A stretch of DNA of 55,879 nucleotides from Alphaproteobacteria bacterium (lineage in GTDB: Bacteria > Pseudomonadota > Alphaproteobacteria > Rs-D84). Positions 1 to 55,879 of the stretch are shown in pieces. The number at the start of each line of letters is the position of its first letter. Positions within the stretch are counted from its first letter, which is position 1. The stretch spans positions 1-55,879 of the forward strand of contig JBAYXF010000001.1 in NCBI GenBank assembly GCA_041673665.1. The letters run 5' to 3'. The notes below the pieces were generated by a model. That model saw only the letters and a program-made list of their open reading frames with translations. It was not told the origin of the DNA and made no database searches. The translations under genes were made by a program, and so were the position numbers.

Positions 1-1
1 A

Positions 2-1309
2 ATGCGCGATAAAATGTGGGATATGGGATTTTCCGAATTTCAAACACCGCTTTTGGGGAACTCTTCACCAGAAGGCGCGCGTGATTTTATCGTGCCCAGT
101 CGTTTGCATCATGGAATGGTTTATGCGTTGCCCCAGGCACCACAACAATGGAAACAAATGATTCAGGTTTCTGGGTTTGACCGCTATTTTCAAATTGCAC
201 CATGTATGCGCGATGAAGATTTGCGCAGCGATCGTATGTTGGAATTTTATCAACTTGATTTAGAAATGTCTTTTGTAGAACGAGAACATGTTCAAGAAGT
301 TGCGGAAAACATAGTTGTTCCATTGATAAAAGAATTTGCGCCAAATGCAAAATTACATCCAGAAATTCCACAAATTCCATATGACGTGGCAATGCTGAAA
401 TATGGCATAGATCGCCCAGATTTACGTAATCCTATTGAAATATCTGATGTGTCGGAAATTTTCGCAGGCAGTGATTTCGGCATTTTTGCCGAGGCCGTTA
501 AAAATGGTTCAGTTGTCCGTGCAATTCCAGCGCCAGCATCATCGGATAAACCACGTTCTTGGTTTGATAAAATGGAAGGGTTTGCTAAAGAAGAACTGGG
601 ACTTGGTGGTCTGGCATACATTGTTTTTGCTGATGAACCAAAGGGGCCAGTGTCAAAAAAACTGGACGCGGATAGAATTGAAAAATTAAAAAAGATTGCC
701 GGTAATGGATCAACTTTATTTTTTGTATGCGACACGGAAAATGCGGCAGCCAAAGCAGCAGGTAAACTGCGGATTAAGCTGGGCGATGATTTAAACCTGA
801 TAAACCCAAATGAATTTCGTTTGTGTTGGGTTGTTGATTTTCCAATGTTTGAAGAAGACGAAAACTCGACAACCGGGGTTGCGTTCGGACACAATCCGTT
901 TTGCGCGCCACTGAATACAGAAAATATTGATTTATCCGATCCTTTAAAATTAAAGGCATCACAATATGATATTATTTTAAATGGTTGGGAAATTGGTGGG
1001 GGATCACTTCGTAATTATAATCCAGATATGATGTTAAAGTTGTTCAAAGTTGCCGGATATGGTGAAGACGTTGTTCGTGAAAAATTCGGCGGCCTTTATA
1101 AAGCATTTCAATATGGTGCGCCACCACACGGCGGTTTGGCCCTGGGGATAGAGAGAATAATATGTTTGTTGTTGGGGGAACCTAATTTAAGAGAGGTAAC
1201 GTTATTCCCAGCAAATCAACGTGGCCAAGATTTAATGATGGGGTCGCCCAGTGTGCCAACAGAACAACAACTTCGCGATGTTCATGTTCAGTTTAGAAAA
1301 AAGAGCTGA
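2..1309 (+). CDS. aspS: Aspartyl-tRNA synthetase, C-terminal 435 aa (5' end lies outside the window)
   Basis: Class II aaRS core motifs in the translation (FQIAPCMRDEDLRSDR, GWEIGGGSLR, GAPPHGGLALGIERI). The ORF is open at the window edge and a hairpin terminator follows. Confidence 0.93.
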   Translation: MRDKMWDMGFSEFQTPLLGNSSPEGARDFIVPSRLHHGMVYALPQAPQQWKQMIQVSGFDRYFQIAPCMRDEDLRSDRMLEFYQLDLEMSFVEREHVQEVAENIVVPLIKEFAPNAKLHPEIPQIPYDVAMLKYGIDRPDLRNPIEISDVSEIFAGSDFGIFAEAVKNGSVVRAIPAPASSDKPRSWFDKMEGFAKEELGLGGLAYIVFADEPKGPVSKKLDADRIEKLKKIAGNGSTLFFVCDTENAAAKAAGKLRIKLGDDLNLINPNEFRLCWVVDFPMFEEDENSTTGVAFGHNPFCAPLNTENIDLSDPLKLKASQYDIILNGWEIGGGSLRNYNPDMMLKLFKVAGYGEDVVREKFGGLYKAFQYGAPPHGGLALGIERIICLLLGEPNLREVTLFPANQRGQDLMMGSPSVPTEQQLRDVHVQFRKKS

Positions 1310-1336
1310 TAAGTAATATAAGAATACATCCCTGTT

Positions 1337-1360
1337 GCCCGCGGCATGCCGCGGGCTTTA
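1337..1360 (+). terminator. Rho-independent terminator after aspS
   Basis: Perfect GC-rich palindrome gcccgcggca/tgccgcgggc (1337-1356) followed by ttta, 28 nt after the aspS stop. Confidence 0.7.
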
Positions 1361-1380
1361 TAATTATATACAAAGAGAGA

Positions 1381-1668
1381 ATGAATATGTTGTGTTACGA
1401 AAAAATAGAACGTATTTCACGGACAATGTGCTTGACCCCATACCAGCTATATATGCTTGAAGTAAATGCAGACAAATATAATTTAAATAAATTGGTAAAA
1501 TATGGGACTGCCTTATATGCGCCCTATAAATGCGAAATCTGTCATGGTTTTATAGACAAGCTTAAAAAAATATTTTTTGGGCCATGTGCTGATTTAATAG
1601 GCCCAGATACACTTTTGGTTTTTAATACTCGTGGGATAAAAGCCAAGCGCTTTATGCCCAATAACTAA
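1381..1668 (+). CDS. Hypothetical protein, 95 aa
   Basis: ORF only. It has a weak purine-rich stretch (agagaga) before the ATG and no recognisable motif. It overlaps the asmA-like stop by 4 nt. Confidence 0.3.
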   Translation: MNMLCYEKIERISRTMCLTPYQLYMLEVNADKYNLNKLVKYGTALYAPYKCEICHGFIDKLKKIFFGPCADLIGPDTLLVFNTRGIKAKRFMPNN

Positions 1669-4190
1669 AACTGATTATGGGTTCTGATAAATTCTTCCAT
1701 ATATGGTATATCAATAGTTCGCATAATTTCAGCCAAAGAATATCTGTGTTCACCATTTGGCAATACTTTTAATGATATTGGTTTTTCTTGGACAGATGCG
1801 CCATGCATAAAGATATCAAGCTGTGCGGACAGTTTGCCTTCTTCTAGTTGTAAATTTCCATATATGTCGGTATGTCTGGCTTTTAATGATAACTTTTGAG
1901 TTGTTTCAAATTTTCCATGATTGTATTTACCAACTATGCGTAAAGTTTTAACTTTCGTTTTTCCACCGCTGATTGCATTAGCAATCGCATCTTCGGCGCT
2001 GGTATTTGTAATATCAGATATTTTGGCATAGAAAGCATCGGTTCCTATACCATTAAGAATCCCGCCATCAAAACTGAGCTCAACACTGCCCTTCATATTT
2101 TTCCAAAAATCATAGGCTATTTTTCCGTTGGTTTTCAATTCGGCCCCACCGGTTATAACAGAATCTGATATATTAAGAGGAGAATTCGTGTTCAACAAAG
2201 ATCCGACAAAGGCAAATCGGTTTAATTTTATCAGAACGCCATATTCGTTACCGCCAAGCCCTTTTAATGATACCAATAAACTGCCGCGGGCGTCATCTGT
2301 TATTGAAAAATCTTGGGTTCCGTCATGTAATGAATAGACAAAATTATCATACATCTCATTGCGCCAAATAATATCAGATGCAGTCAAAGAAATTCCGAGC
2401 CCTTTGATTTTAAATGGTGCTAAAACAGGTGCACCAGACAAAAACTGCATTTCATCATAGTTATCAAAATAGTGTTTATTTGCCAACAGATCAAGATTTA
2501 GACTGTCTGTTTTTAGCGTAATGTTTGCGCCATCAGCAACCCCATTGAACACATGTCCGGCCATTCGAATTTCTAAATCTTTGATAGACGAGGCAGAATA
2601 TTTTCCAGAAATTTCATAAGGGAATTTGTTTATAAAAGGCATATCAACGTCAGGATTGAATGCGTGCAGCAGCTCTAGCTCATTATTACCAGACAGAATA
2701 AATTTATCGTCTTCCAGTCTTAAATTCCATTTTTGTCCGTTTGGCATAAATGAAAAACTGTTGTTTTGCCATTTCATAAAACCGTTTTCGGCGCGCATAG
2801 ATTCCGGCAAGAAATTAAAAGTTTTTTTATTCAACCAATCTAAGTTTTTATCTTTTACAAAATCATATTTTATAATTTGGTGTTTGTTTATAATTTTTAT
2901 TTCGCCGCCCATATCTGCAAATTTAAAAACAATTGTTCCATCCGTTCCCAAGAAATTTAAAGAAGACACAAAGTCGAAATTTTCTGGCATCTTATTTTTT
3001 GAAGACAAAGTTATTTTAAACGAGCCATCATCTGAAACCAAGGTCCCATTTGCAGAGAGATTTTTATCATTATATTCATATTCGTCACAGCGCCATCTTT
3101 CGGGTGTTCCACTGAACAAACAATAAACGTTGGCGTCGTTTTTGGAAAATCTGATATTTAAATTTTGTGCACCGGTTCCCAAAATATTACCATTTATATT
3201 TCCACCAATCTTTTCGTTTTTGAAATCCAGGTTCTCTATAGTGATTCTATCATCGGTTCCAAATGCGTTTAATTTAACGTCTGAATAATAAGTATCGGAA
3301 AACTTTATATTTCCATGTAGGTTTAAATCAAGACGGGTGTTTTTTAATAAGGATTTTTTTGATAGCAAAAAGGACAGGTCAAAATACATATTGTCAGAAG
3401 ATAAATCTATTTTATTAAATGAGTCGTCGCCTGGTAAAATTATACTGCCATTGAATTTATCATTACCAATGGTTCCATTTATGTCAGAAAAATTAAATCC
3501 ATATTTCCCGTTCCAATCAACCTTCATGCTTAATGATACTGGCCTGTTAATGTCTGGCTCGAAAAATTCAAACCAAGAATTTATATCATCCGTATCTATG
3601 GACATATTAGCTGTTGCGCCGCCATTTGGTGTTAGTGTGCCGTCAATCTTTAGCCCTTCGTTTTTATTAGTAATTAAAAATTGATCACCATTTGTTTCCA
3701 GCAGATATTTATGCTGTTTTTCACGAATCCATGCGTTTATGTTTCCGTTTTTCAAAATTGCATCTAGAACTTTGAAATTTCTGCCCATAAAATTTATGTT
3801 GGAATCCGATATTTCTATGGTGCTGTCAAATTTTGATTTGGTTAATTCATAGATTGTAATGTTTGCACCATCTATATAAATTTTCCCGGTGGTTTCTGCA
3901 CGGTTTATATCAAATATTTTCATTAATGGGATTGTGAAAACAATAGAATCTATAGTTCCATTTGGAATACGAACATCATGAACAACAATATGTGCATTGC
4001 GCAGCAGGCTGATATTTATTCTGCCGTTTATTTTTGCATTAATCCCTGTTTGTGATTTTATAGTTTGCTCGAAATTTGGGCGCAAGTATTTTAAATCTAG
4101 CATGGGTGGAACAATAATAACCGCTAAAAACAGCATTAAAAATACCGATAAAATACTTAGAAATAGTTTACGACGATGACGTGCTTTCAT
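1665..4190 (-). CDS. AsmA family outer-membrane assembly protein
   Basis: 841 aa with a basic N-terminus and a single TM helix (KARHRRKLFLSILSVFLMLFLAVIIV). The rest is long and beta-rich, and the C-terminal region (SVELSFDGGILNGIG...) is typical of AsmA/AsmA_2 architecture. Confidence 0.72.
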   Translation of the reverse strand: MKARHRRKLFLSILSVFLMLFLAVIIVPPMLDLKYLRPNFEQTIKSQTGINAKINGRINISLLRNAHIVVHDVRIPNGTIDSIVFTIPLMKIFDINRAETTGKIYIDGANITIYELTKSKFDSTIEISDSNINFMGRNFKVLDAILKNGNINAWIREKQHKYLLETNGDQFLITNKNEGLKIDGTLTPNGGATANMSIDTDDINSWFEFFEPDINRPVSLSMKVDWNGKYGFNFSDINGTIGNDKFNGSIILPGDDSFNKIDLSSDNMYFDLSFLLSKKSLLKNTRLDLNLHGNIKFSDTYYSDVKLNAFGTDDRITIENLDFKNEKIGGNINGNILGTGAQNLNIRFSKNDANVYCLFSGTPERWRCDEYEYNDKNLSANGTLVSDDGSFKITLSSKNKMPENFDFVSSLNFLGTDGTIVFKFADMGGEIKIINKHQIIKYDFVKDKNLDWLNKKTFNFLPESMRAENGFMKWQNNSFSFMPNGQKWNLRLEDDKFILSGNNELELLHAFNPDVDMPFINKFPYEISGKYSASSIKDLEIRMAGHVFNGVADGANITLKTDSLNLDLLANKHYFDNYDEMQFLSGAPVLAPFKIKGLGISLTASDIIWRNEMYDNFVYSLHDGTQDFSITDDARGSLLVSLKGLGGNEYGVLIKLNRFAFVGSLLNTNSPLNISDSVITGGAELKTNGKIAYDFWKNMKGSVELSFDGGILNGIGTDAFYAKISDITNTSAEDAIANAISGGKTKVKTLRIVGKYNHGKFETTQKLSLKARHTDIYGNLQLEEGKLSAQLDIFMHGASVQEKPISLKVLPNGEHRYSLAEIMRTIDIPYMEEFIRTHNQF

Positions 4191-4234
4191 ATTCTTCTCT
4201 CCCTTGCATTTTCATTATAATGAATTATATTTAA

Positions 4235-6229
4235 ATGGTGAATAAAAAAGTTTTTAATCTTGAATCTGACTATCAGCCGTCTGGGGACCAACCCCAGGCG
4301 ATTTCTGAATTAGTGGCTGGTTTAACAGAAGGCAGGCTCAGTCAGGTTTTGTTGGGCGCGACCGGTACAGGTAAAACATTTACCATGGCAAATGTAATTG
4401 CGGAGCTTGGGCGACCCACAATGATTATGGCGCCGAACAAAATTTTAGCAGCGCAACTATATACAGAAATGAAATCATTTTTTCCAAAGAACTGTGTTGA
4501 ATATTTTGTTTCTTATTATGATTATTATCAGCCCGAGGCTTATATGCCAACAACGGATACATACATAGACAAAGATGCATCTATCAATGATCAATTGGAT
4601 CGCATGCGTCATTCTGCAACACGCGCTATGTTGGAAGAGCGCGACGTTATCGTTGTATCGTCAGTGTCCAGTATTTATGGCATGGGCAGCCCTGCGCAAT
4701 ATGCGGGCATGAAACAGATTTTTCGTAGTGGCGATAAAATTAGCAGCAGGGAAGTAATGCGTGCTTTGGTAGATATTCAGTATAAGCGAAATGATATTGG
4801 TTTCGATCGTGGAGAATTTCGCGTTCGTGGTGATATGATTGATGTTTTCCCATCACACGCAACAGACCGCGGATGGAAGTTGTCTTTTTTCGGTGATGAA
4901 ATAGAAGACATTTGGGAATTTGATATTTTAACTGGAGCAAAACAAAGAAAGCTGGATAGGGTTGCGATTTATCCAAATACTCATTATGCAACGCCCCAAC
5001 CAACAATAAGACAAGCGATTGGTGAAATCAGAAAAGATTTAGAAGCACGCTTGGAATATTTTCATAAAAACATGAAATATGTCGAAGAGCAAAGATTGCG
5101 GGAACGTACAAACTTTGACATTGAAATGATGGAGGCAACTGGAACCTGTCGCGGTATTGAAAATTATTCCAGATATTTATCAGGACGTAAACCGGGCGAA
5201 CCGCCACCAACTTTGTTTGAATATTTGCCAAAAGATGCAATTTTATTTGTTGATGAATCGCATGTTTCTGTTCCACAAATTGGCGCAATGTCCAAGGGGG
5301 ATGCCGCGCGTAAAAGCACATTATCCCAATATGGATTTCGTTTACCTTCGTGCGCGGATAATCGTCCACTTAAATTTGAAGAATGGGATGCGATGCGTCC
5401 ACAGACAGTTTTTGTTTCTGCAACGCCCGCAGATTGGGAATTGGAACAAGCAGGTGGTATAGTGGCCGAGCAAGTAATTCGCCCAACAGGATTATTGGAT
5501 CCAATGGTTGATGTTCGCCCAACTAAAAACCAAATTGATGATTTATTGCATGAGGTTAAAAATGCATCCGGTCGCGTTTTGATAACAACCTTGACTAAAA
5601 AGATGGCGGAACAGTTAACAGATTATTTAACCGAGCATGGCGTCCGTGCAAAATATTTACACAGTGATATTGAAACATTGGAACGTATTGAATTATTACG
5701 TGAATTGCGCATGGGTAAATTTGATGTCTTGGTCGGGATTAATTTACTGCGCGAAGGATTGGATGTTCCAGAATGCGAATTGGTTGCAATTATGGATGCT
5801 GATAAAGAAGGATTTTTGCGTTCTACGCGCTCACTTATTCAAACAATTGGTCGCGCCGCGCGCAACGAGAATGGTCGTGTAATTTTATATGCAGATACCA
5901 TTACACACAGTATGAAAGATGCTATGGACGAAACTGTGCGCAGACGCGAAAAGCAAATGGCTTATAACGCTGTGCATGGCATAACACCAAAAACTATTGT
6001 TAAATCCATATTTTCAGAAGTAACAGACAGGGAAGAAAAAACAGATAAAAAACGACAATTTGTTTACACCAAGGCTGGTGGAGTCCAGGACCGCGCGGGA
6101 TTGGAAAAAGAAATTAAAGTACTGCGTAAAAAGATGTTAAAGTATGCTGAAAATCTAGAATTTGAAGAAGCAAGCGTAGTTCGTGATATAATGAGAAAAA
6201 TGGAAGAAGATTTATTATTGTTGGAGTAG
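4235..6229 (+). CDS. uvrB: Excinuclease ABC subunit B
   Basis: Walker [10 protein letters not shown], helicase motifs (DESH, VSATP), and the C-terminal UVR domain ([11 protein letters not shown]). Confidence 0.97.
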
Positions 6230-6232
6230 GAT

Positions 6233-6631
6233 ATGGAAATCATTTTAAAAGATTTAAATGAAACAAGAAAATGGGCGGCTGAATTTGCGAAAACTTTGCG
6301 TGCACCAGCCGTTGTTGCATTACATGGCGATTTGGGAATGGGGAAATCAGAAATAGCGCGCGCGATAATTCAAACCCTGCGTGGTGCAGACACGGTTGTC
6401 CCCAGCCCAACATTTACATTGGTGCAAAATTATGATGGGATATCCCATTTTGATTTATACAGAATTTCAGATATTTCTGAACTGGAAGAAATTGGTCTGC
6501 AACATGCAATTGCAAATGATATTACATTGATTGAATGGCCAGAAATTGCAAAAGAATTTTTGCCGAAAAACACAATTCATATTTATTTAACTGAATTTGA
6601 TGATGGGCGTAAATTAAAAGTCCAAGAATAA
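6233..6631 (+). CDS. tsaE: tRNA threonylcarbamoyladenosine biosynthesis ATPase TsaE
   Basis: 132 aa with P-loop GDLGMGKSEIARAI, followed by SPTFTL and HFDLYR motifs typical of TsaE/YjeE. Confidence 0.8.
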   Translation: MEIILKDLNETRKWAAEFAKTLRAPAVVALHGDLGMGKSEIARAIIQTLRGADTVVPSPTFTLVQNYDGISHFDLYRISDISELEEIGLQHAIANDITLIEWPEIAKEFLPKNTIHIYLTEFDDGRKLKVQE

Positions 6632-7381
6632 TCCACAATGGTCGGTGGGTTTTTCGTCTAATCTTGGTCTCTTGTCTATATCACAATGCGAAACTAATTT
6701 TTGTGCAGTATGATTCGCCAGCCAATAATCTAATCGCAATCCATGATTTTTTTGAATACTGCCACCACGATATTCAATCCATGTCCATGGATTTTCAGTA
6801 TCTGGATTAAATTTACGATAACAATCTGTCCAGCCTGCATCCAGCCATGTTTGCATAATTTTACGTGCCGCTGGGGCAGATATACTGCTGCCTTCGTATT
6901 GTTTTGGGTTCCAAATATCTTCGTCTTTTATGGCGACATTAAAATCCCCACCAATCAGAATGGGTTCTTCGCTGTTCAATAATGGTTCAATGTGTCTGGT
7001 GAAATGCTGCATCCATTCAATTTTATACGGAAATTTTGGACTATCTATACTTTCGCCGTTTGGCATATAAACATTTATTAATCTGACACGACCATCAATA
7101 ACGCATTCAATCATACGCGCATTTATATCAGCGTACCCAGGCAGTCCGCGCGTTGTATCTTCGATAGAATGCTTGGAAAATACGGCAACACCATTCCATG
7201 ATTTTTGTCCGTAAATCTTTATATTATAACCCAAGTGCTCAAAAATAATATGCGGAAAGATATGGTCTTCTACCTTTAGTTCTTGAACCAATATTGTGTC
7301 ATATTCGCCGCTTTCGACAATTTTTAAAAAACTGTCCATATGGGCGCGGATAGAATTAATATTCAAAGATAACAGCTTCAT
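6614..7381 (-). CDS. xthA: Exodeoxyribonuclease III
   Basis: EEP nuclease signature (MKLLSLNINSIR, VQELK, GGDFNV, DHCGL). I place the start at the internal ATG at 7381 because homologues begin MKxxSxNxN. The track ORF extends to 7477. Confidence 0.88.
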   Translation of the reverse strand: MKLLSLNINSIRAHMDSFLKIVESGEYDTILVQELKVEDHIFPHIIFEHLGYNIKIYGQKSWNGVAVFSKHSIEDTTRGLPGYADINARMIECVIDGRVRLINVYMPNGESIDSPKFPYKIEWMQHFTRHIEPLLNSEEPILIGGDFNVAIKDEDIWNPKQYEGSSISAPAARKIMQTWLDAGWTDCYRKFNPDTENPWTWIEYRGGSIQKNHGLRLDYWLANHTAQKLVSHCDIDKRPRLDEKPTDHCGLFLDF

Positions 7382-7469
7382 TAAAAAACCTTTGCGTTTT
7401 TCTTGCCATTTGGCCTTTACAAGTCTATAATAATCATCGTCCAATATAAAAACAACAGGGAATTTTAAA

Positions 7470-9050
7470 ATGAACATGTATCAGTTTTTGGAAACAGTTG
7501 TATCGGAAGTACCGAACGATCTGTTTTTAACGCGTGAGAAAGTAACTTATTCAGAATTTAATGAAATGGTGAAAAAACGCGCAACAACTCTTTCGGAAAT
7601 GGGCGTGAAAAAGGATGACGTTGTTGGGATCTTGTCCCACAATATCCCAGAATTTCCAGTGTCGCTGTTTGCGATTTGGTATCTGGGTGGCCAGGTCTTG
7701 ATGTTAGACACAAACCTGACTCCGTTTGAGTATGACAATATGACCAAACAAACCAAGTGCAAATTGGTTTTGGCCGAAAAAAGCTTTTTTTATAAAGCTG
7801 CAGACTTCAATTTTTATGACATAACAAAAAAAGACGAAAAGCTCGGGTCTGGTATTAAACCAGCGGCCGTGGAATCAGAAGACATTGCAACGTTATCATT
7901 TACCTCTGGTTCTACCGGCAAACCAAAAATTGTGCCATTGACACATTATAATTTGGTTGAGTGTTCAGATTCATTAGAAGATATGGGTGCATGGTTAAGA
8001 AAAGGCGATACTTTCTACGGCTTTTTACCAATGTACCATGTGTTTGGTTTCGCAGTTGAAATACTTGCAACAATCCATTTTAGGGGGAATATTCTTTTGC
8101 AGCCAACAATAAATCCAAAAGATTTATTGGATGACTTTCAAAAATACCGTCCACAGATTATTCCGGCCGTTCCACGCTTGTGGGAAGTTTTCCGCAATAA
8201 AATCATAGATGGAATGAAACAGAAGAAAATATGGTGGTTGGCGTCTTTCGTTTTGAAATACGGACCATTGCTTAAAAAACTGGGATTGGGTTTCTTGGTA
8301 AAAAAGATTCAAAAACCTGTTTTGGCTGTATTTGGTGGACGTGCCCGTTTATTGGTTGCAGGTGGTGCCGCGGTTAAACCAGAAGTGGAAACTTTCTATG
8401 AGCGTTTGGGCTTGTCCTTTATCCAGGGTTATGGATTGACCGAAACGGTTGGACCAATTTGTATATCAAAGCCCGTTAAACACCGTGAACCATTTGCTTT
8501 TGGTGGTCCAATAACAAATAACGAAGCTGAAATCCGTTCTAAAAACGCCGAAGGCATCGGTCTTTTGTGGGTGCATGGACATCAAGTATTTAGTGGTTAT
8601 TTAAATAATCCAGAAGCAAACAAAGAAGTCTTTGATGACAAGGGCTTTTTCAATACTGGTGATTTGGTGTCAATGGATAAAAATGGCGAATTGCATTTTC
8701 ACGGACGTCAAAAACAAGTTATTGTTCTTGATTCTGGTAAAAATGTTTATCCAAATGAATTAGAGGCTTTGTTTATGGAAATCCCAGGCGTTAAAAACGT
8801 TGCTGTGTTTGAACATACAATCAAAGACAAAACGGTTGCTTATGGAGTTTTCCAAGTAGAAGATGATATGACATTTGATAAACTGAAAAAAGCAGTTGCA
8901 AATGCAAATAAAAAGATAGCCAGTTATAAATGGGTTACGCATTTTGCAATGACTAAAAAGGAATTACCATTAACCAGTACACAAAAAATTAAACACCATG
9001 TGGTGCGTAAAAATCTGATTGATGGCGAATATCCAGAAAGTCGCGATTAA
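7470..9050 (+). CDS. AMP-dependent synthetase/ligase (long-chain acyl-CoA ligase-like)
   Basis: AMP-binding motif LSFTSGSTGKPKIV, plus GYGLTET and TGD motifs and the C-terminal lysine region. Confidence 0.85.
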   Translation: MNMYQFLETVVSEVPNDLFLTREKVTYSEFNEMVKKRATTLSEMGVKKDDVVGILSHNIPEFPVSLFAIWYLGGQVLMLDTNLTPFEYDNMTKQTKCKLVLAEKSFFYKAADFNFYDITKKDEKLGSGIKPAAVESEDIATLSFTSGSTGKPKIVPLTHYNLVECSDSLEDMGAWLRKGDTFYGFLPMYHVFGFAVEILATIHFRGNILLQPTINPKDLLDDFQKYRPQIIPAVPRLWEVFRNKIIDGMKQKKIWWLASFVLKYGPLLKKLGLGFLVKKIQKPVLAVFGGRARLLVAGGAAVKPEVETFYERLGLSFIQGYGLTETVGPICISKPVKHREPFAFGGPITNNEAEIRSKNAEGIGLLWVHGHQVFSGYLNNPEANKEVFDDKGFFNTGDLVSMDKNGELHFHGRQKQVIVLDSGKNVYPNELEALFMEIPGVKNVAVFEHTIKDKTVAYGVFQVEDDMTFDKLKKAVANANKKIASYKWVTHFAMTKKELPLTSTQKIKHHVVRKNLIDGEYPESRD

Positions 9051-9054
9051 AAAA

Positions 9055-9080
9055 ACGCCCAGTTGGGCGTTTTTTATTTT
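9055..9080. terminator. Bidirectional rho-independent terminator between the acyl-CoA ligase and secB
   Basis: Stem acgccc/gggcgt with loop agtt, an A-run upstream and a T-run downstream. It lies between convergent genes. Confidence 0.75.
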
Positions 9081-9499
9081 TTATTTTTTTCTTCGTACAA
9101 CTTTTCGAAATCAATTGGTTGCATTGCAAATGGAGGAAATCCAGATTCGCCCGTCATACGCAAGATGATTGCGCGGATGCTGGGGAATAATAAACCAGGG
9201 ACTTCGATTAATAATGTTTTTTTCAAATCTGCTTCGTCTTCAGATTTTTCAACCTGGACCAGACCAGAATAAGTTGATTCAATTAAAAATATAGATTTAT
9301 CGCCTTGTTCTAGCTTGCTGTGTAGTTTAACCAGTAAGTCGACCATATAAATATTATTTTCAGTACCTTTGATTTGAATATCTAAATTGATATCCATTTT
9401 TGCCTGGCCATTTTCTTGTTTAAAGAAAAGTTCAGGTACGTTCGGAGATTCAAAAGAAAAATCTTTTAAAAATTGTGATATAAGTTGAAATTTGGCCAT
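9074..9499 (-). CDS. secB: Protein-export chaperone SecB
   Basis: 141 aa. The N-terminus (LKDFSFESPNVPELF) and the overall acidic beta-rich pattern match SecB. Confidence 0.85.
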   Translation of the reverse strand: MAKFQLISQFLKDFSFESPNVPELFFKQENGQAKMDINLDIQIKGTENNIYMVDLLVKLHSKLEQGDKSIFLIESTYSGLVQVEKSEDEADLKKTLLIEVPGLLFPSIRAIILRMTGESGFPPFAMQPIDFEKLYEEKNKK

Positions 9500-9579
9500 G
9501 GTGATTGCTCCTTTTTTCGGCTGCCGTTTTATGATAATATAACATAGATATGAAGTTTTTCAAGTACCAAGGATAAAAT

Positions 9580-10656
9580 ATGAGAAAATACTGGCTGTTT
9601 TTGTTTATGGGAATGACTCTTTTGTCGGGTTGTGGGGATTTAACTGGTTCCGGGTCTTCTGGTGGTGGCAGTGCCTCTATACCCTCAAATCTTAAGAAGA
9701 CATCGTTTAATTCTGTGCCTGGTTGGTATAATGATGATCACAGATATGCTTTGCAGGCCTTTAGAAATACATGCAAAGCCAGAATTCAATATTCTGGGCG
9801 CGTAATTCCCAGTCGTAAATTATTAGAAGACAAGTGTCGAATGTTACCCCGCGAATCTATAAGCGCTAATGCCGCCAGAACATGGTTTGAAAATAATTTT
9901 CAACCATATAAAGTTTATGATAATTCTGGCAAAGGAGAGGGGACATATACAGGATATTATTCGCCCGTTATCGCCGCATGTAAAAAGAAGACGGCCCAAT
10001 GTAATGAGCCTTTAATGAATGTTCCGACAGACGGACGAAATTATAAAGGTGTCAGCAAAGAAAGAATTGTAGAAAATAAAATTGGGCGGGTTTTATATTG
10101 GGCAAATATAGTTGATGTTCAAAATATTCAAATCCAGGGCAGTGGAATGTTAAAGCTGGAAGATGGCAGCTTGGTTAAATTAAATTTTGCCGGCGTAAAT
10201 GATTTGCCGTTTAAATCCATAGGTGATCAATTAAAACGCAAGGGCATCAAACCATCTGGGGGATATTCGTCCGAGGCTGTATGGAGTTATTTAAGAAAGC
10301 ATGAATCATTGGCACGAGAAATAATTTATAAAAATCCCAGATATGTATATTTCCAGGTTGCTAAATCGCATAATGTAATTGGGAAACTAGGAACCCCATT
10401 ATCTAAGATTCGTAGTGTTGCAATGGATGACAGTTTATATACATTGGGATTACCCGTATTTATAAACACGAATTTGTCGGTTGATGGTCGTAAATTCCAA
10501 AGACTGATGATCGCCCAAGATACCGGCAGCGCAATTCGTGGATGGATACGTGCGGATATATTCTTTGGCAGTGGTGACGAAGCGTATAAGTATGCTCATG
10601 GTCAACATTCCCAAGGGGAGATGTATATCTTGATGCCGAAAACATATGGGAATTAA
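9580..10656 (+). CDS. mltA: Membrane-bound lytic murein transglycosylase A (lipoprotein)
   Basis: Lipobox LLSGC. MltA and 3D-domain motifs are present (GYYSPV, IQGSG, AQDTGSAIRG, RADIFFG). Confidence 0.85.
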   Translation: MRKYWLFLFMGMTLLSGCGDLTGSGSSGGGSASIPSNLKKTSFNSVPGWYNDDHRYALQAFRNTCKARIQYSGRVIPSRKLLEDKCRMLPRESISANAARTWFENNFQPYKVYDNSGKGEGTYTGYYSPVIAACKKKTAQCNEPLMNVPTDGRNYKGVSKERIVENKIGRVLYWANIVDVQNIQIQGSGMLKLEDGSLVKLNFAGVNDLPFKSIGDQLKRKGIKPSGGYSSEAVWSYLRKHESLAREIIYKNPRYVYFQVAKSHNVIGKLGTPLSKIRSVAMDDSLYTLGLPVFINTNLSVDGRKFQRLMIAQDTGSAIRGWIRADIFFGSGDEAYKYAHGQHSQGEMYILMPKTYGN

Positions 10657-10972
10657 ACCGAATTTTAATGGCAGAATTTCAAGACCCCAAAGTTTGGGCG
10701 GGGTATTTGGTGGACTTTTAAAAATATTTGGTGCGCGCGCATCAGATGCTGATTTAGCGGCCAGATGGGATGAAATTTTGGGCGATGATTTATCCAAAAT
10801 TGGGAAGCTGGTCGGCGTAAGAAAAACAAAAGATAAAAAAATTAATATTTCAATAAAGCCGGCTTTTCCGGCCATGTCTACAGAATTATCGTATCGCGTG
10901 GATGAATTTCGCGTATGTATAAATAAATACTTTGGTTATGACGCGGTCGGGAAAATAATAATTAGAAAATAA
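10646..10972 (+). CDS. DUF721 (DciA-like) domain protein
   Basis: 108 aa. The pattern W-x2-ILG ... INISIKPAFPAMSTELSY ... INKYFGYDAV..I fits the DUF721 family layout. Confidence 0.55.
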   Translation: MGIKPNFNGRISRPQSLGGVFGGLLKIFGARASDADLAARWDEILGDDLSKIGKLVGVRKTKDKKINISIKPAFPAMSTELSYRVDEFRVCINKYFGYDAVGKIIIRK

Positions 10973-10973
10973 T

Positions 10974-11450
10974 TTAATATCTGGTTGTATTGCTGTGCGC
11001 TAATGCAATTGCAATTGCGTCCGCTTCGTCGGCAGTTTTTGGTTTTGCGGCTGGTAATAGAATCTTTACCATGGATGTGATTTGTGTTTTATCAGCATGA
11101 CCAGATCCGGTAATTGCTTTTTTAATAACATTTGGTTGGATTTCAAATACCGGAATTTCTTTGGTTCCAACGGCGACAATAGATGCAGCGCGTGCATGTC
11201 CCAATAATAATGTGCTGGTCGGATTATTATTTACAAATGTAATTTCAATGGCGCATTCATCCGGTGTATAAGTTTCACAAACACTTATAACTTCGTTAAA
11301 TATTTTTGCCAATCTTTTTTCTAGTGGATCTTTGGTCTTTGGTAAAATTACACCACTGGCTATATATTTGCGCGTTTGTCCCGCCGATTCAATAATCGCC
11401 CAACCAGTATGTAAAAGCCCCGGGTCAATCCCCAGAATTATTTTTGCCAT
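10974..11450 (-). CDS. ruvC: Holliday junction resolvase RuvC
   Basis: ILGIDPGLLHTGWAIIE N-terminus and C-terminal ADEADAIAIALAH motif. Confidence 0.93.
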   Translation of the reverse strand: MAKIILGIDPGLLHTGWAIIESAGQTRKYIASGVILPKTKDPLEKRLAKIFNEVISVCETYTPDECAIEITFVNNNPTSTLLLGHARAASIVAVGTKEIPVFEIQPNVIKKAITGSGHADKTQITSMVKILLPAAKPKTADEADAIAIALAHSNTTRY

Positions 11451-11451
11451 A

Positions 11452-12168
11452 TTATTCCGCCGCGGTGATTACATTTTGGACGTCATCATTTTCATCCAAT
11501 GCATCAACCAGCTTTTCCAATTTTGCGTATGTTTCATCGTCCAAATCCATCGGCATATTCGGCAGCCAAGTAAGCTCTGCTTTTTCTGGCTCGCCCAGTT
11601 TTTCATTTAATGCATTTTGGACTTGCATGAAATCATCTGGTTTTGTTTTTACGATATAACCTTCATCACTGGATTCTAAATCATCTGCACCAGCTTCCAT
11701 AATTGCCATGGTCATTTCATCTTCGCTTTTGGCAGCTGAAAGGGGATAATAAATTACCCCTGCGCGCGTGAACAAGAATGCAACACTGCCTTCTTCGCCC
11801 ATGTTGCCACCATTTTTTGCAAAGATATTTCGAACCTCTGGCACGGTTCTGCGTGGGTTATCGGTCATTGCCTCTACAATAATTGGCACATTACCTGGGC
11901 CATAGCCTTCATATCTAACGGATGAATATGTTTCTGCATTTGCGCCTTGGGATTTTTCAATTGCCCGCTTGATATTATCATTTGGCATAGAGTTTTTTCG
12001 TGCATTTAATATTGCCAAACGAAGACGTGGATTATTATCAGGGTTTTGGTCACCCAATTTTGCCGCCATGGTAATTTCGCGCGCCAGCTTTGTAAACAGT
12101 CCGCTGCGTGCCGCATCGGCCGCGCCCTTTTTATGCATAATATTGTGCCATTTGGAATGTCCGCTCAT
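11452..12168 (-). CDS. yebC: YebC/PmpR family DNA-binding regulator
   Basis: MSGHSKWHNIMHKKG start motif, so the start is placed at 12168. The track ORF extends 13 codons further, to 12207. Confidence 0.9.
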   Translation of the reverse strand: MSGHSKWHNIMHKKGAADAARSGLFTKLAREITMAAKLGDQNPDNNPRLRLAILNARKNSMPNDNIKRAIEKSQGANAETYSSVRYEGYGPGNVPIIVEAMTDNPRRTVPEVRNIFAKNGGNMGEEGSVAFLFTRAGVIYYPLSAAKSEDEMTMAIMEAGADDLESSDEGYIVKTKPDDFMQVQNALNEKLGEPEKAELTWLPNMPMDLDDETYAKLEKLVDALDENDDVQNVITAAE

Positions 12169-12218
12169 ATTTGACCTTTTGATTATTTGTTTTATAATGA
12201 ATGTCAAAAGGATAACAA

Positions 12219-12788
12219 ATGATTGGAAAATTGCAAGGAATTGTTGACTATATTGGCGATGATTATGTAATAATTATGGCTGGCGGCGTGGGATACAAGG
12301 TTTATACTGCCACAAATCTATGTATTGGCGATATGACAACATTATGGATTGAAACAATTGTTCGAGAAGATTCATTTCGTTTATTTGGTTTTGAAAGTAT
12401 TGCTGGCCAAGATTTGTTTAATAAATTAATTGGCGTCAGCGGCGTTGGACCAAAGGTTGCAATAAGTATTCTGGGTGCATTTCGTCCCGAAATATTAATG
12501 ACCGCAATTCAATGCGGGGACGCTAAAACAATAACCGCCGCACCAGGGGTTGGTAAAAAAGTTGCTGAAAAAATAATTGTAGAATTAAAAAGCAAATGCG
12601 CAGATTTCAAAATACAGGGCGCTGATGGCGGCATAAATAATGCACTGGGCGATTTATTGGCTGCGCTGGAATCATTGGGATATAGACGCACAGACGTTGC
12701 GGAACTTTCGCAAAAACTGATTCGCGAAAACCCAGCCCTGGACGTTGGTGCATTGGTCAGATTGGCACTGAAAGGGATTTGCAAATAA
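12219..12788 (+). CDS. ruvA: Holliday junction DNA helicase subunit RuvA
   Basis: MIGKLQG start, OB fold, and HhH motifs (GVSGVGPKVAISIL, PGVGKKVAEKI). Confidence 0.9.
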   Translation: MIGKLQGIVDYIGDDYVIIMAGGVGYKVYTATNLCIGDMTTLWIETIVREDSFRLFGFESIAGQDLFNKLIGVSGVGPKVAISILGAFRPEILMTAIQCGDAKTITAAPGVGKKVAEKIIVELKSKCADFKIQGADGGINNALGDLLAALESLGYRRTDVAELSQKLIRENPALDVGALVRLALKGICK

Positions 12789-14090
12789 ATGAAAGATACA
12801 ATTTTTGCATTATCTTCGGGGCGAGGCAAAGCGGGCGTTGCAGTTGTGCGCGTCAGTGGGAATAATTTACAAAAGCTGTTTAATAAAATTACAAATATTA
12901 AATCTGAAATTAAAAATCGTTATGCATATCTAACAGATTTGGTGGATGAAAACGGCGGCTTGATAGATAAAGCAATTGCGATTTATTTTCCCGCGCCAAA
13001 TTCTTTTACCGGCGAAGATGTTATAGAGTTTCATATTCATGGCAGCGCGGCGGTTTTACAAAAACTGTTTGCAACATTGACGGCACTCGGTGCGCGCATG
13101 GCAAAGCCCGGGGAATTTTCACGCCGTGCGTTTGATAATAATAAAATGGATTTAGCAGAGGCAGATGGGTTAAGCGCTTTGCTGGATGCACGCACAGATC
13201 GTCAGCGAATATTGGCGTTAAAATCTATGTCTGGTGGCGATAGTGCAAAGTTGGAAAACTGGCGCACACAAATGGTTGAAATTTCTGCTTATGCTGCCGC
13301 TATGTTGGATTATCCATCTGATGAATTACCGGAAAACATTGGCGAAAAATTGTTGGCGCAAACACAAAAATTACACGCCCAAATTTCAAATGCAATTTCG
13401 CGCAGCACGGCTGTGCGCGCAATCCAGGGCGGTTTTAACATTGCAATTGTTGGTCCTGTGAATGCTGGCAAATCATCATTATTTAATCGCTTGGTTGGAT
13501 CAGGACGCGCGATAGTCAGTGATATTCCGGGCACCACGCGTGATGTTGTTTCCGCGGATATTGATATGGACGGATACTTGGTGCGAATTTCCGATACAGC
13601 CGGACTTCGTGAAACAAATGATGAAATTGAAAAAATCGGAATTGCGCGCGCAAACGCAGAAATTCAAAATGCAGATTTAGTATTAAATGTTCAAAGCGCA
13701 AATAGCAAAGTTCAATTAAAAGATAATTGGATTAATATTGTAAATAAATCGGATTTATTGGATGAAGATTGCACTTTGCACTTTGCAAATTGCACATTAG
13801 TTTCCGCATTGACCGGCGATGGGATAGATAATTTATTGAAATTAATAAAAGAAAAAATGCATGCAATGCTGGATGGCGCGGAATCTGATATTGCCGTGAA
13901 TGAAAGAGCAAAGGCGCATCTGATTGCTGCCGAAAAAGAATTATCAAACGCAGAAAAACAAATAAAAAATATGGATTTGTTTGCCGAACATGTTCGCCAC
14001 AGCGCAGATGAAATCGGTCAAATATTGGGTGTTATTGGCGCAAGCGAAATTGCAGATTCTGTGTTCGGTAAATTATGTTTGGGCAAATAA
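12789..14090 (+). CDS. mnmE: tRNA modification GTPase MnmE
   Basis: IFALSSGRGKAGVAVVRVSG N-terminus, G-domain GPVNAGKSSLFN and DTAG, and C-terminal CLGK motif. Confidence 0.93.
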   Translation: MKDTIFALSSGRGKAGVAVVRVSGNNLQKLFNKITNIKSEIKNRYAYLTDLVDENGGLIDKAIAIYFPAPNSFTGEDVIEFHIHGSAAVLQKLFATLTALGARMAKPGEFSRRAFDNNKMDLAEADGLSALLDARTDRQRILALKSMSGGDSAKLENWRTQMVEISAYAAAMLDYPSDELPENIGEKLLAQTQKLHAQISNAISRSTAVRAIQGGFNIAIVGPVNAGKSSLFNRLVGSGRAIVSDIPGTTRDVVSADIDMDGYLVRISDTAGLRETNDEIEKIGIARANAEIQNADLVLNVQSANSKVQLKDNWINIVNKSDLLDEDCTLHFANCTLVSALTGDGIDNLLKLIKEKMHAMLDGAESDIAVNERAKAHLIAAEKELSNAEKQIKNMDLFAEHVRHSADEIGQILGVIGASEIADSVFGKLCLGK

Positions 14091-14158
14091 TACCACCCCA
14101 TACCTTTGTAATTTTTATTAAAATATGATACAATGCCTGGCGAAAAAGGGGCTTTGTT

Positions 14159-15352
14159 TTGGCATCAGAAAAATATCTTTCGATGAAGAAATCGGTAAAT
14201 GGGTTTTCGTTTGCAAACCTTGGTTTGTTTTATGGTTTTGGTAATGCGGTTGTAAATTCGGTTTATGCCCTGGTTTTAATGGATATTTTCCACAGCAGTT
14301 CTATCGTTGGTGTTTATACCTCGCTTTCTTATGGTTTGGTAATGTTATTAACCTTGACCACCAGTGAATTTTTTAAGCGATTTACTAAAACAAGAATATT
14401 TTATTCTTCTATGCTTATTGCTGGGATATTTGCATTTATGATGGCTTTTTCAATAAAGCCGATAACGTTTATTGTTTTGGATCAGCTTTCTTGGCTACCC
14501 TGGTTGCTTATTGGTGGGTGCATTCCATTATTCTTATCTGATTTTTCTAAAAAGACCGGTATGGATAAACTTAGTGGTCGGTATTATATGTGGTTGAATA
14601 TAGGTTCTACGATCGCCCCAATTATTGCGATGTTTTTTGCAGAAAACTATGGAAACAGATCTGCATATTTTGTGGCAAGTGCAATTATGCTTATTGGATT
14701 GATGTATTTTAGCAGTTATAAATTGGTGTCAGAAGATATGCCCATTAAAAAATTAATTCCACGCAGAACGCTTCATAGTATTATAAACAATATTCGTGTT
14801 TATTTTAAAAACTCCGGGTTACGAAAAGCGTATCTTATAAATTGTGGATATTATGCGGTATCAATTATAATGAGTATTTATATGCCCATAATTATTGTGG
14901 AAGAAAATGGCTTTTCAAAGGAAGTGCTGGGATATGTTTTGGCTGCATGTACTTTGCCCTATATTTTAATGGCGGCAATAATGCCGGTTATTTCCAAAAA
15001 ATTTGGGAAAAAGGTTTGTATTTCTGCGGGCTTTCTTATTTTTGCGACATTGGTAACGTTATCTGTTTTTGTAAATGGCTATACATTATTGGTGCTTTTT
15101 GTAGCATGGAATTTTGCGTTTGCGATGATAGAATCGTTACGCGATCTTTTGTTCTTTGATTCTGTTAATAATTCAGAGGCATCACGTTTTATCGGGATAT
15201 TTAATACAGGGGATAATGTTCCAAAATTTATAACTCCGATGATATGTGCAGGTGTAATTGCTCTTACTGGATCAACCAATTTTGTTTTGATAATTGCGGC
15301 GATTGTGGCCGTGTTATCGGCTTTTGTAATGATGTTGCCAGAGAAAAAATAA
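14159..15352 (+). CDS. MFS-type transporter
   Basis: About 12 predicted hydrophobic helices in 397 aa. The TTG start is uncertain; an in-frame ATG lies at 14183. No substrate is inferable. Confidence 0.65.
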   Translation: MASEKYLSMKKSVNGFSFANLGLFYGFGNAVVNSVYALVLMDIFHSSSIVGVYTSLSYGLVMLLTLTTSEFFKRFTKTRIFYSSMLIAGIFAFMMAFSIKPITFIVLDQLSWLPWLLIGGCIPLFLSDFSKKTGMDKLSGRYYMWLNIGSTIAPIIAMFFAENYGNRSAYFVASAIMLIGLMYFSSYKLVSEDMPIKKLIPRRTLHSIINNIRVYFKNSGLRKAYLINCGYYAVSIIMSIYMPIIIVEENGFSKEVLGYVLAACTLPYILMAAIMPVISKKFGKKVCISAGFLIFATLVTLSVFVNGYTLLVLFVAWNFAFAMIESLRDLLFFDSVNNSEASRFIGIFNTGDNVPKFITPMICAGVIALTGSTNFVLIIAAIVAVLSAFVMMLPEKK

Positions 15353-15410
15353 TTATTGCTAAATCCTGCTTTAATCGTTAGTATTTCTTTGATAATTCAA
15401 GGAGATTTTT

Positions 15411-16478
15411 ATGGCAAAAAAAGAAGCAGTAAAAGACACCCAGACATCAGCAAAAAACCCAGCATTAGAATCGGCATTGGCCCAAATTCAAAAGCAATTT
15501 GGTAAAGAAGCCATTATGAAAATGGGTGACGGGTCCCAGCAAAACATCGATGCAATTTCAACAGGTTCATTGGGGTTGGATATTGCGCTGGGGATCGGTG
15601 GATACCCACGTGGCAGAATTGTTGAAATTTATGGACCAGAAAGTTCTGGAAAAACAACATTGGCATTGCATGCTGTTGCCGAAGCGCAAAAGAAGGGCGG
15701 AACATGTGCATATATTGATGCAGAAAATGCTTTGGATCCATCATATGCTAAAAAATTGGGCGTTGATGTTTCAAATCTTATAGTTTCCCAACCATCTTCG
15801 GGCGAAGAAGGATTGGAAATTGCAAACACTCTTATTTCCAGCGGAGCCGTTGATGTTGTTGTTGTGGATTCTGTTGCGGCATTGATCCCAAAGGCGGAAT
15901 TAGAAGGAAACTTTGAAGATCATTTTATGGGAACAACTGCACGTTTGATGTCCCAGGCATTAAAGAAATTGGCGGGCAGTGTTTCGCGCAGCAATACTTT
16001 GCTGATATTTATTAATCAGATTCGTATGAAAATTGGCGTTATGTTTGGCAGTCCAGAAACCACATCTGGTGGTAATGCTTTGAAATTCTATGCATCTGTT
16101 CGCTTGGATATTCGTCGTATTGGCGCAATCAAGGATAAAGAAGATGTTGTTGGAAATGAAACCCGGGTCAAAGTTGTTAAAAATAAAGTTGCCCCACCTT
16201 TCCGTACAGTTGAATTTAAAATTATGTATGGCGAGGGGATTTCTCGCGAATCAGAAATCTTGGATATGGGCGTAAAAATGAATTTGATTGAAAAAGCAGG
16301 CTCGTTTTATTCATATAACTCAGAACGTATTGGCCAAGGAGAAGCAAACGCACGAAAATGGTTGAAAGATAATACAGAAGTGCAAAAAGAGCTGTTGGAT
16401 AAAATTATGTCAAAGTCCGCAGGCTTGGCCGAAGAAATGACAACTGGCCCAGAAGAAAAAGAAGAAGATGCAGAATAA
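15411..16478 (+). CDS. recA: Recombinase A
   Basis: [12 protein letters not shown] Walker [10 protein letters not shown], and L1/L2 loop regions. Full-length RecA. Confidence 0.98.
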
Positions 16479-16479
16479 A

Positions 16480-17127
16480 ATGAAAATTAAAAATATATTC
16501 TGGGATGTTGATGGTGTTCTGGCAGATTTAAATCATGCATACTATAAATTTTTAACGGGACATCAAAATTGGCGGAATAAATTTGATATATCCAGTTTTA
16601 GTGATTTACCAAAAGCCTTGCCAATTTCAAGCCCAGAGTTTGGAAGTCTGGAATTATTAACGCATCCAGAATTTGCGGAACAATTAAATCATGATTTTAT
16701 AACATCTGAATTTTTTGATGATCGTCCATTATATCCAGATACAAAGCCCGCTATTATCAGCTTGCATGATATGGGAATAAACCAAACCATAATGTCTGCG
16801 ACCGGTACGCCCGAAAGAAAAAAAGCAGTATTAAAATCTTTGTTTGATGGTTTGCCAATTGATATACGCGTTGCCCCACACGGGGAAGGAAAAGAAGCAA
16901 AAGAAAGTCATATGATAAAATATATGAATGAAAATAATTGGAATCCATCCGAAACAATATTGGTTGATGACAGACCATATAATTTACGTGCAGCAATTCG
17001 CGCCGGAATAAGACCAATTCGTTATCGCAGTGAATTTACAATTGATAATCCAATAGATTTAAAAACACCAGAATTTTTTAATTTAAAAGATTTGGTTGAA
17101 TATATAAAAAAGGAAAACGGGTTATGA
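16480..17127 (+). CDS. HAD-superfamily hydrolase, 5'(3')-deoxyribonucleotidase (NT5C)-like
   Basis: HAD motif I in NT5C form (WDVDGVLADL). The start is placed at the ATG at 16480, 2 nt after the recA stop; an alternative ATG at 16468 overlaps recA. Confidence 0.55.
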   Translation: MKIKNIFWDVDGVLADLNHAYYKFLTGHQNWRNKFDISSFSDLPKALPISSPEFGSLELLTHPEFAEQLNHDFITSEFFDDRPLYPDTKPAIISLHDMGINQTIMSATGTPERKKAVLKSLFDGLPIDIRVAPHGEGKEAKESHMIKYMNENNWNPSETILVDDRPYNLRAAIRAGIRPIRYRSEFTIDNPIDLKTPEFFNLKDLVEYIKKENGL

Positions 17128-17879
17128 AAACATGCGTAATAATACCTTGTAGAATGGCATCAGAAAGATTACCAGAAAAGTTTATACAAGATATAAATGG
17201 TAAAACTTTATTGCAACGTGTTTATGAAAATGTGTCAGCTGAATTTGGAAAAGATGATGTGTTTATCGCATTGGATGGTGAAAAGTTAGCAGCTCTTGCA
17301 CAATCATTTGGTGCAAAATTTATAATAACAGATCCGAATTGTCCATCTGGCACGGATCGTATTGCGCAGGCGCTGGAAACCATAGACCCAAATGGCGATA
17401 AATACGATTTTGTTATAAATTTTCAGGGCGATGATGTAAATGTTAATCCAAAAATAAGCAGTCGTCTTGCGCAAATATTGGAAAAGACAGGCGCAGATTT
17501 AGCAACGGTTGTTCAGCCAATAGACGATGAAAATATGATTATGAATCCATCTATTGTAAAGGTTGCTATGGTTCAATCAACGGGTCGTTGTTTATATTTT
17601 TCACGCAGTCCAATTCCATTTAACCGCAAGGTAGGATGCACAGACAAGGCTTTTTGGCACATTGGAATGTATGCGTATAATTTAAAGTCTTTGCGTAAAT
17701 TTGTTAAATTACCAGTTGGTGAATTAGAAAAATTAGAAAGCCTGGAACAACTAAGATTTTTGGAAAACGGCATGAGTGTTTTTGCCGGTATTTTAGAAGA
17801 TACCAGAATAAATACACAAGCTCCTGCTGATGTGAATACTGCAGAAGATTTAGAAGAAATGAGGAAATACATAAAATGA
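17124..17879 (+). CDS. kdsB: 3-deoxy-manno-octulosonate cytidylyltransferase
   Basis: N-terminal VIIPCRMASERLPEKF, plus NFQGDD and LEQLRFLENG motifs. Confidence 0.9.
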   Translation: MKTCVIIPCRMASERLPEKFIQDINGKTLLQRVYENVSAEFGKDDVFIALDGEKLAALAQSFGAKFIITDPNCPSGTDRIAQALETIDPNGDKYDFVINFQGDDVNVNPKISSRLAQILEKTGADLATVVQPIDDENMIMNPSIVKVAMVQSTGRCLYFSRSPIPFNRKVGCTDKAFWHIGMYAYNLKSLRKFVKLPVGELEKLESLEQLRFLENGMSVFAGILEDTRINTQAPADVNTAEDLEEMRKYIK

Positions 17880-18712
17880 AACATGTAAAAATTTCAGACA
17901 AGATTATATTTGGAAATGATTTGCCATTTGTTTTGATTGCTGGTCCATGCGCAATGGAAACACTGGATCATACAATGTTTATGGCAGAAAGTTTAATAAA
18001 GGTAACAGATAAATTGGGAATTCCATTTGTATTCAAAACCAGTTTTGATAAAGCAAATAGAACATCAATAACATCAAAGCGTGGTGCAGGTTTAGATTGT
18101 GCAATGAAGGTATTTGATGAAATCCGTAAAAAATTTGGTTGTGCTTGTATTACGGATATTCATTTGCCTGAGCAGGCAGAGATTGTTGCACCACATGTTG
18201 ATATGTTGCAAATACCGGCCTTTTTGGCACGTCAAACGGATTTGTTAGTTGCTGCTGCAAAAACAGGCAAGCCTGTTAATGTAAAAAAACCACAATGGTC
18301 CGCGCCACAGGATATGAAAGCTACATTGGGCAAAATGTACGATTCAGGAAATGATAAAATATTACTGTGTGAACGTGGAACCAGTTTTGGTTATAATAAT
18401 TATGTTGTTGATATGCGCAGTATCCCATGGATGTCTGCATTAGATGCACCAGTTGTAATTGATGCAACGCACGGGATTCAACAACCAGCCAGCAGTGGTT
18501 GCACCAGTGGCGGTGACAGACGTCTGGCACCAGTTATTGCACGTGCGGCATTGTCGGTTGGCGTTTCAGCGGTGTTCGTAGAAGTACATGATAATCCAGA
18601 TGTTGCCCCATGTGATGGACCAAATATGATTAAATTATCTGATATGGAAAATGAATTAAAGACTTGGAAAGATATAGATGCAATAGCAAAAGCAAATCCG
18701 ATAATTTTATAA
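17876..18712 (+). CDS. kdsA: 2-dehydro-3-deoxyphosphooctonate aldolase
   Basis: FKTSFDKANRTS, IPAFLARQTDL and DATH motifs. A 4-nt overlap with kdsB suggests coupling. Confidence 0.95.
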   Translation: MKHVKISDKIIFGNDLPFVLIAGPCAMETLDHTMFMAESLIKVTDKLGIPFVFKTSFDKANRTSITSKRGAGLDCAMKVFDEIRKKFGCACITDIHLPEQAEIVAPHVDMLQIPAFLARQTDLLVAAAKTGKPVNVKKPQWSAPQDMKATLGKMYDSGNDKILLCERGTSFGYNNYVVDMRSIPWMSALDAPVVIDATHGIQQPASSGCTSGGDRRLAPVIARAALSVGVSAVFVEVHDNPDVAPCDGPNMIKLSDMENELKTWKDIDAIAKANPIIL

Positions 18713-18716
18713 AAAA

Positions 18717-18740
18717 ACCGGCAAAAAGCCGGTTTTTTTA
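18717..18740. terminator. Bidirectional terminator between kdsA and typA
   Basis: Stem accggc/gccggt with loop aaaaa, flanked by an A-run and a T-run, between convergent genes. Confidence 0.75.
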
Positions 18741-20567
18741 ATTCTTTCTGGTTTTCTTTCTTGTATTTGAATCCAGTTCTTTTTTGCGAAGTCTGATGAT
18801 TTGTGGTGTAACCTCTACCAATTCATCGTCTTGGATATAAGACAGGGCTTCTTCCAGTGTAATTTTTCGTGGTGGCGCCAAGAATAATTTTTCATCGGCC
18901 GTTACACTGCGCATATTTGTTAATTCTTTACCTTTTATCGGATTTACTTCTAAATCATTTTCTTTGGTATGTTCGCCGATAATCATACCATTATAAACCA
19001 ATGTTTGTGGTTCAATAAACAATGTTCCGCGGGGTTGCAAATTAAACAAGGCATAAGTTGCAGTAGCGCCATTTTCCATAGATACCAATACTCCTGGTCT
19101 GTATGCTTCGATATCGCCACGATAAAAATCATATTTATCAAATATACGATTCATAATCCCAGTACCACGGGTATCAGTTCTAAATTCTGATAAATAACCA
19201 ATTAAACCACGTGATGGCGCAGAAAAAGTAATACGAGTTTTATCCACACCCGATGGTTTCATTTCAGAAATCATTCCTTTGCGTTTGGTCATTTTTTCAA
19301 TAACAACCCCAGAAAATTCATCATCAACATCAATAACGACATCTTCGATTGGTTCTAAACTATTATCGTTTTTATCTTTTTGAAACACAACGCGTGGGCG
19401 GGATACAGACAGTTCGAATCCTTCGCGGCGCATGGTTTCAATTAAAATCCCCAATTGTAATTCACCACGACCGGATACTTCGAACGCTTCGTTATTAGCG
19501 CTTTGTACAACGCGCAGCGCAATATTTGTTTCTGCTTCTTTGAATAATCTTTCGCCAATCATACGGCTGGTTAATTTTTTGCCACCGCTTTTTCCGGCCA
19601 GTGGGCTGGTGTTTACAAAGAATGTCATGGTCAGTGTTGGTGGATCAATTGGCAGTGCAGGTATTGGATCATTTACAGATGGATCGCATAATGTATCGGC
19701 AACGGTTGCTTTGCTAAACCCGGCAACAACGACGATGTCACCCGCGCTGGCTGTTTCCAGTGATACTTTTTCTATACCACGATGTTCAATGATTTTTGTA
19801 ATTTTGGCATTTTCAACAAACTCGCCCTGCATATTAATAGCTTTTACAGCCTGTCCAACACGCACAGTTCCAGATTCTATTTTTCCAGTTAAAATTCTGC
19901 CGACATATGGATCCGCCTCAAGTGTGGTTGCCAGCATACGAAATGGTGCATTGACTTCACATTTTCCAGATGTGCCGCAATCAGGCGCAGGAACATGATC
20001 AATAATCAATTGGAATAATGGGGTTAAATCTTTGCGCTCGTCGTTTAATTCGCGTACGGCCCAACCATCACGACCAACAGCATAAAGATATGGAAAATCT
20101 AATTGTGAATCCGTCGCACCCAATTTATCAAATAAATCAAATGTTTCACTGAGTACTTCTTCGGGACGCGCATCGCCTCGGTCAACTTTGTTTATACAAA
20201 CAATAGGACGCAGGCCCAATTTCAAAGCCTTGGATAATACAAATTTAGTTTGTGGCAATGGGCCTTCGGATGAATCGACCAATAAAACAACACCATCAAC
20301 CATGCTTAAAATACGTTCAACTTCGCCGCCAAAGTCGGCGTGTCCGGGTGTATCAACGATATTGATTTTATAATTTTTCCATAAAATACTGGTTGGTTTT
20401 GCAGAAATAGTAATTCCACGTTCGCGTTCCAAATCCCCGCTGTCCATTACACGGTCCGCGACACGTTCGTTTTCACGGAATGTGCCGGCTTGTTTTAACA
20501 TATTATTAACCAATGTTGTTTTGCCATGGTCAACGTGTGCGATAATCGCGATATTACGAATTTTCAT
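18738..20567 (-). CDS. typA: Translational GTPase TypA/BipA
   Basis: IRNIAIIAHVDHGKTTL, DTPGHADFGGEV and NKVDR motifs. Length (609 aa) and C-terminal domain fit BipA. Confidence 0.95.
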   Translation of the reverse strand: MKIRNIAIIAHVDHGKTTLVNNMLKQAGTFRENERVADRVMDSGDLERERGITISAKPTSILWKNYKINIVDTPGHADFGGEVERILSMVDGVVLLVDSSEGPLPQTKFVLSKALKLGLRPIVCINKVDRGDARPEEVLSETFDLFDKLGATDSQLDFPYLYAVGRDGWAVRELNDERKDLTPLFQLIIDHVPAPDCGTSGKCEVNAPFRMLATTLEADPYVGRILTGKIESGTVRVGQAVKAINMQGEFVENAKITKIIEHRGIEKVSLETASAGDIVVVAGFSKATVADTLCDPSVNDPIPALPIDPPTLTMTFFVNTSPLAGKSGGKKLTSRMIGERLFKEAETNIALRVVQSANNEAFEVSGRGELQLGILIETMRREGFELSVSRPRVVFQKDKNDNSLEPIEDVVIDVDDEFSGVVIEKMTKRKGMISEMKPSGVDKTRITFSAPSRGLIGYLSEFRTDTRGTGIMNRIFDKYDFYRGDIEAYRPGVLVSMENGATATYALFNLQPRGTLFIEPQTLVYNGMIIGEHTKENDLEVNPIKGKELTNMRSVTADEKLFLAPPRKITLEEALSYIQDDELVEVTPQIIRLRKKELDSNTRKKTRKN

Positions 20568-20640
20568 TTTTAACTTTCTTTTGGTTTATTTTATTGCGCG
20601 AAGCATCGTACATCAAAAAATATGAGTTTTCAAGTAGTTA

Positions 20641-20669
20641 AAAAAATAAATCCAGCATTTGCTGGATTT
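20641..20669 (-). terminator. Rho-independent terminator after serS
   Basis: Palindrome aaatccagca..tgctggattt (20648-20669). The A-run at 20641-20647 reads as a T-run on the minus strand downstream of the serS stop. Confidence 0.65.
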
Positions 20670-20689
20670 ATAATTGTTTTCGAGTTTTT

Positions 20690-21970
20690 TTACCCACCGA
20701 TTTTTTTGCGCCCACCCATTAATGGTTGCAGTGCTTTTGGAATGTTCACTGATCCATCTGCGTTTTGATGGTTTTCAATAACTGGCACAATCGCACGTGG
20801 CAGAGCAATGCCTGTATTGTTTAATGTCGCACAAAATTTGACCTCATTAGTACTGTTTTCGCGATAGCGGGTATTGGTTCTGCGCGCTTGAAATTCGCCA
20901 ATAGATGAACAACTGCCCAGTTCGCGATAGCGACCTTCGCTGGGGAACCATGTTTCTACATCATCCATTTTTATTTTATTGAATCCCATATCTCCCGTAG
21001 ATGTTGATAATATATGCCATGGCAATTCCAAGTCTGTTAAAATTTCGCACAAGTTATCCAACAATAATTGATGCATTTTTTCAGATTCTTCGGGCTTGCA
21101 GAAAATAAATTGTTCCACTTTATGAAATTGATAAAAACGAATTAGTCCACGTGTGTCTTTGCCAGCTGCACCTGCTTCTTTGCGATAACATGGTGAATAT
21201 CCAGCATACATAATTGGCAATTGTTTTTCATCCAGTATTTCATTTTGATGTAATGAATTAAGCGCGATTTCTGCGGTACCGGCTAAACATCTGTCAGTAT
21301 CATTCAGCACAAAAACATCATTTTTCATAACGGCTGGATCGCTGCCCAAGAAATGCCCAGCATTAAAAATTGCAGGAATTTTTGTAATTGCGGGAACTTG
21401 GATGAATGTAAATCCTTTAGCGATTAATTTTTGTATTACAAATGTTTGTATTGCCAGATCTAATTCCGCTGCTTCGCCTTTTAAACAATATGTTCTGGTG
21501 CCGCAAATTTCAGCAATTTTTTCAGGCATCCACCAATTATTTATATCCAATATTTCATAATGTGGTTTTGGTGTAAAATCAAAATTTCTTTTTTCGCCAA
21601 ATGTTTTTGTTACAACATTTGATTCTTCGTCTGGGCCAACAGGGGATGCGACATCTGGTATCTGTGGAACAGATAAAAGTAATTCGTTTAAAGCCGCCTC
21701 TTTTTCAGACAATTCTTTTAATTCATTGGCGATCTTTTCGCTGATTTCTTTGGAATTAGCAACCAGTGATTTACGTGCGTCGGCGTCAGCCTTGGCAATT
21801 TCGGCAGATATTTTATTTTTTTCAGCAGTTTCAGTTTGAGTGCTGGTTTTCAACGCACGAACGCGCGCGTCCAATTCCAAGATAATATCGGTGTTATCAT
21901 CAAAACCCTTGACCTGGCAAGCCCATTTTACTTTATCCGGGTTTTCACGAATGAATTTTATATCTAGCAT
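20690..21970 (-). CDS. serS: Seryl-tRNA synthetase
   Basis: N-terminal coiled-coil arm (MLDIKFIRENP...) and class II motifs (YRKEAGAAGKDTRGLIRFYQF, TLNNTGIALPRAIV). Confidence 0.96.
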   Translation of the reverse strand: MLDIKFIRENPDKVKWACQVKGFDDNTDIILELDARVRALKTSTQTETAEKNKISAEIAKADADARKSLVANSKEISEKIANELKELSEKEAALNELLLSVPQIPDVASPVGPDEESNVVTKTFGEKRNFDFTPKPHYEILDINNWWMPEKIAEICGTRTYCLKGEAAELDLAIQTFVIQKLIAKGFTFIQVPAITKIPAIFNAGHFLGSDPAVMKNDVFVLNDTDRCLAGTAEIALNSLHQNEILDEKQLPIMYAGYSPCYRKEAGAAGKDTRGLIRFYQFHKVEQFIFCKPEESEKMHQLLLDNLCEILTDLELPWHILSTSTGDMGFNKIKMDDVETWFPSEGRYRELGSCSSIGEFQARRTNTRYRENSTNEVKFCATLNNTGIALPRAIVPVIENHQNADGSVNIPKALQPLMGGRKKIGG

Positions 21971-21979
21971 ATCATCACC

Positions 21980-22276
21980 TTATAATTGAGAAATAAAGTC
22001 TGGAAATCCATTGTCTTCTTCGTCTAATTTTTCTTCGTTTGATTCAGAAGGCGTGGCACATTTTTCGTTCGGCCCACGTGAAGTATCTATTTTAGATTGT
22101 TCGTCACTTACAACACGTCCATAGTGTTCCGCCATTTGTAAAAGACGTTCGCGCTCAATTGCGTCAGGCGTTTGACGTGCCTGATCCATATATTGTTTGC
22201 GTTTCTGACGCAGACGATGACAACGTTGAATCATAAGTCCAACAGACATTTGTTTTTTATTATTATTATTTTGCAT
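21980..22276 (-). CDS. DUF4167-like small basic protein
   Basis: 98 aa with a basic N-terminus and a LLQMAEHYGRV segment resembling the AEHY core of DUF4167 proteins common in Alphaproteobacteria. Confidence 0.5.
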   Translation of the reverse strand: MQNNNNKKQMSVGLMIQRCHRLRQKRKQYMDQARQTPDAIERERLLQMAEHYGRVVSDEQSKIDTSRGPNEKCATPSESNEEKLDEEDNGFPDFISQL

Positions 22277-22366
22277 ATTTTTTCTTTTCTATAAGTGGAA
22301 ATAAATCGCTAGCAAATCATCAAATTGCTTTACGATAATAAATATATTACAACGAGTGAAAATCAA

Positions 22367-22395
22367 TTGCAATAATTTTTTTTTATGGCTATTAT
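22367..22395 (+). promoter_or_regulatory. Candidate sigma70-type promoter for the pilin-like gene trio
   Basis: TTGCAA (22367-22372), 17-nt spacer, TATTAT (22390-22395). A strong SD AGGAGGG (22406-22412) lies 7 nt before the TTG start at 22420. AT-rich context makes chance matches likely. Confidence 0.3.
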
Positions 22396-22419
22396 CACAG
22401 TGTGTAGGAGGGATGCACC

Positions 22420-23856
22420 TTGCAAAGCGAAGCCCGTGGAAATTTTTTATTACAAGCTTTGCTTGCGATTGCCCTGGTAATGTTTTTTATGCCCTTTGTG
22501 GCACAAAAATTATCATCAAAGAAAAACGATTCCGAATTAAGCGCAATTGCACGCCAAGCAAACAGTGCTGCATATGCTGCACGTGAATTTATAAAAGCAA
22601 GCAAAGACAATCTTGCTTATGGTCAGCAACACTTTAAAGATGATGATTTTACCGATTTATTGGAACCGTTTGGTCTACCTTTGGGATTTGTTACACAAAC
22701 CAGTGCAAACCAGGAAATATCTCTTTTTACGGGAAAAAAAGAATCTGAAATTTTAAGTGTGATAGTTTTGCGTGGCGGAAATTTATCGGAACTTAAAAAA
22801 AGGGAGCTGCTTACGCGCATTGGGCCGGACGCCGCCATCGCTGATGCAGATGGAATTTTACATGGGATCGGTGGTTGGGAAAAGAATCTGAAAGATTTTA
22901 AAATCAAGCCGGATGTTTCGGCTGTTTACATTTTAATCCCTTCAGATGATGATTTTTCGGAACTTGTTCGTAGAAAAGCAGAGAATCTGGCCCGGGCAAA
23001 ATTTCATACTAATTTAAACATGGGAAATTTTTCTATAAAAAATGTTGTTTCGTTGACCACAAGAAATGCAGAATTTGACGTTGCTAATTTTGATACACTT
23101 TCTATTACTGGTTCCGGCGGGGATAGAAAATTTAAAAACGATATAGGTGTGTTGTCCACAAAGCGTGCGGTATTTCAAAAGGGGAAGGATGACAACCCAT
23201 TAAGCATTTATCGTGGCGATCTAAAAGCAACTGCATTGTATGCTCAAACATTATTTAAATATGGATTGCCAGGAACCATTTATGCAAACAGTGCTTCGCT
23301 AAATTCTTTATCTATGTCTGCTGGGCATACAGGATTTTATGGTATGTATGATTGGGATGTCCACAGTGATGTTATCTTAAACAATGTTTCTATAGATACA
23401 GAATATTTAGAAGTAAATGGTTTTATAAACGCTTCGCGCGGGCAAGACGTTTTTATTGATCAAGATGAGTTAACTTATTTCAGTAAAAGCGGAGTAGAAA
23501 CAGAATCTATAACCACGGCATTTATAACCTTACGAGATCAAATATCCAGTGCGTTATTATCTGGCGACGATAGTGCTATAATTATGGATATCAGGCCGGC
23601 CGGAGTCTCCGTGCTTCCTGACATTTTAGTAGACACCATAGATAATGATAATTTTCAAATTCTTAAAAATCCGGACTTGGATGATGGGGAAGTTGTTACT
23701 TGTAGAAGTATAATTTCATCACTTTCATCATCATCAACTTATAATTCAAAATCAGTAATACAAAATATTATTTGCCAGTTTGTATTTTGGCAACGACTGG
23801 AACGCCGTATAGATATTAAACAATGTTTGATAGATGGAAACAGTGATTGTGGATAA
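22420..23856 (+). CDS. Large type IV pilin-like protein P1 (prepilin-type N-terminus, 478 aa)
   Basis: The TTG start is preceded by AGGAGGG. N-terminus is MQSEARG|NFLLQALLAIALVMFFMPF, with Gly at -1, Gln at +5 and a 20-residue hydrophobic helix. It is paralogous to the next two ORFs. Four Cys lie in the last 51 aa. Confidence 0.6.
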   Translation: MQSEARGNFLLQALLAIALVMFFMPFVAQKLSSKKNDSELSAIARQANSAAYAAREFIKASKDNLAYGQQHFKDDDFTDLLEPFGLPLGFVTQTSANQEISLFTGKKESEILSVIVLRGGNLSELKKRELLTRIGPDAAIADADGILHGIGGWEKNLKDFKIKPDVSAVYILIPSDDDFSELVRRKAENLARAKFHTNLNMGNFSIKNVVSLTTRNAEFDVANFDTLSITGSGGDRKFKNDIGVLSTKRAVFQKGKDDNPLSIYRGDLKATALYAQTLFKYGLPGTIYANSASLNSLSMSAGHTGFYGMYDWDVHSDVILNNVSIDTEYLEVNGFINASRGQDVFIDQDELTYFSKSGVETESITTAFITLRDQISSALLSGDDSAIIMDIRPAGVSVLPDILVDTIDNDNFQILKNPDLDDGEVVTCRSIISSLSSSSTYNSKSVIQNIICQFVFWQRLERRIDIKQCLIDGNSDCG

Positions 23857-25096
23857 TTGCATTGATAAAAAATATTTTTATAAAGAGCAAAAAGGTTCAG
23901 GGTTAATGGAAACCCTGCTGGCAATTGCAATTGTTGGTGCAATAATGCCCTTTGCCTATAATAGTGTAATGGATATGAGTCGCAAAGTCGCGGATGTATC
24001 TGAATCAAAACGTATTATTGCATGGCAAGATCCAGTTATGGCATATGTTCGTAAAAATCAGGCAGATTGGCCATCAAATGCCCAGGTAGAATTTGATGAG
24101 GAAGAGGTTGTTAATATTGGCACAGGAGATAATCGTTTGCTAAAACCATATGCTGGGTTTATTGAAAAACGCGAGGGTTCGGGGGGAATATCAATAAATG
24201 CATATCTTGCTTTTAAGCCGGTTGATATAAAAAAAGTAAGGGTTGCGAATATCGTTCAAAATATAGGTGTTGATGCCGCAATGGTGCAATCTGGCGGTGA
24301 AGCCGTCAGCCAAAGCGGGTGGAGTATTTCATCGGAATTATTTACAGAAGGTGATTTAATTTTCAGGGTTTCTGATATTTTGGGTGAAGACGATGTATAT
24401 AAATATTTACACAGAACATATCTGGATGATAAAGAATTAAATACTATGCGGCGAGATTTGGATATGGCAAAGAACAGTATATCTGGGGTTGGGAAAATAA
24501 CGGCGCAAACTATAAATGCAACAGGCGCAAAAGCCTGGTTTGTTAATTCTTCAAAAGTTATAACAAACGAAATCTTTTTCCCAGAGGGGATGACAATTGA
24601 TGCGTCCAAGGCCATATTTGGGTCTATAACAGTAAATGGCGACGTTAATGGTTTTAGAAAAATTACAGCAGATAAATTAAAACATGTTGGGACAATGTCC
24701 AGTGCTACATGGGCAACCAAGGGGGATATAATTGCGGACTCGGTCAATATAAATGGACCGGTACATGTTCAGCGTGATATGGTTGTAAAATCAGAAAGCG
24801 CACGGACAATTACTGGGTTTGCTGGAATTCGTACCCAGGCGGTTGCTACGCCATATTTATATGCGGACAATTTAATTTTCCAGGCAGGTTATGGAATAAC
24901 AATTTCCAGTGATTTATTATATTCTAGTTCTGGCGAATCAATCACAATAGGTAGCTGGAGGTTTCCATCAACAACAGGGCCGGGATTTTCAGAATTGATT
25001 TTGAAAAAAACAAGCGATGAAGAATTTGGAGAAGCGCTGGCAACGCCAGATAGTGAAGATTTTTCTCCGCTGATGACAAGCGGGTGGAAAGATTAA
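23834..25096 (+). CDS. Large type IV pilin-like protein P2 (420 aa)
   Basis: N-terminus ...DKKYFYKEQKG|SGLMETLLAIAIVGAIMPF, with Gly at -1 and Glu at +5. The leader aligns with that of P3, which favours the ATG at 23834 over the internal ATG at 23906. It overlaps the P1 stop by 23 nt. Confidence 0.6.
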   Translation: METVIVDNCIDKKYFYKEQKGSGLMETLLAIAIVGAIMPFAYNSVMDMSRKVADVSESKRIIAWQDPVMAYVRKNQADWPSNAQVEFDEEEVVNIGTGDNRLLKPYAGFIEKREGSGGISINAYLAFKPVDIKKVRVANIVQNIGVDAAMVQSGGEAVSQSGWSISSELFTEGDLIFRVSDILGEDDVYKYLHRTYLDDKELNTMRRDLDMAKNSISGVGKITAQTINATGAKAWFVNSSKVITNEIFFPEGMTIDASKAIFGSITVNGDVNGFRKITADKLKHVGTMSSATWATKGDIIADSVNINGPVHVQRDMVVKSESARTITGFAGIRTQAVATPYLYADNLIFQAGYGITISSDLLYSSSGESITIGSWRFPSTTGPGFSELILKKTSDEEFGEALATPDSEDFSPLMTSGWKD

Positions 25097-25112
25097 GTAA
25101 TTTATAAAATAA

Positions 25113-26417
25113 ATGAAAAACAAAAGAAAATTTTTTAAAAATGAATACGGCGGAATGATGTTAGAAATTCTGCTGTCGTTGGCAATTACAGTTGCTGTTG
25201 TTCCATTTGTTATGCGCGAGTTAAATAGTCGTACGCATCGTGCTGAAAATGTTCGTATTGCGCGCGATATCAGCGAGACTAAAGAAGCCTTGGAAAGATA
25301 TATGACTGCTCATAAACTCAAATTATTAGAGCCGTCTGGTCGTGTAGTTATCAAGGTTAAAATTAGTGATTTATCAGAATACGGAAACATTCCAAAAGAT
25401 CATGAAAAATTTCAAGCACGCATAATAAAATCTAGGAGTATCAGCGGGCGTACGGTGTTGTCTGGTATGGTTATATATGATTCTGCAGAGATATCGCCAA
25501 TTCGTACACGCGAAATAGCTGAACTGGGTGGGGAATCATCAGGGTTCATAGATAATAACCAAGCACATGGAGTATTTGGTACGTGGCATTCTAGAACAAA
25601 TATTTTTGATGCAACGTTCAGTAACAATTCTGTCGTAGAAAATACAAATACAATTTTGTCAGGTGGGGATTTTTTATGGAGGCTTCCTTCAAAAAATTCT
25701 CTTGATGCATCAATGTCAACAGACTTGCTAATCGGAGATAACAGTATAGAAGATGTTTCAACAATTGATACGTATGGGGCGAATTTTACAGAAATTTTAA
25801 AATCGGGTTTAATTAATGTAGAAACGGTTCAGATTACACCACGTGCGGAATTGTCTGCAGAATTAAATGTTTCCGGGGAAACGCTAGTAATCGGAGCATT
25901 AACATCAGATTCAAGAAGCGCAGAAATAAGCGGAAGTTTATCATTAACTGATACAGGTACAGTTTCAAAATTAGAAGCAAGAGAGATATGGGTTGGGGAT
26001 TTGACTTTGAACGGATTAACTATTAATGGCAGTGCCGAGCCAGCAATTTTAAAAGTTAGTAGCACGATAGATATTACAAGAGGAAAAATTACAACAACAA
26101 CAGCGACTATTGGATATACTGGATCTGTTTCTCCAAAGATTGTTGTAACAGACCGTATAGAAGATCCATCAAATTCTTCATATTATTGGGATTTAACAAC
26201 AGATAAAGCATCTTTTTCAGATGTTTACTGTGCTGAACTAAATCAGATATTAAAAACCGCAATTACTAATGAATCACAAACTATAAGAACCAAGACGGAA
26301 ACAATAATAAGGGCAATTGCCGCAAACAGCAATGCTACTATTTCTGATTATGTCAAGGCATTAAGTGAAATTCAAACCAGTGTAACAGCGAAATATAATA
26401 ACTTGAATTTAGACTAA
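25113..26417 (+). CDS. Large type IV pilin-like protein P3 (434 aa)
   Basis: N-terminus MKNKRKFFKNEYG|GMMLEILLSLAITVAVVPF, with Gly at -1 and Glu at +5. It shares internal motifs with P1 and P2. Confidence 0.6.
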   Translation: MKNKRKFFKNEYGGMMLEILLSLAITVAVVPFVMRELNSRTHRAENVRIARDISETKEALERYMTAHKLKLLEPSGRVVIKVKISDLSEYGNIPKDHEKFQARIIKSRSISGRTVLSGMVIYDSAEISPIRTREIAELGGESSGFIDNNQAHGVFGTWHSRTNIFDATFSNNSVVENTNTILSGGDFLWRLPSKNSLDASMSTDLLIGDNSIEDVSTIDTYGANFTEILKSGLINVETVQITPRAELSAELNVSGETLVIGALTSDSRSAEISGSLSLTDTGTVSKLEAREIWVGDLTLNGLTINGSAEPAILKVSSTIDITRGKITTTTATIGYTGSVSPKIVVTDRIEDPSNSSYYWDLTTDKASFSDVYCAELNQILKTAITNESQTIRTKTETIIRAIAANSNATISDYVKALSEIQTSVTAKYNNLNLD

Positions 26418-26451
26418 TTCTGGATAAAATAATATAAAAATAAAAAAGAAA

Positions 26452-26930
26452 ATGAAAATAACGTGCCCTTTTTGCAAAGTAAATTATTCTGTTCGTAATG
26501 ATAATAATCATACATACGAATGTGCTGTATGTGGTTGTGTTTGGCGGGCACCGATCATTCAAAAAAAATCAAAAATATTGGTTTTCTCATTATACTTTTT
26601 GGTTTATTACTGGCTGCTTTATCTTTGGCCGCCATGATTTTATGGTTCCCACTTGGAAAGCAAAACGCTTTATCTGTTTATATGGACTCTGCACAATCGG
26701 TTGGCGATGTTTTAATTGTTTCAGGCCAGATTGAAAATAAGTCAGAAAAATTACACGGTATACCAGATTTAATGATTGTAATAAAAGATGATAATGATAC
26801 AGAAATATCAACACAAAAGTTTGCGCCACCAGCACCATTATTAGATGCCGGGGAAAAAACAAATTTTTCGGTTCAGGTTCATAATGTCCCAGAAAAAATA
26901 GCAAAAGTTTCAGTAGAGTTAAATGATTAA
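26452..26930 (+). pseudogene. MJ0042-type zinc-ribbon / TM / DUF3426-like protein, interrupted by a -1 frameshift
   Basis: Frame A (26452-) encodes MKITCPFCKVNYSV...YECAVCGCVW, a CxxC...CxxC zinc ribbon. Frame B (through 26930) encodes the expected TM helix (IGFLIILFGLLLAALSLAAMILW) and a beta-rich DUF3426-like domain. The frames meet at the A8 tract. Confidence 0.7.
26561..26568 (+). repeat. A8 homopolymer at the frameshift point (A_AAA_AAA in the upstream frame)
   Basis: Read directly: cattc-aaaaaaaa-tcaaaaat. One additional A would fuse the two frames. Confidence 0.9.
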
Positions 26931-26949
26931 TATGCAAAAGGTATTTAAT

Positions 26950-27405
26950 ATGAAAAAAATCTTTTTAACTATTTTGTTTTCAATAATTTGTATGTCCGCA
27001 TATGCAGCAATAAGCGCGGTAAGTATATTTTCTACCAGTACAGACTGGGAAAGGGTTACAGGATTACGCTATAGCCAATTTGATGTTTCTTTTGTGCGCG
27101 ATAAATCATTGGGCAGTAAAGGGATGGAGATTTATTTTCTAGATGGATTTCCATGCATAGGACAGGCTGAAACAGCCAGGGCTTGGATTTCCCCCAGTAA
27201 TTTTTCAAGCAAGGATAAAAAGGCAAACATGAACATCAGTTGTGTGCAACGTCCGAAACAAATTCGATTTGCATGGCGCGAAGCGAATGAAAAAGATTCT
27301 CAATCTAAAACAACCGGCATAATGACTTGTCAGATAGCCGGGGATGGACGTGAAATAGAAATTTTATTAAGTGATTGCGTCAAGGGGAAAAACTGGAATG
27401 AGTAA
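26950..27405 (+). CDS. Secreted hypothetical protein (about 151 aa)
   Basis: Sec signal MKKIFLTILFSIICMSAYA|A, with four Cys in the mature part. The start is taken at the ATG at 26950 rather than the track start at 26923. Confidence 0.5.
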   Translation: MKKIFLTILFSIICMSAYAAISAVSIFSTSTDWERVTGLRYSQFDVSFVRDKSLGSKGMEIYFLDGFPCIGQAETARAWISPSNFSSKDKKANMNISCVQRPKQIRFAWREANEKDSQSKTTGIMTCQIAGDGREIEILLSDCVKGKNWNE

Positions 27406-28357
27406 TACAAGAATATTTATTGCGAAAGAGTCTGACGTCAGTTTGCGGATGGATAAATTTTTGGTATATAATATGCCAGAATTTTCACGCAGTGAAATAC
27501 AGAAATTTATTATTAAAAGAATTCCAGATACAGATGAAATAAAATTCTCTGAAAAAATTAAACTGGGGGACAAGGTAGAAGTTATAATCCCAGAAAAAGA
27601 ACATAATCAATTACTCCCCATAAATAAAAAAATCAAATTTGAAATAGATGTCTTGTTCGAAGACGATGATATTATTGTTATAAATAAACCACGTGCTGTT
27701 GCTATGTATCCTGGCGCGGGTCGTGAAACAGATACTTTGGTTCAGCGTGTTTTATCGCATACCAATTTGTCCGTCCAGGGCGGCCCAATGCGTCCAGGAG
27801 TTGTGCATCGTTTGGACAAAGATACCAGCGGAATCGTAATTTTTGCAAAATCTGATGCGGCATATCGCGTGCTTATTAAAACATTTGCCAGACATGATTT
27901 ATCACGCAAATATATTGCTTTTGTTTGGGGTATTCCCAATTGGACCGAGGCTGATATCAGTGGCAACATCGGGCGTAGTGCAAAAAATCGTCAAAAAATG
28001 ACAATGTTAAAAGTCGGGGGAAAACATGCAGAAACCAGTGTCGAGGTCATAGGTGCATGGTCTGACGTTGGAATTTCTAAATTGCGTTGTACTTTGTTTA
28101 CTGGGCGCACACATCAGATACGTGTACATTTATCTGCACATGGATTCCCATTGGTATGTGATCCATTATATGGACGTGGAAGTGCGCGATTGGGCAGTGT
28201 AAAAAATCCAGAATTATTAGATTTTATAAAAACACATCATGGGCAAATGTTGCATGCTGAGGTTCTGGAATTAAAACATCCAATAACTGGTGAAATTATA
28301 AAATTAAAAACTAAATTGCCAGATGATATGAAAGAGCTGCAAGAAATTCTGGGCTAG
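27398..28357 (+). CDS. rluD: RluA-family 23S rRNA pseudouridine synthase (RluD-like)
   Basis: N-terminal S4-like domain (RMDKFL), catalytic HRLDKDTSGIVIFAKS, and GRTHQIRVHL. The start is taken at the ATG at 27398. Confidence 0.88.
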   Translation: MSNTRIFIAKESDVSLRMDKFLVYNMPEFSRSEIQKFIIKRIPDTDEIKFSEKIKLGDKVEVIIPEKEHNQLLPINKKIKFEIDVLFEDDDIIVINKPRAVAMYPGAGRETDTLVQRVLSHTNLSVQGGPMRPGVVHRLDKDTSGIVIFAKSDAAYRVLIKTFARHDLSRKYIAFVWGIPNWTEADISGNIGRSAKNRQKMTMLKVGGKHAETSVEVIGAWSDVGISKLRCTLFTGRTHQIRVHLSAHGFPLVCDPLYGRGSARLGSVKNPELLDFIKTHHGQMLHAEVLELKHPITGEIIKLKTKLPDDMKELQEILG

Positions 28358-28363
28358 GTTTTT

Positions 28364-28858
28364 CTATTTTATATTTGCGGCCATTTCGGTCGCTATTTTT
28401 TTAACTGAAATCATATATGGATTTATACATCCCATGCATCCAGTTTTTTTATCACGAAAATCACAATATTGAATAAAGCCGTAACAAGTGCTTACCTTTG
28501 GGATTATGGTTATAATTTTTTGTGGTTCGAAATCATAAGGATTTAAAAAAAGTATATTGTCGTGAGACGAAGAAAGTCTTAAAGTTGGCATATCACAAAA
28601 ATCGCTGGAACAAGACCCCTTTAAAAATTCTGGAGATATTTTTGAAGTATCAATTTTTTGTATTTCTTTTGAAACCGTTTTTATAAAAAGTTCTTTTAAT
28701 TCAAAATAATATAATGTTTTTGATTTTATAATAATACTGTCAGATCCCGGCCAAACGTCGTTCATACAAACCCGTGTTTTTTTTAAATGGTGATTATCAG
28801 GAAATTGTATTTCTAAAGTCCCTGTATATTTTTCTTCTTTTGGTTCAATATTTGGCAT
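28364..28858 (-). CDS. Hypothetical Cys-rich protein, 164 aa
   Basis: ORF with no signal peptide and clustered cysteines (CSSDFC, CYGFIQYC, CMGC). No family recognised. Confidence 0.45.
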   Translation of the reverse strand: MPNIEPKEEKYTGTLEIQFPDNHHLKKTRVCMNDVWPGSDSIIIKSKTLYYFELKELFIKTVSKEIQKIDTSKISPEFLKGSCSSDFCDMPTLRLSSSHDNILFLNPYDFEPQKIITIIPKVSTCYGFIQYCDFRDKKTGCMGCINPYMISVKKIATEMAANIK

Positions 28859-28929
28859 TTGTTTACCTTATATTAATTGTTAATTAATATAGTAGCCCAA
28901 ATAAGAAGCTTGTCAATATTTAATCTTTT

Positions 28930-30480
28930 TTATCTGACTTCTACTTCATCAACTAATGTTCTGCTGACAGGGTTCATTTCCACTGGTTGAAATTCTGGAT
29001 CTATTACAGGTTCAGAACTGTCTTCGGGAAGTATGGTCACTTCTTCGGTTTGTGGCGTGATTTCTGATTCATCTATACCTTTTTCTCTGTAAGTTTTAGC
29101 ATGGTATTTCCCGCGCATACTTTCTGGTAATTTTAAATAATCCATTGGGTTTACCCCATCAGAAATTTTTATTTCAAAAGGTTTAGAACTGTTTTGTTTG
29201 GTGGCTTGGTACAACGGTTTTATAAAATTAGTCGTTGCCAGTTCTTTTACTTTTGGTGTTCCACTGCCGTCTAATGCCATTATTTGCAATGCTCTTTCTG
29301 ACATTCCATTTGGCTGTAATCTGATCAGTCCGTCCAAACCATGAAATCCAGATGGGTCGGTTAAAAATTCATTTGCATTACGTCCCGAAGATAATGCTTT
29401 TTTAGCAAGCATAGCAGCATCATATCCCATTGTACTGATTCTTTCTGGTTCTTTATCAATAATGGTACGATATGCATCTGCAAATTCTGGTGAAATTGGT
29501 GGCAGTGTGGCAAAATAAGCACCAGACATTGTTATATCACGAAACATTTCTGTGTTATCCCACATTGCGGTTCCATAGAACTTAACCTTTTTTGATGGTA
29601 CATCAAAATAACGCATGAACGAACCCAATGCTTTGGAATCAGTTGCGTTCCCCAAGAATAGAATAGAATCATATGAAACATTACCAATGGTGTCTGATTT
29701 TTTTCTGTCTTCTAGTTGTGTGTTTACAAATTCTTTATCTGACTCTGAAATTGTTTGGTTCATTAATATGTCCGACAAGATTTCTTTGGCCCGGGTATTT
29801 GCATCATTTCTTGCATTAAATATGGCTGCTTTTTCAGCTGTGCTTTTCATATTGTCCATATTTCCGGGGGTATAATAATAAAATCCGGCAACATCCAGTC
29901 CATAAATGTTTGCAGCATCCAGTGCGGTATTACCCATAATATATCCAGCTGTATTATCCGGAACAATGAATACAGCTTGCTTTTTGCCATCGATTGTCAT
30001 TCTGCGGATAATTGTTTCCACACTTTGTGTTGGTATCAAAGACATTGTTAAAATGCCATTCCCAAGAACACTGGCATTAGAGCTGAACGATAAAACAGGG
30101 ATATCAGAGCCTACGTGTTCGTGTAATAAATCAACATCTTCGGAAAAAATGGGACCGATTATCAAGTCGGGTTTATTTGCCAAAGCAGACTCTATTTGTT
30201 GTGTTTTTTCAATCGCAGAACCGGATAAATCTGTAAATCTTACATCGATATTATCTACTCTGCTTTGGATAAATGCCATTTGAACACTGGTTTTAACAGA
30301 TGTCCCCAAATCAGATGCAGGTAATAAAACAGCAATGTTTTTTTGGCCCATTGATTCAAAATTTGGAGTATCCAAATTAGTTGCATCTCTGATTTGAACG
30401 GGTTGTGTCCCAGTACAGGAGGACAAAGCCCCAAGCGCAAAGCACATATACAAAGAGTTTTTTAATTTTTTTATAAACAT
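28930..30480 (-). CDS. Penicillin-binding protein activator LpoA-like lipoprotein (periplasmic-binding-protein type I fold)
   Basis: Lipobox LSSC and an LivJ/Peripla_BP_6-like body. It is divergent from rsmI, the same arrangement as lpoA (yraM)-rsmI (yraL) in E. coli. Confidence 0.6.
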   Translation of the reverse strand: MFIKKLKNSLYMCFALGALSSCTGTQPVQIRDATNLDTPNFESMGQKNIAVLLPASDLGTSVKTSVQMAFIQSRVDNIDVRFTDLSGSAIEKTQQIESALANKPDLIIGPIFSEDVDLLHEHVGSDIPVLSFSSNASVLGNGILTMSLIPTQSVETIIRRMTIDGKKQAVFIVPDNTAGYIMGNTALDAANIYGLDVAGFYYYTPGNMDNMKSTAEKAAIFNARNDANTRAKEILSDILMNQTISESDKEFVNTQLEDRKKSDTIGNVSYDSILFLGNATDSKALGSFMRYFDVPSKKVKFYGTAMWDNTEMFRDITMSGAYFATLPPISPEFADAYRTIIDKEPERISTMGYDAAMLAKKALSSGRNANEFLTDPSGFHGLDGLIRLQPNGMSERALQIMALDGSGTPKVKELATTNFIKPLYQATKQNSSKPFEIKISDGVNPMDYLKLPESMRGKYHAKTYREKGIDESEITPQTEEVTILPEDSSEPVIDPEFQPVEMNPVSRTLVDEVEVR

Positions 30481-30526
30481 TGAAAATCCCTAAATTCAAT
30501 GTAATAATAAAACAAAAGGAGCCAAA

Positions 30527-31369
30527 ATGCAATCAGGTCTTTATATTATTGGCACCCCTGTTGGTAATTTGGGTGATATGTCCACGCGGGCAGTCGAAGT
30601 TTTGCGAGATGTGGATTTAATTGCCGCCGAAGATACCAGGGTATTTGGGAAATTGGCATCTCATTTTGATATTAAAACACATAGAATTGCGTTGCATGAT
30701 CATAATGAACGCGAAATGACCGAAAAAATCACAGATATGATTGCTGGCCGCCGTAGTGTTGATGGTGCCCAAGTTTTAGAGGGGACAATCCCAGGCGCCG
30801 CCATAGCGTTGGTGTCTGATTCAGGAATGCCTACGATCAGTGATCCAGGCTTTCGCATTGTTCGTGAGTGTCGCAGACAGGGCTTGGATGTTTTTGTTGT
30901 TCCAGGACCTACGGCTGTAATCAGTGCGCTGGCACTTTCTGGATTTCCAACGGACAAGTTTACTTTTTGCGGGTTTTTTAAAGATGAGAAACATTTACGC
31001 GAAGATAATAAAATCAGACATACACTTGTTTATTACGAAAGCCCGAACAGGGTGCAAGATACATTGGAAACCATGGCACGAATAATGCCGGAAAGGCGCG
31101 TTGCGGTTGTTCGTGAAATTACAAAAATTCACGAAGAAACTGTTATCGGATATCCAGCGGAATTAAAAAGCCGTGATGATTGGCGCGGCGAAATTGTTAT
31201 TGTTATTGAACCAGCGCCAGATGTAAAAATGAGTGATGATGAAATTTCCAAGATAGTTCGTGATGTTGTATCTGGTCCAACAAAATCAGCCGCGGCAGAA
31301 ATTGCCGCCCGCAGTGGAATATCAAAAAAAGAAGCATATAAAAAGTTACTAGGGGAAAAAGATGAATAA
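30527..31369 (+). CDS. rsmI: 16S rRNA (cytidine1402-2'-O)-methyltransferase
   Basis: LYIIGTPVGNLGDMSTRAVEVL..IAAEDTR, and SDSGMPTISDPG (tetrapyrrole-methylase fold). Confidence 0.93.
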   Translation: MQSGLYIIGTPVGNLGDMSTRAVEVLRDVDLIAAEDTRVFGKLASHFDIKTHRIALHDHNEREMTEKITDMIAGRRSVDGAQVLEGTIPGAAIALVSDSGMPTISDPGFRIVRECRRQGLDVFVVPGPTAVISALALSGFPTDKFTFCGFFKDEKHLREDNKIRHTLVYYESPNRVQDTLETMARIMPERRVAVVREITKIHEETVIGYPAELKSRDDWRGEIVIVIEPAPDVKMSDDEISKIVRDVVSGPTKSAAAEIAARSGISKKEAYKKLLGEKDE

Positions 31370-32084
31370 TATAGAAAATAAAAAAGTTCTTATAACTGGT
31401 GGATCCGAGGGGTTGGATAAAGCGCTTGCAAAAAAAATGCATGATATGGGCGCCTCGGTTACAATTTTATCTCGCAGCGAAGCCAAATTAAAATTGGTTG
31501 CATCAGAAATAGGCTGTAAATATATTATTTGTGATATTACGAATTTAGAAGATTGTAAAAAAGTAAAACAAGAAATTGGCGATATTGATATTTTGATAAA
31601 TAATGCCGGGGTTTGGACAGATGACAATTTAGAAAAAACAAATCCAGAAAAGATAGCCTCGACGCTTCAAGTTAATATAATTGGTGCTATTCAAATGACC
31701 AGTATGTTTTTACCAAGAATGAAAGAATTAAATCATGGAACAATTTTCTTTACTAATTCAATCAGCGGAAGATTTCCCATAGCTGACCCAGAAGCCAGAA
31801 CTTATAGCGCGTCTAAATGGGGGTTGCGTGGTTATGCAGAGGCATTAAAAGAAGATTTAAAAAATACAAAGATAAAGGTAATTCAAATTCATCCATGTGG
31901 ATTTGATACAAATATTTTTGAATCTAGCGGATGGGATAAAAATATTTCGCATAATCAGCCGTGGATGACCAGTACAGAAAATATTGCAAATGCTGCTATG
32001 TTTTCATTGAATCAACCAGATGATATAAATATAAGCTCGATTGTTATAGATAAATCGCCCAGTAATCCAGATATGAATCAATAA
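31362..32084 (+). CDS. Short-chain dehydrogenase/reductase family oxidoreductase
   Basis: TGGSEGLD Rossmann motif, NNAG, and catalytic YSASK. Confidence 0.85.
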   Translation: MNNIENKKVLITGGSEGLDKALAKKMHDMGASVTILSRSEAKLKLVASEIGCKYIICDITNLEDCKKVKQEIGDIDILINNAGVWTDDNLEKTNPEKIASTLQVNIIGAIQMTSMFLPRMKELNHGTIFFTNSISGRFPIADPEARTYSASKWGLRGYAEALKEDLKNTKIKVIQIHPCGFDTNIFESSGWDKNISHNQPWMTSTENIANAAMFSLNQPDDINISSIVIDKSPSNPDMNQ

Positions 32085-32093
32085 GAGTAAAAA

Positions 32094-32657
32094 ATGATAA
32101 AATTTGTAGGAAGTTTTGAAACGGTTAAATCTTTGCCCAGGACTCATTTTCCCGAATACGCTTTTATTGGGCGCAGTAATGTTGGAAAATCGTCCCTGAT
32201 AAATGCAATCGCGGGCAGTGTTATTGCGCGCACATCAAAAACACCGGGACGAACACAATCATTAAACTTGTTTAATTTTGATGACAGGGTTGCGGTTATG
32301 GATTTACCGGGTTATGGCTATGCAAAAATATCCAAAGTTGAAACCGAAAGATGGCTGGCAAGACTGGAAGAATATTTGCTTGATCGCGATCAATTAAAAA
32401 TTCTTTTTATTTTAATTGATGCGCGTCATGAATTAAAAAAGTCAGATTTAGAAATTATGGATTTTTGTGATTTTAATGCAATTCGTTATCAAATTGTTTT
32501 AACCAAAGTTGACAAGTCAAATAAATCAAAAATCGCAGATATAAAATCAGAAATATTATCAAACCCCCATCCGGCTGCGTCTACAGAGGTTTTAGAAACG
32601 TCTGCAGAAAAAGGTTTTGGCATAGAAGGGATCAGGAAAATAATTGGCATTAAATAA
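32094..32657 (+). CDS. engB: Ribosome biogenesis GTP-binding protein YihA/EngB
   Basis: GRSNVGKSSLINA, DLPGYGYA and TKVDK motifs. Confidence 0.9.
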   Translation: MIKFVGSFETVKSLPRTHFPEYAFIGRSNVGKSSLINAIAGSVIARTSKTPGRTQSLNLFNFDDRVAVMDLPGYGYAKISKVETERWLARLEEYLLDRDQLKILFILIDARHELKKSDLEIMDFCDFNAIRYQIVLTKVDKSNKSKIADIKSEILSNPHPAASTEVLETSAEKGFGIEGIRKIIGIK

Positions 32658-35049
32658 GAAAAATATATTTTGTGCGTCTAATCCCACAAAACTGACCGAG
32701 GTATTGTGGTCTTTTTTATCTGATCATGATTTTTCAAACGATGTAATATTTTTACCCAGCAGGCGTGCGATACGCGTTGTTGAGGAGTTTATAACCTTTA
32801 AATCAGGAAATGCTGTTTTATTGCCCAAATTAGTCGCGCTTGGGGAAAGTCCAGAAGACGAAGAAGAAATAATTACCGGGGATGATGTTGTTTCAAATAT
32901 AGAACGTATGCTGGTTCTTTCAAAATTGTTATCTGCTGCCGAAAGCCGGTCTTTTTCATCTGTTTTACCAATCGCGCGCGATTTAATCCGTATGCAAGAT
33001 TATATTGAAAACGAGCAGGACGAAAACAATAAAACCAAAATAGATTGGGAATCATTAGTTGATGAAAAATTCGCAACGCATTTTCAAAAAAAGGCAAAAT
33101 TTTTATCGTTGGCAGACAGTGTTTTACCATCAATTTTTCCAGATAAAATTACAGAGTCTGCAAAACGAAATATGGATATTCGTGATTGGATTGGTCGCGA
33201 ATTTTCGGGACAGGTTATAGTATGTGGCAGTACGGCATCTGTTCCGGCTACATCGGATTTGATGGAGTATATTGCATTGTTGCCAAATGGTAAAATAATT
33301 TTACCTGGAAAGATTACAGGCACGAAAATTAAAGATATAGATATTTGTAATCCATATTATTCAGAATATAAATTTTTACAAAAAATTGGAATTAGCCCAG
33401 ACAAAGTAATTGAAATTAATGTTGGTAAATCAAATATAGATTTTTTTAACTCGGCTTTTGATAATAATCAATCACCCATGGATATTCAATTTATACCCTT
33501 TACCCGTATAGATTGTGCACGCGAATCAGAAGAGGCCATGGCAACCGCGGAAATAGCGTCTCGTGCGATAAATAATAACAAGTCTGTTTTGGTTATTACG
33601 CCCGATGCGGCCGGAAATCAACGTTTAAAAGAAGCGTTTGCGCATCGCGATTTGGTGGCTGATTTTTCGGGTGGAACATCTGGGACAATGACTTTGTTTG
33701 GTCGTAATGTATTAAATAAATTTGATGAATTGGGCGAGTTAAAAATTGAAAACGCATTTAATTTTATCAATGGTTTTAATTTAGATTTTGCCGAAGATGA
33801 TTTGCCAATAATTGAAAAGATAAAAGAAATATCAGACATTTTATGCAAGCATGGAATCATTCTAAGCTTGTCCGATTTACGGGCAATTATTATGGACGTT
33901 TTATCATCAGTGCATATTCGGCCCGTTTTAAATTCTGAATCGAAAATTCGTGTTTTAGGAACCATAGAATCGCGTATGCAAACTGCAGACGTTGTTATTT
34001 TAACCGGATTGAACGAAGGTATGTTCCCAGCCATTGGATATGAAAATCCATGGTTGCCACGCCGCATTGCACAGCAGATTGGTTTGCCGCCACCAGAACG
34101 CAAAGTATCATTGATGGCATTGGATTTTATAAATTTATCAAATGGCTTGGACGTTTATTGGTTGCGTTCAAAGACAGCGGGCGGAACACAAACGACAGAG
34201 TCTAGATTCTTATCAAGAATAGAAGTTGCATTAAGAAATAAAGATTTAGATGCTAAAAAAGCAGATAAAATTCTAAACATAGTTCGTGGTTTTGATATGG
34301 TTGCACCAAATCCGCTTGACTATTCAAGTCCAACACCGCCGGCAGACAGAAGGCCTGTGTATGTAACAAAGCTGGAATTATTAATACATAACCCATATGC
34401 GTTTTATGCGAATCATATTTTGGGTTTGCGACCCAAAGATGATTGGTGGATAACCGCAAGCGCCAAAGATTTTGGAACATTGGTTCACGGTGTAATAGAA
34501 CATGTCGCGAGAAATTCAAATGAAATAAAAAGTCTGGTTCAGTTAATGGATGAAAAAGCCCGGGAAATTTTACCAGATGGCAGTGTGTTGTTTCATTTTT
34601 GGCATAAACGATTTGTTGAAATGGAATCAGAAATCCAAAAAATGTTAAAAGATTCGATTGGTGGGAAATCAGAAATTGAAATGGAAACAAAAATAGTTGG
34701 GCGTACGGTTCGTGCAATTGCTGATCGTGTTTGGGATAGTGTGGTTATGGATATTAAAACAGGCAAAGCTCCAAATAAATCACAGCTAGAGCAGGGGAAT
34801 ATGCCGCAATTACCGTTAGAGGCTTTTATGCGCGGTGCACGTATAATCCAGTTTTTGCAATTGCAAAATAATAACATAAAATTAATTGAATATTCAGGCG
34901 AACAGTTACAAAGAATGGTGGAAGCATCCGTTCAAAAAGCATCAGAATTATTTGGTAGGTACAGCAAGGATTTTGAGCCGTACGAATACTATGAAACCAG
35001 TGATCAAAAATATAAAGCGTATGATGATCTGGCGCGCATCAAAGATTGA
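32644..35049 (+). CDS. addB: AddB-like PD-(D/E)XK nuclease family protein (double-strand break repair)
   Basis: 801 aa with no helicase Walker motifs. The C-terminal nuclease core runs GTLVHGVIEH ... DRVWDSVVMDIKTGK ... QLPLEA. TTG start. No addA follows it. Confidence 0.6.
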   Translation: MALNKKNIFCASNPTKLTEVLWSFLSDHDFSNDVIFLPSRRAIRVVEEFITFKSGNAVLLPKLVALGESPEDEEEIITGDDVVSNIERMLVLSKLLSAAESRSFSSVLPIARDLIRMQDYIENEQDENNKTKIDWESLVDEKFATHFQKKAKFLSLADSVLPSIFPDKITESAKRNMDIRDWIGREFSGQVIVCGSTASVPATSDLMEYIALLPNGKIILPGKITGTKIKDIDICNPYYSEYKFLQKIGISPDKVIEINVGKSNIDFFNSAFDNNQSPMDIQFIPFTRIDCARESEEAMATAEIASRAINNNKSVLVITPDAAGNQRLKEAFAHRDLVADFSGGTSGTMTLFGRNVLNKFDELGELKIENAFNFINGFNLDFAEDDLPIIEKIKEISDILCKHGIILSLSDLRAIIMDVLSSVHIRPVLNSESKIRVLGTIESRMQTADVVILTGLNEGMFPAIGYENPWLPRRIAQQIGLPPPERKVSLMALDFINLSNGLDVYWLRSKTAGGTQTTESRFLSRIEVALRNKDLDAKKADKILNIVRGFDMVAPNPLDYSSPTPPADRRPVYVTKLELLIHNPYAFYANHILGLRPKDDWWITASAKDFGTLVHGVIEHVARNSNEIKSLVQLMDEKAREILPDGSVLFHFWHKRFVEMESEIQKMLKDSIGGKSEIEMETKIVGRTVRAIADRVWDSVVMDIKTGKAPNKSQLEQGNMPQLPLEAFMRGARIIQFLQLQNNNIKLIEYSGEQLQRMVEASVQKASELFGRYSKDFEPYEYYETSDQKYKAYDDLARIKD

Positions 35050-36189
35050 TTATTTTAATCCCAGTTTATGTCTTAATGAATGGCGCATATTACGCGAAGA
35101 GATGAAAGTTAAAATAATATTTCCCAACCATTTTGGTATAACTCGTTTTTTTTCTTTGTAAATTTTTAAAAATTTATCCATTTCTTTTTTATCTGCTTTG
35201 CTATCTGTATTATAAATAAAGCCGTAATCTTTGAAAAATCTTTGCAGGTTTTTATTTATTCCGATTATGCATGCGGGACAAGTATTTTTCTTTTTTGAAT
35301 ATGGATCAATAGAAGTATCAATATAATAAGAATTTATATTTTTTAACTTATCAATCATAATTTGCATTACCAATGGATTGTTATATCTGTGCAGACAAAT
35401 TAAATCAATTCCATCTTTGGCAAACAACGACAGATGCAATCCGGTGCCTTCGACCCCAGCAATTACATCCGCACCTTTCATTAATTGTATTTGTTTTTGA
35501 AGCGGCATAACATCCCAGCCAGTCTTGGTTGGAATTTGTGGATGTATAATCTTAAAACCGGCTTTTTTGAATATTTTTTCTATTTGATCTTCGCCCAAAA
35601 CCATATTGTTTGTAAATTTTGTCCGGGACAGATAAATCTTTTTTGGTGACTTTGGATCTGGCTTTACAGCGTCTGCAATCTTTTTAAATGTTTCACTGAA
35701 TTTTTTATTCGCATATAATTTTGTATAATTAAAAGAAGAATCAGGAACTAAAACATTTTTGAATCTGACGGGAGTATTAACAAATAAAAGTTTTTTAATT
35801 CCCATTAATTTATAAAACTCTTTCCCATTTGGTGCCAGAGGGCCATTGGTGACAATAACAAAAGTATGATTTTTATATTTTTTATCTAATATGGGCCATG
35901 CGCGTGAAAAACTGTTCGCAAGAAAGTGCCCAATAAAATCCTCGCCATACCCTAGTAAAATAATATCTTCATCAACATAAGGTGTGTTTTTATTTATTTT
36001 TTTGCTGTTCTTTACATGCCTAACTTTTTGTGAACAAAGTTTAATGTTTGCATTGTGTAAAGAAATAGTGGCATTTGGGATAACGCTGATTTTCAGTGAT
36101 TCATTTATATCTGGTTTTGCGTTAAAGCATTTAAGAAATTTATCTTTCGTAGCGATAAGATATCTGGTGGGATCTTTTAATGGTTTCAT
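35050..36189 (-). CDS. Glycosyltransferase family 61 (DUF563)-like protein
   Basis: GHFLANSFSRAWP near the N-terminal half and IYLSR...GFKIIHPQ...QIQLMKGADVIAGVEGTGLHLSLF, resembling the GT61 C-terminal pattern. It overlaps the lolD stop by 4 nt. Confidence 0.5.
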   Translation of the reverse strand: MKPLKDPTRYLIATKDKFLKCFNAKPDINESLKISVIPNATISLHNANIKLCSQKVRHVKNSKKINKNTPYVDEDIILLGYGEDFIGHFLANSFSRAWPILDKKYKNHTFVIVTNGPLAPNGKEFYKLMGIKKLLFVNTPVRFKNVLVPDSSFNYTKLYANKKFSETFKKIADAVKPDPKSPKKIYLSRTKFTNNMVLGEDQIEKIFKKAGFKIIHPQIPTKTGWDVMPLQKQIQLMKGADVIAGVEGTGLHLSLFAKDGIDLICLHRYNNPLVMQIMIDKLKNINSYYIDTSIDPYSKKKNTCPACIIGINKNLQRFFKDYGFIYNTDSKADKKEMDKFLKIYKEKKRVIPKWLGNIILTFISSRNMRHSLRHKLGLK

Positions 36190-36908
36190 CCGACAATTCC
36201 ATCTTTGATAGTAATAATTCTGTCAGCGCGTTTTGCCAGGCTCATATCGTGTGTTACGAATAACATAGACATATGTGTTTTTTTCGTCAGTGATAATAAT
36301 AAATCAAAAACATTTGAAGCATGCGCGGGATCCAGCGATCCTGTTGGTTCATCTGCCAGAACGATTTCTGGTTCGTTTGCTAATGCGCGTGCAACCGCGG
36401 TGCGTTGTTGTTCCCCACCGGACATTTCAGATGGTCTGTGATCACTACGGTGTAAAACATTTGCAGCTTTTAATAATTTTTTTGCACGGATGCGCGCGGC
36501 ATCTTCGTCCATATCATTTGCCAGCATGGGCAACATTACGTTTTCAAGCGCAGTAAACTCTTCCAGCAAATTATGACGTTGATAAACAAACCCCAGTTTT
36601 TTACGACGAATTGTTGTTCGCTGATCTTCGTTCATTTTATTAACTGGTGTACCCGCAATTGTAATTTGTCCCCCGCTGGGCTTTTCAAGTAATCCAACGC
36701 ATTGTAATAAAGTAGATTTACCGCAACCCGATGGTCCAACCAGTGCAACAATTTCCCCGCGCATTAATTCAAATCCGCCACCACGTAAAATGTTTAATGG
36801 TTGGCCAGCCTCTATAAAAGATTTTTTAATACCAACAACCGACATTATACATGCGCGCTTTTTTACAGATGATATAGATTTTAATATTGATGCTGCCATT
36901 TTATTCAT
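36186..36908 (-). CDS. lolD: Lipoprotein-releasing ABC transporter ATP-binding protein
   Basis: Walker A GPSGCGKSTLL, signature MSGGEQQR, and Walker B IVLADEPTGSLD. It is adjacent to a LolC/E permease. The start is ambiguous (36908, 36899 or 36845). Confidence 0.85.
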   Translation of the reverse strand: MNKMAASILKSISSVKKRACIMSVVGIKKSFIEAGQPLNILRGGGFELMRGEIVALVGPSGCGKSTLLQCVGLLEKPSGGQITIAGTPVNKMNEDQRTTIRRKKLGFVYQRHNLLEEFTALENVMLPMLANDMDEDAARIRAKKLLKAANVLHRSDHRPSEMSGGEQQRTAVARALANEPEIVLADEPTGSLDPAHASNVFDLLLSLTKKTHMSMLFVTHDMSLAKRADRIITIKDGIVG

Positions 36909-38154
36909 TCCTTAAAACTTCTACCGGATCGGTTTTAGCGGCTTTCCACGCAGGGTAAAGGGTCGCTAAAAATGCCAGTGCAATTGCAACAAATGCAATT
37001 CCAAACACATTCCAAAATTCTAGTCTGGATGGTAATTCAGATAAAAAATATAATTCTGCTGGGAATAAATCACGTCCAGTCATCCATTGTATAAACTGGC
37101 GTATTGGTTCAATGTATTTTGCGACCAGAACGCCCAATACAGTTCCCGTTGTAGCGCCCAGCATTCCAATACTGCTGCCGCATAAAATAAATATTTTCAT
37201 CATGCTGTGGCGTGAAACACCAAATGTACGCAGAACCGCAATATCGCGCGATTTGTCTTTGACCAACATAACCAGGCTGGATACGATATTAAATGCAGCA
37301 ACGATTACGATAAGCAGTAAAATTAAAAACATTACGTTTGATTCAACCTGCAACGCACCAACAAAGCCACGATTTAAATCACGCCAATCACGAACCACAA
37401 ATCCGGTTGGCAGACTGGCGGACAAAGCGTCGCGAACATCCGTTGTTTTTTCAGGATTTTTTAAAAATAAATCGATATGTGAAACGCCATCAGGAGAGTT
37501 CAAGAATTTTTGTGCAGTTTCTAATGGCATAAAGATATATCCAGAATCATATTCATACATACCCGCAAAGAATGTTGTAGCAACCGGATAAGACTGTATC
37601 CGTGGGATTGTTCCAAATGCAGTCGCAGTGCCGCCATTTGCGCTGATAAGTGTAGCATTATCATTTCTGGTGAGATTCAAGTTTCTGGCAAGCGATGCAC
37701 CCATTGCCAATTGTCCGTTATTGATCTTTGCCAGTGGTGTTCCATAAATTTTTGTGCCGGCTTGGAATTTTCTTTCCAAATCAGACATCCTGATTCCGCG
37801 AACCATTGCGCCAGAATTCTTCCCGTCCGCAGACACCATTACTTGCCCTTCTAGAACCGGAATAATATCAGTGGTATTAGCAGCGACAATTTTATTGTCT
37901 TTCATCTTTCCAATCAGATAATCAAAGTCCTGAATTGCGCCGTCTTGGTGATAAACAACAACGTGTCCGTTCATACCAACAATACGCGAAAGCAGGGTGT
38001 CGTGAAAACCGCTCATTACGGACATAACGACGATAAGTGTTGCAACGCCCAGTGCAATTCCCAGCAAAGATACCCAAGAAACCACGCTGCCGAAACCACG
38101 CCCTTTGGCCCTTAAATATCTGAATGCAATTTTCTTTTCAAGACGACTAAACAT
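36901..38154 (-). CDS. lolE: Lipoprotein-releasing system permease LolC/LolE
   Basis: 417 aa with MacB-like periplasmic domain plus FtsX topology. N-terminus FRYLRAKGRGF is typical of LolC/E. Confidence 0.85.
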   Translation of the reverse strand: MFSRLEKKIAFRYLRAKGRGFGSVVSWVSLLGIALGVATLIVVMSVMSGFHDTLLSRIVGMNGHVVVYHQDGAIQDFDYLIGKMKDNKIVAANTTDIIPVLEGQVMVSADGKNSGAMVRGIRMSDLERKFQAGTKIYGTPLAKINNGQLAMGASLARNLNLTRNDNATLISANGGTATAFGTIPRIQSYPVATTFFAGMYEYDSGYIFMPLETAQKFLNSPDGVSHIDLFLKNPEKTTDVRDALSASLPTGFVVRDWRDLNRGFVGALQVESNVMFLILLLIVIVAAFNIVSSLVMLVKDKSRDIAVLRTFGVSRHSMMKIFILCGSSIGMLGATTGTVLGVLVAKYIEPIRQFIQWMTGRDLFPAELYFLSELPSRLEFWNVFGIAFVAIALAFLATLYPAWKAAKTDPVEVLRNE

Positions 38155-38156
38155 TT

Positions 38157-38771
38157 TTATTCCTTAAAATCATCAGGGTTTATATTTAATTCTGTTTTTA
38201 TTCTGTGCTCTAACCTTTTTTGAATTTCATCAAAAACTTGCAATAAAGCCGGTTCTGAAGCAAACATATCACGATAAGACTTGCTGAAATACCATTTCCA
38301 ATAAACCCCATTATCATAAGAACCAATATGATCCAACGTCTTTGAAAATAATGTTTGGAAACATACATCTAATCTATCAAGCATTTTTACAAATTTTGAT
38401 TCTGGTGTTTTTTGTTCCTCGTATTCTTGCCATAAAGTTTCAAACTCTGAATTATTCAGCAATTTTGTAAATTCATTCATTATTTCAGTTTCGTCTTTTT
38501 CTTTTTTTTCACGTGCCGCATCATCATTTAATGTTTTATGCGCTGGAATATCATGAGATTTACTTTCTGGCAAGTCGTGCGCAGCACAAAGTTTTAAAAC
38601 GCGTTCCATATTAAGTGTTACGGATGCTTTTGGAACAAATGTTATCGCCATCAATGACAGCATAAAACAATGTGCAGCCACAGATTGTTGTTCCCCATCG
38701 GACATTCTGGTTGTGCGTTTTTCATAATGTAAATGTTCCGCTGTTTTAAAAAATTCAATAATATTATTCAT
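38157..38771 (-). CDS. HD-domain phosphohydrolase (YfbR-like 5'-nucleotidase family)
   Basis: QSVAAHCF...AAHDLPESKSHDIP matches the H...HD...D pattern of HD_3 proteins. The start is taken at the ATG at 38771, overlapping the upstream stop by 8 nt. Confidence 0.6.
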   Translation of the reverse strand: MNNIIEFFKTAEHLHYEKRTTRMSDGEQQSVAAHCFMLSLMAITFVPKASVTLNMERVLKLCAAHDLPESKSHDIPAHKTLNDDAAREKKEKDETEIMNEFTKLLNNSEFETLWQEYEEQKTPESKFVKMLDRLDVCFQTLFSKTLDHIGSYDNGVYWKWYFSKSYRDMFASEPALLQVFDEIQKRLEHRIKTELNINPDDFKE

Positions 38772-40074
38772 CCAAATACTCGCGCAGTTTATCTCCGGAA
38801 AGTTCAGCGGCCGGTTCATCGTCCGCAGAGTCTACGATTGAAATAACACGTGGGCTCATGAATATCACCAATTCTGCAAATGGGTTTATTAATGTTTCAG
38901 ATGTTGTTACAAAGCTGTGTGTTGGGATGCCGATAATTACATAATTATCACCCAGTTTTGTTGGAACGTTAAAACTGGCCAGTTCCCCAGCGGTTGTACG
39001 CAGTGCAATTTTCGCATCTACTTTTTTCATATCGGCGTATTTTCCATATTTACCAGTTGCGCCAACGATTAAATCAGTTTCCAATCTGTCTTCGCGTGAG
39101 CATTGACCAATATCAAATCTGCTTTGCCAGCCGTTTGGTATTACAAATGTTCCCTGGGAAATTAAAACTACATTTGCTTGGTCGGATAAAAATGTTTGTA
39201 ATGTTTTTGTGTTTATTTCTGGGGATACAACCAGCAATCTGCCAACAACGCCAGGGATAGACATTTTGACATTCTTTTCCCCAAATGCGGGCAGCATATT
39301 CATCCAAACAATTGGATTGTCGGTACGTGGATATACACGGTATACATCCATATCCCATGCAACCAAGAATTTTTTATTTCCGATATCGGAAACGATATCA
39401 CGAACTTTCTTTTCGATTTGATAATTCCCTTCGAACGCCAAGGTTTTATCTTCCCAGTTAGTTATTAAATTACGCAAGTCAGCACCATGCATTGCATCAA
39501 TTAATGCCATGATTACGTATTGATCTTTAGGCATTTTCATCAGCCATTTTCCACGACTGGAAATACGAAGCTCTCTGGTGTCGTCGTCATAGGTATAGTA
39601 AGTTTTACCAAGTTTACAAATTAGTTCTACGGCGTCTTCTAGTGTTCCAGATGTAATCTCACCACTGATTAAGTCAGGTAATTTCTCACTGGCAACAATT
39701 TTAATTTTTGTTCCATCAAGTAATTTTTCCAAAACAGCTGGTACATTTTTTTTCTGGAAAGAAAAATTTTCTACAGCAAAATCTGGAAGATTATCGCCCT
39801 TGTTCAAACGAACAATTTCAACGGGCGTTGTTGGCAGAACAGATAATATACTTTGGTTGTCCCAATCAACTTTGCATCGTTTTGGCAAATCAATTGCAAA
39901 TTTTTGTGCGGTATCTGTTGTTAAAGCAGCCTTGCGTGGAAAGATCGGAACAGAATGTTCGTCCACTACAATGTTTTCAACCACTTGGACAGTGTCATAT
40001 TGTTGTTGATTTCGACTTTGAAATTGTTGGCATGCACCAACAAATAAAATCAAAAGCAAATATAATTTTCTCAT
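38764..40074 (-). CDS. Outer-membrane lipoprotein with a divergent secretin-like C-terminal domain
   Basis: Lipobox LFVGAC. The C-terminal half reads NVVLISQGTFVIPNGWQSRFDIG ... ASFNVPTKLGDNYVIIGIPT ... FAELVIFMSPRVISI. This parallels the secretin pattern (vLssP.i.t.nn..a.i.vG ... t.v.v.dG.tvviGGl ... eLlifitPrii). Confidence 0.4.
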   Translation of the reverse strand: MRKLYLLLILFVGACQQFQSRNQQQYDTVQVVENIVVDEHSVPIFPRKAALTTDTAQKFAIDLPKRCKVDWDNQSILSVLPTTPVEIVRLNKGDNLPDFAVENFSFQKKNVPAVLEKLLDGTKIKIVASEKLPDLISGEITSGTLEDAVELICKLGKTYYTYDDDTRELRISSRGKWLMKMPKDQYVIMALIDAMHGADLRNLITNWEDKTLAFEGNYQIEKKVRDIVSDIGNKKFLVAWDMDVYRVYPRTDNPIVWMNMLPAFGEKNVKMSIPGVVGRLLVVSPEINTKTLQTFLSDQANVVLISQGTFVIPNGWQSRFDIGQCSREDRLETDLIVGATGKYGKYADMKKVDAKIALRTTAGELASFNVPTKLGDNYVIIGIPTHSFVTTSETLINPFAELVIFMSPRVISIVDSADDEPAAELSGDKLREYLDE

Positions 40075-40083
40075 TTTGGTCCC

Positions 40084-40392
40084 TTATATATTCATAACAC
40101 GTTCAAATTCTTCGAGTGTCATTTCATAGATTGGTTTATTACTGGGGGTAATCAAATTTTTTGCACCCTGAAATTCGGTTTGATATTTTTTTATCAATGC
40201 TTTTAATTTGGCGTCGGTGGGATTTATTTTTTCGCCGTACGCATTCAGCATTTCCAGAACATCTGCCGCAAAAAAGCGCCCCGTATAATTTTCAGCTGCG
40301 ATACCACCTTTTTGGGTACGTATTGCGGCGGATAAAATTTTCAAAGCCTCATAAAATCCGGCTATACGGATATATCTTTCTTCCGCGGTCAT
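40084..40392 (-). CDS. Hypothetical cytoplasmic protein, 102 aa (first gene of the secretin-like/lol operon)
   Basis: ORF only, predicted helical. It lies 9 nt upstream of the lipoprotein gene on the same strand. Confidence 0.4.
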   Translation of the reverse strand: MTAEERYIRIAGFYEALKILSAAIRTQKGGIAAENYTGRFFAADVLEMLNAYGEKINPTDAKLKALIKKYQTEFQGAKNLITPSNKPIYEMTLEEFERVMNI

Positions 40393-40492
40393 TTATTGCT
40401 CCTTCCTGTGTTTGCATTATAGAATTAAAAAGCCAGCTTTCGCAAGCGTAAAAGGAGAAATTATAAGGAATAAGTTATAAGGGAAATTTATA

Positions 40493-40522
40493 TTGCTAAA
40501 AATTTAATTTTTCAGTTATAAT
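40493..40522 (+). promoter_or_regulatory. Candidate sigma70-type promoter directly abutting the lipoprotein ORF
   Basis: TTGCTA (40493-40498), 18-nt spacer, TATAAT (40517-40522). The ATG at 40530 is only 7 nt downstream and no SD is visible. Confidence 0.2.
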
Positions 40523-40529
40523 CTAAATT

Positions 40530-40919
40530 ATGAAAAGAACTTTTGTCCTTGTTGCTTTATCGTTTGCGCTTTTGGTGGGATGTTCATCTGCTAATCGTGG
40601 ATCCATTGACGATGCGACGGTTTTAAATTGGGAAAATGATATGGTTACGACCGAACAATTTGTTCGTGATCATAAAAATTGTTTGGGAATAACACGTTCC
40701 CCTTATGAACCCAGATCTAGATTAGCCAAGCTTATCAGCCCAAATCAATCCAGTTTGATGCCAGATTGGGATGGCTTATGGGTGACTTTTCAATCCAATG
40801 AAAATAAAGACATCGGGCAGCGTTCTTTGATGTCGGTTCCTCCTAATTCCAGCTCCAGATCAGTTGGGGCGTATCGTAAATGTATGATGCGTCGTGGTTA
40901 TTTGTTGCGCGCAAATTAA
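40530..40919 (+). CDS. Hypothetical lipoprotein, 129 aa
   Basis: Signal peptide with lipobox LLVGC. No recognised domain. Confidence 0.5.
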   Translation: MKRTFVLVALSFALLVGCSSANRGSIDDATVLNWENDMVTTEQFVRDHKNCLGITRSPYEPRSRLAKLISPNQSSLMPDWDGLWVTFQSNENKDIGQRSLMSVPPNSSSRSVGAYRKCMMRRGYLLRAN

Positions 40920-40958
40920 ACGATAAATTTTTTCTCTTTTATGATATAATTTAATTCA

Positions 40959-41642
40959 ATGAAAAACAGATTTGTATTTTGGTTGATATCCAGTCTTACC
41001 GTCATACTTGTAATTTATGTAGCGGTTCGCGTCAGTATAGTATTATTGGGGTTGGGCGGAACATTATCAGATATAAAAAAACTTACAGTTTATTCCAGTA
41101 ATGGTGAAACGGCCGATATAATTGAGCGTTTGGGCATCACCCCTGGAACCAAACATATTGATTTGGACGATATTCTGGCAAAGGTTTCTGAAGATCCCGA
41201 TCTTTCCGGGGTTGCAATTCGACGCTTGCCAAATGGCGAAATTAATGTTCGTGCCGATATGCGGGTTGTTGTCGCGGGTTGGACAGATGGGGAAAAATAT
41301 TATCCTTTGGACAATAATGGGGTCCCAATTAATAGAGCGTTACCAACAAGACCGGAAAATACTCTGATTTTTTCAGGTAAGGTTCCAAAAGATATATCAA
41401 AAATAATAAACATAGTAAAGCACACCCCTGGGCTTTTCAGTCGCATTGACAGAATGGAATTTATAGAAGATAGACGCTGGAACATTTTTTTATTAAACGG
41501 AATTAAAATTATGTTGCCCGAAGAAAATTTTGAAGAAGCTATAAAAAAAATTGATAAAACTAACAAACAAAATATGATTTTGGACAGACAGATAAAATTG
41601 CTGGATATGCGGGATTTATCAAGACCATTGGTGAAATTATAA
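40959..41642 (+). CDS. ftsQ: Cell division protein FtsQ
   Basis: N-terminal TM helix, POTRA-like region, and RWNIFLLNGIKIMLPEEN motif. It lies immediately upstream of ftsA. Confidence 0.8.
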   Translation: MKNRFVFWLISSLTVILVIYVAVRVSIVLLGLGGTLSDIKKLTVYSSNGETADIIERLGITPGTKHIDLDDILAKVSEDPDLSGVAIRRLPNGEINVRADMRVVVAGWTDGEKYYPLDNNGVPINRALPTRPENTLIFSGKVPKDISKIINIVKHTPGLFSRIDRMEFIEDRRWNIFLLNGIKIMLPEENFEEAIKKIDKTNKQNMILDRQIKLLDMRDLSRPLVKL

Positions 41643-41648
41643 ACAAAT

Positions 41649-43421
41649 ATGAATTTAACAGAAGGCTCTTTTTTGTGTTTAGATATAGGTTCGGGCGGGG
41701 TGCACGCGGTCGCTGCACGGGTTTGTTTTGGACGGCTTAAAGTTTCATCAAATATATATGTTGAATCCAGGGATATTGTGTATGCGGTCAAGACGGCGGT
41801 GGATAATTTAGAAGAACAAATAGGGGCCAGATTCGACAAGGCGTTTGTTACGGGAAATTTCGGAGAAATTAAATCAGAAATTTTTTCAAGAAAAAGCGTA
41901 TGGGAAACAGAACGAAAAATTACACCAAATGATATTCTAGAACAAATATCAGATGTTACCCAAGATGATATTTCTGTATTACATATAATGCCTTTACGTT
42001 ATGATTTAGGGGGTGCGCGAAATCTTTCTAACCCGCTGGGGCATATTGATCATGCATTGCATTCGGTGTTTAATGTAATTGCTTATTTGAACAAGGGTTT
42101 AATGCGCGCAAAATCTGCGTTGCATGCTGCACATCTAGAGTCCGAAGGTTTTTTCGATCCGATGTTTTTGCTGGGATTGTCTGCGCGCAAAGCATCAGAA
42201 AATTCTGTATTCATAGATTTTGGCGCAGAATTTACCAGCGTTTCTATGTGGACCGCGCGTGGGCCGATGTTGATTAAAAAAATACCAATGGGCGGGATTG
42301 ATATTACAAGGGCAATTGCTAATACTTTTAATTTACCAATTATAGAAGCAGAAAGATTAAAAATTTCCAGCATGAATCTGGAACAATCTGATATGGATAG
42401 ATTTACTCCGGCGGATTCTAAATATGATATAACCAGATTTGATGTGAACGAAATAGCAAGCAGTGTTTTTTCTGAAATTATATGTCAGGTTGGTGATGTT
42501 TTAAGCACAGGAATAGAAAAATATAATCCAGAACGACTGTATGTAAGTGGTGGTGGCTCTGGTACTAACGGATTAGAAAAGTTTTTAAAAAAAGAATTTG
42601 GTATGCCGGTTAAAAATATGGGCTCGTTCGGTATAGTTAATTCATTGGCAGAATTTGTATGGAATACTGAATCTGAAAGGGTCAAAGGATATTTAGAACG
42701 CAGAAAAAAATGGGAAAAATTTTTTAACTTTTTAGCAGCACCATTGAATTGGAGATTTTATCCACGTCGTAAAAAAATTATTCCGATTATGCCCAGTACT
42801 TTATGTTGGGACATGCGAAGTTCAGACACTTATGCCAGATTTGAATCTGCAGATATCAGTATGATTCATGTTGATATAATGGATGGATTTTATGTTGAAA
42901 GAATTGCCAGTGGAATTGATGAACTTCGATTCATACGTGCGCATACCGCGGCTCATTTACACGTTCATTTAATGACGGAAAACCAGGCGACTTGGACGAA
43001 AGAAGCGATTGAATGTGGTGCGGACACAATTATTGTTTCAACCGGAACAAATGGTGTAATTCGTGCGTTAAAAGAAATACAATCTGCGGGAAAACGTTCT
43101 GGAATTGCGTTACATCCAGAATCTTCGTTAGAAGTTATAGCCCCAGTTTTAAGGGGTGTTGATGAAGTAATGGTAATGTCAGTTATCCCAGGAGAATCAG
43201 GACAAGAGTTTATAGAAGAGTCAATATCAAGAATTGCTTCTCTTGCTAATACCAGACGCAAACATGGATTAAAATTTAAAATTTCTGTTGATGGCGGAAT
43301 AAATCCGGAAACGGCGAAAAAATGTTGGGCGGCTGGCGCGGATTTTCTAGTCTCTGGCAGTTTTTTAAGTGGTGCTCCAGATTTTGCCGTAGCGGTGCAA
43401 GAACTTTTGGAAAAAAAGTAG
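41649..43421 (+). CDS. ftsA: FtsA-like cell division protein fused in frame to a ribulose-phosphate 3-epimerase-like domain
   Basis: aa 1-350 are an actin-fold FtsA (LDIGSGGVHAV, 1C/SHS2 region ITPNDI..VLHIMPLRYDLGG, GGIDITRAIA, LYVSGGGSG). aa 351-370 (RRKKWEKFFNFLAAPLNWRF) look like the FtsA amphipathic membrane-targeting helix. aa 375-590 carry RPE motifs (IHVDIMDG, HVHLM, MSVIPGESGQEF, VDGGI, GADFLVSGS). No stop codon separates the parts. Confidence 0.7.
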   Translation: MNLTEGSFLCLDIGSGGVHAVAARVCFGRLKVSSNIYVESRDIVYAVKTAVDNLEEQIGARFDKAFVTGNFGEIKSEIFSRKSVWETERKITPNDILEQISDVTQDDISVLHIMPLRYDLGGARNLSNPLGHIDHALHSVFNVIAYLNKGLMRAKSALHAAHLESEGFFDPMFLLGLSARKASENSVFIDFGAEFTSVSMWTARGPMLIKKIPMGGIDITRAIANTFNLPIIEAERLKISSMNLEQSDMDRFTPADSKYDITRFDVNEIASSVFSEIICQVGDVLSTGIEKYNPERLYVSGGGSGTNGLEKFLKKEFGMPVKNMGSFGIVNSLAEFVWNTESERVKGYLERRKKWEKFFNFLAAPLNWRFYPRRKKIIPIMPSTLCWDMRSSDTYARFESADISMIHVDIMDGFYVERIASGIDELRFIRAHTAAHLHVHLMTENQATWTKEAIECGADTIIVSTGTNGVIRALKEIQSAGKRSGIALHPESSLEVIAPVLRGVDEVMVMSVIPGESGQEFIEESISRIASLANTRRKHGLKFKISVDGGINPETAKKCWAAGADFLVSGSFLSGAPDFAVAVQELLEKK

Positions 43422-43527
43422 AAAAAGAAACAAATAATTTTTTTTTATTTTAATATGTCCTTTTTTAACTTTTCTCTTTTTATTATTTTCTTTCTATGAT
43501 AAAATATGATAAAGAAATGGTGGGAAT

Positions 43528-46272
43528 ATGAGAATAAAAAAAGCAATTATTGTTGGTTTAGTGCTACCTTTGGTATCAGAAATCTGTTCAATGTCAGCTG
43601 GGGCTGTAACTTATATGACGACGGCTTCGTCGCGTCCAAGTACGACTGCACGCATGCCGACGTTGTCATACAGCGCGTCGTCCAGCACATCGTCCAGCAC
43701 GACATCAACAAATGCTGGCTTGCTTGCAACTTGTGCAAATCCATTGCCAGATCGTTTGACATCGGGACGTTGTATCGACAGATATGATTCTTGTTTGCGT
43801 CAGGATAACGTTTGTGGTGAACATTTTGAACTTTGCTATAATTTAAAACAATTTAATAAATCTCGTATTATGTGCCAAGAATATTTGGCGCAATGTCCAG
43901 CCGAAGCAGTTAAAGCAATATTTGGAAATTCTGTAACGACATCTAATGATTTGTTGTCGGCAAACCGCACCATGTGTGATGGGGAATCTCTTTTGACCAA
44001 AAGAACATTTTCACCAGCGTTGGGCGATATTGGGGTTGCCGCCGACAGTCGTATAGACTTGGCCATTAAAGAGGGTAAAAACTGGGCAGCCGCTAACAGT
44101 GTTAAAACATGTAATAAAATTGCGGACGCTTGTATACAAAATGCTTGTAAGAAATCCCCACAAAAATGTATTTCTTTGGATGGGTTTTCTGACATAGATG
44201 CATCTGAAATGGTTAATATCGCCACATCTGGCGAAACTACATTGCGTATAAATGCAGATATGCTGACAATGTGGCTTAATAATATGGCATGGGATGGTGA
44301 TAATGTTAAAAATTACATCAAAGAACAATGCCGTGATACTGTTGGTTCTAATGAGTGGTGCTTTATGGTCACAAATGGTACGCCGGCGAAAGAAGTTGAT
44401 TTAACCGACAGCTTTAATATTCAAGAAGTTTACCAAGATATTATGTATAATGGCGTTGGTGCTCGTTGGAAAATGGCACAGTCCAAGATAAAAGAATGGG
44501 CTGCATTAGCAACTAAGAAATCCGTAGAACAATGTAAAGATGCAATGACAGATTGTGCCGTGAATGCTTGTGGTGAAGGATCCAAGGCCCGTTGCTATGG
44601 TTTGGCTAAAGATGGCAATACTGTCAGTATAAAAAATAAAGCTGGTTCTGATATTACAGGCCAATGTGAAAATTTGATTGAAAATAATCAATATTGTAAA
44701 GATGTATTCCGTAATAAAGATACGGGCGAAGATGGTGACGTTTGGGCAGCGGTATGGACCGAGGACTTAATGGGCGCAATTGTCGGATTGGATTCAGATT
44801 TACAAAAAGCATTTAACGAAGCAGCAGTTGCTCAAATGCGTAGCAGTTGCCAGGCTCAGGCTGAAAAATGTGTAGAAAGTGAATGTGGAACAGATTTCTC
44901 GCGTTGCTTTATTACCAGTATAGAGGCAAAGAAAAATAGCAGTGTTTCTTTTTCTGAGGGTTCAGCAATAAGCAGCAATTTATATGCTGGTGGATTTGAT
45001 GAAGTTTTGGCACGTAACTTGTGTATGTTAAAGATTAAAAAATATACAGATTGTATAGATTACTTTGATGTTCAGTATGCCAAGGCAACAACCGGGACCA
45101 GTGCAGATTCTTGGGGAACGTCAAGCAATGTTCGTAATGCATGGCTAGATGCTGCAAATAGTGATTCTGCAGATAAGGTTTGCCGTGTATCGGAAACTTA
45201 TATAGATCAAGTTGATGAATCTGGAAATGCTGTTGATACTACTAAAAAATTAGCACCTAAGGTTAAAACTTGTGCTACACAAGAACGTAGTATATTTGAT
45301 GGTTTATTGTCAGATATCAGCAAACGTGCTAATTCTGTATTAGAACGCGAAGCAAATGATCTTAAGAATGCATGTGAAAATAGCAATGCCAAGGGTTCAA
45401 CCGGTAAAAATTATATTTGGGCGGCTTTGTCTGACTTGGATTCATCCGATGAATATGATGGGTTCAGCGATGTTACTGCAACCAGTAATCCGTTTGACGG
45501 GTTCTGTGCGGTCAAGGTAACGATCCGTTCCAACAATTCCAAGGTAAACGATGCGCTGGGTAGTGATAAATATATGTATTACCCAAAGGGTACATCTATG
45601 CAATGTTTGGGTTTGACAACAAGCGAGTTGGAAAAAGTTGAACGTGCAGTTGCATCAGATGTTAATTTCTGCGGCAAAGGCGAAACAGCATCAACAGGCG
45701 GATGTGTAGAAAAATTGTCCGGGTTGCAAAAAACCCTTCGGATTGGTGGCGCAACAATTGCTGGTGTGGCAGTCGGCGGTTTGGGTGGAACCTTGGCAGG
45801 GAATGCTTTGGGGAACGCTACTACAAAAAGTAGCAAGCTGTCCGCTGCAGATACTGCTTTATATGCAGACTGTCAAAGCTGTTTTAAAGCAGGGGGTAAA
45901 GGATATAGTGGATTACAAGCATGTGTAGCTGTTGATGATCCAGATAACCCAGATGCAACCGAAGCATTAGCAAAATGTAATAACAAAATAAGCGAACTAC
46001 AAGCAAAGAGAGGCACTGGTAAAAAATCTGGCAGTAGTGGTTTGTTAAATATGTCTAGTACTGGTGGTAAAATAGGCGCTATTGCTGGTGCAGGGCTTGG
46101 TGGTTTAGCCGGTGGACTTCTTGCTGGTAATGCTATCAAGGAAAATGCAGATACAAAGCTTGAAGATGCACGGCAACAAGCCATAGCAGACTTTAATGCT
46201 AACACAGATATAAATTGTTATATCAATGGCAAAAAAGTCGCATCGTATGGTCAGGATATGATTGTTAAATAA
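43528..46272 (+). CDS. Large secreted cysteine-rich protein with C-terminal glycine-zipper segments (914 aa)
   Basis: Signal peptide MRIKKAIIVGLVLPLVSEICSMSAGA, then a Ser/Thr-rich linker. There are 38 Cys in the mature part, including repeated C-x6-C-x4-C-x6/7-C modules. Two Gly-zipper hydrophobic stretches are present (IGGATIAGVAVGGLGGTLAGNALG and GGKIGAIAGAGLGGLAGGLLAGNAI). A strong terminator follows. Confidence 0.6.
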   Translation: MRIKKAIIVGLVLPLVSEICSMSAGAVTYMTTASSRPSTTARMPTLSYSASSSTSSSTTSTNAGLLATCANPLPDRLTSGRCIDRYDSCLRQDNVCGEHFELCYNLKQFNKSRIMCQEYLAQCPAEAVKAIFGNSVTTSNDLLSANRTMCDGESLLTKRTFSPALGDIGVAADSRIDLAIKEGKNWAAANSVKTCNKIADACIQNACKKSPQKCISLDGFSDIDASEMVNIATSGETTLRINADMLTMWLNNMAWDGDNVKNYIKEQCRDTVGSNEWCFMVTNGTPAKEVDLTDSFNIQEVYQDIMYNGVGARWKMAQSKIKEWAALATKKSVEQCKDAMTDCAVNACGEGSKARCYGLAKDGNTVSIKNKAGSDITGQCENLIENNQYCKDVFRNKDTGEDGDVWAAVWTEDLMGAIVGLDSDLQKAFNEAAVAQMRSSCQAQAEKCVESECGTDFSRCFITSIEAKKNSSVSFSEGSAISSNLYAGGFDEVLARNLCMLKIKKYTDCIDYFDVQYAKATTGTSADSWGTSSNVRNAWLDAANSDSADKVCRVSETYIDQVDESGNAVDTTKKLAPKVKTCATQERSIFDGLLSDISKRANSVLEREANDLKNACENSNAKGSTGKNYIWAALSDLDSSDEYDGFSDVTATSNPFDGFCAVKVTIRSNNSKVNDALGSDKYMYYPKGTSMQCLGLTTSELEKVERAVASDVNFCGKGETASTGGCVEKLSGLQKTLRIGGATIAGVAVGGLGGTLAGNALGNATTKSSKLSAADTALYADCQSCFKAGGKGYSGLQACVAVDDPDNPDATEALAKCNNKISELQAKRGTGKKSGSSGLLNMSSTGGKIGAIAGAGLGGLAGGLLAGNAIKENADTKLEDARQQAIADFNANTDINCYINGKKVASYGQDMIVK

Positions 46273-46276
46273 AAAA

Positions 46277-46298
46277 AGCCGGCGAAAGCCGGTTTTTT
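46277..46298. terminator. Bidirectional rho-independent terminator
   Basis: Stem gccggc/gccgg with GAAA tetraloop, an A7 run upstream and a T6 run downstream. It lies between convergent genes. Confidence 0.8.
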
Positions 46299-46316
46299 AA
46301 TAAATATTTATACAGA

Positions 46317-46826
46317 TTATTTTTTAAACCATTTTTTTAAATCATCATAAGCAGCAGAAATTTTTGTAAATTCTGATGCTGCAGCGCTTTTATTTTTTGC
46401 AGTATCTGGATGACATGTTTTTGCAAGTGTGCGATATTTTGCCGATATTTCACGCCAATTTGCGGTTGGGGGCAGGTCAAAGACTTTTAATGCGTTTGAC
46501 ACTGCAGCAGGCGCACGGACAGGGCGTTTACGTGCAGATGTTGTATCAAATGCGCTGCGGCCATTTAAAAAATTGCGCAGAAAATCTATATATTCTGCAT
46601 TTGCTGCTTCTGCGGCTGCACGATCTTTGTCGGAAATTCCAAATGTTTCGCGTTCCCAATCTTGTTCAATTTCATCATTGCTCATCCCAGCATAATAATT
46701 CCAATTTTTATTGTATTCTGCAGCATGCTCTTTGCAGAACCAGTAATATTCGTTCAGGTTGCGTGATTTAGGGGCGCGACATACGCCCGCCTTGGTACAA
46801 CCTTTAAAATCACATTTTTTAATCAT
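46317..46826 (-). CDS. J-domain protein with N-terminal Cys-rich zinc-finger-like region
   Basis: C-terminal J domain with an HPD tripeptide (YRTLAKTCHPDTAK). N-terminal region is CDFKGCTKAGVCRAP..YWFCKEHAAEYNKNWN, an architecture common in Alphaproteobacteria. Confidence 0.75.
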   Translation of the reverse strand: MIKKCDFKGCTKAGVCRAPKSRNLNEYYWFCKEHAAEYNKNWNYYAGMSNDEIEQDWERETFGISDKDRAAAEAANAEYIDFLRNFLNGRSAFDTTSARKRPVRAPAAVSNALKVFDLPPTANWREISAKYRTLAKTCHPDTAKNKSAAASEFTKISAAYDDLKKWFKK

Positions 46827-47680
46827 TTTTTATCTTTCTTTGCCATTGGATGATGAACAAATACGGCTTCTTTTAACTTTTCTGGCATTACGTGGGTATA
46901 AATTTGTGTTGTTGCTATGTCCTCGTGTCCCAACATCATTTGGATTGCGCGTAAATTTGCCCCATTTGCAAGCAGGTGTGATGCAAACGAATGCCTTAAA
47001 ACGTGCGGACTGACACGGCTGGGCGAAATGCCGGATAAAACCGCGCATTTTTTTAGAATTTTGCAAAACCCATCACGTGTAATATGCCCAGTTTTAGACA
47101 CAGATGGGAAAATATATTTAGATTTTTCCCCTCCGCGTATTTCTAGCCATTTTTCCAATGCTGCTTGGGCACCGGAATGCATAGGAACCATTCGTTCTTT
47201 TGCACCTTTGCCGTGAATCAATAATTTATCGCCAAGTATAGCGGCCATGGGAAGTTCGCACAACTCGGAAACACGCAGCCCCGAAGCATATAATAATTCC
47301 ATCATTGCCCGCAGACGTACAGAATTTCTGGTGTCGCCAGCATTAGAAATCAATAACTCTATTTCGTGCTCGGTTAAAAACTTTGGTAATTTCTTTTGTT
47401 TTTTTGGCAGTTCCAGCCCATCTGACGGATTGTCACGAATTATTTTTTCAGTCGCTAAAAATTTGTAAAAACCACGTAATGCACTGGTCTTTCTGGCAAT
47501 AGATGCGGGCGTTTCATGCAGATTGGCCAGATACTTTTGCAGCTGGGATTTATTTGCAGATGACAGGGCCCCAATGGCTTCGCTTGCCATGCGCAGATCG
47601 CGACCATATGCTTCTAGTGTTTTAGCACTGCGACCTTTTTCAGCTGCCAACATTTCCAAGAATATTTCAATATGATTCAT
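46823..47680 (-). CDS. xerD: Tyrosine recombinase XerD
   Basis: N-terminal SAM-like region FLEMLAAEKGRSAKTLEAYGRDL. Catalytic region is LRHSFASHLL...MLGHEDIATTQIYTHV. Confidence 0.85.
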   Translation of the reverse strand: MNHIEIFLEMLAAEKGRSAKTLEAYGRDLRMASEAIGALSSANKSQLQKYLANLHETPASIARKTSALRGFYKFLATEKIIRDNPSDGLELPKKQKKLPKFLTEHEIELLISNAGDTRNSVRLRAMMELLYASGLRVSELCELPMAAILGDKLLIHGKGAKERMVPMHSGAQAALEKWLEIRGGEKSKYIFPSVSKTGHITRDGFCKILKKCAVLSGISPSRVSPHVLRHSFASHLLANGANLRAIQMMLGHEDIATTQIYTHVMPEKLKEAVFVHHPMAKKDKK

Positions 47681-47802
47681 TTTAAAACGACTTCGGTGAC
47701 ATTACGTATGGGTGGAAATGATATTATCATTAAAACCAATAATGTCGCGATTAATATAATCAATAACCATTTTTTAAAATTAGTTTTTTTGTTTTTTCTC
47801 AT
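47677..47802 (-). CDS. Small membrane peptide, 41 aa (not in the supplied ORF track)
   Basis: My own translation is MRKNKKTNFKKWLLIILIATLLVLMIISFPPIRNVTEVVLK. The ATG lies 1 nt after the lptG-like stop and its TGA overlaps the xerD ATG (ATGA). It has a basic N-terminus and one TM helix. Confidence 0.35.
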   Translation of the reverse strand: MRKNKKTNFKKWLLIILIATLLVLMIISFPPIRNVTEVVLK

Positions 47803-47803
47803 T

Positions 47804-48871
47804 TTATATTGCCTCGAATGATACAATCCACATTGCTGCGAAAGTAGTTATAATAAGTGGTGGTAATCCCGCGGCCAGAATCGTTGGTAGTGCGCCGCTG
47901 GTGCCCAATGCACTGAATACATTCATAACAAAATATAATACAAAACATACCATAATTCCCATGCTAAATTTCATCCCAAAAGAAAAATTTCTGCGTTCGC
48001 GAGTTTGCGAAAATGCAGTCCCAAGGGTTGTCATTGCGATCAGTGTTAATGGTAAAAATAGCAGCGTCCAAAACTGGGTTAAATGTGCACGAACAGGCAG
48101 ACCTATTTGTTGCATGTTTCTTATCATTTTTGGCAGTCGCCAAAATGATACTTGGTCAGGCTTAAGATGTTTTTCAAGAAAGTTTTTTGGTGTTGCCTGG
48201 GAAAAATGAGACCAACTTTCCATTTGTGATGGTATACCATCTGTGCCAAAGACACGGGCAGATTTTGCAGAAATTTCACCGTCTGACATTACAAGTTCTT
48301 TGGTTTCAACCCGTTGTAAAAATTTTAAATTAACATCTTGTAATAATACTGAAACATTAGAAAAAATAAGATTACCATTCTTTGCTTGTTTTACAACTTT
48401 GGCGCGCATAATGAACGATCCGTCTTTCCCAGACTCGTGAACCCATATTGCATTATCTGAAAGATTAAAATTATCTATGTCTATATTTATGGAATTTTTT
48501 TTGACTGCGTATGGATTTACAACACACGTAGTAAACATCCCGATAAAAAAGGCAGTAAATAAAAAAGGTTTAATTTTTTGCCATGGTGATAATCCAGCCC
48601 CAGAAATAATTACCGATTCGGAAGATTTTGTTAAATTATAAGACGTAAGCAGGGTTCCCATAAATACGGCAATGGGTAGAAATATAGGGATGTATTCCAG
48701 TAAACTAAAAAAAGAAACATTTGCTGCAGCAAGTGCAGTCCCTTCGCGGGGCAGTTTTTCTACAAAAGTTATAGCAAATATAATTCCCGATATAATCAAC
48801 AAAACCAGGCCCAGCCCAGATAAAAATCGTTTAGATAGGAATACTGTTAAAATTTTTGGCTTTATTCTCAT
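47804..48871 (-). CDS. lptG: LPS export ABC transporter permease (LptF/LptG family)
   Basis: 355 aa with YjgP/YjgQ topology: TM helices flanking a periplasmic beta-jellyroll region. The N-terminus resembles LptG (..FAITFVEKL). Confidence 0.6.
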   Translation of the reverse strand: MRIKPKILTVFLSKRFLSGLGLVLLIISGIIFAITFVEKLPREGTALAAANVSFFSLLEYIPIFLPIAVFMGTLLTSYNLTKSSESVIISGAGLSPWQKIKPFLFTAFFIGMFTTCVVNPYAVKKNSINIDIDNFNLSDNAIWVHESGKDGSFIMRAKVVKQAKNGNLIFSNVSVLLQDVNLKFLQRVETKELVMSDGEISAKSARVFGTDGIPSQMESWSHFSQATPKNFLEKHLKPDQVSFWRLPKMIRNMQQIGLPVRAHLTQFWTLLFLPLTLIAMTTLGTAFSQTRERRNFSFGMKFSMGIMVCFVLYFVMNVFSALGTSGALPTILAAGLPPLIITTFAAMWIVSFEAI

Positions 48872-48908
48872 AATTTTTTAATTATAATCCGCATTAAAAG
48901 GAAAATCT

Positions 48909-49376
48909 ATGGAAAAAAAGCCAATATCAAAGCAGGGGTTCGAAGCATTAAATGCCGAGTTAAAGCATTTGCGTGAAGTTGATCGACCAGAAATTATCAA
49001 AGTTGTTCAATGGGCCCGGTCTTTGGGGGACTTGTCCGAAAATGCGGATTATACAGGCGCCAAAGAAAAACAACGTATTATAGATTCAAGAATAAAGTTT
49101 CTAGAAGACTATATTAAACAAGCAATGATTATTGATTTAGATACGTTGTCCGGAAATCGTATTACATTTGGTGCATCTGTTGTTGCCGAAGATTCAGATG
49201 GTAATTTAATGCAATGCAAAATTTTGTCTGATGTAGAGGCTGATGGCAAAGCTGTTATTGCTTGCACCAGTCCAGTTGGACGATCCTTTATTGGAAAATG
49301 TGTTGGGGATACTTGTTTGGTTCATACCCCAAGTGGCGAAAAAGAGTATGAAATAATAGAGGTAAAGTTTAAATAA
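48909..49376 (+). CDS. greA: Transcription elongation factor GreA
   Basis: GDLSENADYTGAKEKQ coiled-coil tip motif and a C-terminal FKBP-like domain. Confidence 0.93.
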   Translation: MEKKPISKQGFEALNAELKHLREVDRPEIIKVVQWARSLGDLSENADYTGAKEKQRIIDSRIKFLEDYIKQAMIIDLDTLSGNRITFGASVVAEDSDGNLMQCKILSDVEADGKAVIACTSPVGRSFIGKCVGDTCLVHTPSGEKEYEIIEVKFK

Positions 49377-49377
49377 A

Positions 49378-51039
49378 ATGTCAGTTCGCATATTACCTGA
49401 TTTTTTAATAAATCAAATCGCCGCAGGCGAGGTGGTCGAACGTCCAGCCAGCGTTGTAAAAGAACTGGTTGAAAATGCGCTGGATGCCGGCGCGGATCAA
49501 ATAGTTGTTGATGTTATTGATGGGGGCAGAACCCTTATATCTGTTATTGATAACGGACGGGGGATGGACAGAACAGATTTAGCAAACAGTATAAAACGCC
49601 ATGCCACCAGCAAATTACCGTCGGACGATTTGTTAAATATAAACTTTATGGGTTTTCGCGGCGAAGCATTACCATCAATTGCCAGTGTCAGCGATATGAC
49701 AATTGACACAAATGGTTTAGTGTTAAATGCCACGACCGGCGAAATTAAACCAAGTTCTTGGGAATCAGGAACACGTATTCGCGTTGAAAATTTGTTTGCA
49801 AAAACACCGGCCAGATTAAAATTTTTACGCAGTGATCGTGCTGAAATGATGTCCGTGACAGAGGTTGTAAAACGCTTGGCCATGGCGCGACCAGATGTTG
49901 GATTTACACTAAATAATAAATGGCGCTTTTCAAAGGGACAACCTTTGATTGAAAGAGTTATTGCGGTTATTGGTGATGAAGCAGAAGGCCGTATGTTGGA
50001 AATAAATCATGAAAGTAATGGCTTAAAAATTTATGGGTTTTCATCAGAACCAACATTTAGGAAAGCATCATCCATAGATCAATATTTATTTGTAAATGGC
50101 CGCCCTGTAAAAGATAAAGTTTTAATTGGCGCATTACGTGCAGCCTATATGGACGTTATGCATGCACGTGAATTTCCGTTATGTGCGTTATATCTGAATA
50201 TATCCCCACGCGAAGTTGATGTGAATGTATCCCCGTCCAAGACCGAGGTTCATTTTCTAGAACCGGCCCATGTTCGTGGATTTATAATTAAAACATTGCG
50301 AAATGCTTTGGCTGTACCAATGGCCGAATTTGTGCCCCAGGGTGAAATTCCAACGCCTATATTAAATCATCAACAAATGTTTAATCATAACGACGATTTT
50401 TTTCTTGTTCGTGAAATGGGAAAAGAAAAGATCCAGCCACAAAAAAATGAAAATAATTGCCTTCAATCTTCGTCTTTTCCATTGGGTCGGGTAATTGGTC
50501 AGATTGGTAACAAGTATATTTTATCAGAAAGCGAAAAAGGATTGATAATAACTGATCAGCATGCAGCACATGAAAGAATTACATATGAAAAATTAAGAAC
50601 TCATAAAATTAAAACGCAAAGTTTATTGGTTCCAATGGTTATTAAATTAAAGCCCGAAGAAGTATCAGCTGTTTTAGAAGTATTAGAAGAATTGCAAGAA
50701 AGCGGGTTGGTCTTGTCTGAATTTGGCGAAGATTCTATAGCAATTAATGAAAAGCCGGCAGATTGGGATTTAGATTGGGCAGCATTATTAAAAAATATCG
50801 CGGCCGAGGTTTTGTCAAACGGGCATTCGTCCCAGCTGAATGAAAAACTGCATTTGAAACTGGCGAATTATGCGTGTCATCATTCGGTGCGGGCAGGGCA
50901 AAGATTAACCCAAGAATCAATGGATTCCTTATTACGCGATATTGAACAGACCGAAAGGGGCGGGGAATGCAATCATGGTCGTCCAGTTTATAAATTGATT
51001 TCTTTCGCCGAATTAGATGGTTGGTTTGAAAGAATCTGA
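49378..51039 (+). CDS. mutL: DNA mismatch repair protein MutL (endonuclease-type)
   Basis: GHKL N-terminus (NQIAAGEVVERPASVVKELVENALDAGA). C-terminal endonuclease motifs are DQHAAHERITYE, ACHHSVRAG and CNHGRP. Confidence 0.95.
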   Translation: MSVRILPDFLINQIAAGEVVERPASVVKELVENALDAGADQIVVDVIDGGRTLISVIDNGRGMDRTDLANSIKRHATSKLPSDDLLNINFMGFRGEALPSIASVSDMTIDTNGLVLNATTGEIKPSSWESGTRIRVENLFAKTPARLKFLRSDRAEMMSVTEVVKRLAMARPDVGFTLNNKWRFSKGQPLIERVIAVIGDEAEGRMLEINHESNGLKIYGFSSEPTFRKASSIDQYLFVNGRPVKDKVLIGALRAAYMDVMHAREFPLCALYLNISPREVDVNVSPSKTEVHFLEPAHVRGFIIKTLRNALAVPMAEFVPQGEIPTPILNHQQMFNHNDDFFLVREMGKEKIQPQKNENNCLQSSSFPLGRVIGQIGNKYILSESEKGLIITDQHAAHERITYEKLRTHKIKTQSLLVPMVIKLKPEEVSAVLEVLEELQESGLVLSEFGEDSIAINEKPADWDLDWAALLKNIAAEVLSNGHSSQLNEKLHLKLANYACHHSVRAGQRLTQESMDSLLRDIEQTERGGECNHGRPVYKLISFAELDGWFERI

Positions 51040-51113
51040 TAACCGCTAAATTTCTATTTACAAAACCCTAAATTTTTACTATAAATCGTTCATAAACCAA
51101 GGAGAAAACTTAT

Positions 51114-51413
51114 ATGAATACAGATGTTATGAACACCGTAATGCCACCAGCGCCAAAAAATGATGTTTGGGGCATGGTTATTTATTGTGCTATTATTTTC
51201 GGAATTATTTATTTCTTTATGATTATGCCAAACAAGCGCCGTATGAAAGAATATCAAAAAATGGTAGACGGCTTAAAGGTTGGTAATCGTATTTTAGCCG
51301 CAGGTATATATGGTACAATTAAAAAAATTGGTGAAAAAACCATAGAGCTTGAAGTTGCCAAAGGCGTAGTCATAGAAGTTTCAAAAAACGCAGTTGCAAA
51401 TATAGAAAAATAA
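51114..51413 (+). CDS. yajC: Preprotein translocase subunit YajC
   Basis: Single TM helix then MPNKRRMKEYQKM..LKVGNRILAAGIYGTI. SD aaggag lies upstream, and the gene lies upstream of secDF. Confidence 0.88.
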   Translation: MNTDVMNTVMPPAPKNDVWGMVIYCAIIFGIIYFFMIMPNKRRMKEYQKMVDGLKVGNRILAAGIYGTIKKIGEKTIELEVAKGVVIEVSKNAVANIEK

Positions 51414-51435
51414 ATTTTAAATCAAGGCTTTTGTT

Positions 51436-52992
51436 ATGCTGAAAAAAATCGTAATAATACTGGTTGCTGTATTCGGTGTATTGTTGGCTGTACCAACAAT
51501 GTTTCCAAATTCAGCAAAACATTTCCCATCTTGGATACAGCCAATATCTTTGGGATTGGATCTGAAAGGTGGCGCGCAATTATTGTTAGAAGTTGATACA
51601 GATACAATGTTGCATGAAAAGTCTGTTCAATTGTATGACGAAGCGCGTACAGCAATGATCAATCGTGATAAGGGTGTTATTCGTTTTTCAGATTTGCGTA
51701 ATATAAATGGCACAGTATCTTTGGTTGTTCGTAGCAAGGACGATATTTCCAAAGCGCGCGGTCGTCTGCGCAGTGAATTGGGCGAAGGTGTGGATATAAA
51801 TGTAGATGGCAGCAAAGTAACATTATCATATTCTGAAAAACAACGTGCTCAAATTATAGAAGATGCGTTATCGCGCAGTATTGAAATTGTTCGTCGTCGT
51901 ATTGATGCGCTGGGAACAAAAGAGCCGTCAATTCAATCACAGGGCGGAAAATACATATTGGTTCAATTGCCTGGTGTTGATAATCCAGAACGTATAAAAG
52001 AATTAATTGGTCAAACAGCAAAAATGACTTTTCATTTGGTAAATGAAGATATTTCGGCCGATCAAATGGCACATGGTCATGCGCCCAGCGGAACAGAATT
52101 TTTGCCATTGATGAATATGCCGAGTCAGGTTGTGCCTGTTTATTCGCGCGTAGAGGTTTCCGGGGAATCATTAACTGATTCCAAGGCTGATTTGGATCAA
52201 CAAAATAATATGCCTGTTGTTACAACGGTATTTGATTCAACAGGCGCGCGTAAGTTTGCGCGTTTAACAACAGAACATGTTGGTGAAAGATTTGCAATTG
52301 TTTTGGATGGCAAGGTTTTGTCTGCCCCAAATATTCGTGAACCAATCCCAGGTGGTCGTGGTCAAATTTCCGGTGGATTTACTTTGCAAGAAGCGAAAGA
52401 TTTGGCCGTTCTTTTACGCAGTGGTGCATTGCCAGCGCCATTACGCGTTATAGAAGAACGCTCGGTTGGTGCCGGTTTGGGTGCGGACACAATTGCGGCC
52501 GGGAAACTGGGCAGTATAATTGGCGCCGCATTTATTATGCTATTTATGTTGCTGATTTATCGTGGGTTTGGAATTAATGCCGATGTTGTTTTATTGGTTA
52601 ATTTGATGACGATAGTTGGAATATCTGCATTGCTGGGTGCAACCTTGACGTTGCCGGGAATTGCCGGGATAACATTAACATTGGGTATGGCAGTTGATGC
52701 GAATATTCTGCCGTTTGAACGAATTCGTGATGAACTGCGTACAGGGGCATCCCCATTACGTGCAGTTGATATCGGATTTGATCGTGCACTTAAAACAGTT
52801 ATTGATGCGAATTTAACCACGCTTATTTGCGCATTGGTTTTATTCCAATTCGGTGCAGGGCCAATTCGTGGTTTTGCAGTAACTTTGTCTATTGGTATTA
52901 TTACGACTTTGTTTACCTGTATCCCGTTATCAAAGATGCTGATAGATTTTCAGATGAAAGGAAAAAATAGAAAAGTTGGTTTTGAAAAATAA
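51436..52992 (+). CDS. secD: Protein translocase subunit SecD
   Basis: LGLDLKGG, a large periplasmic domain, and a C-terminal 6-TM RND-like bundle. Confidence 0.95.
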   Translation: MLKKIVIILVAVFGVLLAVPTMFPNSAKHFPSWIQPISLGLDLKGGAQLLLEVDTDTMLHEKSVQLYDEARTAMINRDKGVIRFSDLRNINGTVSLVVRSKDDISKARGRLRSELGEGVDINVDGSKVTLSYSEKQRAQIIEDALSRSIEIVRRRIDALGTKEPSIQSQGGKYILVQLPGVDNPERIKELIGQTAKMTFHLVNEDISADQMAHGHAPSGTEFLPLMNMPSQVVPVYSRVEVSGESLTDSKADLDQQNNMPVVTTVFDSTGARKFARLTTEHVGERFAIVLDGKVLSAPNIREPIPGGRGQISGGFTLQEAKDLAVLLRSGALPAPLRVIEERSVGAGLGADTIAAGKLGSIIGAAFIMLFMLLIYRGFGINADVVLLVNLMTIVGISALLGATLTLPGIAGITLTLGMAVDANILPFERIRDELRTGASPLRAVDIGFDRALKTVIDANLTTLICALVLFQFGAGPIRGFAVTLSIGIITTLFTCIPLSKMLIDFQMKGKNRKVGFEK

Positions 52993-53003
52993 AGGATTTA
53001 GTT

Positions 53004-53864
53004 ATGCAATTGCATTTTATGAAATATCGTAAATTATCGTATTGGATTTCGGGCGCGTTGGTTTTGATATCAATTTTATCACTCGGTTTTCGTGGTTTAA
53101 ATTATGGTATTGATTTTGCAGGTGGAATTTCTATGGAGGTTTCATCAAAAGCATCTGATTATACAATTGATAAAATGCGTAAAGATTTGGCCGCGTTCAA
53201 GCCAGAGTTGCAATCTGTATCAGGCGGAAATGTTTTGGTCCGCATAGGTCTGGAAAAGGGCGCCAGCGAAGACATGCAAAACAAGGCAGTTGCAGATATA
53301 AAAAATATCTTTGGCGATCGTGTCTCTTATAATCAGGTTCAAATTGTTGGTCCAAAAATAGGTGGGGAACTTATTCGTGGTGGTATATTGGCTGTATTGT
53401 TTTCGTTCTTGTTGATGAGCCTTTATGTTTGGATAAGGTATAAGGGCGGATATGCTGTTGGGTCTTTGATCTCACTGGTTTTGGACTTTATCTTGATGTT
53501 TGGATTTTTCAGCGTTATTGGAATGGAATTTAATCAAACATCTATTGCGGTTATTTTAATGGGTATAGGATATTCTATAAATGATAAAGTTGTGAACTAT
53601 GACCGAATAGAAGAAAACGCAAAACGTTATCATAAAATGCCACAAGGCGAGTTAATAGATTTATCCGTAAATGAAATGTTGCGTAGAACAGTTTTGACCA
53701 GCACAACTACGTTGCTTGGTATGATTGCCTTGTATTTATTTAGTGGTTCTGCTTTGCAGGACTTTTCTCTGTCCATGATTTTTGCTATAATTATGGGGAC
53801 ACTGACATCCGTTTACATTTCTAATGTTGTTCTGTATCACTTTGATTTAAGAAAGGATAATTAA
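53004..53864 (+). CDS. secF: Protein translocase subunit SecF
   Basis: GIDFAGG motif and 6-TM topology, adjacent to secD. Confidence 0.93.
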   Translation: MQLHFMKYRKLSYWISGALVLISILSLGFRGLNYGIDFAGGISMEVSSKASDYTIDKMRKDLAAFKPELQSVSGGNVLVRIGLEKGASEDMQNKAVADIKNIFGDRVSYNQVQIVGPKIGGELIRGGILAVLFSFLLMSLYVWIRYKGGYAVGSLISLVLDFILMFGFFSVIGMEFNQTSIAVILMGIGYSINDKVVNYDRIEENAKRYHKMPQGELIDLSVNEMLRRTVLTSTTTLLGMIALYLFSGSALQDFSLSMIFAIIMGTLTSVYISNVVLYHFDLRKDN

Positions 53865-53888
53865 GGACAATAAAGGGAAGGAGAAAAA

Positions 53889-55394
53889 ATGAGAAAGTTA
53901 TTTTTAATAGTTGCATTTTGTTTTTTGCCCTTTATTGCATCGGCATCTGATTTTTTTGACCCAGAAATATCAGTGATAGACGGCATCAAAGTACATGAAA
54001 CTTCCGCATTTTTTGCAGAGGTTTTTGAAAAGTTATCAGATGCAGATTTTGCGGGGAAAGATATCAGAACCGCCATAGAGTCTTTAGAGACTTTATCCCC
54101 AGGTGTTAAAATTGCTACAACTGATAGTCGTATAGTAATTGTTCATGCTGGTGATATGATTGGAAATTGGCCACGTCCGTCGGATAACGACTGGAAGGGG
54201 TTGGGGGAAATTACAACAGCGTTATTGTTAAAGATACGTGAATCAGACCCAAAGATTGCTGAACAGTCTGGGGATATTTTTGGCTCTGTGGCTGTTGATA
54301 CAATTATACATTCTTTGGATAAAAATGGACGTTATGTTACATCAATAAAAATTGATGATGGTAAAATTTTAACCAGTGCGGGGTTGCAGGGTAAGCGTGA
54401 CCAGTTGGGTAATTGGCGTGTCGAGGGCGTAGTAAGAGATTCCCAAGCAGATGAATCTGGAATAAAAGAGAGCGATTTAATTGTTGGGATAAACGGAAAA
54501 GATATTAAAAGTATGTCTGATTCTGAATTAGCGGCAACATTCGAAGGATTAAATTCTGGAACATTAAAGCTAAAAGTTGCAACACCAGCAGGAACCAAGA
54601 AAATAGTTTTGCGTCGTGCAAGTGTTATTATGGCAGATGCAGATATAATCTGGAGACAGGCTACCCCAGACCAGAAAATAAAAATTCTTGAAATCGTAGT
54701 TTATAATGTGTCTGAAAATTCAGTTGCTATAATAAACGAAGCATTACATAAATACACAGAAGCATCAGGAATAATTTTAGATATGCGAATTGCACATGGC
54801 GGTGATGAGCGTGCAGCTGCGAAGTTGTCCGGATTATTTTTAGGTGCAGTACCAATTATGCGTATTGATGATGGGGGAAAGGAAGAACTGGAAGTAATCC
54901 CAGGAGGGGCCGCCATAACAGATGTACCCGTTGTGGTTTTACTGTCTAATCAGACCCAGGGAACAGCCGAAGCAATTGCGCTTGCCTTTAATGATAATGC
55001 CCGTGGTGTATTGGTTGGAACACCGACAGCAGCAAATGCAAAATTGGTTAAAAAAACAGAATTATCAAATGGGGCTGCGCTTGAAATAGGAAGTCGCAGC
55101 ATTAAAAGCGGTCGTGGCACTATGATTGATGAACGTGGGGTTTTCCCGTTAGTTTGCTTGTCTAATATCAGAAATGACATTCAACAAAATGCGTTCTTTG
55201 TGAATATTCTTAATGGGGACTTTAATGCTATAAACTTTAATGGCGATGAATCTGCAGATGCAAGCGCCATCAGAAAAGGGTGCCCAAATATAAAATCTGG
55301 TGAAGACGAAGATGCTGTTGCATTGGCTGTATCAATAGAACTTTTGACCGATAAAAAGGCATATAAAAAATTACTGGAAAATGTTTCTAAATAA
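53889..55394 (+). CDS. S41 (C-terminal processing peptidase)-like periplasmic protein with PDZ domain; catalytic dyad apparently not conserved
   Basis: Signal peptide, a PDZ-like segment (VVRDSQADESGIKESDLIVGINGKDI) and an S41 core (IILDMRIAHGG, PVVVLLSNQTQGTAEAIALAFNDNARGVLVGTPT). The SASASE and FGKG catalytic motifs are replaced. Confidence 0.62.
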   Translation: MRKLFLIVAFCFLPFIASASDFFDPEISVIDGIKVHETSAFFAEVFEKLSDADFAGKDIRTAIESLETLSPGVKIATTDSRIVIVHAGDMIGNWPRPSDNDWKGLGEITTALLLKIRESDPKIAEQSGDIFGSVAVDTIIHSLDKNGRYVTSIKIDDGKILTSAGLQGKRDQLGNWRVEGVVRDSQADESGIKESDLIVGINGKDIKSMSDSELAATFEGLNSGTLKLKVATPAGTKKIVLRRASVIMADADIIWRQATPDQKIKILEIVVYNVSENSVAIINEALHKYTEASGIILDMRIAHGGDERAAAKLSGLFLGAVPIMRIDDGGKEELEVIPGGAAITDVPVVVLLSNQTQGTAEAIALAFNDNARGVLVGTPTAANAKLVKKTELSNGAALEIGSRSIKSGRGTMIDERGVFPLVCLSNIRNDIQQNAFFVNILNGDFNAINFNGDESADASAIRKGCPNIKSGEDEDAVALAVSIELLTDKKAYKKLLENVSK

Positions 55395-55879
55395 AAATAA
55401 TAAACTTAAATGGAAATTAATCCTTATTTCGACCATTGTTGTAATGGCTTTGTGTCTAATAGGGGTGTTTTGGCTGGATGTTCCTCTTTTTGTTTTTATA
55501 CGGCGTTTTGATGGCATATGGTCCAAGGTGTTTGATGTTGTCTTTGCTTCTAAAATATGGATCAGATTAGCATTTTTTGCATTGGCAATAGCTTTAGTTT
55601 TTAATACCAAAAAGATTATCAGCCAAATAAAAAATCTAAAAGAATATACTTTTCGTAATTTATGGGAAAATCGTGGAAAGATTTTTAATAACAAATGGGT
55701 AATTGCATCATTTTCTGTCTTTTGTTCCGTTTTTATAGCGGGGATAATTGGTAAAATACTTAAAATTTCTATAGGGCGCATGAGACCAATATTTTTAGAA
55801 GCATTGGGTCAAACTGGTTTTTTCCCATTTACAAATGAATGGGCATTTAATTCTATGCCGTCTGGGCATGCAATTACAT
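55381..55879 (+). CDS. PAP2-family phosphatase (partial, 3' end outside the window; not in the supplied ORF track)
   Basis: My own translation from the ATG at 55381 begins MFLNKNNKLKWKLILISTIVVMALCLIGVFWLD. It continues to KILKISIGRMRP (PAP2 motif C1, KxxxxxxRP) and SMPSGHA (motif C2, PSGH). It is open to the window edge and overlaps the upstream stop by 14 nt. Confidence 0.65.
   Translation, partial: MFLNKNNKLKWKLILISTIVVMALCLIGVFWLDVPLFVFIRRFDGIWSKVFDVVFASKIWIRLAFFALAIALVFNTKKIISQIKNLKEYTFRNLWENRGKIFNNKWVIASFSVFCSVFIAGIIGKILKISIGRMRPIFLEALGQTGFFPFTNEWAFNSMPSGHAIT

Follow-up and report, generated by a model that had tools for sequence, protein, structure and literature searches.

The question raised by this locus is what three large proteins with prepilin-like N termini are doing side by side in DNA without pilus machinery. 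The window, the whole 55,879-nucleotide stretch that was analyzed, comes from a genome-reduced gut alphaproteobacterium of the order Rs-D84 (Candidatus Enterousia group). An earlier sequence-only reading had described a tandem trio of same-strand open reading frames, and these are present where it placed them, on the + strand: P1 (22420–23856, 478 aa), P2 (23834–25096, 420 aa, overlapping the end of P1 by 23 nucleotides), and P3 (25113–26417, 434 aa). The TTG start of P1 is supported by an AGGAGG ribosome-binding site at 22406–22411, 8 nucleotides upstream.

The three N termini share one plan: a short basic leader, a Gly, Glu or Gln at position +5, and a hydrophobic run closing in PF. In P1 the leader MQSEARG is followed by NFLLQ, with Gln at +5; in P2 a leader ending in KEQKG precedes SGLME, and in P3 the leader MKNKRKFFKNEYG precedes GMMLE, both with Glu5. 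These class III signals and the hydrophobic segments behind them (the alpha-1 N terminus in P1), delineated from sequence and homolog conservation, span 22420–22497, 23834–23953, and 25113–25208 on the + strand, respectively. Cleavage is predicted after Gly7 of P1 (between 22440 and 22441), Gly21 of P2 (between 23896 and 23897), and Gly13 of P3 (between 25151 and 25152). Within the window the motif is unique to the trio: a regular expression ([KRQEY]-G-x4-[EQ]-11 to 13 hydrophobic residues-P-[FLIMVW]) run over 260 six-frame open reading frames of at least 60 aa matched P1, P2, and P3 only, and 200 shuffles of the same 260 yielded no match. Gly at −1 is invariant across the three ortholog families wherever the N terminus is present (112/112 in P1 homologs), and position +5 is Gln in all 118 P1 homologs and Glu in 22/22 and 31/31 homologs of P2 and P3; a tally of the regular expression across 90 related loci gave majorities similar to those in the homolog alignments. 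The +1 residues other than Phe, which had been considered unusual, are ordinary in type IVb pilins. Four invariant cysteines near the P1 C terminus favor an extracytoplasmic location.

Pairwise BLASTP comparisons of P1, P2, and P3 (21–26% identity across 220–320 residues, E 7e-9 to 8e-8) show that they are distant paralogs, whose C-terminal parts are unrelated to one another. All three occur in the same order and on the same strand in 88/90 related loci, down to about 36–45% identity, and a still more distant trio adjoins recO/parC in locus L010. Since order and strand are kept in 88/90 loci, the trio appears to be a non-redundant set.

The sequence-only reading recognized no characterized family. 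Profile comparisons now supply one, PilV/Shufflon_N (PF04917), and the three proteins are annotated here as PilV-like large minor pilins, in our reading ancient paralogs of PilV, the R64-type type IVb large minor pilin/adhesin. Homology covers an N-terminal domain of about 200–270 aa. At the level of Pfam models the outcome was mixed: the window proteins themselves have no N_methyl or Shufflon_N match, but a member of the P3 family, P0032, passes Shufflon_N (32.6 bits versus a cutoff of 27.5). Shufflon_N matched 7/103 family members at E<=0.01, and tblastn of P0032 against plasmids returned 82 matches; among the matches listed, every annotated one was a pilV gene. An exhaustive HMMER search of 1.84e9 proteins with the P1 profile gave 120 matches, and 42 full-length distant ones, when scanned, included 18 with Shufflon_N (best 7e-104) and 7 with N_methyl. 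By hhalign, P1 and P3 aligned with pGOX1 PilV (92%, E 5.5e-7, and 96%, E 4.6e-9), P3 with a Yersinia plasmid PilV (87%, E 3.6e-6), and the P2 family with a distant PilV-like set (99.95%, E 8e-38), the last in register from the QRG/xxLLE motif. A motif R...NTM..DL.MG.N.I is common to the trio families and PilV, as is YLxR...ELNTM..DLxM..N.I to P2 and PilV.

Structural models agree with this assignment. AlphaFold2 gave P1 and P3 a confident N-terminal helix of about 50 residues (9–60 and 13–66) followed by a beta domain, with pLDDT of 80–92 up to about residue 175 in P1 and 75–90 up to about residue 180 in P3; confidence was low across the central 150–200 residues of both models, the P3 C terminus is helical, and Foldseek found no significant match in the PDB. 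The Gly and Glu/Gln, which hundreds of orthologs conserve, the modeled fold, and the PilV homology together uphold the earlier view of prepilin-type signals, here on pilin-fold proteins. The size once thought unusual, a mature part exceeding 400 aa, holds for P1 and P3 but not for P2 (399 aa), and it is normal in type IVb minor pilins, which are large: mature TcpB, which starts pilus assembly, has 423 aa (PMC5207764), and lengths of 425–448 aa are found among the annotated plasmid PilV proteins of this analysis.

Where, then, is the machinery? No T2SSE ATPase, T2SSF platform protein, A24 peptidase, or secretin came to light in the window, either in Pfam scans of essentially all real genes or in phmmer searches with known pil and gsp queries. 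The trio is an orphan within the window, as claimed, but not in related Rs-D84 genomes. In 56 loci a PilS-like major pilin gene is found upstream of the trio, at a distance of 2.1–2.6 kb; the 152-aa product matches PF08805 (24.1 bits versus a cutoff of 22), with a leader ending in SG before RSLIE and two conserved cysteines. In one metagenome-assembled genome (L085), PAP_PilO, a 234-aa gene, a T2SSE ATPase (210 bits), and T2SSF (99 bits) lie 4–8 kb from the trio. This pilO–234-aa gene–ATPase–platform operon is widespread: it is present again in the 80 metagenome loci listed for the ATPase (ATPase identity 73–91%), one of which is a 125,164-bp contig that agrees in length and node number with the trio-bearing UMGS860 contig. 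Within ±10 kb, the window's genome and those of its nearest subclade showed neither the PilS-like pilin nor the ATPase operon. No retraction ATPase turned up beside the assembly ATPase in the ATPase-operon loci, and searches of the window and of about 170 related loci, which cover a small part of each genome, yielded no A24 prepilin peptidase and no secretin.

The immediate neighbors are not purely housekeeping genes, as had been supposed. Divergent from the trio is a 98-aa DUF4167-like gene (21980–22276, − strand; Pfam DUF4167 E 5e-4, under the curated cutoff), a homolog of which adjoins the trio in 87/90 related loci and in L001, L003, and L007. Between P3 and rluD lie two further genes on the + strand. 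The first (26452–26930) encodes a ZitP-like protein with an MJ0042-type zinc ribbon (E 7e-4 to PDB 2nb9), one transmembrane segment, and a periplasmic DUF3426/FxLYD-like domain. In the window, as comparison with the L001 ortholog shows, a frameshift in an A8 run (about 26560–26570) divides the gene between two frames, and the fragment scores 19.5 bits for DUF3426, below the cutoff, and 23.3 bits for FxLYD_dom against a cutoff of 23. Intact orthologs of 161–175 aa follow P3 in 86/90 loci, and TIGR02098 and FxLYD_dom were each found in 14/18 members. The second gene (26923–27405), overlapping those on both sides, encodes a conserved protein of 160 aa that begins with a signal peptide and has no Pfam or NCBIfam match; its ortholog occurs in 86/90 loci (E 2e-35 to the window copy). 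The conserved block ends with an rluD-type pseudouridine synthase gene (27371–28357, + strand; PF00849 at the orthologous position in L001, L003, L006, L007, and L009), followed by a terminator-like hairpin at 28377–28393, a kind of site whose number was not above chance. The trio genes overlap or abut, and trio, ZitP-like, 160-aa secreted protein, and rluD genes are predicted to form one co-transcribed operon.

We propose, with a probability of roughly 0.68, that the three proteins form a tip or priming complex, with P1 as its first subunit, of a type IVb pilus that is inherited vertically. Each protein would enter the inner membrane via its N-terminal hydrophobic helix, a prepilin peptidase would remove the short leader after the invariant Gly, and P1, P2, and P3 would assemble into a heteromeric complex onto which a PilQ-type ATPase, a PilR-type platform, and a PilO-type accessory protein, encoded elsewhere in the genome, would polymerize the PilS-like pilin. 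P1 is placed first, or distal, because it always has Gln and never Glu at +5, which would be tolerable with no subunit above it whose N-terminal amine must be neutralized; P2 and P3, with Glu5, would dock below. The large family-specific C-terminal parts may then serve as binding modules exposed at the tip, which would attach the pilus to a host surface or a partner cell, or capture DNA or a substrate. The ZitP-like protein may position the machine in the envelope or help assemble it, as in Caulobacter, where pilus biogenesis depends on the DUF3426 domain of ZitP (PMC5182063). We count against this model the peptidase and secretin not found in the loci searched, the lack of the PilS-like pilin and the ATPase operon within ±10 kb in the window's own genome and nearest subclade, the Pfam and Foldseek results for the window proteins, the low-confidence central regions, and the survey of Rs-D84 genomes considered below, as well as the identity and position of P1: GspK-type tip subunits typically have a hydrophobic residue where P1 has Gln5, and P1 is encoded first in the cluster, not last.

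Known systems offer partial parallels. PilV of R64/TP114 (IncI1/IncI2) and of related ICE or chromosomal R64-type pili (PF04917) resembles the trio in its prepilin-type leader, Gly at −1, and Glu5, in the homologous N-terminal domain with its R...NTM..DL.MGGN.I.N motif, in a total length of about 420–480 aa, and in PilS-type major pilin, PilO-type, PilQ-type ATPase, and PilR-type platform partners. Yet R64-type systems have one pilV gene in one plasmid operon, whereas here three fixed chromosomal paralogs, one with Gln5 and all in the window under the Pfam threshold, lack shufflon repeats and an adjacent Rci recombinase. TcpB (V. cholerae TCP) and CofB (ETEC CFA/III) are likewise pilin-like proteins of more than 400 aa with short leaders that start off assembly and occupy the tip of the pilus, the role proposed here; they have no detectable sequence similarity to the trio (no PDB matches), and each system uses a single minor pilin as a homotrimer, with genes in one operon. 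The three-fold arrangement of the CofB homotrimer, as cited in PMC9045228, is one that a three-paralog set could mimic. GspK-GspI-GspJ and the type IVa PilV/W/X-FimU complexes also combine several minor pilins from adjacent genes, exactly one of them without Glu5 and proposed as first subunit, which needs no Glu5 (PMC5207764). Except for GspK, however, these are small proteins; all come from different sequence families (T2SSK and GspI/J gave no matches), and the subunit without Glu5 has a hydrophobic residue there and is encoded last. Caulobacter crescentus ZitP, linked to pilus biogenesis (PMC5182063, PMC5182065), has the zinc ribbon, single transmembrane segment, and DUF3426-like domain of the gene after P3, but is about twice as long (311 aa), and domain matches of the ZitP-like protein are mostly under curated thresholds; moreover, ZitP serves a Tad (type IVc) pilus via CpaM.

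Three other explanations were weighed. The trio could be the GspK/I/J-like tip of a periplasmic, type II secretion-like piston that expels substrates, with bulky P1 stalling growth. The single subunit without Glu5, as in GspK, and the lack of a retraction ATPase beside the assembly ATPase would suit such a pseudopilus, some database names read 'type II secretion system protein' or 'PulG', and protein secretion is also known from TCP, another type IVb pilus (PMC5207764). We consider this unlikely, as homology is to R64-type PilV, PilS, and PilO rather than to Gsp proteins, no T2SSK, GspL/M, or GspD match was obtained, and no candidate substrate was identified; the absence of a secretin from the regions covered is neutral between the readings. 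Quite unlikely, in our view, is a role as pilin-derived, pilus-independent envelope proteins, whose N termini would be uncleaved membrane anchors and which, with the ZitP-like and 160-aa secreted proteins, would build a periplasmic or polar structure unrelated to filaments. An operon amid housekeeping genes with rluD at its end, a polarity factor-like partner, and the peptidase and secretin not found in the loci searched would fit, as would the Rs-D84 genome survey, which reported type IV pili for another lineage only (PMC12306168). However, a simple anchor would not readily account for an invariant Gly at −1 or for Glu at +5, buried in a membrane helix. Moreover, the clade retains the ATPase, platform protein, PilO, and major pilin of a type IVb system in highly conserved form, and in 56 loci about 2 kb separates the major pilin gene from the trio.

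Alternatively, each paralog might act alone as a single tip pilin, a hard-wired counterpart of the shufflon, which swaps PilV C termini and so alters target specificity. On IncI2 type IVb pili the adhesin is PilV, and PilV variants of IncI plasmids serve as interchangeable adhesins (PMC9045228), to which the mutually unrelated C-terminal parts of the trio would correspond. We consider this quite unlikely as well: although the genomes are very small, 88/90 loci retain the three ortholog groups in a fixed order, and the genes overlap or abut in a single operon that shows neither inversion repeats nor any sign of differential switching; the systematic Gln-versus-Glu difference at +5 further indicates distinct structural positions.

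In sum, the proposed tip complex belongs to a vertically inherited pilus system whose genes are scattered among the housekeeping genes of tiny-genome gut Alphaproteobacteria. Type IVb pili were previously unreported in the order Rs-D84, and this clade carries type IVb pilin, ATPase, platform, and PilO genes.

Three consecutive plus-strand genes of the window, P1 (22420–23856, 478 aa), P2 (23834–25096, 420 aa), and P3 (25113–26417, 434 aa), begin with the class III signal motif of prepilins. The TTG start of P1 is backed by an AGGAGG sequence 8 nt upstream, and the three N-termini are identical to those quoted in the sequence-only reading. Each has a short, positively charged leader ending in Gly(−1), and a regular expression describing the motif (basic or polar residue, Gly, four residues, Glu or Gln, hydrophobic stretch, Pro, hydrophobic residue) matched only P1, P2, and P3 among the 260 ORFs of 60 aa or longer in the six reading frames, with 0 matches in 200 shuffles of the ORFs. 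The proteins share 21–26% identity with one another over 220–320 residues (E values of 7e-9 to 8e-8) and are distant paralogs; each belongs to a separate family of orthologs from uncultured Alphaproteobacteria. In every family, Gly(−1) is invariant in all sequences that retain the N-terminus, and the Pro-Phe that closes the hydrophobic stretch is nearly invariant. The residue at +5 divides the families: it is Glu in 22/22 P2 and 31/31 P3 sequences and Gln in all 118 of the 118 P1 sequences. The uniqueness of the motif in the window, the invariance of Gly(−1), and homology to PilV, which in R64-type type IVb pili is both the large minor pilin and the adhesin, all uphold the central idea of the earlier reading, that these are prepilin-type proteins.

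That reading had recognized no characterized family with confidence. When P1, P2, and P3 of the window were scanned directly against Pfam and NCBIfam, nothing exceeded threshold, with no match to Shufflon_N (PF04917) in Pfam, none to N_methyl (PF07963) or TIGR02532 at E ≤ 1, and none to the T2SSK, GspI/J, or TadE models. The sole matches in these direct scans were ComGG_2 for P1 (E = 0.019) and FliD_C for P3 (E = 0.008); FliD_C recurred in 3/103 family members and was treated as noise. In phmmer searches, GspK did not match the trio and GspG gave only weak N-terminal matches (E ≥ 0.014). The family emerged from orthologs and profile comparison. One P3-family ortholog (P0032) matched Shufflon_N over residues 45–269 with 32.6 bits against a cutoff of 27.5, a P1-family ortholog (P0045) scored 22.1 bits, and 7 of the 103 family members matched the model at E ≤ 0.01. 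A tblastn search of 72,556 plasmids with P0032 found 82 matching records, and all annotated rows among the matches listed fell on pilV genes (25–27% identity over about 270 residues). An exhaustive HMMER search of 1.84 billion representative proteins with the P1 profile retrieved only 120 proteins, the distant ones aligning to profile positions 1 to about 210; when 42 full-length distant matches were scanned, 18 carried Shufflon_N (best E value, 7e-104) and 7 carried N_methyl. A few orthologs have been automatically annotated as "PilV," "type II secretion system protein," "PilE," or "PulG."

Comparison of profiles by hhalign extended this picture to all three proteins. Against PilV of the Gluconobacter plasmid pGOX1, the P3 family aligned at 96% (E = 4.6e-9) and the P1 family at 92% (E = 5.5e-7), and P3 aligned at 87% with PilV of a Yersinia plasmid. 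The P2 family reached only 14.5% against one single PilV; its homology is argued from comparison with a wider PilV-like set (99.95%, E = 8e-38, in register from the QRG/xxLLE motif) together with its paralogy with P1 and P3. A PilV motif at about residues 180–210, R...(E)LNTM..DL.MGGN.I.N, is common to all. Judged by these comparisons, the N-terminal constant region of the trio is homologous to that of bona fide PilV, and several independent lines of sequence evidence place the three proteins in the PilV/Shufflon_N family.

AlphaFold2 models of P1 and P3 have a confidently predicted N-terminal helix of more than 50 residues that starts at the hydrophobic segment (residues 9–60 and 13–66, respectively), followed by a small beta domain of four to six strands, with pLDDT values of 75–92 to about residue 175–180. 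Confidence is low in the central region and returns at the C terminus. Foldseek searches of the PDB with both models gave no significant match (PilS, E = 1.0; XcpV/W, E = 3.2), nor did the three family profiles against PDB sequences; a match to thymidylate synthase (E = 1.6) was dismissed as chance, and matches to the N-terminal helix of a Geobacter pilin (E = 0.011 and 0.13) were taken as a weak echo of the pilin helix. The C-terminal region of P1 contains four invariant cysteines, which would fit an extracytoplasmic location. Positions 22300–27500 hold just short, imperfect repeats at chance level and no credible inverted repeats of the kind expected of a shufflon. No recombinase adjoins the trio, and the sole integrase-family gene of the window (46823–47680) is XerC/D-like.

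The trio lies in a conserved block. Across 90 sequences, comprising 89 loci of the Rs-D84 clade and the window, all three genes are present on one strand in the order P1-P2-P3 in 88. The block runs from a DUF4167 gene on the opposite strand through P1, P2, and P3 to a gene for a zinc-ribbon, transmembrane, DUF3426-like protein, a gene for a 160-aa secreted protein, and rluD, and is kept even where the upstream flank switches to dnaX, comEC, or lptF/G. The flanks had been described as purely housekeeping (serS, rluD). This holds for the rest of the window, which contains aspS, uvrB, tsaE, secB, mltA, ruvABC, mnmE, recA, kdsAB, typA, serS, rluD, rsmI, lolCDE, ftsQ/A, lptF/G, greA, mutL, and secDF, but the DUF4167, zinc-ribbon, and 160-aa genes belong to the packed block of the trio itself. 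Promoter and terminator counts in the window were not above shuffled expectation. Elsewhere in the window, a 590-aa ORF after ftsQ (41649–43421, plus strand) joins an FtsA domain (residues 187–322) to a ribulose-phosphate 3-epimerase domain (residues 381–572), and a 914-aa ORF at the position expected for ftsZ (43528–46272, plus strand) has no Pfam match at all. ORFs at 38764–40074 (minus), 40084–40392 (minus), 40530–40919 (plus), and 28364–28858 (minus) are also without a family match. The 436-aa one among them, beside lolCDE, is probably a real conserved gene, since a 443-aa counterpart occupies the same position in a related locus (L001).

The zinc-ribbon gene (26452–26930) is found in 86/90 loci and appears to resemble Caulobacter ZitP in combining an MJ0042-type zinc ribbon, one transmembrane segment, and a DUF3426/FxLYD-like periplasmic domain. 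TIGR02098, the MJ0042-type ribbon, was matched by 14/18 orthologs and FxLYD_dom also by 14/18, while Pfam DUF3426 and Zn_ribbon_4 scored under their cutoffs. The zinc ribbon matched PDB 2nb9 (E = 7e-4), a chain that we take to be the zinc ribbon of Caulobacter ZitP. In the window, the reading frame is split at a run of eight A residues at about 26560–26570, and in the 86 loci the orthologs are intact, at 161–175 aa; the frameshift may reflect a mistake in sequencing or assembly, or it could be real and possibly phase variable. In Caulobacter, pilus biogenesis requires the DUF3426 domain of ZitP (PMC5182063). Operon linkage to the trio suggests that this ZitP-like protein may help place or assemble a pilus machine, with most of the domain scores lying below curated cutoffs. 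The 160-aa protein (26923–27405, plus strand) has a signal peptide and the motif SIFSTS(T/V)DWE.VTGLR and falls in no known family. Its gene overlaps both neighbors and is co-conserved with the trio (86/90 loci), and because of this it may be an additional part of the pilus system.

The earlier claim that no pilus machinery accompanies the trio is true of the window, where neither Pfam scans nor phmmer searches that used known pil and gsp proteins as queries detected a T2SSE ATPase, a T2SSF platform protein, an A24 peptidase, or a secretin, and where an HMM built from 56 PilS-like pilins found no major pilin. It does not extend to related Rs-D84 genomes. R64-type, pGOX1, and E. coli pil/gsp proteins served as queries against all collected loci, which were then scanned with Pfam. 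In an Enterousia MAG (KA0024-133; locus L085), an operon 4–8 kb upstream of the trio (1222–5887, minus strand) encodes PAP_PilO (28 bits, over the cutoff), a 234-aa secreted protein, a T2SSE ATPase (210 bits), and a T2SSF platform protein (99 bits), and a separate gene (7423–7881, minus strand) encodes a 152-aa pilin. The same four-gene operon occurs at 7910–12662 of another relative (L110). From 175 relatives of the ATPase, 80 gut-metagenome loci were kept, including contigs of 935, 697, and 595 kb; the ATPase is 73–91% identical across them and lies within the same operon, flanked by lpxK, lpxC, and gyrB. The 152-aa pilin, of PilS type (PF08805, 24.1 bits against a cutoff of 22), has two conserved cysteines and a leader, M(K/R)xxSG, followed by RSLIE(V/I)IGVLAI. 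In 56 loci, its gene sits between dnaX and an ompA-like gene, 2.1–2.6 kb upstream of the trio (for example, 4911–5366 on the minus strand of L003). The pil genes of the Rs-D84 lineage are thus scattered in small clusters between core genes. An ATPase-bearing contig (OIZA01000017.1, 125,164 bp) and a trio-bearing contig of MAG UMGS860 (URBZ01000003.1) have equal size and node number, from which we infer that they are one contig with both clusters about 100 kb apart.

Other parts of a pilus system did not appear. Neither the window nor about 170 related loci yielded an A24 prepilin peptidase. Searches with E. coli GspO and a plasmid PilU-type peptidase (phmmer --max) gave weak matches only, about 5 kb upstream of the ATPase, which Pfam identified as DUF374 acyltransferases and which we rejected as false positives; an active-site expression, GxGD[V/A..]K, yielded no membrane-protein candidate. 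In the window and related loci, queries for the secretin and accessory proteins (PilN, GspD, TcpQ, PilM, PilP, GspL, and GspM) found nothing, and no pilU or pilN homologs were detected. Since the peptidase and secretin were not found and the window has no PilS-like pilin, we infer the machinery of the window's own genome from its relatives. The strangeness that the earlier reading saw in the trio, its giant size and its want of family and machinery, is largely resolved. In a termite-gut MAG (L006), a ComEC-type gene (PF03772; 7504–9513, minus strand) lies upstream of the trio with one 154-aa gene between, a hint of, rather than evidence for, a DNA-uptake role for the pilus.

Bacteria of the order Rs-D84 (Candidatus Enterousia and its relatives) occur widely in the guts of humans, ruminants, rodents, birds, and termites, have genomes of about 0.7–1 Mb, and are thought to live off other cells. 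In a scan of one genome per GTDB species, P1 relatives were present in 286 genomes, gut MAGs labeled Candidatus Enterousia, Alphaproteobacteria, or Rickettsiales and including a complete chromosome of 716,531 bp. Some records of this alphaproteobacterial locus bear Bacteroidota labels (L011, L013, L033, and L034, "uncultured Muribaculaceae bacterium"; L076, "Bacteroides fragilis"); these, including the complete 716,531-bp OZ246409.1, are probably taxonomic mislabels of MAGs. Far more distant trios of 426–494 aa with G/xxxxE N-termini occur at 10001–14433 of L010 (GCA_031549385.1), where Glu is at +5 in all three proteins, and at 149–4163 of L008. Their surroundings are different housekeeping genes, before recO/parC with a CcrM-like methylase nearby in one case and beside lepA in the other, and the three-gene module is therefore older and wider than Rs-D84. 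A published genome survey describes Rs-D84 genomes as 0.67–1.6 Mb, without flagella and with a probable obligate symbiont or parasite lifestyle, and reports type IV pili solely for another lineage (PMC12306168). Our literature searches turned up no publication about the trio or about pili in Rs-D84.

In type IVb pili, a large minor pilin primes assembly and ends at the tip; TcpB, for example, has 423 aa in its mature form and a 7-residue leader, and the first subunit of a filament needs no Glu5, a residue that GspK-type tip subunits, like P1, are without (PMC5207764). CofB is a homotrimer at the tip, according to work cited in PMC9045228, and recipients of IncI plasmids are selected by the adhesin PilV (PMC9045228). 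In the simplest and most likely model, the trio would form a heteromeric tip or priming complex in which P1, with its invariant Gln5, would be the distal subunit and P2 and P3, with Glu5, would dock under it. The machine of ATPase, platform, and PilO would next add the PilS-like major pilin, and the three unrelated C-terminal parts would provide the exposed binding surface. What such a filament does is a matter of speculation; using it to attach to a partner cell or a host surface, or to take up DNA or nutrients, would be in keeping with the lineage's reduced metabolism. The trio would work like PilV, to which it is homologous, but it is triplicated, has no shufflon, belongs to a dispersed pil gene set, and is linked to a ZitP-like gene; it is also chromosomal and vertically inherited within a reduced-genome order.

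Other arrangements of the same proteins can be envisaged. The trio could consist of pilin-derived envelope proteins that are anchored in the membrane and never cleaved, an improbable reading kept alive mainly by the missing peptidase. Placement in a non-emerging, T2SS-like pseudopilus would agree with the single subunit without Glu5 and with the missing secretin and retraction ATPase, but the homology is of the PilV/PilS/PilO type and not of the Gsp type, and we consider this reading doubtful. That P1, P2, and P3 are three alternative tip adhesins is disfavored by the strict co-conservation of all three and likewise seems improbable; the fixed order, overlapping frames, and systematic difference between Gln and Glu argue instead for three nonredundant positions in one complex. 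A bolder reading than the simplest model, at a probability of roughly 0.3, extends it. Under this reading, an entire order of gut Alphaproteobacteria that depend obligately on partners and have genomes below 1 Mb would keep a vertically inherited R64-type type IVb pilus, its genes dispersed among core genes, as an organelle for attaching to, or taking DNA and nutrients from, partner cells. Three giant PilV paralogs would make up a heterotrimeric tip with P1 (Gln5) as its cap, and the ZitP-like protein would set the polar position of the pilus.

If true, this reading would mean that the CofB/TcpB homotrimer has a heteromeric counterpart, and it would be the first case of PilV-type pilins with a role outside mobile elements. 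The trio offers a natural case of a single large type IVb tip pilin turned into three specialized subunits, and, as one subunit lacks Glu5, hypotheses on how tips are primed and capped become directly testable. It also shows that the range of PilV-type pilins extends beyond plasmids and genomic islands. Since about 4 kb of a small genome is given to the trio and kept in 286 species-level genomes, the trio and the scattered type IVb pilus genes are likely a core part of the Rs-D84 lifestyle.

Follow-up and report, generated by a model that had tools for sequence, protein, structure and literature searches.

Three adjoining, co-oriented genes encode large pilin-like proteins (P1, P2 and P3) in the window, the 55,879-nucleotide alphaproteobacterial stretch of DNA analysed here, as the preliminary description had it. 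As judged from profile comparisons, the first 210-250 residues of each protein share remote homology with the N-terminal region of PilV, which serves as minor pilin and adhesin in the type IVb thin pilus of IncI1/IncI2 plasmids such as R64 and TP114 (Pfam Shufflon_N, PF04917). These residues span the class III signal, a hydrophobic alpha-1 helix, a pilin-type sheet and the two conserved segments described below as Block 1 and Block 2. The trio probably makes up the tip of a type IVb pilus that serves in contact with other cells, and we favour, with modest confidence, a reading in which P1-P3 are three non-interchangeable subunits of a heteromeric tip/initiation complex of a chromosomal R64-type pilus.

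Gene organization and conserved neighbourhood

P1 (478 aa; 22420..23856, + strand), P2 (420 aa; 23834..25096, +) and P3 (434 aa; 25113..26417, +) are open reading frames for PilV-like putative minor pilins, with a promoter-like site for the trio at 22367-22395 and a TTG start codon of P1 located 7 nt 3' of an AGGAGG Shine-Dalgarno sequence. In the window, 23 nt at the 5' end of P2 overlap the 3' end of P1, and overlaps of 14 nt and 4 nt occur in a relative (L002); this overlapping or abutting of the three genes suits co-production. Hundreds of uncultured Alphaproteobacteria from the gut, whose genomes are very small, carry the same fixed trio on the chromosome. A search of related genomes, as the preliminary description had proposed, recovered the trio as a fixed set in 82 of 84 chromosomal loci (taken from 281 species representatives), with the gene order up-/P1/P2/P3/s1/s2/rluD and a strict 1:1:1 ratio free of copy-number variation.

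A divergent gene encoding 98 aa (21980..22276, -) adjoins P1 in all 84 loci and shows a weak match to DUF4167 (24.2 bits, cut-off 25). Downstream of P3, s1 (26452..26930, +; present in 82 loci) encodes a protein with an MJ0042-type zinc ribbon, one transmembrane segment and a DUF3426/FxLYD-like domain, although its matches to Zn_ribbon_4, DUF3426 and FxLYD are weak and all below threshold; in the window, and only there, a frameshift at an A8 run (26561-26568) divides the gene into two frames. The product of the conserved downstream gene s2 (26923..27405, +), ~150-160 aa long, has a signal peptide and conserved Cys, and matched no known family. An rluD-type pseudouridine synthase gene (27371..28357, +) is the last gene of the co-oriented module and is followed by a terminator-like hairpin (28377-28393). 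The P1-P3 module, in which s1 and s2 are two small envelope proteins, is embedded among housekeeping genes. With rluD as the module end, this neighbourhood is uninformative on pili.

Processing signals

All three proteins carry the features of a class III signal, with Gly at -1, Glu or Gln at +5 and a hydrophobic alpha-1 helix, and these are conserved in orthologues. The predicted leader of P1 is MQSEARG and its mature N-terminus NFLLQALLA (RG/NFLLQALLA), with Gln at +5. This Gln replaces Glu in nearly all P1 orthologues; Q12 is invariant across a 53-sequence alignment and G-x4-Q is present in 110 of 120 P1 homologues. P2 has a leader of ~21 aa ending in KG and a mature N-terminus SGLMETLLAIAIV (KG/SGLMETLLAIAIV) with Glu at +5 (E26, invariant in 22 homologues), while P3 has the leader MKNKRKFFKNEYG and the mature N-terminus GMMLEILLSLAI (YG/GMMLEILLSLAI), also with Glu at +5. 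The Pfam model N_methyl (PF07963) matched none of P1, P2 and P3, and scored 13.7 bits against the P2 orthologue of L002 (cut-off 21.2).

We consider it quite unlikely that P1-P3 are bitopic inner-membrane proteins that keep their N-terminal helix uncleaved and serve in the envelope together with s1 and s2, rather than as filament subunits. Such a role would suit the core-genome, housekeeping context and the conservation of the trio alongside s1 (zinc-ribbon membrane protein), s2 (secreted Cys protein) and rluD, as well as the missing N_methyl match and the lack of a peptidase among the related loci examined, but Gly -1 and Glu/Gln +5 are conserved lineage-wide, the trio is clearly homologous to PilV, a known minor pilin, and relatives possess pilus genes.

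Homology to PilV and paralogy of the trio

The resemblance to PilV raised in the preliminary description is borne out as remote homology. For each protein, a profile of its orthologues was compared by hhalign with a six-member PilV profile, resulting in probabilities of 98.1% for P1 (E 1e-13), 98.7% for P2 (E 3e-16) and 99.0% for P3 (E 6e-18) over 208-248 columns (P2, 248; P3, 232), with the Trp of Block 1 and Block 2 aligned. The P1 family also aligned with a single PilV from a Lelliottia plasmid (97.4% probability, E 1.4e-11), a bona fide PilV (Shufflon_N, E 9e-115) that contains the Block 2 motif. Furthermore, an HMM of the P2 family retrieved a protein (P0351) from a protein library at E 1.4e-10 that itself passes Pfam Shufflon_N with 57.6 bits, providing a transitive link from the P2 family to PilV, and tblastn of P2 against plasmids gave weak matches, almost all of them to pilV or prepilin genes. 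Homology was thus found to bona fide PilV, while the PF04917 gathering score (27.5 bits; control PilV, 384 bits) was not reached: P1, P2 and P3 had no Shufflon_N match at E up to 1, and one P1 orthologue (P0011) scored 22.1 bits (E 1.3e-4), with the other orthologues lacking a match.

P1-P3 are paralogues with a common pilin-type N-terminus and ~220-300 homologous residues. Pairwise alignment, suggested as a check in the preliminary description, supported this regional homology by BLASTP (P1/P2, E 7e-8, residues 4-215 versus 18-225; P1/P3, E 7e-9; P2/P3, E 8e-8, reaching ~residue 308) and by profile-profile comparison built from 82-83 orthologues of each protein (E 3e-12, 1.7e-14 and 2e-22 over 226-293 columns). 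By sequence, the three would be anciently duplicated minor pilins.

Block 1 comprises aa 112-160 of P1 (22753..22899, +), aa 119-170 of P2 (24188..24343, +) and aa 115-165 of P3 (25455..25607, +), the last aligning with the 'GA..W..LS.[FY]G' segment of PilV. It had been described as a strand-helix-loop segment ending in Trp, in agreement with the AlphaFold2 (AF2) model of P1, in which a strand-helix-hairpin arrangement ends at the conserved Trp153, which aligns with the Trp of PilV. Block 2 comprises aa 182-209 of P1 (LVRRKAENLARAKFHTNLNMGNFSIKNV; 22963..23046, +), aa 192-219 of P2 (LHRTYLDDKELNTMRRDLDMAKNSISGV; 24407..24490, +) and aa 188-215 of P3 (LWRLPSKNSLDASMSTDLLIGDNSIEDV; 25674..25757, +), which aligns in the PilV profile comparison. 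The pattern originally given for Block 2 matches P2 and P3 with identical spacing, but fails at the first position of P1, which has Glu instead of Phe, Tyr or Leu. The corrected pattern, L.R.{10}[MF]..[DN]L.[MI]..[NF]SI..V, matches all three proteins with identical spacing and none of 2000 shuffles of P1-P3 (0/2000). Its core ([YV][LV]xR ... [MF]xxxL[DN][ML]GG..I.N) is retained across 82-83 orthologues per protein.

C-terminal halves

BLASTP aligned no part of the C-terminal halves between paralogues, in line with their proposed divergence. The C-terminal domain of P1 contains four conserved Cys, with C428, C452 and C477 invariant and C469 conserved in at least 90% of homologues. The C-terminal tail of P3 is helical and conserved (NATvxDFMNAIxEIQxRVxAKYxxLNLE), and its only Pfam match is a sub-threshold one to FliD_C (E 0.008). 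AF2 predicted N-domains of P1 (helix 9-64 plus sheet; pLDDT 80-93 for residues 10-175) and P2 (helix 23-62; pLDDT 72-90) with a helix packed against an antiparallel sheet. For the C-terminal halves, the earlier suggestion of a beta-rich structure agrees with models of P1 and P2 consisting mostly of beta strands, but confidence is low in these regions (P1 178-400 and P2 184-420; pLDDT mostly <55), and a beta-rich fold is therefore regarded as plausible. Foldseek against the PDB gave no significant match for the AF2 models, whose C-terminal halves are poorly modelled: the best match of P2 was 3eoi (R64-type PilM; E 0.014, TM 0.50), followed by the pilin PilA1 (E 0.23), and P1 matched nothing below E 0.69. 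A phage tail-fibre fold, also raised in the preliminary description, had neither sequence support, as P1 and P2 lacked PHROGs matches and P3 had only two sub-threshold matches of unknown function, nor reliable fold support; the matches obtained by Foldseek against BFVD (TM ~0.1, rmsd ~20 Å) lay on the low-confidence part of the model.

Both halves of P1, P2 and P3 are under purifying selection, with omega (dN/dS) values of 0.05-0.31 for both halves of every protein. Contrary to the expectation that the C-terminal halves evolve faster, they show no sign of diversification and are conserved as well as the N-terminal halves; in P1, the C-terminal half is the best-conserved part.

These observations bear on the earlier proposal that the trio is a hard-wired alternative to shufflon inversion, in which each pilus would bear one of three PilV-like adhesins and three fixed receptor specificities would replace shufflon switching. 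The homology to PilV is real, the C-terminal halves differ among P1-P3, and the C-termini of PilV variants set recipient specificity in R64 and TP114 (PMC9045228). However, copy number is constant and strictly 1:1:1 in 82/84 loci, the C-terminal omega values give no sign of diversification, and the overlapping genes fit co-production, which together make alternative tips unlikely. Glu5 is moreover absent from P1 alone, in nearly all orthologues, which argues that P1-P3 are not equivalent in assembly. Divergence among the three sets in at ~residue 220-300, well within the constant region of PilV; in TP114, only the last 69-113 residues of PilV are variable, after a constant 345 (PMC9045228). 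Neither sfx-like repeats nor Rci are present: a repeat search of 22300-27500 recovered only short chance-level repeats and no sfx inverted repeats, and the window contains a single tyrosine recombinase gene, of XerC/D type (285 aa), at a distance of 20 kb.

Pilus machinery in related genomes

Relatives of the order Rs-D84 (Candidatus Enterousia) encode PilO-, PilP-, PilQ- (ATPase), PilR- (platform) and PilS-like (major pilin) proteins elsewhere on the chromosome. In one of these (L077), matches to PAP_PilO (28 bits, gathering 26.7), pilP_fam (35.5 bits, gathering 34.65), T2SSE and T2SSF were identified, along with a 152-aa pilin matching PilS_N (24.1 bits versus 22). In 56 of 84 loci, a gene for a PilS-like pilin is found 2 kb from the trio, and a pilO-P-Q-R-like cluster and the trio are located ~135-150 kb apart on one Enterousia contig of 315,805 bp. 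In the 56-kb window and in the flanks of its closest relatives, genes for pilus machinery, a major pilin or a prepilin peptidase are absent, and neither secretin nor prepilin peptidase was found among the related loci examined. On the reading favoured here, the window's own genome would also encode pilus machinery. A survey of Rs-D84 genomes reports type IV pili for another lineage, not for Rs-D84 (PMC12306168).

The gene content of the relatives could also be taken to indicate a short periplasmic pseudopilus for T2SS-like secretion or for DNA or nutrient uptake, with the trio as a GspI-J-K-like cap instead of part of an extended adhesive pilus. The ATPase and platform proteins score best against GspE and GspF models, a PilN-type secretin was not found near the pil genes, one of the three proteins lacks Glu5 like GspK, JGI and NCBI pipelines label some orthologues PulG or T2SS protein, and DNA uptake would be useful to organisms in which nucleotide synthesis is missing. 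We nonetheless regard this arrangement as improbable, as the GspE (218 versus 630) and GspF (71 versus 424) scores are far under the equivalog cut-offs, the PilO, PilP and PilS matches point specifically to R64-type type IVb pili, and the homology of the trio is to PilV, with no NCBIfam matches to GspH-K.

Proposed model

We hypothesize that a prepilin peptidase cleaves the leaders of P1-P3, which would be made together and form a single heteromeric P1-P2-P3 complex, assembling via alpha-1 helices and homologous stalk regions. This complex would initiate assembly of the pilus and occupy its tip, with P1, the sole member without Glu5, as the candidate for the first, outermost position. A pilus can dispense with Glu5 in its first subunit, and most T2S, T4a and BFP systems have just one minor pilin without it (PMC5207764). 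The three differing, conserved C-terminal parts may jointly form a putative binding surface. Genomes of Rs-D84/Enterousia are mostly <1 Mb and lack biosynthetic pathways, and the organisms are proposed to depend on partners (PMC12306168). As they are unable to make amino acids, nucleotides or lipids, a likely use of the pilus would be attachment to partner or host cells, or taking up material from them.

Comparison with known systems

Like PilV of R64 and TP114, P1-P3 combine a class III signal with ~210-250 homologous N-terminal residues, including the Block 1 Trp and a '[YL]xR...ELNxMxxxLDMGGNxIxN' motif, followed by a beta-rich region (for P1-P3 a low-confidence prediction) at a size of 410-490 aa, and in relatives they accompany PilO/P/Q/R/S-type genes. 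In contrast to the single pilV gene, there are three ancient paralogues, which lack shufflon, sfx repeats and Rci, are chromosomal in a housekeeping neighbourhood and, in the window, are not beside pilU or pilS; no pil genes surround the trio there, unlike in the pilI-V thin-pilus operon with its peptidase and major pilin. Furthermore, the window proteins lack the Pfam match of PilV, and their C-terminal 200-260 residues are unrelated to those of PilV and conserved rather than variable. At +5, P1 has Gln and the Lelliottia PilV has Asp. Shufflon-less PilV homologues of integrative elements and plasmids, such as PilV2 of Pseudomonas PAPI-1-type islands and that of plasmid pA506, are each one fixed PilV-type minor pilin of a type IVb pilus cluster, likewise without DNA inversion (PMC5297154). 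They occur as one copy per system inside the pil operon and are linked to conjugation genes, whereas here three copies lie apart from the machinery on reduced chromosomes.

CofB of ETEC CFA/III and TcpB of Vibrio cholerae TCP have long beta-rich C-terminal domains after the pilin domain, initiate pilus assembly and are proposed to be located at the tip (PMC5207764); the CofB crystal is a homotrimer according to the account in PMC5207764 (its references 98 and 99). P1-P3 would resemble them as large putative type IVb minor pilins with a predicted pilin domain and a long C-terminal part, but there the minor pilin is single and retains Glu5, compared with three different proteins here, one without Glu5. 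A P1-family profile retrieved no pilin from PDB sequences, and Foldseek with the P1 and P2 models gave no match to CofB or TcpB. In GspH-I-J-K of type II secretion and FimU-PilV-W-X of type IVa pili, several different minor pilins are encoded in tandem, with only one of them lacking Glu5 and capping the filament (PMC5207764). Pfam and NCBIfam indicated no homology of P1-P3 to these proteins, and P1-P3 are two to three times larger; the likeness would be one of logic only, serving as a working model for the trio.

Gene arrangement and conserved genomic module

The three PilV-like proteins P1 (22420-23856, 478 aa), P2 (23834-25096, 420 aa) and P3 (25113-26417, 434 aa) are encoded by tandem, co-oriented ORFs, the first of which starts with a TTG codon located 7 nt 3' of an AGGAGG sequence. 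The reading frames of P1 and P2 share 23 nt, and a gap of 16 nt separates P2 from P3; the interval 22963-25766 given in the preliminary description extends from the Block 2 motif of P1 to that of P3. A promoter/terminator scan around the trio yielded signals that were overall not above chance and are suggestive only. The remainder of the window is ordinary chromosome, containing aspS, uvrB, tsaE, secB, mltA, ruvC, mnmE, recA, kdsB, kdsA, bipA, serS, rluD, lolCDE, ftsQ/A, xerC/D-type genes, lptF/G, greA, mutL, secDF and ctp, and no pilus or secretion machinery was identified among these genes. Two ORFs, at 43528-46272 (+ strand, 914 aa) and 38764-40074 (- strand, 436 aa), had no Pfam match at E 1e-5. 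One 590-aa ORF (41649-43421) combines an FtsA domain (aa 187-322) with a complete ribulose-phosphate 3-epimerase domain (aa 381-572), the result either of the fusion of two genes or of the loss of a stop codon.

In a scan of one genome per species, a P1 relative was present in 281 species, all of them uncultured Alphaproteobacteria, which comprise 'Candidatus Enterousia', termite-gut 'Rickettsiales' MAGs, and rumen and gut MAGs. A search of related genomes for the same trio recovered its order in 82 of 84 loci, the remaining two being cut short, and the conserved module consists of a divergent gene for a 90-100-aa DUF4167-like protein, P1, P2, P3, two small envelope-protein genes (s1, a zinc-ribbon/transmembrane/DUF3426-like protein; s2, a secreted Cys protein of ~160 aa) and rluD. 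The genes flanking this module vary by clade, with serS in the clade of the window and dnaX in Enterousia. None of s1, s2 and the upstream gene exceeded 20% probability against twelve R64-type pil-region proteins of a Lelliottia plasmid (hhalign). One of the retrieved loci (L046) belongs to a MAG described in PMC12306168. Rs-D84/Enterousia genomes are mostly <1 Mb and provide for no synthesis of amino acids, nucleotides or lipids, and the bacteria are probably reliant on partner cells (PMC12306168). The retention of the trio in chromosomes mostly <1 Mb without most biosynthetic pathways (PMC12306168) argues for an essential role.

The product of s1 (26452-26930) combines a zinc ribbon with a transmembrane segment and a DUF3426/FxLYD-like domain. 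In the window, an A8 run (26561-26568) breaks this gene into two frames. The gene is unbroken (158-184 aa) in 80 of 80 relatives, including one with a P1 that is 91% identical; the break reflects an error in sequencing the homopolymer, a frameshift of recent origin or a slippage site.

Paralogy and remote homology to PilV

P1, P2 and P3 are paralogues. BLASTP aligned the three pairs with E values of 7e-8, 7e-9 and 8e-8, confined to the first 215-308 residues and with no alignment beyond them. Profile-profile comparisons built on 82-83 orthologues per protein were stronger (P1-P2, E 3e-12, 293 columns; P1-P3, E 1.7e-14, 226 columns; P2-P3, E 2e-22, 251 columns). Since these alignments span 226-293 columns, homology extends somewhat past Block 2, the fixed-spacing motif common to the trio. 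The relatedness noted from sequence inspection is therefore real according to both pairwise and profile alignments, and the strings assigned to Block 1, a strand-helix-hairpin segment ending at Trp, were found at their described places. The identical spacing of Block 2 also stands, but its first position had been misassigned for P1, which has Glu there. The corrected pattern, L-x-R-x10-[MF]-x2-[DN]-L-x-[MI]-x2-[NF]-S-I-x2-V, matches all three proteins with the same spacing and 0 of 2000 shuffles, and column counts on the family alignments showed that its core is kept in the orthologues of P1, of P2 and of P3.

Pfam and NCBIfam scans of P1-P3 returned nothing usable, with no match for the window proteins. 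A tblastn search of P2 against 72,556 plasmids gave weak matches alone (E 0.09-9), nearly all located in pilV or prepilin genes and covering P2 residues 177-357. One of the plasmids, from Lelliottia, encodes a genuine PilV (L004 12031-13272; Shufflon_N E 9e-115) in a pilL-V cluster with rci, and this protein contains the same Block 2 motif within a 32-residue stretch. The P1 family aligned to this single PilV with 97.4% probability (hhalign, E 1.4e-11, 219 columns). With a profile built on six PilV proteins, taken from various plasmids other than R64 (AP005147), probabilities reached 98.1% for P1 (E 1e-13), 98.7% for P2 (E 3e-16) and 99.0% for P3 (E 6e-18), with the Block 1 Trp and Block 2 aligned to PilV in each case. 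Independently of this profile comparison, a P2-family HMM searched against 1.84 billion representatives matched a protein (P0351) at E 1.4e-10 that passes Shufflon_N at 57.6 bits. The PilV resemblance suggested in the preliminary description thus proved right as remote homology over the first ~200 of the 324 Shufflon_N positions (hhalign, HMM), and P1-P3 are not members of Shufflon_N by the Pfam criterion. NCBI names two orthologues 'PilV', which was not reproduced with NCBIfam; the name probably derives from the sub-threshold Shufflon_N match of one of them, a P1 orthologue scoring 22.1 bits against a threshold of 27.5. Neither the P1-family profile nor PilV recovered a relative from the sequences of the PDB, and PilV thus has no relative of solved structure that is recognisable by sequence.

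Among the best 150 representatives matched by the P2-family profile, 40 are large proteins of 0.8-1.6 kaa (P0330-P0411) that share the P1-P3-type N-domain and have prepilin-type N-termini (e.g. QKG/SMMVEALAMLGLI); one passes Shufflon_N. They seem to constitute a class of giant PilV-like minor pilins of metagenomic bacteria. Residues 179-295 of the Lelliottia PilV, comprising the motif and the following repeats, weakly matched phrog_32308, a phage family of unknown function (E 5e-4); this family was not matched by P1-P3 in PHROGs.

Pilin-like features of P1, P2 and P3

All three N-termini consist of a basic leader with a terminal Gly followed by a hydrophobic helix, and the predicted processing-site sequences (position marked by a slash) are RG/NFLLQALLA in P1, KG/SGLMETLLAIAIV in P2 and YG/GMMLEILLSLAI in P3. 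Glu at position +5 is retained in the orthologues of P2 and P3. The corresponding residue of P1 is Gln, which is invariant in a 53-sequence alignment, and G-x4-Q occurs in 110 of 120 homologues. In the AF2 models of P1 (pLDDT 80-93, residues 10-175) and P2 (pLDDT 72-90, residues 50-180), the N-terminus forms a long helix that packs against an antiparallel sheet. Foldseek searches of the P2 model against the PDB gave marginal matches, the best being 3eoi, PilM of an R64-type cluster (E 0.014, TM 0.50), followed by the Clostridioides difficile pilin PilA1 (E 0.23); the P1 model had no match below E 0.69. The C-terminal halves, described beforehand as beta-rich, are predicted to be so by AF2 with low confidence. 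P1 alone of the trio has four conserved Cys, situated within its confidently modelled C-terminal domain, which would suit an extracytoplasmic location. A tail-fibre relation of the trio found no support in PHROGs. Fibre and baseplate matches of the P1 model in BFVD (Foldseek) had TM ~0.1 in a low-confidence model region and were rejected as meaningless.

Pilus genes in related genomes

In the related locus L077, the region 5' of the trio contains pil-like genes in the R64 order O-P-Q-R, with matches to PAP_PilO (28 bits, gathering score 26.7) and pilP_fam (35.5, 34.65) and genes for a T2SSE ATPase and a T2SSF platform protein, as well as a 152-aa pilin matching PilS_N (24.1, threshold 22). In 56 of 84 loci, the gene for this PilS-like protein is located 2 kb 5' of the trio, and the ATPase is 85-100% identical across many MAGs. 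In one Enterousia genome, a 315,805-bp contig carries both the O-P-Q-R cluster (145,860-167,494) and the trio (296,215-315,805). The retrieved loci contained neither a secretin nor a prepilin peptidase, and a search of the window and the flanks of its closest relatives for a small pilin, an ATPase, a platform protein, a secretin or a peptidase found none, so that for the genome of the window itself the pilus machinery is something we infer.

The candidate PilS-like major pilin (L077 7423-7881) has a 6-aa leader and Arg at +1 (SG/RSLIEVIGV), which is unusual for type IV pilins; its gene is placed between dnaX and a gene for an OmpA-domain lipoprotein, and its family showed no significant relation to the Lelliottia PilS (hhalign). 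Directly 5' of the Enterousia PilO-like gene, L087 6447-7968 encodes a lipoprotein (138 aa) and a predicted outer-membrane beta-barrel protein (329 aa) with a C-terminal Phe, and no secretin. A human-gut relative encodes a VirD4/TraG-type T4SS coupling protein (L002 1018-3225) 7 kb upstream of the trio, so that a type IV secretion system may also be present in reduced genomes of this group.

A genome survey reported type IV pili for another lineage and not for Rs-D84 (PMC12306168), a gap that the trio and the PilO/P/Q/R/S-like genes of its relatives fill with concrete candidates for cell contact by presumed symbionts or parasites.

A putative heteromeric tip complex and comparison with known systems

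The tip or initiation complex of T2S, type IVa and BFP systems is built from several minor pilins, and Glu5 is missing from just one of them, since nothing lies above the first subunit for it to neutralise (PMC5207764). The large type IVb minor pilins CofB, a homotrimer, and TcpB initiate assembly and are assigned a tip position (PMC5207764 and references therein). By analogy, the most plausible reading of the trio is a single heteromeric complex, in which P1 would act as the cap, the N-domains and stalk common to P1-P3 would constitute the assembly part, and the three distinct conserved C-termini would provide the working surface. While the paralogy of the trio, its homology to PilV and its conservation throughout the lineage are demonstrated, cleavage, complex formation, tip location and a role in attachment are inferred. 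An asymmetric heterotrimeric tip capped by P1, which lacks Glu5, serving as the partner-cell attachment/uptake organelle of the obligately partner-dependent Rs-D84 lineage, is a tentative and rather doubtful proposal. If true, a plasmid-type conjugative pilus adhesin would serve a lineage with reduced genomes as its core 'host-contact' device, and the complex would offer the first structural model for how a PilV-type protein is placed on a pilus, a position that is unsettled (PMC9045228). The trio represents a natural test case for a possible trimeric action of PilV-type proteins at the pilus tip. Its main value is twofold: it supplies candidate genes for cell contact in a lineage of reduced genomes that is poorly understood, and it represents a natural PilV variant composed of three subunits.

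As known from plasmids, PilV is encoded by one gene, and the adhesin is diversified by a shufflon; its N-terminal module occurs here in three fixed, co-inherited paralogues. The preliminary description, while right on the PilV-like nature of the trio, had proposed a hard-wired substitute for shufflon inversion, which the data do not support. Across the lineage, each protein has a conserved C-terminal half: in bins of 40 residues, identity to the window protein averages 27-49% in the N-terminal half of P1 and 41-69% in its last four C-terminal bins, is flat at 31-42% in P2, and varies between 25 and 53% in P3. Values of dN/dS against three relatives were 0.05-0.31 throughout; those of the C-terminal halves were somewhat raised in P2 and P3 but not in P1. 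Moreover, copy number is fixed, P1 is not equivalent to P2 and P3 at +5, the genes overlap, and neither sfx-type repeats nor Rci were found at the trio or in the window. The TP114 shufflon alters the last 69-113 residues alone, after a constant 345 (PMC9045228), whereas the paralogues of the trio already diverge from ~residue 220-300.

Follow-up and report, generated by a model that had tools for sequence, protein, structure and literature searches.

A divergent, shortened lipoprotein secretin encoded in the lolCE-lolD operon of Rs-D84 (Candidatus Enterousia) and its probable role in a type IVb-like filament machine

The window that we analyzed, a stretch of 55,879 nucleotides taken as a whole, contains on its minus strand an open reading frame (ORF) at 38764..40074 that encodes a secretin-like lipoprotein of 436 amino acids. 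Upstream of it lies orf102 (40084..40392, minus strand), which encodes 102 amino acids with no signal peptide or transmembrane segment and no family match in Pfam or NCBIfam. On the other side, a gene for an HD_3 hydrolase (38157-38819) overlaps the secretin-like gene by 56 nt and is followed by a lolCE-type lipoprotein-release permease (36901..38154, minus strand), which scored 415.6 bits against TIGR02212 (cutoff, 362.45), and by a LolD-like ABC ATPase (36186..36908, minus strand), whose best NCBIfam model was TIGR02211 LolD with 250 bits, under the cutoff of 307.75. Divergent from orf102 is a gene for a 129-aa lipoprotein with the lipobox LLVGC (40530..40919, plus strand), for which neither Pfam nor NCBIfam gave a match. 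A CtpA-like protein is encoded at the 3' end of the window.

The close-family alignment A1 was used to gather 86 other loci of Rs-D84/Enterousia, and the gene order was maintained in nearly all of them. orf102 was upstream in 83/86 loci, lolCE was immediately downstream of the secretin-like gene in 84/86, usually with a gap of 6 to 35 nt, and lolD was syntenic in 82/86; the same lol adjacency occurred in two deep-branching lineages, where identity was only 36 to 41%. The packing of the gene, which is flanked by a 102-aa ORF and an HD hydrolase and precedes lolE and lolD, was as the original prediction had described it, but the HD hydrolase itself was not conserved. It was present in just one of the 86 loci, that of the closest relative, and was rejected as a part of the system for that reason; it is a recent insertion, and the conserved operon is orf102-secretin-lolCE-lolD. 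Conservation was 64 to 70% for the secretin-like protein and 70 to 77% for LolE and LolD, while FtsQ and FtsA were far less conserved. The 129-aa lipoprotein was found in 82 of the 86 loci with identities of 66 to 83% (97% in the closest relative) and might, speculatively, be an accessory or pilotin-like partner. A literature search found no other case of a secretin in a lol operon, in agreement with what had been claimed for this context, and to our knowledge no Lol system includes a secretin.

The secretin-like ORF opens with MRKLYLLLILFVGAC, then QQ. Residues 1 to 15 (40030..40074, minus strand) form the signal peptide and lipobox, with a predicted acylation site at Cys15 and Gln at position +2. 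The lipobox VGAC agrees with the pattern [LVI][ASTVI][GAS]C and Cys15 was invariant across the 32 close homologues in A1, which bears out the clear lipobox reported earlier for this protein. In the wider family, the lipobox column was Cys in 37 of the 42 sequences covering it, compared with 21 of the 23 nearest canonical secretins. The family comprises more than 1219 homologues, and a relative is encoded in 295 reference (species-level) genomes; therefore, 38764..40074 is a genuine conserved gene and a chance ORF is excluded. Its GC content of 0.376 is typical for the window.

The secretin relationship was not visible when the protein was searched on its own. The 436-aa protein had no match to PF00263, STN, or TcpQ in a Pfam scan, nor to TIGR02520 or any other NCBIfam secretin model, at E ≤ 1 in either case, so the profile check that had been suggested for it was negative. 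No secretin was reached among PDB sequences from the protein alone, from the close-family profile A1, or from the deep profile A2, and BfpB had no direct HMM or BLAST match to the protein. Among 10 intermediate family members, Pfam at E ≤ 1 gave no PF00263 match and only weak matches to STN. The family profile did, however, reach PF00263 secretins by transitive profile search. Aligned with hhalign against PF00263 secretins, it gave a probability of 100% and an E value of 3.5e-40 over 383 columns, spanning the full length of the protein. The N-terminal part contributed an E value of 2.9e-29, and C-terminal slices aligned on their own, with E values of 3.2e-10 for residues 283 to 436 and 8e-8 for residues 330 to 436 (107 aa). 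Mid-family members matched canonical secretins at an E value of 1e-15 in BLASTP, and an HMM built from the 23 nearest canonical T4b-type secretins, which are PF00263 proteins, found the 436-aa ORF with 102 bits. The three secretin-like motifs that had been claimed were all present, namely, NVVLISQGTFVIPNGWQSRFDIG at residues 301 to 323, ASFNVPTKLGDNYVIIGIPT at 366 to 385, and FAELVIFMSPRVISI at 399 to 413, and hhalign paired them with the secretin-domain motifs named for them. A merged profile (A4) matched BfpB, its best PDB sequence match, as well as PilQ and GspD, but because A4 includes true secretins these PDB matches are not independent evidence.

An AF2 monomer model (m852b31134d95) had a pLDDT of 89.7 and a pTM of 0.79; an earlier AF2 model made from 32 close homologues reached a pLDDT of 48 and was left out of the fold search. 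In a Foldseek search against the PDB, all 24 matches at E ≤ 1e-3 were secretins, with the competence secretin PilQ and BfpB on top. BfpB (9u5s) was the second-best match, with an E value of 2e-8, and the phage secretin pIV (7ofh) was matched with an E value of 8.6e-5. The profile searches, the hhalign and HMM matches, and the predicted fold together uphold the claim of a divergent secretin, and they support the assignment of the 436-aa protein as a very divergent, shortened lipoprotein secretin of the known superfamily.

In the model, the lipid-bearing Cys is followed by a linker, N0, N3, and the secretin domain, and N1/N2 and the S domain are absent. The N-terminal linker (residues 16 to 76; 39847..40029, minus strand) has a per-column identity of 0.70 in the clade and, from its position, may be the counterpart of the LG domain of BfpB. 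An N0/STN-like domain (residues 77 to 172; 39559..39846, minus strand) was assigned from the secondary structure of the model, from Foldseek, in which the N-terminal region matched N-domains of EscC, XcpQ, GspD, and PilQ, and from the weak STN matches of family members. The N3-like ring-building domain (residues 175 to 249; 39328..39552, minus strand) has the order beta-alpha-beta-beta-alpha-beta in the model and was aligned with the matching region of T4b secretins. The shortened secretin domain (residues 257 to 414; 38833..39306, minus strand) is the part covered by the C-terminal hhalign slices and is followed by an acidic linker and a C-terminal amphipathic helix (residues 415 to 436, helix 427 to 435; 38767..38832, minus strand), as modeled. 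Within this helix, G427, L430, R431, and L434 were invariant in A1, and in A2 the helix was mostly confined to the Enterousia clade.

The secretin domain differs from its canonical relatives by three deletions. Its barrel core has 122 aa, compared with a median of 180 aa in the nearest canonical relatives, or approximately 58 residues fewer, and the counterpart of the conserved VPlLGdIP loop is among the lost parts. Curated secretin models miss the gene because of the loss of these residues. What is left is the best-conserved part of the protein, with a per-column identity of 0.82 to 0.86 in the clade. It has kept its long amphipathic strands and, at its end, the ELVxxxxPR strand, all of them modeled with confidence. 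Two cysteines set the family apart: Cys67, in the linker, was present in 52/52 family sequences and in 0/23 of the nearest canonical secretins, and Cys325, within FDIGQC, was family-invariant, the Cys67/Cys325 pair being absent from these 23 secretins.

Farther family members were found in a module of the order HTH-X-Y-secretin-like-Z, in which pilus genes were not visible. In members with 25 to 32% identity the lol genes were not adjacent, and in the more distant relatives the transmembrane protein Z sits at the position of lolCE. When homologues of HTH, X, Y, and Z were sought in the window, the only one found was orf102, which matched the C-terminal domain of Y proteins with an hhalign probability of 96% and an E value of 4e-9, in agreement with tblastn. 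On this sequence comparison, orf102 is a minimal version of the "Y domain" encoded upstream of the distant secretin-like genes. Z and the PilO/PilP-like proteins showed no BLAST similarity to the small ORFs beside canonical T4b secretins. The closest canonical relatives, themselves lipoproteins, are encoded in secretin-small ORF-T2SSE-T2SSF (type IVb) clusters. Their best NCBIfam models are MshL and PilN (TIGR02520), and one of these relatives adjoins F-type transfer genes. These relatives, the fold match to BfpB, and a BfpB-like domain layout agree with the earlier assignment of the protein to the lipidated type IVb kind represented by PilN, BfpB, and TcpC.

On the same contig, approximately 8 to 13 kb before the window and approximately 47 kb from the secretin-like gene, we found genes for a PilO-like protein, a PilP-like protein, a T2SSE ATPase, and a T2SSF platform protein, with no secretin among them. 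The PilO-like protein has 417 aa, and its orthologue carries PF06864 PAP_PilO; the PilP-like protein has 233 aa and matched TIGR03021 with an E value of 1.7e-7. The ATPase scored 214 bits and the platform protein, which was cut and was recovered from metagenome contigs by exact DNA matching, scored 76 bits. The ATPase is not matched by the strict GspE Walker A pattern because its motif reads GPTSSGKSTT. A cluster of PilO (PF06864), PilP (TIGR03021), T2SSE, and T2SSF was likewise found in a further locus (L094). The 436-aa ORF was the only secretin-like ORF within approximately 71 kb of the genome, and there was likewise one per locus in approximately 90 loci. The ATPase was as widespread and conserved as the secretin-like gene. 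At least 10 of its matches lay on contigs equal in length to those of secretin-like matches, so that these genomes apparently carry both; one contig was inspected directly. A prepilin peptidase did not turn up in the DNA examined.

Twelve kilobases from the secretin-like gene, at 22420..26417 on the plus strand, three large proteins (P1 to P3, with 478, 420, and 434 aa) have prepilin-like N termini. P2 and P3 combine G(-1)/E(+5) with a hydrophobic helix, and P1 had a weak match to the minor pilin ComGG (E value, 0.019). Pfam gave no match for the trio, and beyond the N termini there was no detectable homology to known pilins. The proteins may be fiber subunits of the same machine as the secretin. 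The original view of dispersed pieces of one fiber system was supported by the assembly cluster lacking a secretin on the contig and by the prepilin-like N termini of the trio; homology of the trio to R64 PilV did not emerge.

We favor the reading, with a probability of roughly 75%, that the gene encodes the outer membrane secretin of a type IVb-like (R64 thin-pilus/BFP-type) filament machine, conserved as part of the core equipment of the reduced-genome alphaproteobacterial order Rs-D84 (Candidatus Enterousia). This reading draws on the demonstrated homology, domain layout, and lipobox, on the same-contig assembly cluster lacking a secretin, and on the conservation of the gene across the clade. 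The precursor would be exported, acylated at Cys15, and freed from the inner membrane by the LolCE and LolD proteins encoded directly downstream, and the secretin, like PilN, BfpB, and TcpC, should do without a separate pilotin. Its N3 and secretin domains would multimerize in the outer membrane into a ring-shaped channel. The N-terminal linker would lead from the lipid anchor to N0, and a disulfide between Cys67 and Cys325 probably staples this linker to the barrel. N0, facing the periplasm, would dock onto the inner membrane complex of PilO-like protein, PilP-like protein (presumably its direct contact), T2SSE ATPase, and T2SSF platform, and the fiber, plausibly made of the three large prepilin-like proteins, would thread the channel. 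The secretin gene would have left the pilus cluster for the orf102-secretin-lolCE-lolD operon, losing the barrel-core residues. With a core shortened to this degree, the protein need not form a working gated double barrel.

Among the known systems, BfpB of the bundle-forming pilus of enteropathogenic Escherichia coli (EPEC) shares with the Enterousia protein an acylated N terminus and the order linker-N0-N3-secretin, without N1/N2 and an S domain, and it is part of a type IVb machine that includes ATPase and platform components. It has been described as a "lipoprotein-type secretin" with an LG domain, in the order LG-N0-N3-secretin (PMC12531336). However, mature BfpB has approximately 535 aa, compared with approximately 421 aa for the secretin-like protein, and its gene lies inside the bfp cluster beside bfpG, whose product is a partner that has a signal peptide and an N0-like fold, while the gene studied here is in the lol operon with orf102, which has no signal peptide, upstream. 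In the R64 pil operon, pilN directly precedes pilO-pilP-pilQ(ATPase)-pilR(platform), and Enterousia has the PilO-PilP-T2SSE-T2SSF series with the secretin position empty. PilN is likewise a lipoprotein secretin; the Enterousia protein differs from it in its gene position far from the pil cluster, in its shortened domain, and in having no TIGR02520 match at E ≤ 1, and its gene is a chromosomal core gene of the lineage and not plasmid-borne. Phage f1 pIV (7ofh) resembles it as a small secretin of N0, N3, and secretin domain only. The mature form of pIV has approximately 405 aa, is not known to be lipidated, is phage encoded, and has a full-length secretin domain, compared with which the region of residues 257 to 414 appears shorter still. 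With the LolCDE/LolA/LolB pathway, the connection is the operon shared with lolCE and lolD, the lipoprotein itself being a predicted Lol substrate; LolA and LolB did not match it in sequence or fold.

Not all of the evidence points to a pilus channel. The secretin gene lies apart from the assembly genes, and evidence for their co-occurrence is indirect; furthermore, the deep and tight linkage with lolCE-lolD and the Y-domain protein is unexplained by a simple need for sorting. Recruitment of the secretin to the Lol pathway could account for this linkage, with the ring working with LolCE and LolD instead of, or besides, a pilus, either as an outer membrane lipoprotein acceptor or conduit in a lineage that, in common with other Alphaproteobacteria, is not known to have LolB, or as a surface-lipoprotein exporter, and with N0 touching the periplasmic domain of LolCE. 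The near-constant neighbors at short distance, their persistence in the two deep lineages, a conservation about equal to that of LolE and LolD and far beyond that of FtsQ and FtsA, the remodeled barrel, and the presence of protein Z at the lolCE position in more distant relatives are all in line with such a role. However, the T4b-type cluster without a secretin in the same genome supplies an obvious conventional job, lipoprotein secretins require Lol merely for reaching the outer membrane, and neither sequence (Pfam/NCBIfam) nor fold (Foldseek) showed a likeness to LolA or LolB. Members with 25 to 32% identity do without lol neighbors, and synteny in a single order may partly reflect inheritance. 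We consider this role quite unlikely. A bolder version, which we regard as rather unlikely, is that the relocation into the lol operon was functional and that a disulfide-stapled secretin ring is coupled to the Lol transporter and a cytoplasmic Y-domain protein, forming a minimal trans-envelope conduit besides or instead of the pilus pore. If true, it would mean that an ultra-reduced bacterium without LolB exports surface lipoproteins, or inserts lipoproteins into its outer membrane, by this route. In a weaker form, the protein may have the smallest secretin barrel known to function, its gate being altered to suit fibers of 420- to 478-aa pilins.

The missing core residues, lost at three sites that include the VPlLGdIP-equivalent region, could also mean that the protein is a degenerate secretin relic without a pore, which would serve as an outer membrane-tethered periplasmic lipoprotein, a scaffold or structural envelope protein that kept N0/N3 and a partial barrel fold. 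The failure of the curated secretin HMMs is compatible with such a relic, and the family-specific Cys pair suggests a changed architecture. We nevertheless find it very unlikely, given that the shortened domain is the best-conserved part, which argues for strong selection, that the amphipathic and ELVxxxxPR strands were retained and confidently modeled, that the small phage secretin pIV was among the fold matches, and that the assembly machine would otherwise have no outer membrane exit. The pIV match, together with the one canonical relative beside F-type transfer genes, would also be expected of a mobile-element secretin (filamentous-phage pIV-like or conjugative-plasmid PilN) captured by chance. 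This origin is extremely improbable and is effectively ruled out by synteny and context: the gene has a fixed chromosomal site within a housekeeping operon (83 of the 86 loci) and has relatives in 295 species-level genomes, its GC content is typical of the window, and phage or plasmid genes were not found nearby.

Members of Rs-D84/Enterousia are widespread in the gut. They have genomes of 0.7 to 1.0 Mb, neither respire nor carry standard uptake transporters, and are believed to rely on other organisms as partners. With the secretin as the channel of a type IVb-like pilus, they would carry a complete-looking, strongly conserved filament machine with its parts scattered over the chromosome and, as its outer membrane channel, a lipoprotein secretin that is unusually short and lacks annotation. 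Attachment to partners, uptake of DNA or nutrients, and secretion would be obvious candidate roles for such a machine in a group for which a genome survey did not report pili (PMC12306168). The conserved genetic link between secretin and Lol may be a sign of the way in which self-piloting secretins are delivered, and the family offers a natural minimal secretin with which to ask what a double barrel and its gate can do without. An HMM built from this family would give a name to more than 1000 "hypothetical proteins."

The 436-aa lipoprotein ORF (38764-40074, minus strand) begins with a signal peptide and lipobox, MRKLYLLLILFVGAC|QQ, and the three C-terminal motifs quoted in the original prediction of a divergent secretin were found at residues 301-323, 366-385, and 399-413. 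More than 1219 homologues were detected, of which the best 120 shared at least 64% identity and were all named "hypothetical protein," without a Pfam domain. A relative was encoded in 295 species-level reference genomes, and the many conserved homologues indicate a real, conserved gene. The lineage is that of Candidatus Enterousia and its relatives (Alphaproteobacteria, order Rs-D84), bacteria of the gut, the rumen, and termites that have 0.7- to 1.0-Mb genomes (PMC12306168).

The curated-model scan suggested with the original prediction gave no Pfam or NCBIfam match to the protein at an E value of ≤1, and PDB sequence searches with the protein, a close-family profile, and a deep-family profile gave no match from any of them. 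An exhaustive HMM search with the family profile over 1.84 billion cluster representatives recovered 164 relatives, and all 10 of the distant matches scanned (E values of 1e-12 to 1e-6) were PF00263 Secretin proteins, some also carrying STN or TcpQ domains. When the profile of 38 diverse family members was compared with that of 23 of the recovered secretins, the probability was 100% and the E value was 3.5e-40 over 383 columns, which ran from the lipobox through the ELVxxxxPR strand at the end. Because the secretins had been recruited via the N-terminal two-thirds, C-terminal slices were compared separately, and residues 283-436 and 330-436 gave E values of 3.2e-10 and 8e-8, respectively. With plain BLASTP, mid-family members matched canonical secretins nearly full length at up to E 1e-15, and an HMM built from the 23 secretins scored 102 bits on the ORF itself. 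The AlphaFold2 model (77-sequence alignment; pLDDT 89.7, pTM 0.79) had 24 Foldseek matches to PDB entries at E ≤ 1e-3, every one of them a secretin, including Vibrio cholerae competence PilQ, BfpB, InvG, GspD/ExeD/EpsD, phage pIV, and the N-domains of EscC and XcpQ; global TM-scores were low, since the interdomain angles of a multidomain protomer are missed when it is modeled as a monomer. Thus, five lines of evidence (profile search, profile-profile comparison, the C-terminal slices, BLASTP/HMM scores, and predicted fold) supported the prediction of a divergent secretin.

In the model, the signal peptide and lipobox (residues 1-15) are followed by a conserved linker (16-76), an N0/STN-like domain (77-172), an N3-like domain (175-249), the secretin domain (257-414), and an acidic tail with a conserved helix at its end (415-436). 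This layout is the same as that of BfpB, a "lipoprotein-type secretin" with an LG linker, N0, N3, and secretin domain and without N1/N2 or S domains (PMC12531336). The C-terminal helix (residues 427-435) was largely confined to the Enterousia clade. Per-column identity in the clade was highest in the secretin domain (0.82 to 0.86) and lowest in N0 (0.55). The combined N0 and N3 length was equal in the family and the nearest canonical secretins (175 versus 181), while the barrel core (residues 285-414) had a median of 122 aa versus 180 aa, with the approximately 58 absent residues falling at three sites, after FDIGQC, GELASF, and IIGI. All 52 family sequences had a linker cysteine, Cys67, and a barrel cysteine, Cys325, neither of which occurred in any of the 23 related secretins, and most family members had exactly two cysteines; we infer from this pattern a disulfide that would staple the two regions together. 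Both the secretin superfamily and lipoprotein type IVb secretins are already known; new here are a family outside every curated model, its distinctly shortened barrel, and its own cysteine pair.

The genomic context noted earlier (a 102-aa ORF, an HD hydrolase, and lol genes) was correct, but the hydrolase is not an old part of it. The HD_3 hydrolase gene (38157-38819, minus strand) overlaps the 3' end of the secretin gene by 56 nt. Of the 86 other Rs-D84/Enterousia loci, only that of the closest relative had it here, so it is a recent insertion. The order orf102 (the 102-aa ORF; 40084-40392, minus strand), secretin-like gene, lolCE, lolD was found in 83 of the 86 loci, with the secretin-like gene usually 6 to 35 nt from lolCE. 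The downstream permease scored above the NCBI lolCE equivalog cutoff (TIGR02212, 415.6 versus 362.45 bits), and the best match of the ABC ATPase was LolD. Clade-wide identity to the window copies was 64 to 70% for the secretin-like protein, which is similar to LolE and LolD (70 to 77%) and far higher than for FtsQ (approximately 35%) and FtsA (approximately 46%). Two deep-branching relatives (36 to 41% identical) likewise directly preceded lolCE-lolD. A literature search found no precedent for a secretin encoded in a lol operon and apart from the rest of its machine. A GT61-family glycosyltransferase gene (35050-36189, minus strand) follows lolD with a 4-nt overlap; with the same position in only 2 of the 86 loci, it is a local addition at the operon 3' end, like the HD gene. 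Divergent from orf102 lies a gene for a 129-aa lipoprotein (40530-40919, plus strand) without a family match, kept in 82 of the 86 loci at 66 to 83% identity (97% in the closest relative) and confined to Enterousia-clade loci; it may serve as a pilotin-like or accessory partner.

Relatives 25 to 32% identical to the protein had a small transmembrane protein, Z (165 to 188 aa), downstream in place of lolCE-lolD. All distant relatives examined had genes for two acidic cytoplasmic proteins, the paralogues X and Y, upstream, and a double HTH_3 protein (approximately 330 aa, up to 66% identity between lineages) was also upstream in three of the five loci (L004:4678-7760, L087:7245-10004, L089:4214-9461, L088:2-3984, and L005:1-2629 are the five), giving the module order HTH_3 protein, X, Y, secretin-like gene, and then lolCE-lolD or Z. 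In L089, two VirB6/TrbL-like membrane proteins and mlaA/mlaC were near the module. Y has a conserved domain at its C terminus, with which the orf102 product aligned (hhalign probability 96%, E value of 4e-9), and tblastn agreed; on these alignments, orf102 is a minimal copy of that domain, so that the invariant pair is a Y-domain protein and a secretin-like lipoprotein. Unlike BfpG, orf102 has no signal peptide.

The window otherwise holds housekeeping genes, except for three large proteins with prepilin-like N termini, P1 to P3 (22420-26417). In P2 and P3, a Gly at position -1 and a Glu at +5 precede a hydrophobic helix, and P1 weakly matched the ComGG minor pilin. Directly after the trio (26520-27405, plus strand) come genes for a 136-aa transmembrane protein (FxLYD/DUF3426-like domain) and a 160-aa signal-peptide protein, which may belong to the same operon. 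The nearest canonical secretins had MshL and PilN as best NCBIfam models and sat in Secretin, small ORF, T2SSE, T2SSF clusters, one adjoining F-type transfer genes; together with the BfpB-like layout, this favored the predicted type IVb lipidated class. Following the source contig (80,792 bp) past the 5' end of the window led to a T2SSF gene, and an exact-DNA search gave the continuation: four codirectional genes approximately 8.2 to 12.9 kb before position 1 (L093:4343-8956 and L092:22431-22526), adjoining lpxC and lpxK. They encode a PilO-like protein (417 aa; PF06864 PAP_PilO in the orthologue from a 73%-identical genome), a PilP-like protein (233 aa; TIGR03021 PilP, E value of 1.7e-7, 32.3 bits, just below the 34.65 cutoff), a T2SSE ATPase (547 aa; 214 bits), and a T2SSF platform protein (357 aa; 76 bits). 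For orthologues of this ATPase, PGAP gives the name "Flp pilus assembly complex ATPase component TadA," which looks like a misnomer. We take the cluster to be the pilO-pilP-pilQ-pilR series of R64, with pilN as the sole absent gene; in R64, pilN encodes the lipoprotein secretin and precedes pilO. This secretin-less cluster on the same contig strengthened the earlier suggestion of dispersed parts of one system.

The target was the only secretin-like ORF in approximately 71 kb of the source genome, and no locus had more than one (1.69 Mb of related DNA). The cluster ATPase equaled the secretin-like protein in distribution and conservation, and at least 10 ATPase matches lay on contigs of exactly the same size as those with secretin-like matches. 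The most economical reading, to which we assign a probability of about 0.75, is a PilN/BfpB-type secretin that serves a type IVb-like filament machine with dispersed genes, the secretin having moved to the lol operon and been shortened. In such a machine, N0 would contact the PilP-like protein and the P1 to P3 trio may form the fiber; adhesion through a pilus, DNA uptake, and protein secretion are all candidate functions. No prepilin peptidase gene was seen in the DNA covered. The published genome survey reports no pili for Rs-D84 (PMC12306168). The depth of the linkage to lol and the Y domain exceeds what a sorting requirement alone explains and leaves room for functional coupling to Lol, which we nevertheless consider unlikely. 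That the protein is a non-pore relic is less likely again, and an origin from a mobile element is highly improbable.

Two further observations concern neighboring genes. A 590-aa protein (41649-43421, plus strand) joins FtsA to a complete ribulose-phosphate 3-epimerase domain; the same fusion in the distant clade members L001 and L003 makes it lineage-wide and no assembly artifact. A 914-aa protein (43528-46272, plus strand) without a Pfam or NCBIfam match has a signal peptide, many cysteines, an N-terminal region rich in Ser/Thr, and hydrophobic, Gly-rich segments toward the C terminus and is possibly a large surface protein.

Follow-up and report, generated by a model that had tools for sequence, protein, structure and literature searches.

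A conserved open reading frame joining FtsA to a ribulose-phosphate 3-epimerase-like barrel in reduced-genome gut Alphaproteobacteria

The locus and the integrity of its reading frame

The window analysed here is a stretch of 55,879 nucleotides of alphaproteobacterial DNA (order Rs-D84; contig JBAYXF010000001.1), in which a cell division gene and a gene of central metabolism appear to have become one. ORF analysis of the window returned a single 590-aa frame at 41649..43421 on the forward strand, which opens with ATG and is uninterrupted by stops. From its N-terminus the product comprises an FtsA actin fold (aa 1 to ~340), a basic stretch that contains an amphipathic helix (~341-378) and an entire Rpe TIM barrel (379-590); the single ORF joining FtsA to an Rpe-like barrel that had been read from the letters alone was thus borne out, with a continuous frame and matches to both domains. 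The gene and its 5′ neighbourhood are laid out as follows:

40493-40522, promoter-like site, from a scan that was overall at background level
40530..40919, forward strand, predicted lipoprotein of 129 aa (ORF; no Pfam match)
40959..41642, forward strand, ftsQ, 227 aa, N-terminal TM helix and FtsQ/DivIB C-terminal domain (PF03799, E = 5.5e-11)
41649..43421, forward strand, ftsA-rpe fusion gene, 590 aa

The end of ftsQ lies 6 nt from the start of the fusion gene, and the two genes adjoin or overlap in every relative examined. Immediately 5′ of ftsQ, all relatives examined (L081-L083, L085-L089) have a gene for a product of 124-126 aa, so the operon may begin with the 129-aa lipoprotein gene. Scanning for promoters and terminators around the operon gave background-level signals and nothing informative. 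On the 3′ side, the fusion gene is followed by a gene for a 914-aa protein with no Pfam match, which is not ftsZ. Elsewhere in the window we located kdsC-like, kdsB and kdsA genes (an LPS/KDO cluster) together with many envelope genes.

That ftsZ does not follow ftsA at this locus had already been remarked upon, and the observation extends to the relatives: tblastn failed to find ftsZ within ±10 kb of the fusion in 91 sequences (1.71 Mb), even at E <= 10. The query sequence used was itself validated as FtsZ. However, the nearest unfused ftsA is likewise without a downstream ftsZ, so the missing neighbour is not a trait special to the fusion. By the same method, a search for a second ftsA or rpe over the window and 83-90 loci returned only the fusion gene. 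To the question raised initially, whether a separate rpe exists elsewhere, the answer is that none was found in the window and these loci.

Could the single ORF be misleading, either as an assembly or frameshift artefact or because two proteins are made from it, by initiation at M381 or by proteolysis in the basic connector? The junction does carry homopolymer runs (A7, T6, A7), there is an ATG at codon 381, within the IIPIMPSTL segment, and aa 368-379 are disordered and basic. Yet an independent ENA assembly matches the fusion locus at 100% over 5,773 bp with an identical frame, and the fusion frame is preserved across at least 80 genomes even though the junction nucleotides differ among relatives; together these observations rule out an artefact. 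The internal ATG, proposed as a separate start, fared no better: M381 is Leu in several members, with no Shine-Dalgarno-like sequence before it, and the tail itself is under purifying selection. Since M381 is not conserved, the family as a whole gives no support to an Rpe made on its own, and we regard this whole line of explanation as barely credible. Among the three options raised by the initial annotation (real fusion, lost stop codon or artefact), a real, ancient and conserved fusion is clearly favoured.

The FtsA half and its tail

Domain and motif assignments for the fusion protein rest on several independent kinds of comparison, named here with each feature:

41649..42668, forward strand, FtsA actin-fold core, aa 1-340 (Pfam, NCBIfam, AF2, Foldseek, hhalign)
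41868..42128, forward strand, 1C (SHS2) subdomain, aa ~74-160 (weak SHS2_FTSA match, AF2 secondary structure, invariant columns)
42669..42782, forward strand, FtsA tail / interdomain linker, aa 341-378 (position, hhalign, charge, dN/dS)
42705..42749, forward strand, conserved amphipathic helix, aa 353-367 (hydrophobic face W355, F359, L362, L366)
42750..42776, forward strand, polybasic disordered connector, aa 368-376 (K/R frequency 0.55-0.84 per column)
42783..43418, forward strand, Rpe (beta/alpha)8 barrel, aa 379-590 (PF00834, phmmer, Foldseek, residue conservation)
42879..42908, forward strand, Rpe loop B, aa 411-420 (Y-V-[DEN]-[RKN] instead of canonical F-V-P-N)
43185..43211, forward strand, Rpe loop C, the active-site lid, aa 513-521 (PG-[AE]-[ASG]-GQ instead of canonical PGFGGQ)

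The N-terminal half is a divergent FtsA, sharing ~16-19% identity with FtsAs of solved structure and 24-29% with its closest unfused counterparts. Pfam assigns PF14450 FtsA to aa 187-322 (E = 2.5e-13) and SHS2_FTSA, weakly, to aa 87-144, while with the FtsA equivalog TIGR01174 the protein reaches 66.3 bits (E = 2.5e-18) and falls short of the 175.85-bit cutoff, which the nearest unfused relatives of the domain all exceed. Profile-profile alignment with hhalign against 20 canonical FtsAs reached a probability of 100% (E = 1.8e-40) and extended through the canonical membrane-targeting sequence. AF2 modelled the core at a pLDDT of ~90-96, and in a Foldseek search of the PDB the top 19 matches were all FtsA chains, with a target-normalised TM of ~0.70 over 350-389 columns. 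The ATP-site motifs are in place (D12-x-G14, D190-x-G192...T196 and G301-G303), and the exact nucleotide-binding pattern recurs in 107/141 fused sequences, with near-variants in most of the others. Within 1C, the family-invariant H112 and P115 correspond to the canonical FtsA motif IIHxxP. The original reading of aa 1-350 as FtsA is thus upheld by fold search, by profile-profile alignment and by nearest unfused relatives that are bona fide FtsAs, and we infer that the domain serves as the divisome FtsA of this lineage.

A few results pointed instead to a PilM-like or other ASKHA protein, which might serve as a pilus platform or act like a sugar kinase in partnership with the epimerase. In a sequence search of the PDB the best match was PilM (2YCH, E = 2.7e-8), with FtsA close behind (1.8e-7); faint PilM_2 Pfam matches are recorded for many fusion members, and the sub-cutoff FtsA equivalog score could be read the same way. 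Against this, the N-domain scores 66 bits with the ftsA model TIGR01174 versus 28.5 bits with pilM, PilM is absent from the top 50 fold matches, which the 19 FtsA chains lead, and the canonical FtsA alignment at E = 1.8e-40 takes in the tail. The fusion gene is always found 3′ of ftsQ and never with pilNOPQ, and neither Pfam nor NCBIfam gave any match to FGGY or sugar-kinase families. We therefore reject a PilM or sugar-kinase identity as very improbable, on the strength of the HMM scores, the order of the fold matches and the genes around it.

The stretch between the two domains resembles the end of an ordinary FtsA. From the adenosine motif to the first Rpe strand there are 78 aa, compared with a canonical FtsA median of 85 aa to the C-terminus, and the hhalign match to canonical FtsA reaches template column 414/417. 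The linker carries a net charge of about +9/+10. In an alignment of 70 sequences, the hydrophobic-face columns of its helix are 74-99% hydrophobic. Column-averaged hydrophobic periodicity peaks at 100-105 degrees (permutation p = 0.0065-0.0175; p = 0.29 for the residue range 349-368), and we take this column profile as moderate support for the helix that depends on the range chosen; the per-sequence hydrophobic moment of the linker was not above that of shuffled controls. AF2 places a helix at 342-369, with pLDDT falling to about 60-68 and then, at aa 368-372, to below 50. Four distant fusion members lack the amphipathic helix. The suggestion that aa 351-370 represent the membrane-targeting helix of FtsA is supported by the hhalign match through the canonical sequence, by tail length and by the conserved hydrophobic stripe, and the basic amphipathic tail (aa ~353-376) would still provide membrane attachment.

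The epimerase-like barrel

The C-terminal half is a full Rpe-type barrel. PF00834 Ribul_P_3_epim matches aa 381-572 with E = 5.6e-43 (147 bits versus a cutoff of 21.1), and the NCBIfam Rpe subfamily NF004076 scores 175.3 bits, above its cutoff of 165; the rpe equivalog TIGR01163 reaches 158.7 bits, below its cutoff of 212.6. Compared with 2FLI, the barrel gives E = 1.3e-38 in phmmer and a TM of 0.91 (rmsd 1.5 A) in Foldseek at ~36-40% identity. The metal/catalytic tetrad (H407, D409, H440, D548) aligns with the tetrads of 2FLI and E. coli Rpe, and the window protein also has the three cushioning methionines (M411, M442, M510) along with the loops that bind phosphate (G518, G549-G550, G569-S570). 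Across the family, the HDHD tetrad is present in 137/141 fused sequences, three being dead, and the MMM cushion in 129/141. The catalytic segments named at the outset (IHVDIMDG, HVHLM, MSVIPGESGQEF and VDGGI) were all found.

A change of FVPN to YVER had also been spotted, correctly, and it proved to be a signature of the whole clade rather than a peculiarity of the window genome. Loop B, which reads YVER in the window (AF2 pLDDT about 68), has Pro-Asn in 0/141 fused sequences. Loop C departs from the canon in the same way: PGFGGQ occurs in 0/141, the majority having PGAAGQ and the window PGESGQ. Alignments with 2FLI, 1RPX, 7B1W and E. coli Rpe show the canonical gate-loop motifs, with the S. 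pyogenes and E. coli enzymes used for loop B. In CrRPE1, Val/Pro of loop B contact Pro/Gly/Phe of loop C and restrict substrate access, three Met cushion the enediolate, and Gly loops bind the phosphate. The published RPE accounts consulted cover the contacts between loops B and C and the loop-C Phe, and do not address the role of the canonical loop-B Asn. Because both gate loops differ from those of all characterised RPEs, activity on Ru5P/Xu5P is not assured. We infer that the barrel of most members, the window's included, is a working sugar-phosphate 3-epimerase and probably the cell's own Rpe. Its substrate ribulose-5-phosphate also supplies KDO/LPS synthesis, a pathway with genes in the window.

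In two very AT-rich lineages the catalytic tetrad has been lost (P0130 and P0134/P0270). Their loci have the same synteny as those of other members, and P0134 occurs in two assemblies. When modelled, a dead barrel is still eight-stranded, and in a single sequence pair its dN/dS was 0.21 versus 0.37 for the FtsA part. That a barrel without its catalytic residues stays constrained hints at some function in FtsA other than catalysis, although the same signal could arise if selection acted simply to keep an essential fusion protein from misfolding.

Distribution and interpretation

The search for the same fusion in related genomes was amply rewarded. The two-domain architecture of ~590 aa, in the same ftsQ-linked setting, is present in at least 80 species-level genomes and in more than 120 protein clusters whose identities span 45-100%; some 24 more deeply branching representatives have it too. 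Two complete chromosomes, OZ246409.1 (716 kb) and OZ007020.1 (959 kb), are among its carriers. All of the 120 homologue clusters listed are ~590 aa long, 119/120 with both Pfam domains, and all 80 retrieved GTDB species loci align from residue 1 to ~589 as one segment. Every N-domain relative with E < 1e-19 and sufficient length carries the Rpe domain, down to ~27% identity; among these relatives we saw no reversion to separate ftsA and rpe genes. On this sequence record the fusion appears to be monophyletic, deep and clade-defining.

Its hosts are gut bacteria with reduced genomes, namely Ca. Enterousia, the order Rs-D84 and relatives. Rs-D84 genomes measure 0.7-1 Mb and are strongly reduced and gene-dense; non-oxidative pentose phosphate genes are reported for them, transaldolase being absent, and pathway reconstruction counts an Rpe (PMC12306168). 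Compared with a 90%-identical relative, dN/dS was 0.11 for FtsA, 0.24 for the tail and 0.12 for Rpe. The values are ~0.1-0.2 in all segments, with a tail range of 0.13-0.24, and indicate that every segment of the protein is under purifying selection. Public records that name the protein at all call it 'ribulose-phosphate 3-epimerase', apart from a single one that has 'hypothetical protein'. The initial annotation knew of no described FtsA-Rpe fusion, our literature search found none either, and the conserved fusion appears to be undescribed so far.

Our preferred reading, to which we assign a probability of roughly 60%, is that of a genuine, ancient ftsA-rpe fusion defining a clade of reduced-genome gut Alphaproteobacteria, with proposed roles as FtsA, in membrane attachment, as an enzyme and in structure. 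A complete ftsA, its tail and membrane-targeting helix included, would have lost its stop codon and come to read into a complete rpe, and the fusion gene would be transcribed together with ftsQ. Attachment through the tail would put the barrel on the membrane side of FtsA, where it may have gained a structural role. Such a role is proposed because the barrel stays whole and under constraint even in lineages whose catalytic residues have been destroyed; as RPEs on their own form dimers or hexamers, oligomerisation or scaffolding seems the most likely form of it. The full-length AF2 model, suggested early on as a check, confirms two well-folded domains (pTM 0.61, low linker pLDDT) and provides no defined packing between them. 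With no defined interdomain interface, communication between the domains is not indicated.

A neutral 'Rosetta-stone' fusion, in which genome compaction joined an independent FtsA and Rpe that are not coupled, the barrel having no structural role, is a minority view in our judgement, though one to be taken seriously. It fits the strongly reduced, gene-dense host genomes (PMC12306168), the pTM of 0.61 and disordered connector that speak against confident interdomain packing, and the fact that each half keeps its own functional motifs. It sits less well with the dead barrels, which remain full length and under tighter constraint than the FtsA half (ω 0.21 versus 0.37) in AT-rich reduced lineages; because highly reduced lineages would be expected to delete useless DNA, this retention counts against neutrality. 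The fusion has, moreover, persisted while the FtsA domain diverged to ~27% identity, with no split genes seen. A bolder extension of our preferred reading, slightly less probable still and offered tentatively, would make the barrel an integral divisome module that oligomerises FtsA at the membrane and, where it binds its ligand, couples assembly to pentose-phosphate status; in the most reduced lineages the whole protein would be a pure scaffold, a double pseudoenzyme with both ATPase and epimerase chemistry lost.

The barrel's chemistry admits another alternative, namely that it is not the housekeeping Ru5P/Xu5P epimerase and instead handles another sugar-phosphate or acts as a ligand sensor at the division site, for instance in envelope precursor supply or in metabolic gating of division. 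The LPS/KDO cluster and many envelope genes nearby would suit such a role, as would the sub-cutoff TIGR01163 score (158.7 versus 212.6) and the change of both substrate-channel gate loops in 141/141 sequences, loop B without P-N and loop C without Phe. But in its tetrad, its three Met cushions and every glycine that binds phosphate the barrel matches true RPEs, the NF004076 Rpe model is passed, no other rpe was found in the sequence searched (window and loci), and the published reconstruction counts Rpe in these genomes (PMC12306168). We consider an altered substrate or sensor role unlikely.

A genuine fusion, as we prefer to read it, has several consequences. Gene-content surveys could score an entire order of bacteria, widespread in animal guts, as having no FtsA, because the named public records show only an Rpe or hypothetical label. 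The fusion is also a natural experiment in which FtsA tolerates a 25-kDa globular domain after its putative membrane-targeting helix, which bears on the arrangement of filament and membrane. The dead but constrained lineages would show cleanly how an enzyme domain can be taken over for a structural purpose, and the fusion together with its altered gate loops may serve to mark the clade. If true, the divisome-module extension would amount to a hard-wired metabolic checkpoint on cytokinesis.

Set against known systems, the N-terminal half shares with canonical FtsA, as represented by the structures from T. maritima (1E4F/4A2A), S. aureus (3WQT/3WT0), E. coli (7Q6D) and Vibrio (7Q6F), the actin/ASKHA fold, the 1C subdomain, the DxG, DxGxxxT and GGG motifs, IIHxxP and AERxK, and the gene position immediately downstream of ftsQ. 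The tail of the fusion protein has the canonical length, and its predicted amphipathic, Trp-containing helix aligns with the membrane-targeting sequence at the C-terminus of canonical FtsA. The fusion differs in the 212-aa TIM barrel after the tail, in having no adjacent ftsZ, in a putative membrane-targeting helix that is internal whereas that of canonical FtsA is C-terminal, and in a far more basic tail (about +10 versus a canonical median of about +2). PilM (2YCH/3JC8), the closest paralogous family to FtsA, has the same fold including 1C and matches weakly over 2A/2B; it is without a membrane-targeting tail and encoded with pilNOPQ, whereas the fusion follows ftsQ, scores higher with FtsA models and finds FtsA in fold searches.

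The C-terminal half has the same barrel, tetrad, Met cushions and Gly loops as known RPEs (2FLI from S. pyogenes, 1RPX from potato, 7B1W from Chlamydomonas, 3OVP from human, and E. coli Rpe). Unlike them, it is preceded by FtsA, has altered loops B and C in 141/141 sequences and includes two dead sub-lineages; as read from the alignment, the Arg79-Glu110 salt bridge of the CrRPE1 dimer is replaced by Phe414 and Asn/Ser445. As a link between metabolism and division, the fusion finds its nearest parallels in UgtP of B. subtilis, OpgH of E. coli and GdhZ and KidO of Caulobacter, metabolic enzymes that moonlight as division regulators: in each case an enzyme of central metabolism, or a degenerate homologue of one, is tied to the cytokinetic machinery. 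Those earlier links, however, run through free-standing proteins whose target is FtsZ and whose recruitment is conditional, whereas the fusion joins the enzyme covalently to FtsA throughout a clade.

The fused reading frame and its junction

The initial annotation described a single open reading frame (ORF) joining FtsA to a ribulose-phosphate 3-epimerase (Rpe), and ORF scanning, Pfam and NCBIfam together recovered every element of that description. The frame is unbroken by stops:

41649-43421, + strand: fusion gene, FtsA followed by Rpe, 590 aa

Pfam matches in the fused protein comprise FtsA (PF14450, aa 187-322, E = 2.5e-13), a weak SHS2_FTSA (aa 87-144) and Ribul_P_3_epim (PF00834, aa 381-572, E = 5.6e-43); in NCBIfam, the protein exceeds the cutoff of the Rpe subfamily NF004076 (175 bits versus 165).

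The junction contains homopolymer runs (A7, T6, A7), a type of sequence that could mask a frameshift. Yet an 80.8-kb contig from an ENA assembly made independently matches the window with 100% identity across 5,773 bp, the frame is kept in relatives at 60-90% protein identity despite different junction nucleotides, and dN/dS values against a 90%-identical relative are low (FtsA part 0.11, linker 0.24, Rpe part 0.12), with similar values against a 74%-identical one. These observations argue against a junction frameshift and rule against the assembly artefact that had been left as an option; in the same relatives, neither a stop codon nor a frameshift separates residues 350 and 380. We regard an artefact or separately made products as barely credible.

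An FtsA domain and its tail

The proposal that aa 1-350 form an FtsA is backed by fold, structural matches, profile alignment and motifs. In the AF2 model (mean pLDDT 91.4), the N-domain has FtsA topology, and FtsA chains from S. aureus, Vibrio, T. maritima, E. coli and Xenorhabdus take all of the first 19 places in a Foldseek search of the PDB (target-normalised TM ~0.70), with PilM absent from the top 50. A profile of 70 fused proteins aligned to one of 20 canonical FtsAs with a probability of 100% (hhalign; E = 1.8e-40, 359 columns). The ATP-site motifs (D12-x-G14; D190-x-G192-xxx-T196; G301-G303) are conserved, as are IIHxxP and AERxK. The curated FtsA cutoff is passed by all six nearest unfused relatives; the fused protein itself scores 66 bits with the FtsA equivalog TIGR01174, significant yet far under cutoff. 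Despite that score, an N-domain other than divisome FtsA is very improbable, given the Foldseek matches, the profile alignment and a pilM score of only 28.5 bits.

In canonical FtsA, whose last element is a W-[LF]-x-x-N-F amphipathic helix, the adenosine motif lies a median of 85 residues before the C-terminus; in the fused protein, 78 residues separate G301 from the first Rpe strand. The hhalign alignment extends to column 414 of 417 in the canonical profile and so takes in the membrane-targeting helix. AF2 predicts a single long helix (342-369), its confidence falling to ~60-68 past residue 360, followed by a disordered stretch (368-379). Across 70 sequences, mean pairwise identity is 33% in the tail, 51% in FtsA and 68% in Rpe, and every tail is strongly basic (net charge median +10, minimum +7). 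In the column-averaged profile of these sequences, a hydrophobic stripe (355/359/362/366) is conserved between K/R columns, with a periodicity peak at 100-105 degrees (permutation p = 0.0065-0.0175; p = 0.29 in a wider window). The earlier reading of aa 351-370 as the FtsA membrane-targeting helix is supported by position, length, alignment and averaged stripe, but not by the per-sequence hydrophobic moment, which was not significant in the 70 sequences, and four distant GC-rich members lack the helix. A GC-rich branch of fused proteins (locus L084, GCA_031263295.1, GC 55%; P0139, P0140, P0142, P0149) has a short linker without this helix; L084 has lpxK-lpxC upstream and a 207-aa ORF without Pfam hit in the ftsQ position. 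From the sequence comparisons we conclude that the fusion would have taken in a complete FtsA, tail included, and it is plausible that the fused tail still binds membrane.

Distribution and gene neighbourhood

Among the matches listed from a search of 5.8 billion proteins, all 120 clusters are ~590 aa long (45-100% identity), and both Pfam domains are present in every cluster except one; their source names, where given, read 'ribulose-phosphate 3-epimerase' and once 'hypothetical protein'. A GTDB scan with one genome per species confirmed 292 loci, and the best 80, which were retrieved, all match residues 1 to ~589, so that the fusion sought in related genomes is present there. Gut, rumen and termite MAGs are the source of the retrieved loci; their labels read Alphaproteobacteria, Rickettsiales or Candidatus Enterousia, and complete chromosomes are among the carriers (0.72 and 0.96 Mb). 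Five public MAG records (L001, L003, L008, L033, L077) bear the title 'uncultured Muribaculaceae bacterium' or 'Bacteroides fragilis' though the locus is alphaproteobacterial, which suggests either wrong taxonomic labels or contaminated bins at the source. Enterousia is part of GTDB order Rs-D84, in which every member has a reduced genome and for which non-oxidative pentose phosphate genes without transaldolase are reported (PMC12306168). That paper leaves FtsA unmentioned; two of its MAGs (L035, L042) carry the fusion. When the N-domain by itself was searched exhaustively with HMMER against 1.84 billion cluster representatives, the outcome was the same: every long-enough relative with E < 1e-19 has the Rpe domain (24 representatives, to ~27% identity), and unfused proteins first appear at 82 bits. 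Judged by this sequence distribution, the fusion is monophyletic and old.

Upstream synteny is conserved across the clade, and the downstream side is variable; in the window, ftsQ ends 6 nt before the fusion start codon. Features near the fusion gene and elsewhere in the window are:

16468-18712, + strand: kdsC-like HAD hydrolase, kdsB (PF02348) and kdsA (PF00793), three overlapping KDO/LPS core genes
38764-40919: conserved trio between lolC and ftsQ, encoding a ~435-445-aa lipoprotein-like protein (- strand), a ~102-107-aa protein (- strand) and a ~124-129-aa lipoprotein (+ strand)
43528-46272, + strand: 914-aa Cys-rich protein, signal-peptide-like N-terminus, Gly-rich C-terminal stretches, no Pfam/NCBIfam hit
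46317-46826, - strand: DnaJ-domain protein
46823-47680, - strand: XerC/XerD-type tyrosine recombinase, overlapping the DnaJ gene by 4 nt

The trio, none of whose members has a Pfam hit, recurs in L081 and L085-L089, and its lipoprotein just before ftsQ may be a part of the divisome or envelope that has gone unrecognised. Directly 3' of the fusion gene lies the 914-aa gene, both in the window and in its independent assembly (L089), with the recombinase/DnaJ pair just past it; the DnaJ-domain protein has a Cys-rich N-terminal region. In ~30-50%-identical relatives (L081-L083, L086-L088), tsaE-uvrB-asmA-aspS follow instead. The window's uvrB, asmA-like gene and aspS, whose L081 counterparts occupy 11776-18903, lie at 2-6229, ~35-40 kb from the fusion, a displacement that is a rearrangement relative to the relatives.

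As first noted, ftsZ does not follow: within ±10 kb in 91 sequences (1.71 Mb in total), neither ftsZ, a second ftsA nor a second rpe was found. Searches and residue comparisons used E. coli FtsZ (validated as FtsZ), E. coli Rpe, and an S. pyogenes RPE sequence that agrees with the 2FLI alignment. Since the closest unfused ftsA (ddl-ftsQ-ftsA, then T6SS genes) also lacks a downstream ftsZ, this absence predates the fusion or is independent of it. Envelope genes are numerous in the window, and no kdsD was seen there; KDO synthesis draws on ribulose-5-phosphate, an Rpe substrate/product. At 22420-26417 (+ strand), three large ORFs in a row (478, 420 and 434 aa) lack Pfam matches at E <= 1e-4.

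Barrels with and without the catalytic tetrad

Over its whole length the barrel matches S. pyogenes RPE (2FLI; E = 1.3e-38, TM 0.91, rmsd 1.5 A). It keeps the metal/catalytic tetrad H407/D409/H440/D548, as initially proposed, along with the Met cushion (M411/M442/M510) and the phosphate-binding glycines; the tetrad is present in 137 of 141 fused sequences. The reported FVPN change extends to all 141, which read Y-V-[DEN]-[RKN] in loop B, and loop C is likewise changed in each, mostly to PGAAGQ from PGFGGQ. In Chlamydomonas RPE1, loop B Val-Pro packs on loop C Pro-Gly-Phe, jointly restricting substrate access, and loop B partly builds the canonical dimer interface. Given the contact between the loops in that enzyme, the two changes in the fused barrels look coordinated.

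Two lineages have lost the tetrad. In P0130 (locus GC 24%) it reads H to N, H to N and D to Y, with loop C deleted; in P0134 and P0270 (GC 26%), H to Y, D to T/S and D to C. Their genes stand in the standard neighbourhood, lolD-lolC-unknown-unknown-lipoprotein-ftsQ-fusion, and P0134 was recovered in two independent assemblies. The P0134/P0270 fusion genes are:

L086/L087, 10001-11770
L088, 3001-4773

For the single P0134-P0270 pair, dN/dS is 0.21 in the dead barrel (81% identity) and a looser 0.37 in the FtsA-like part (73%). The P0134 model, from an alignment of mostly active members, has an FtsA core, helix and eight-stranded barrel (pLDDT 88). The FtsA ATP motifs are degenerate too (LSIAEG, VNLENYFT, ISGSNRK), so catalysis may be lost from both 'enzymatic' halves in the ~26% GC lineage, in a protein that is still conserved. 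Because dead barrels keep synteny, fold model and constraint, the barrel probably does something for the fused protein beyond catalysis; they are the main evidence for this.

We favour, at a probability of roughly 0.6, a clade-defining fusion in which the FtsA part would be the divisome actin, held at the membrane by its basic amphipathic tail, and the barrel would supply the cell's epimerase in most members and also act as a structural module, probably an oligomerising one. A neutral fusion with uncoupled FtsA and Rpe halves, set beside the constrained dead barrels, is rather unlikely. That the barrel has gained another specificity or serves as a sensor, weighed with altered gate loops and a widely kept tetrad, is improbable.

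The annotation knew of no described FtsA-Rpe fusion, and our literature search likewise found no describing paper. The FtsA and Rpe families are both well known, and their fused architecture is already in public databases, under the Rpe name.
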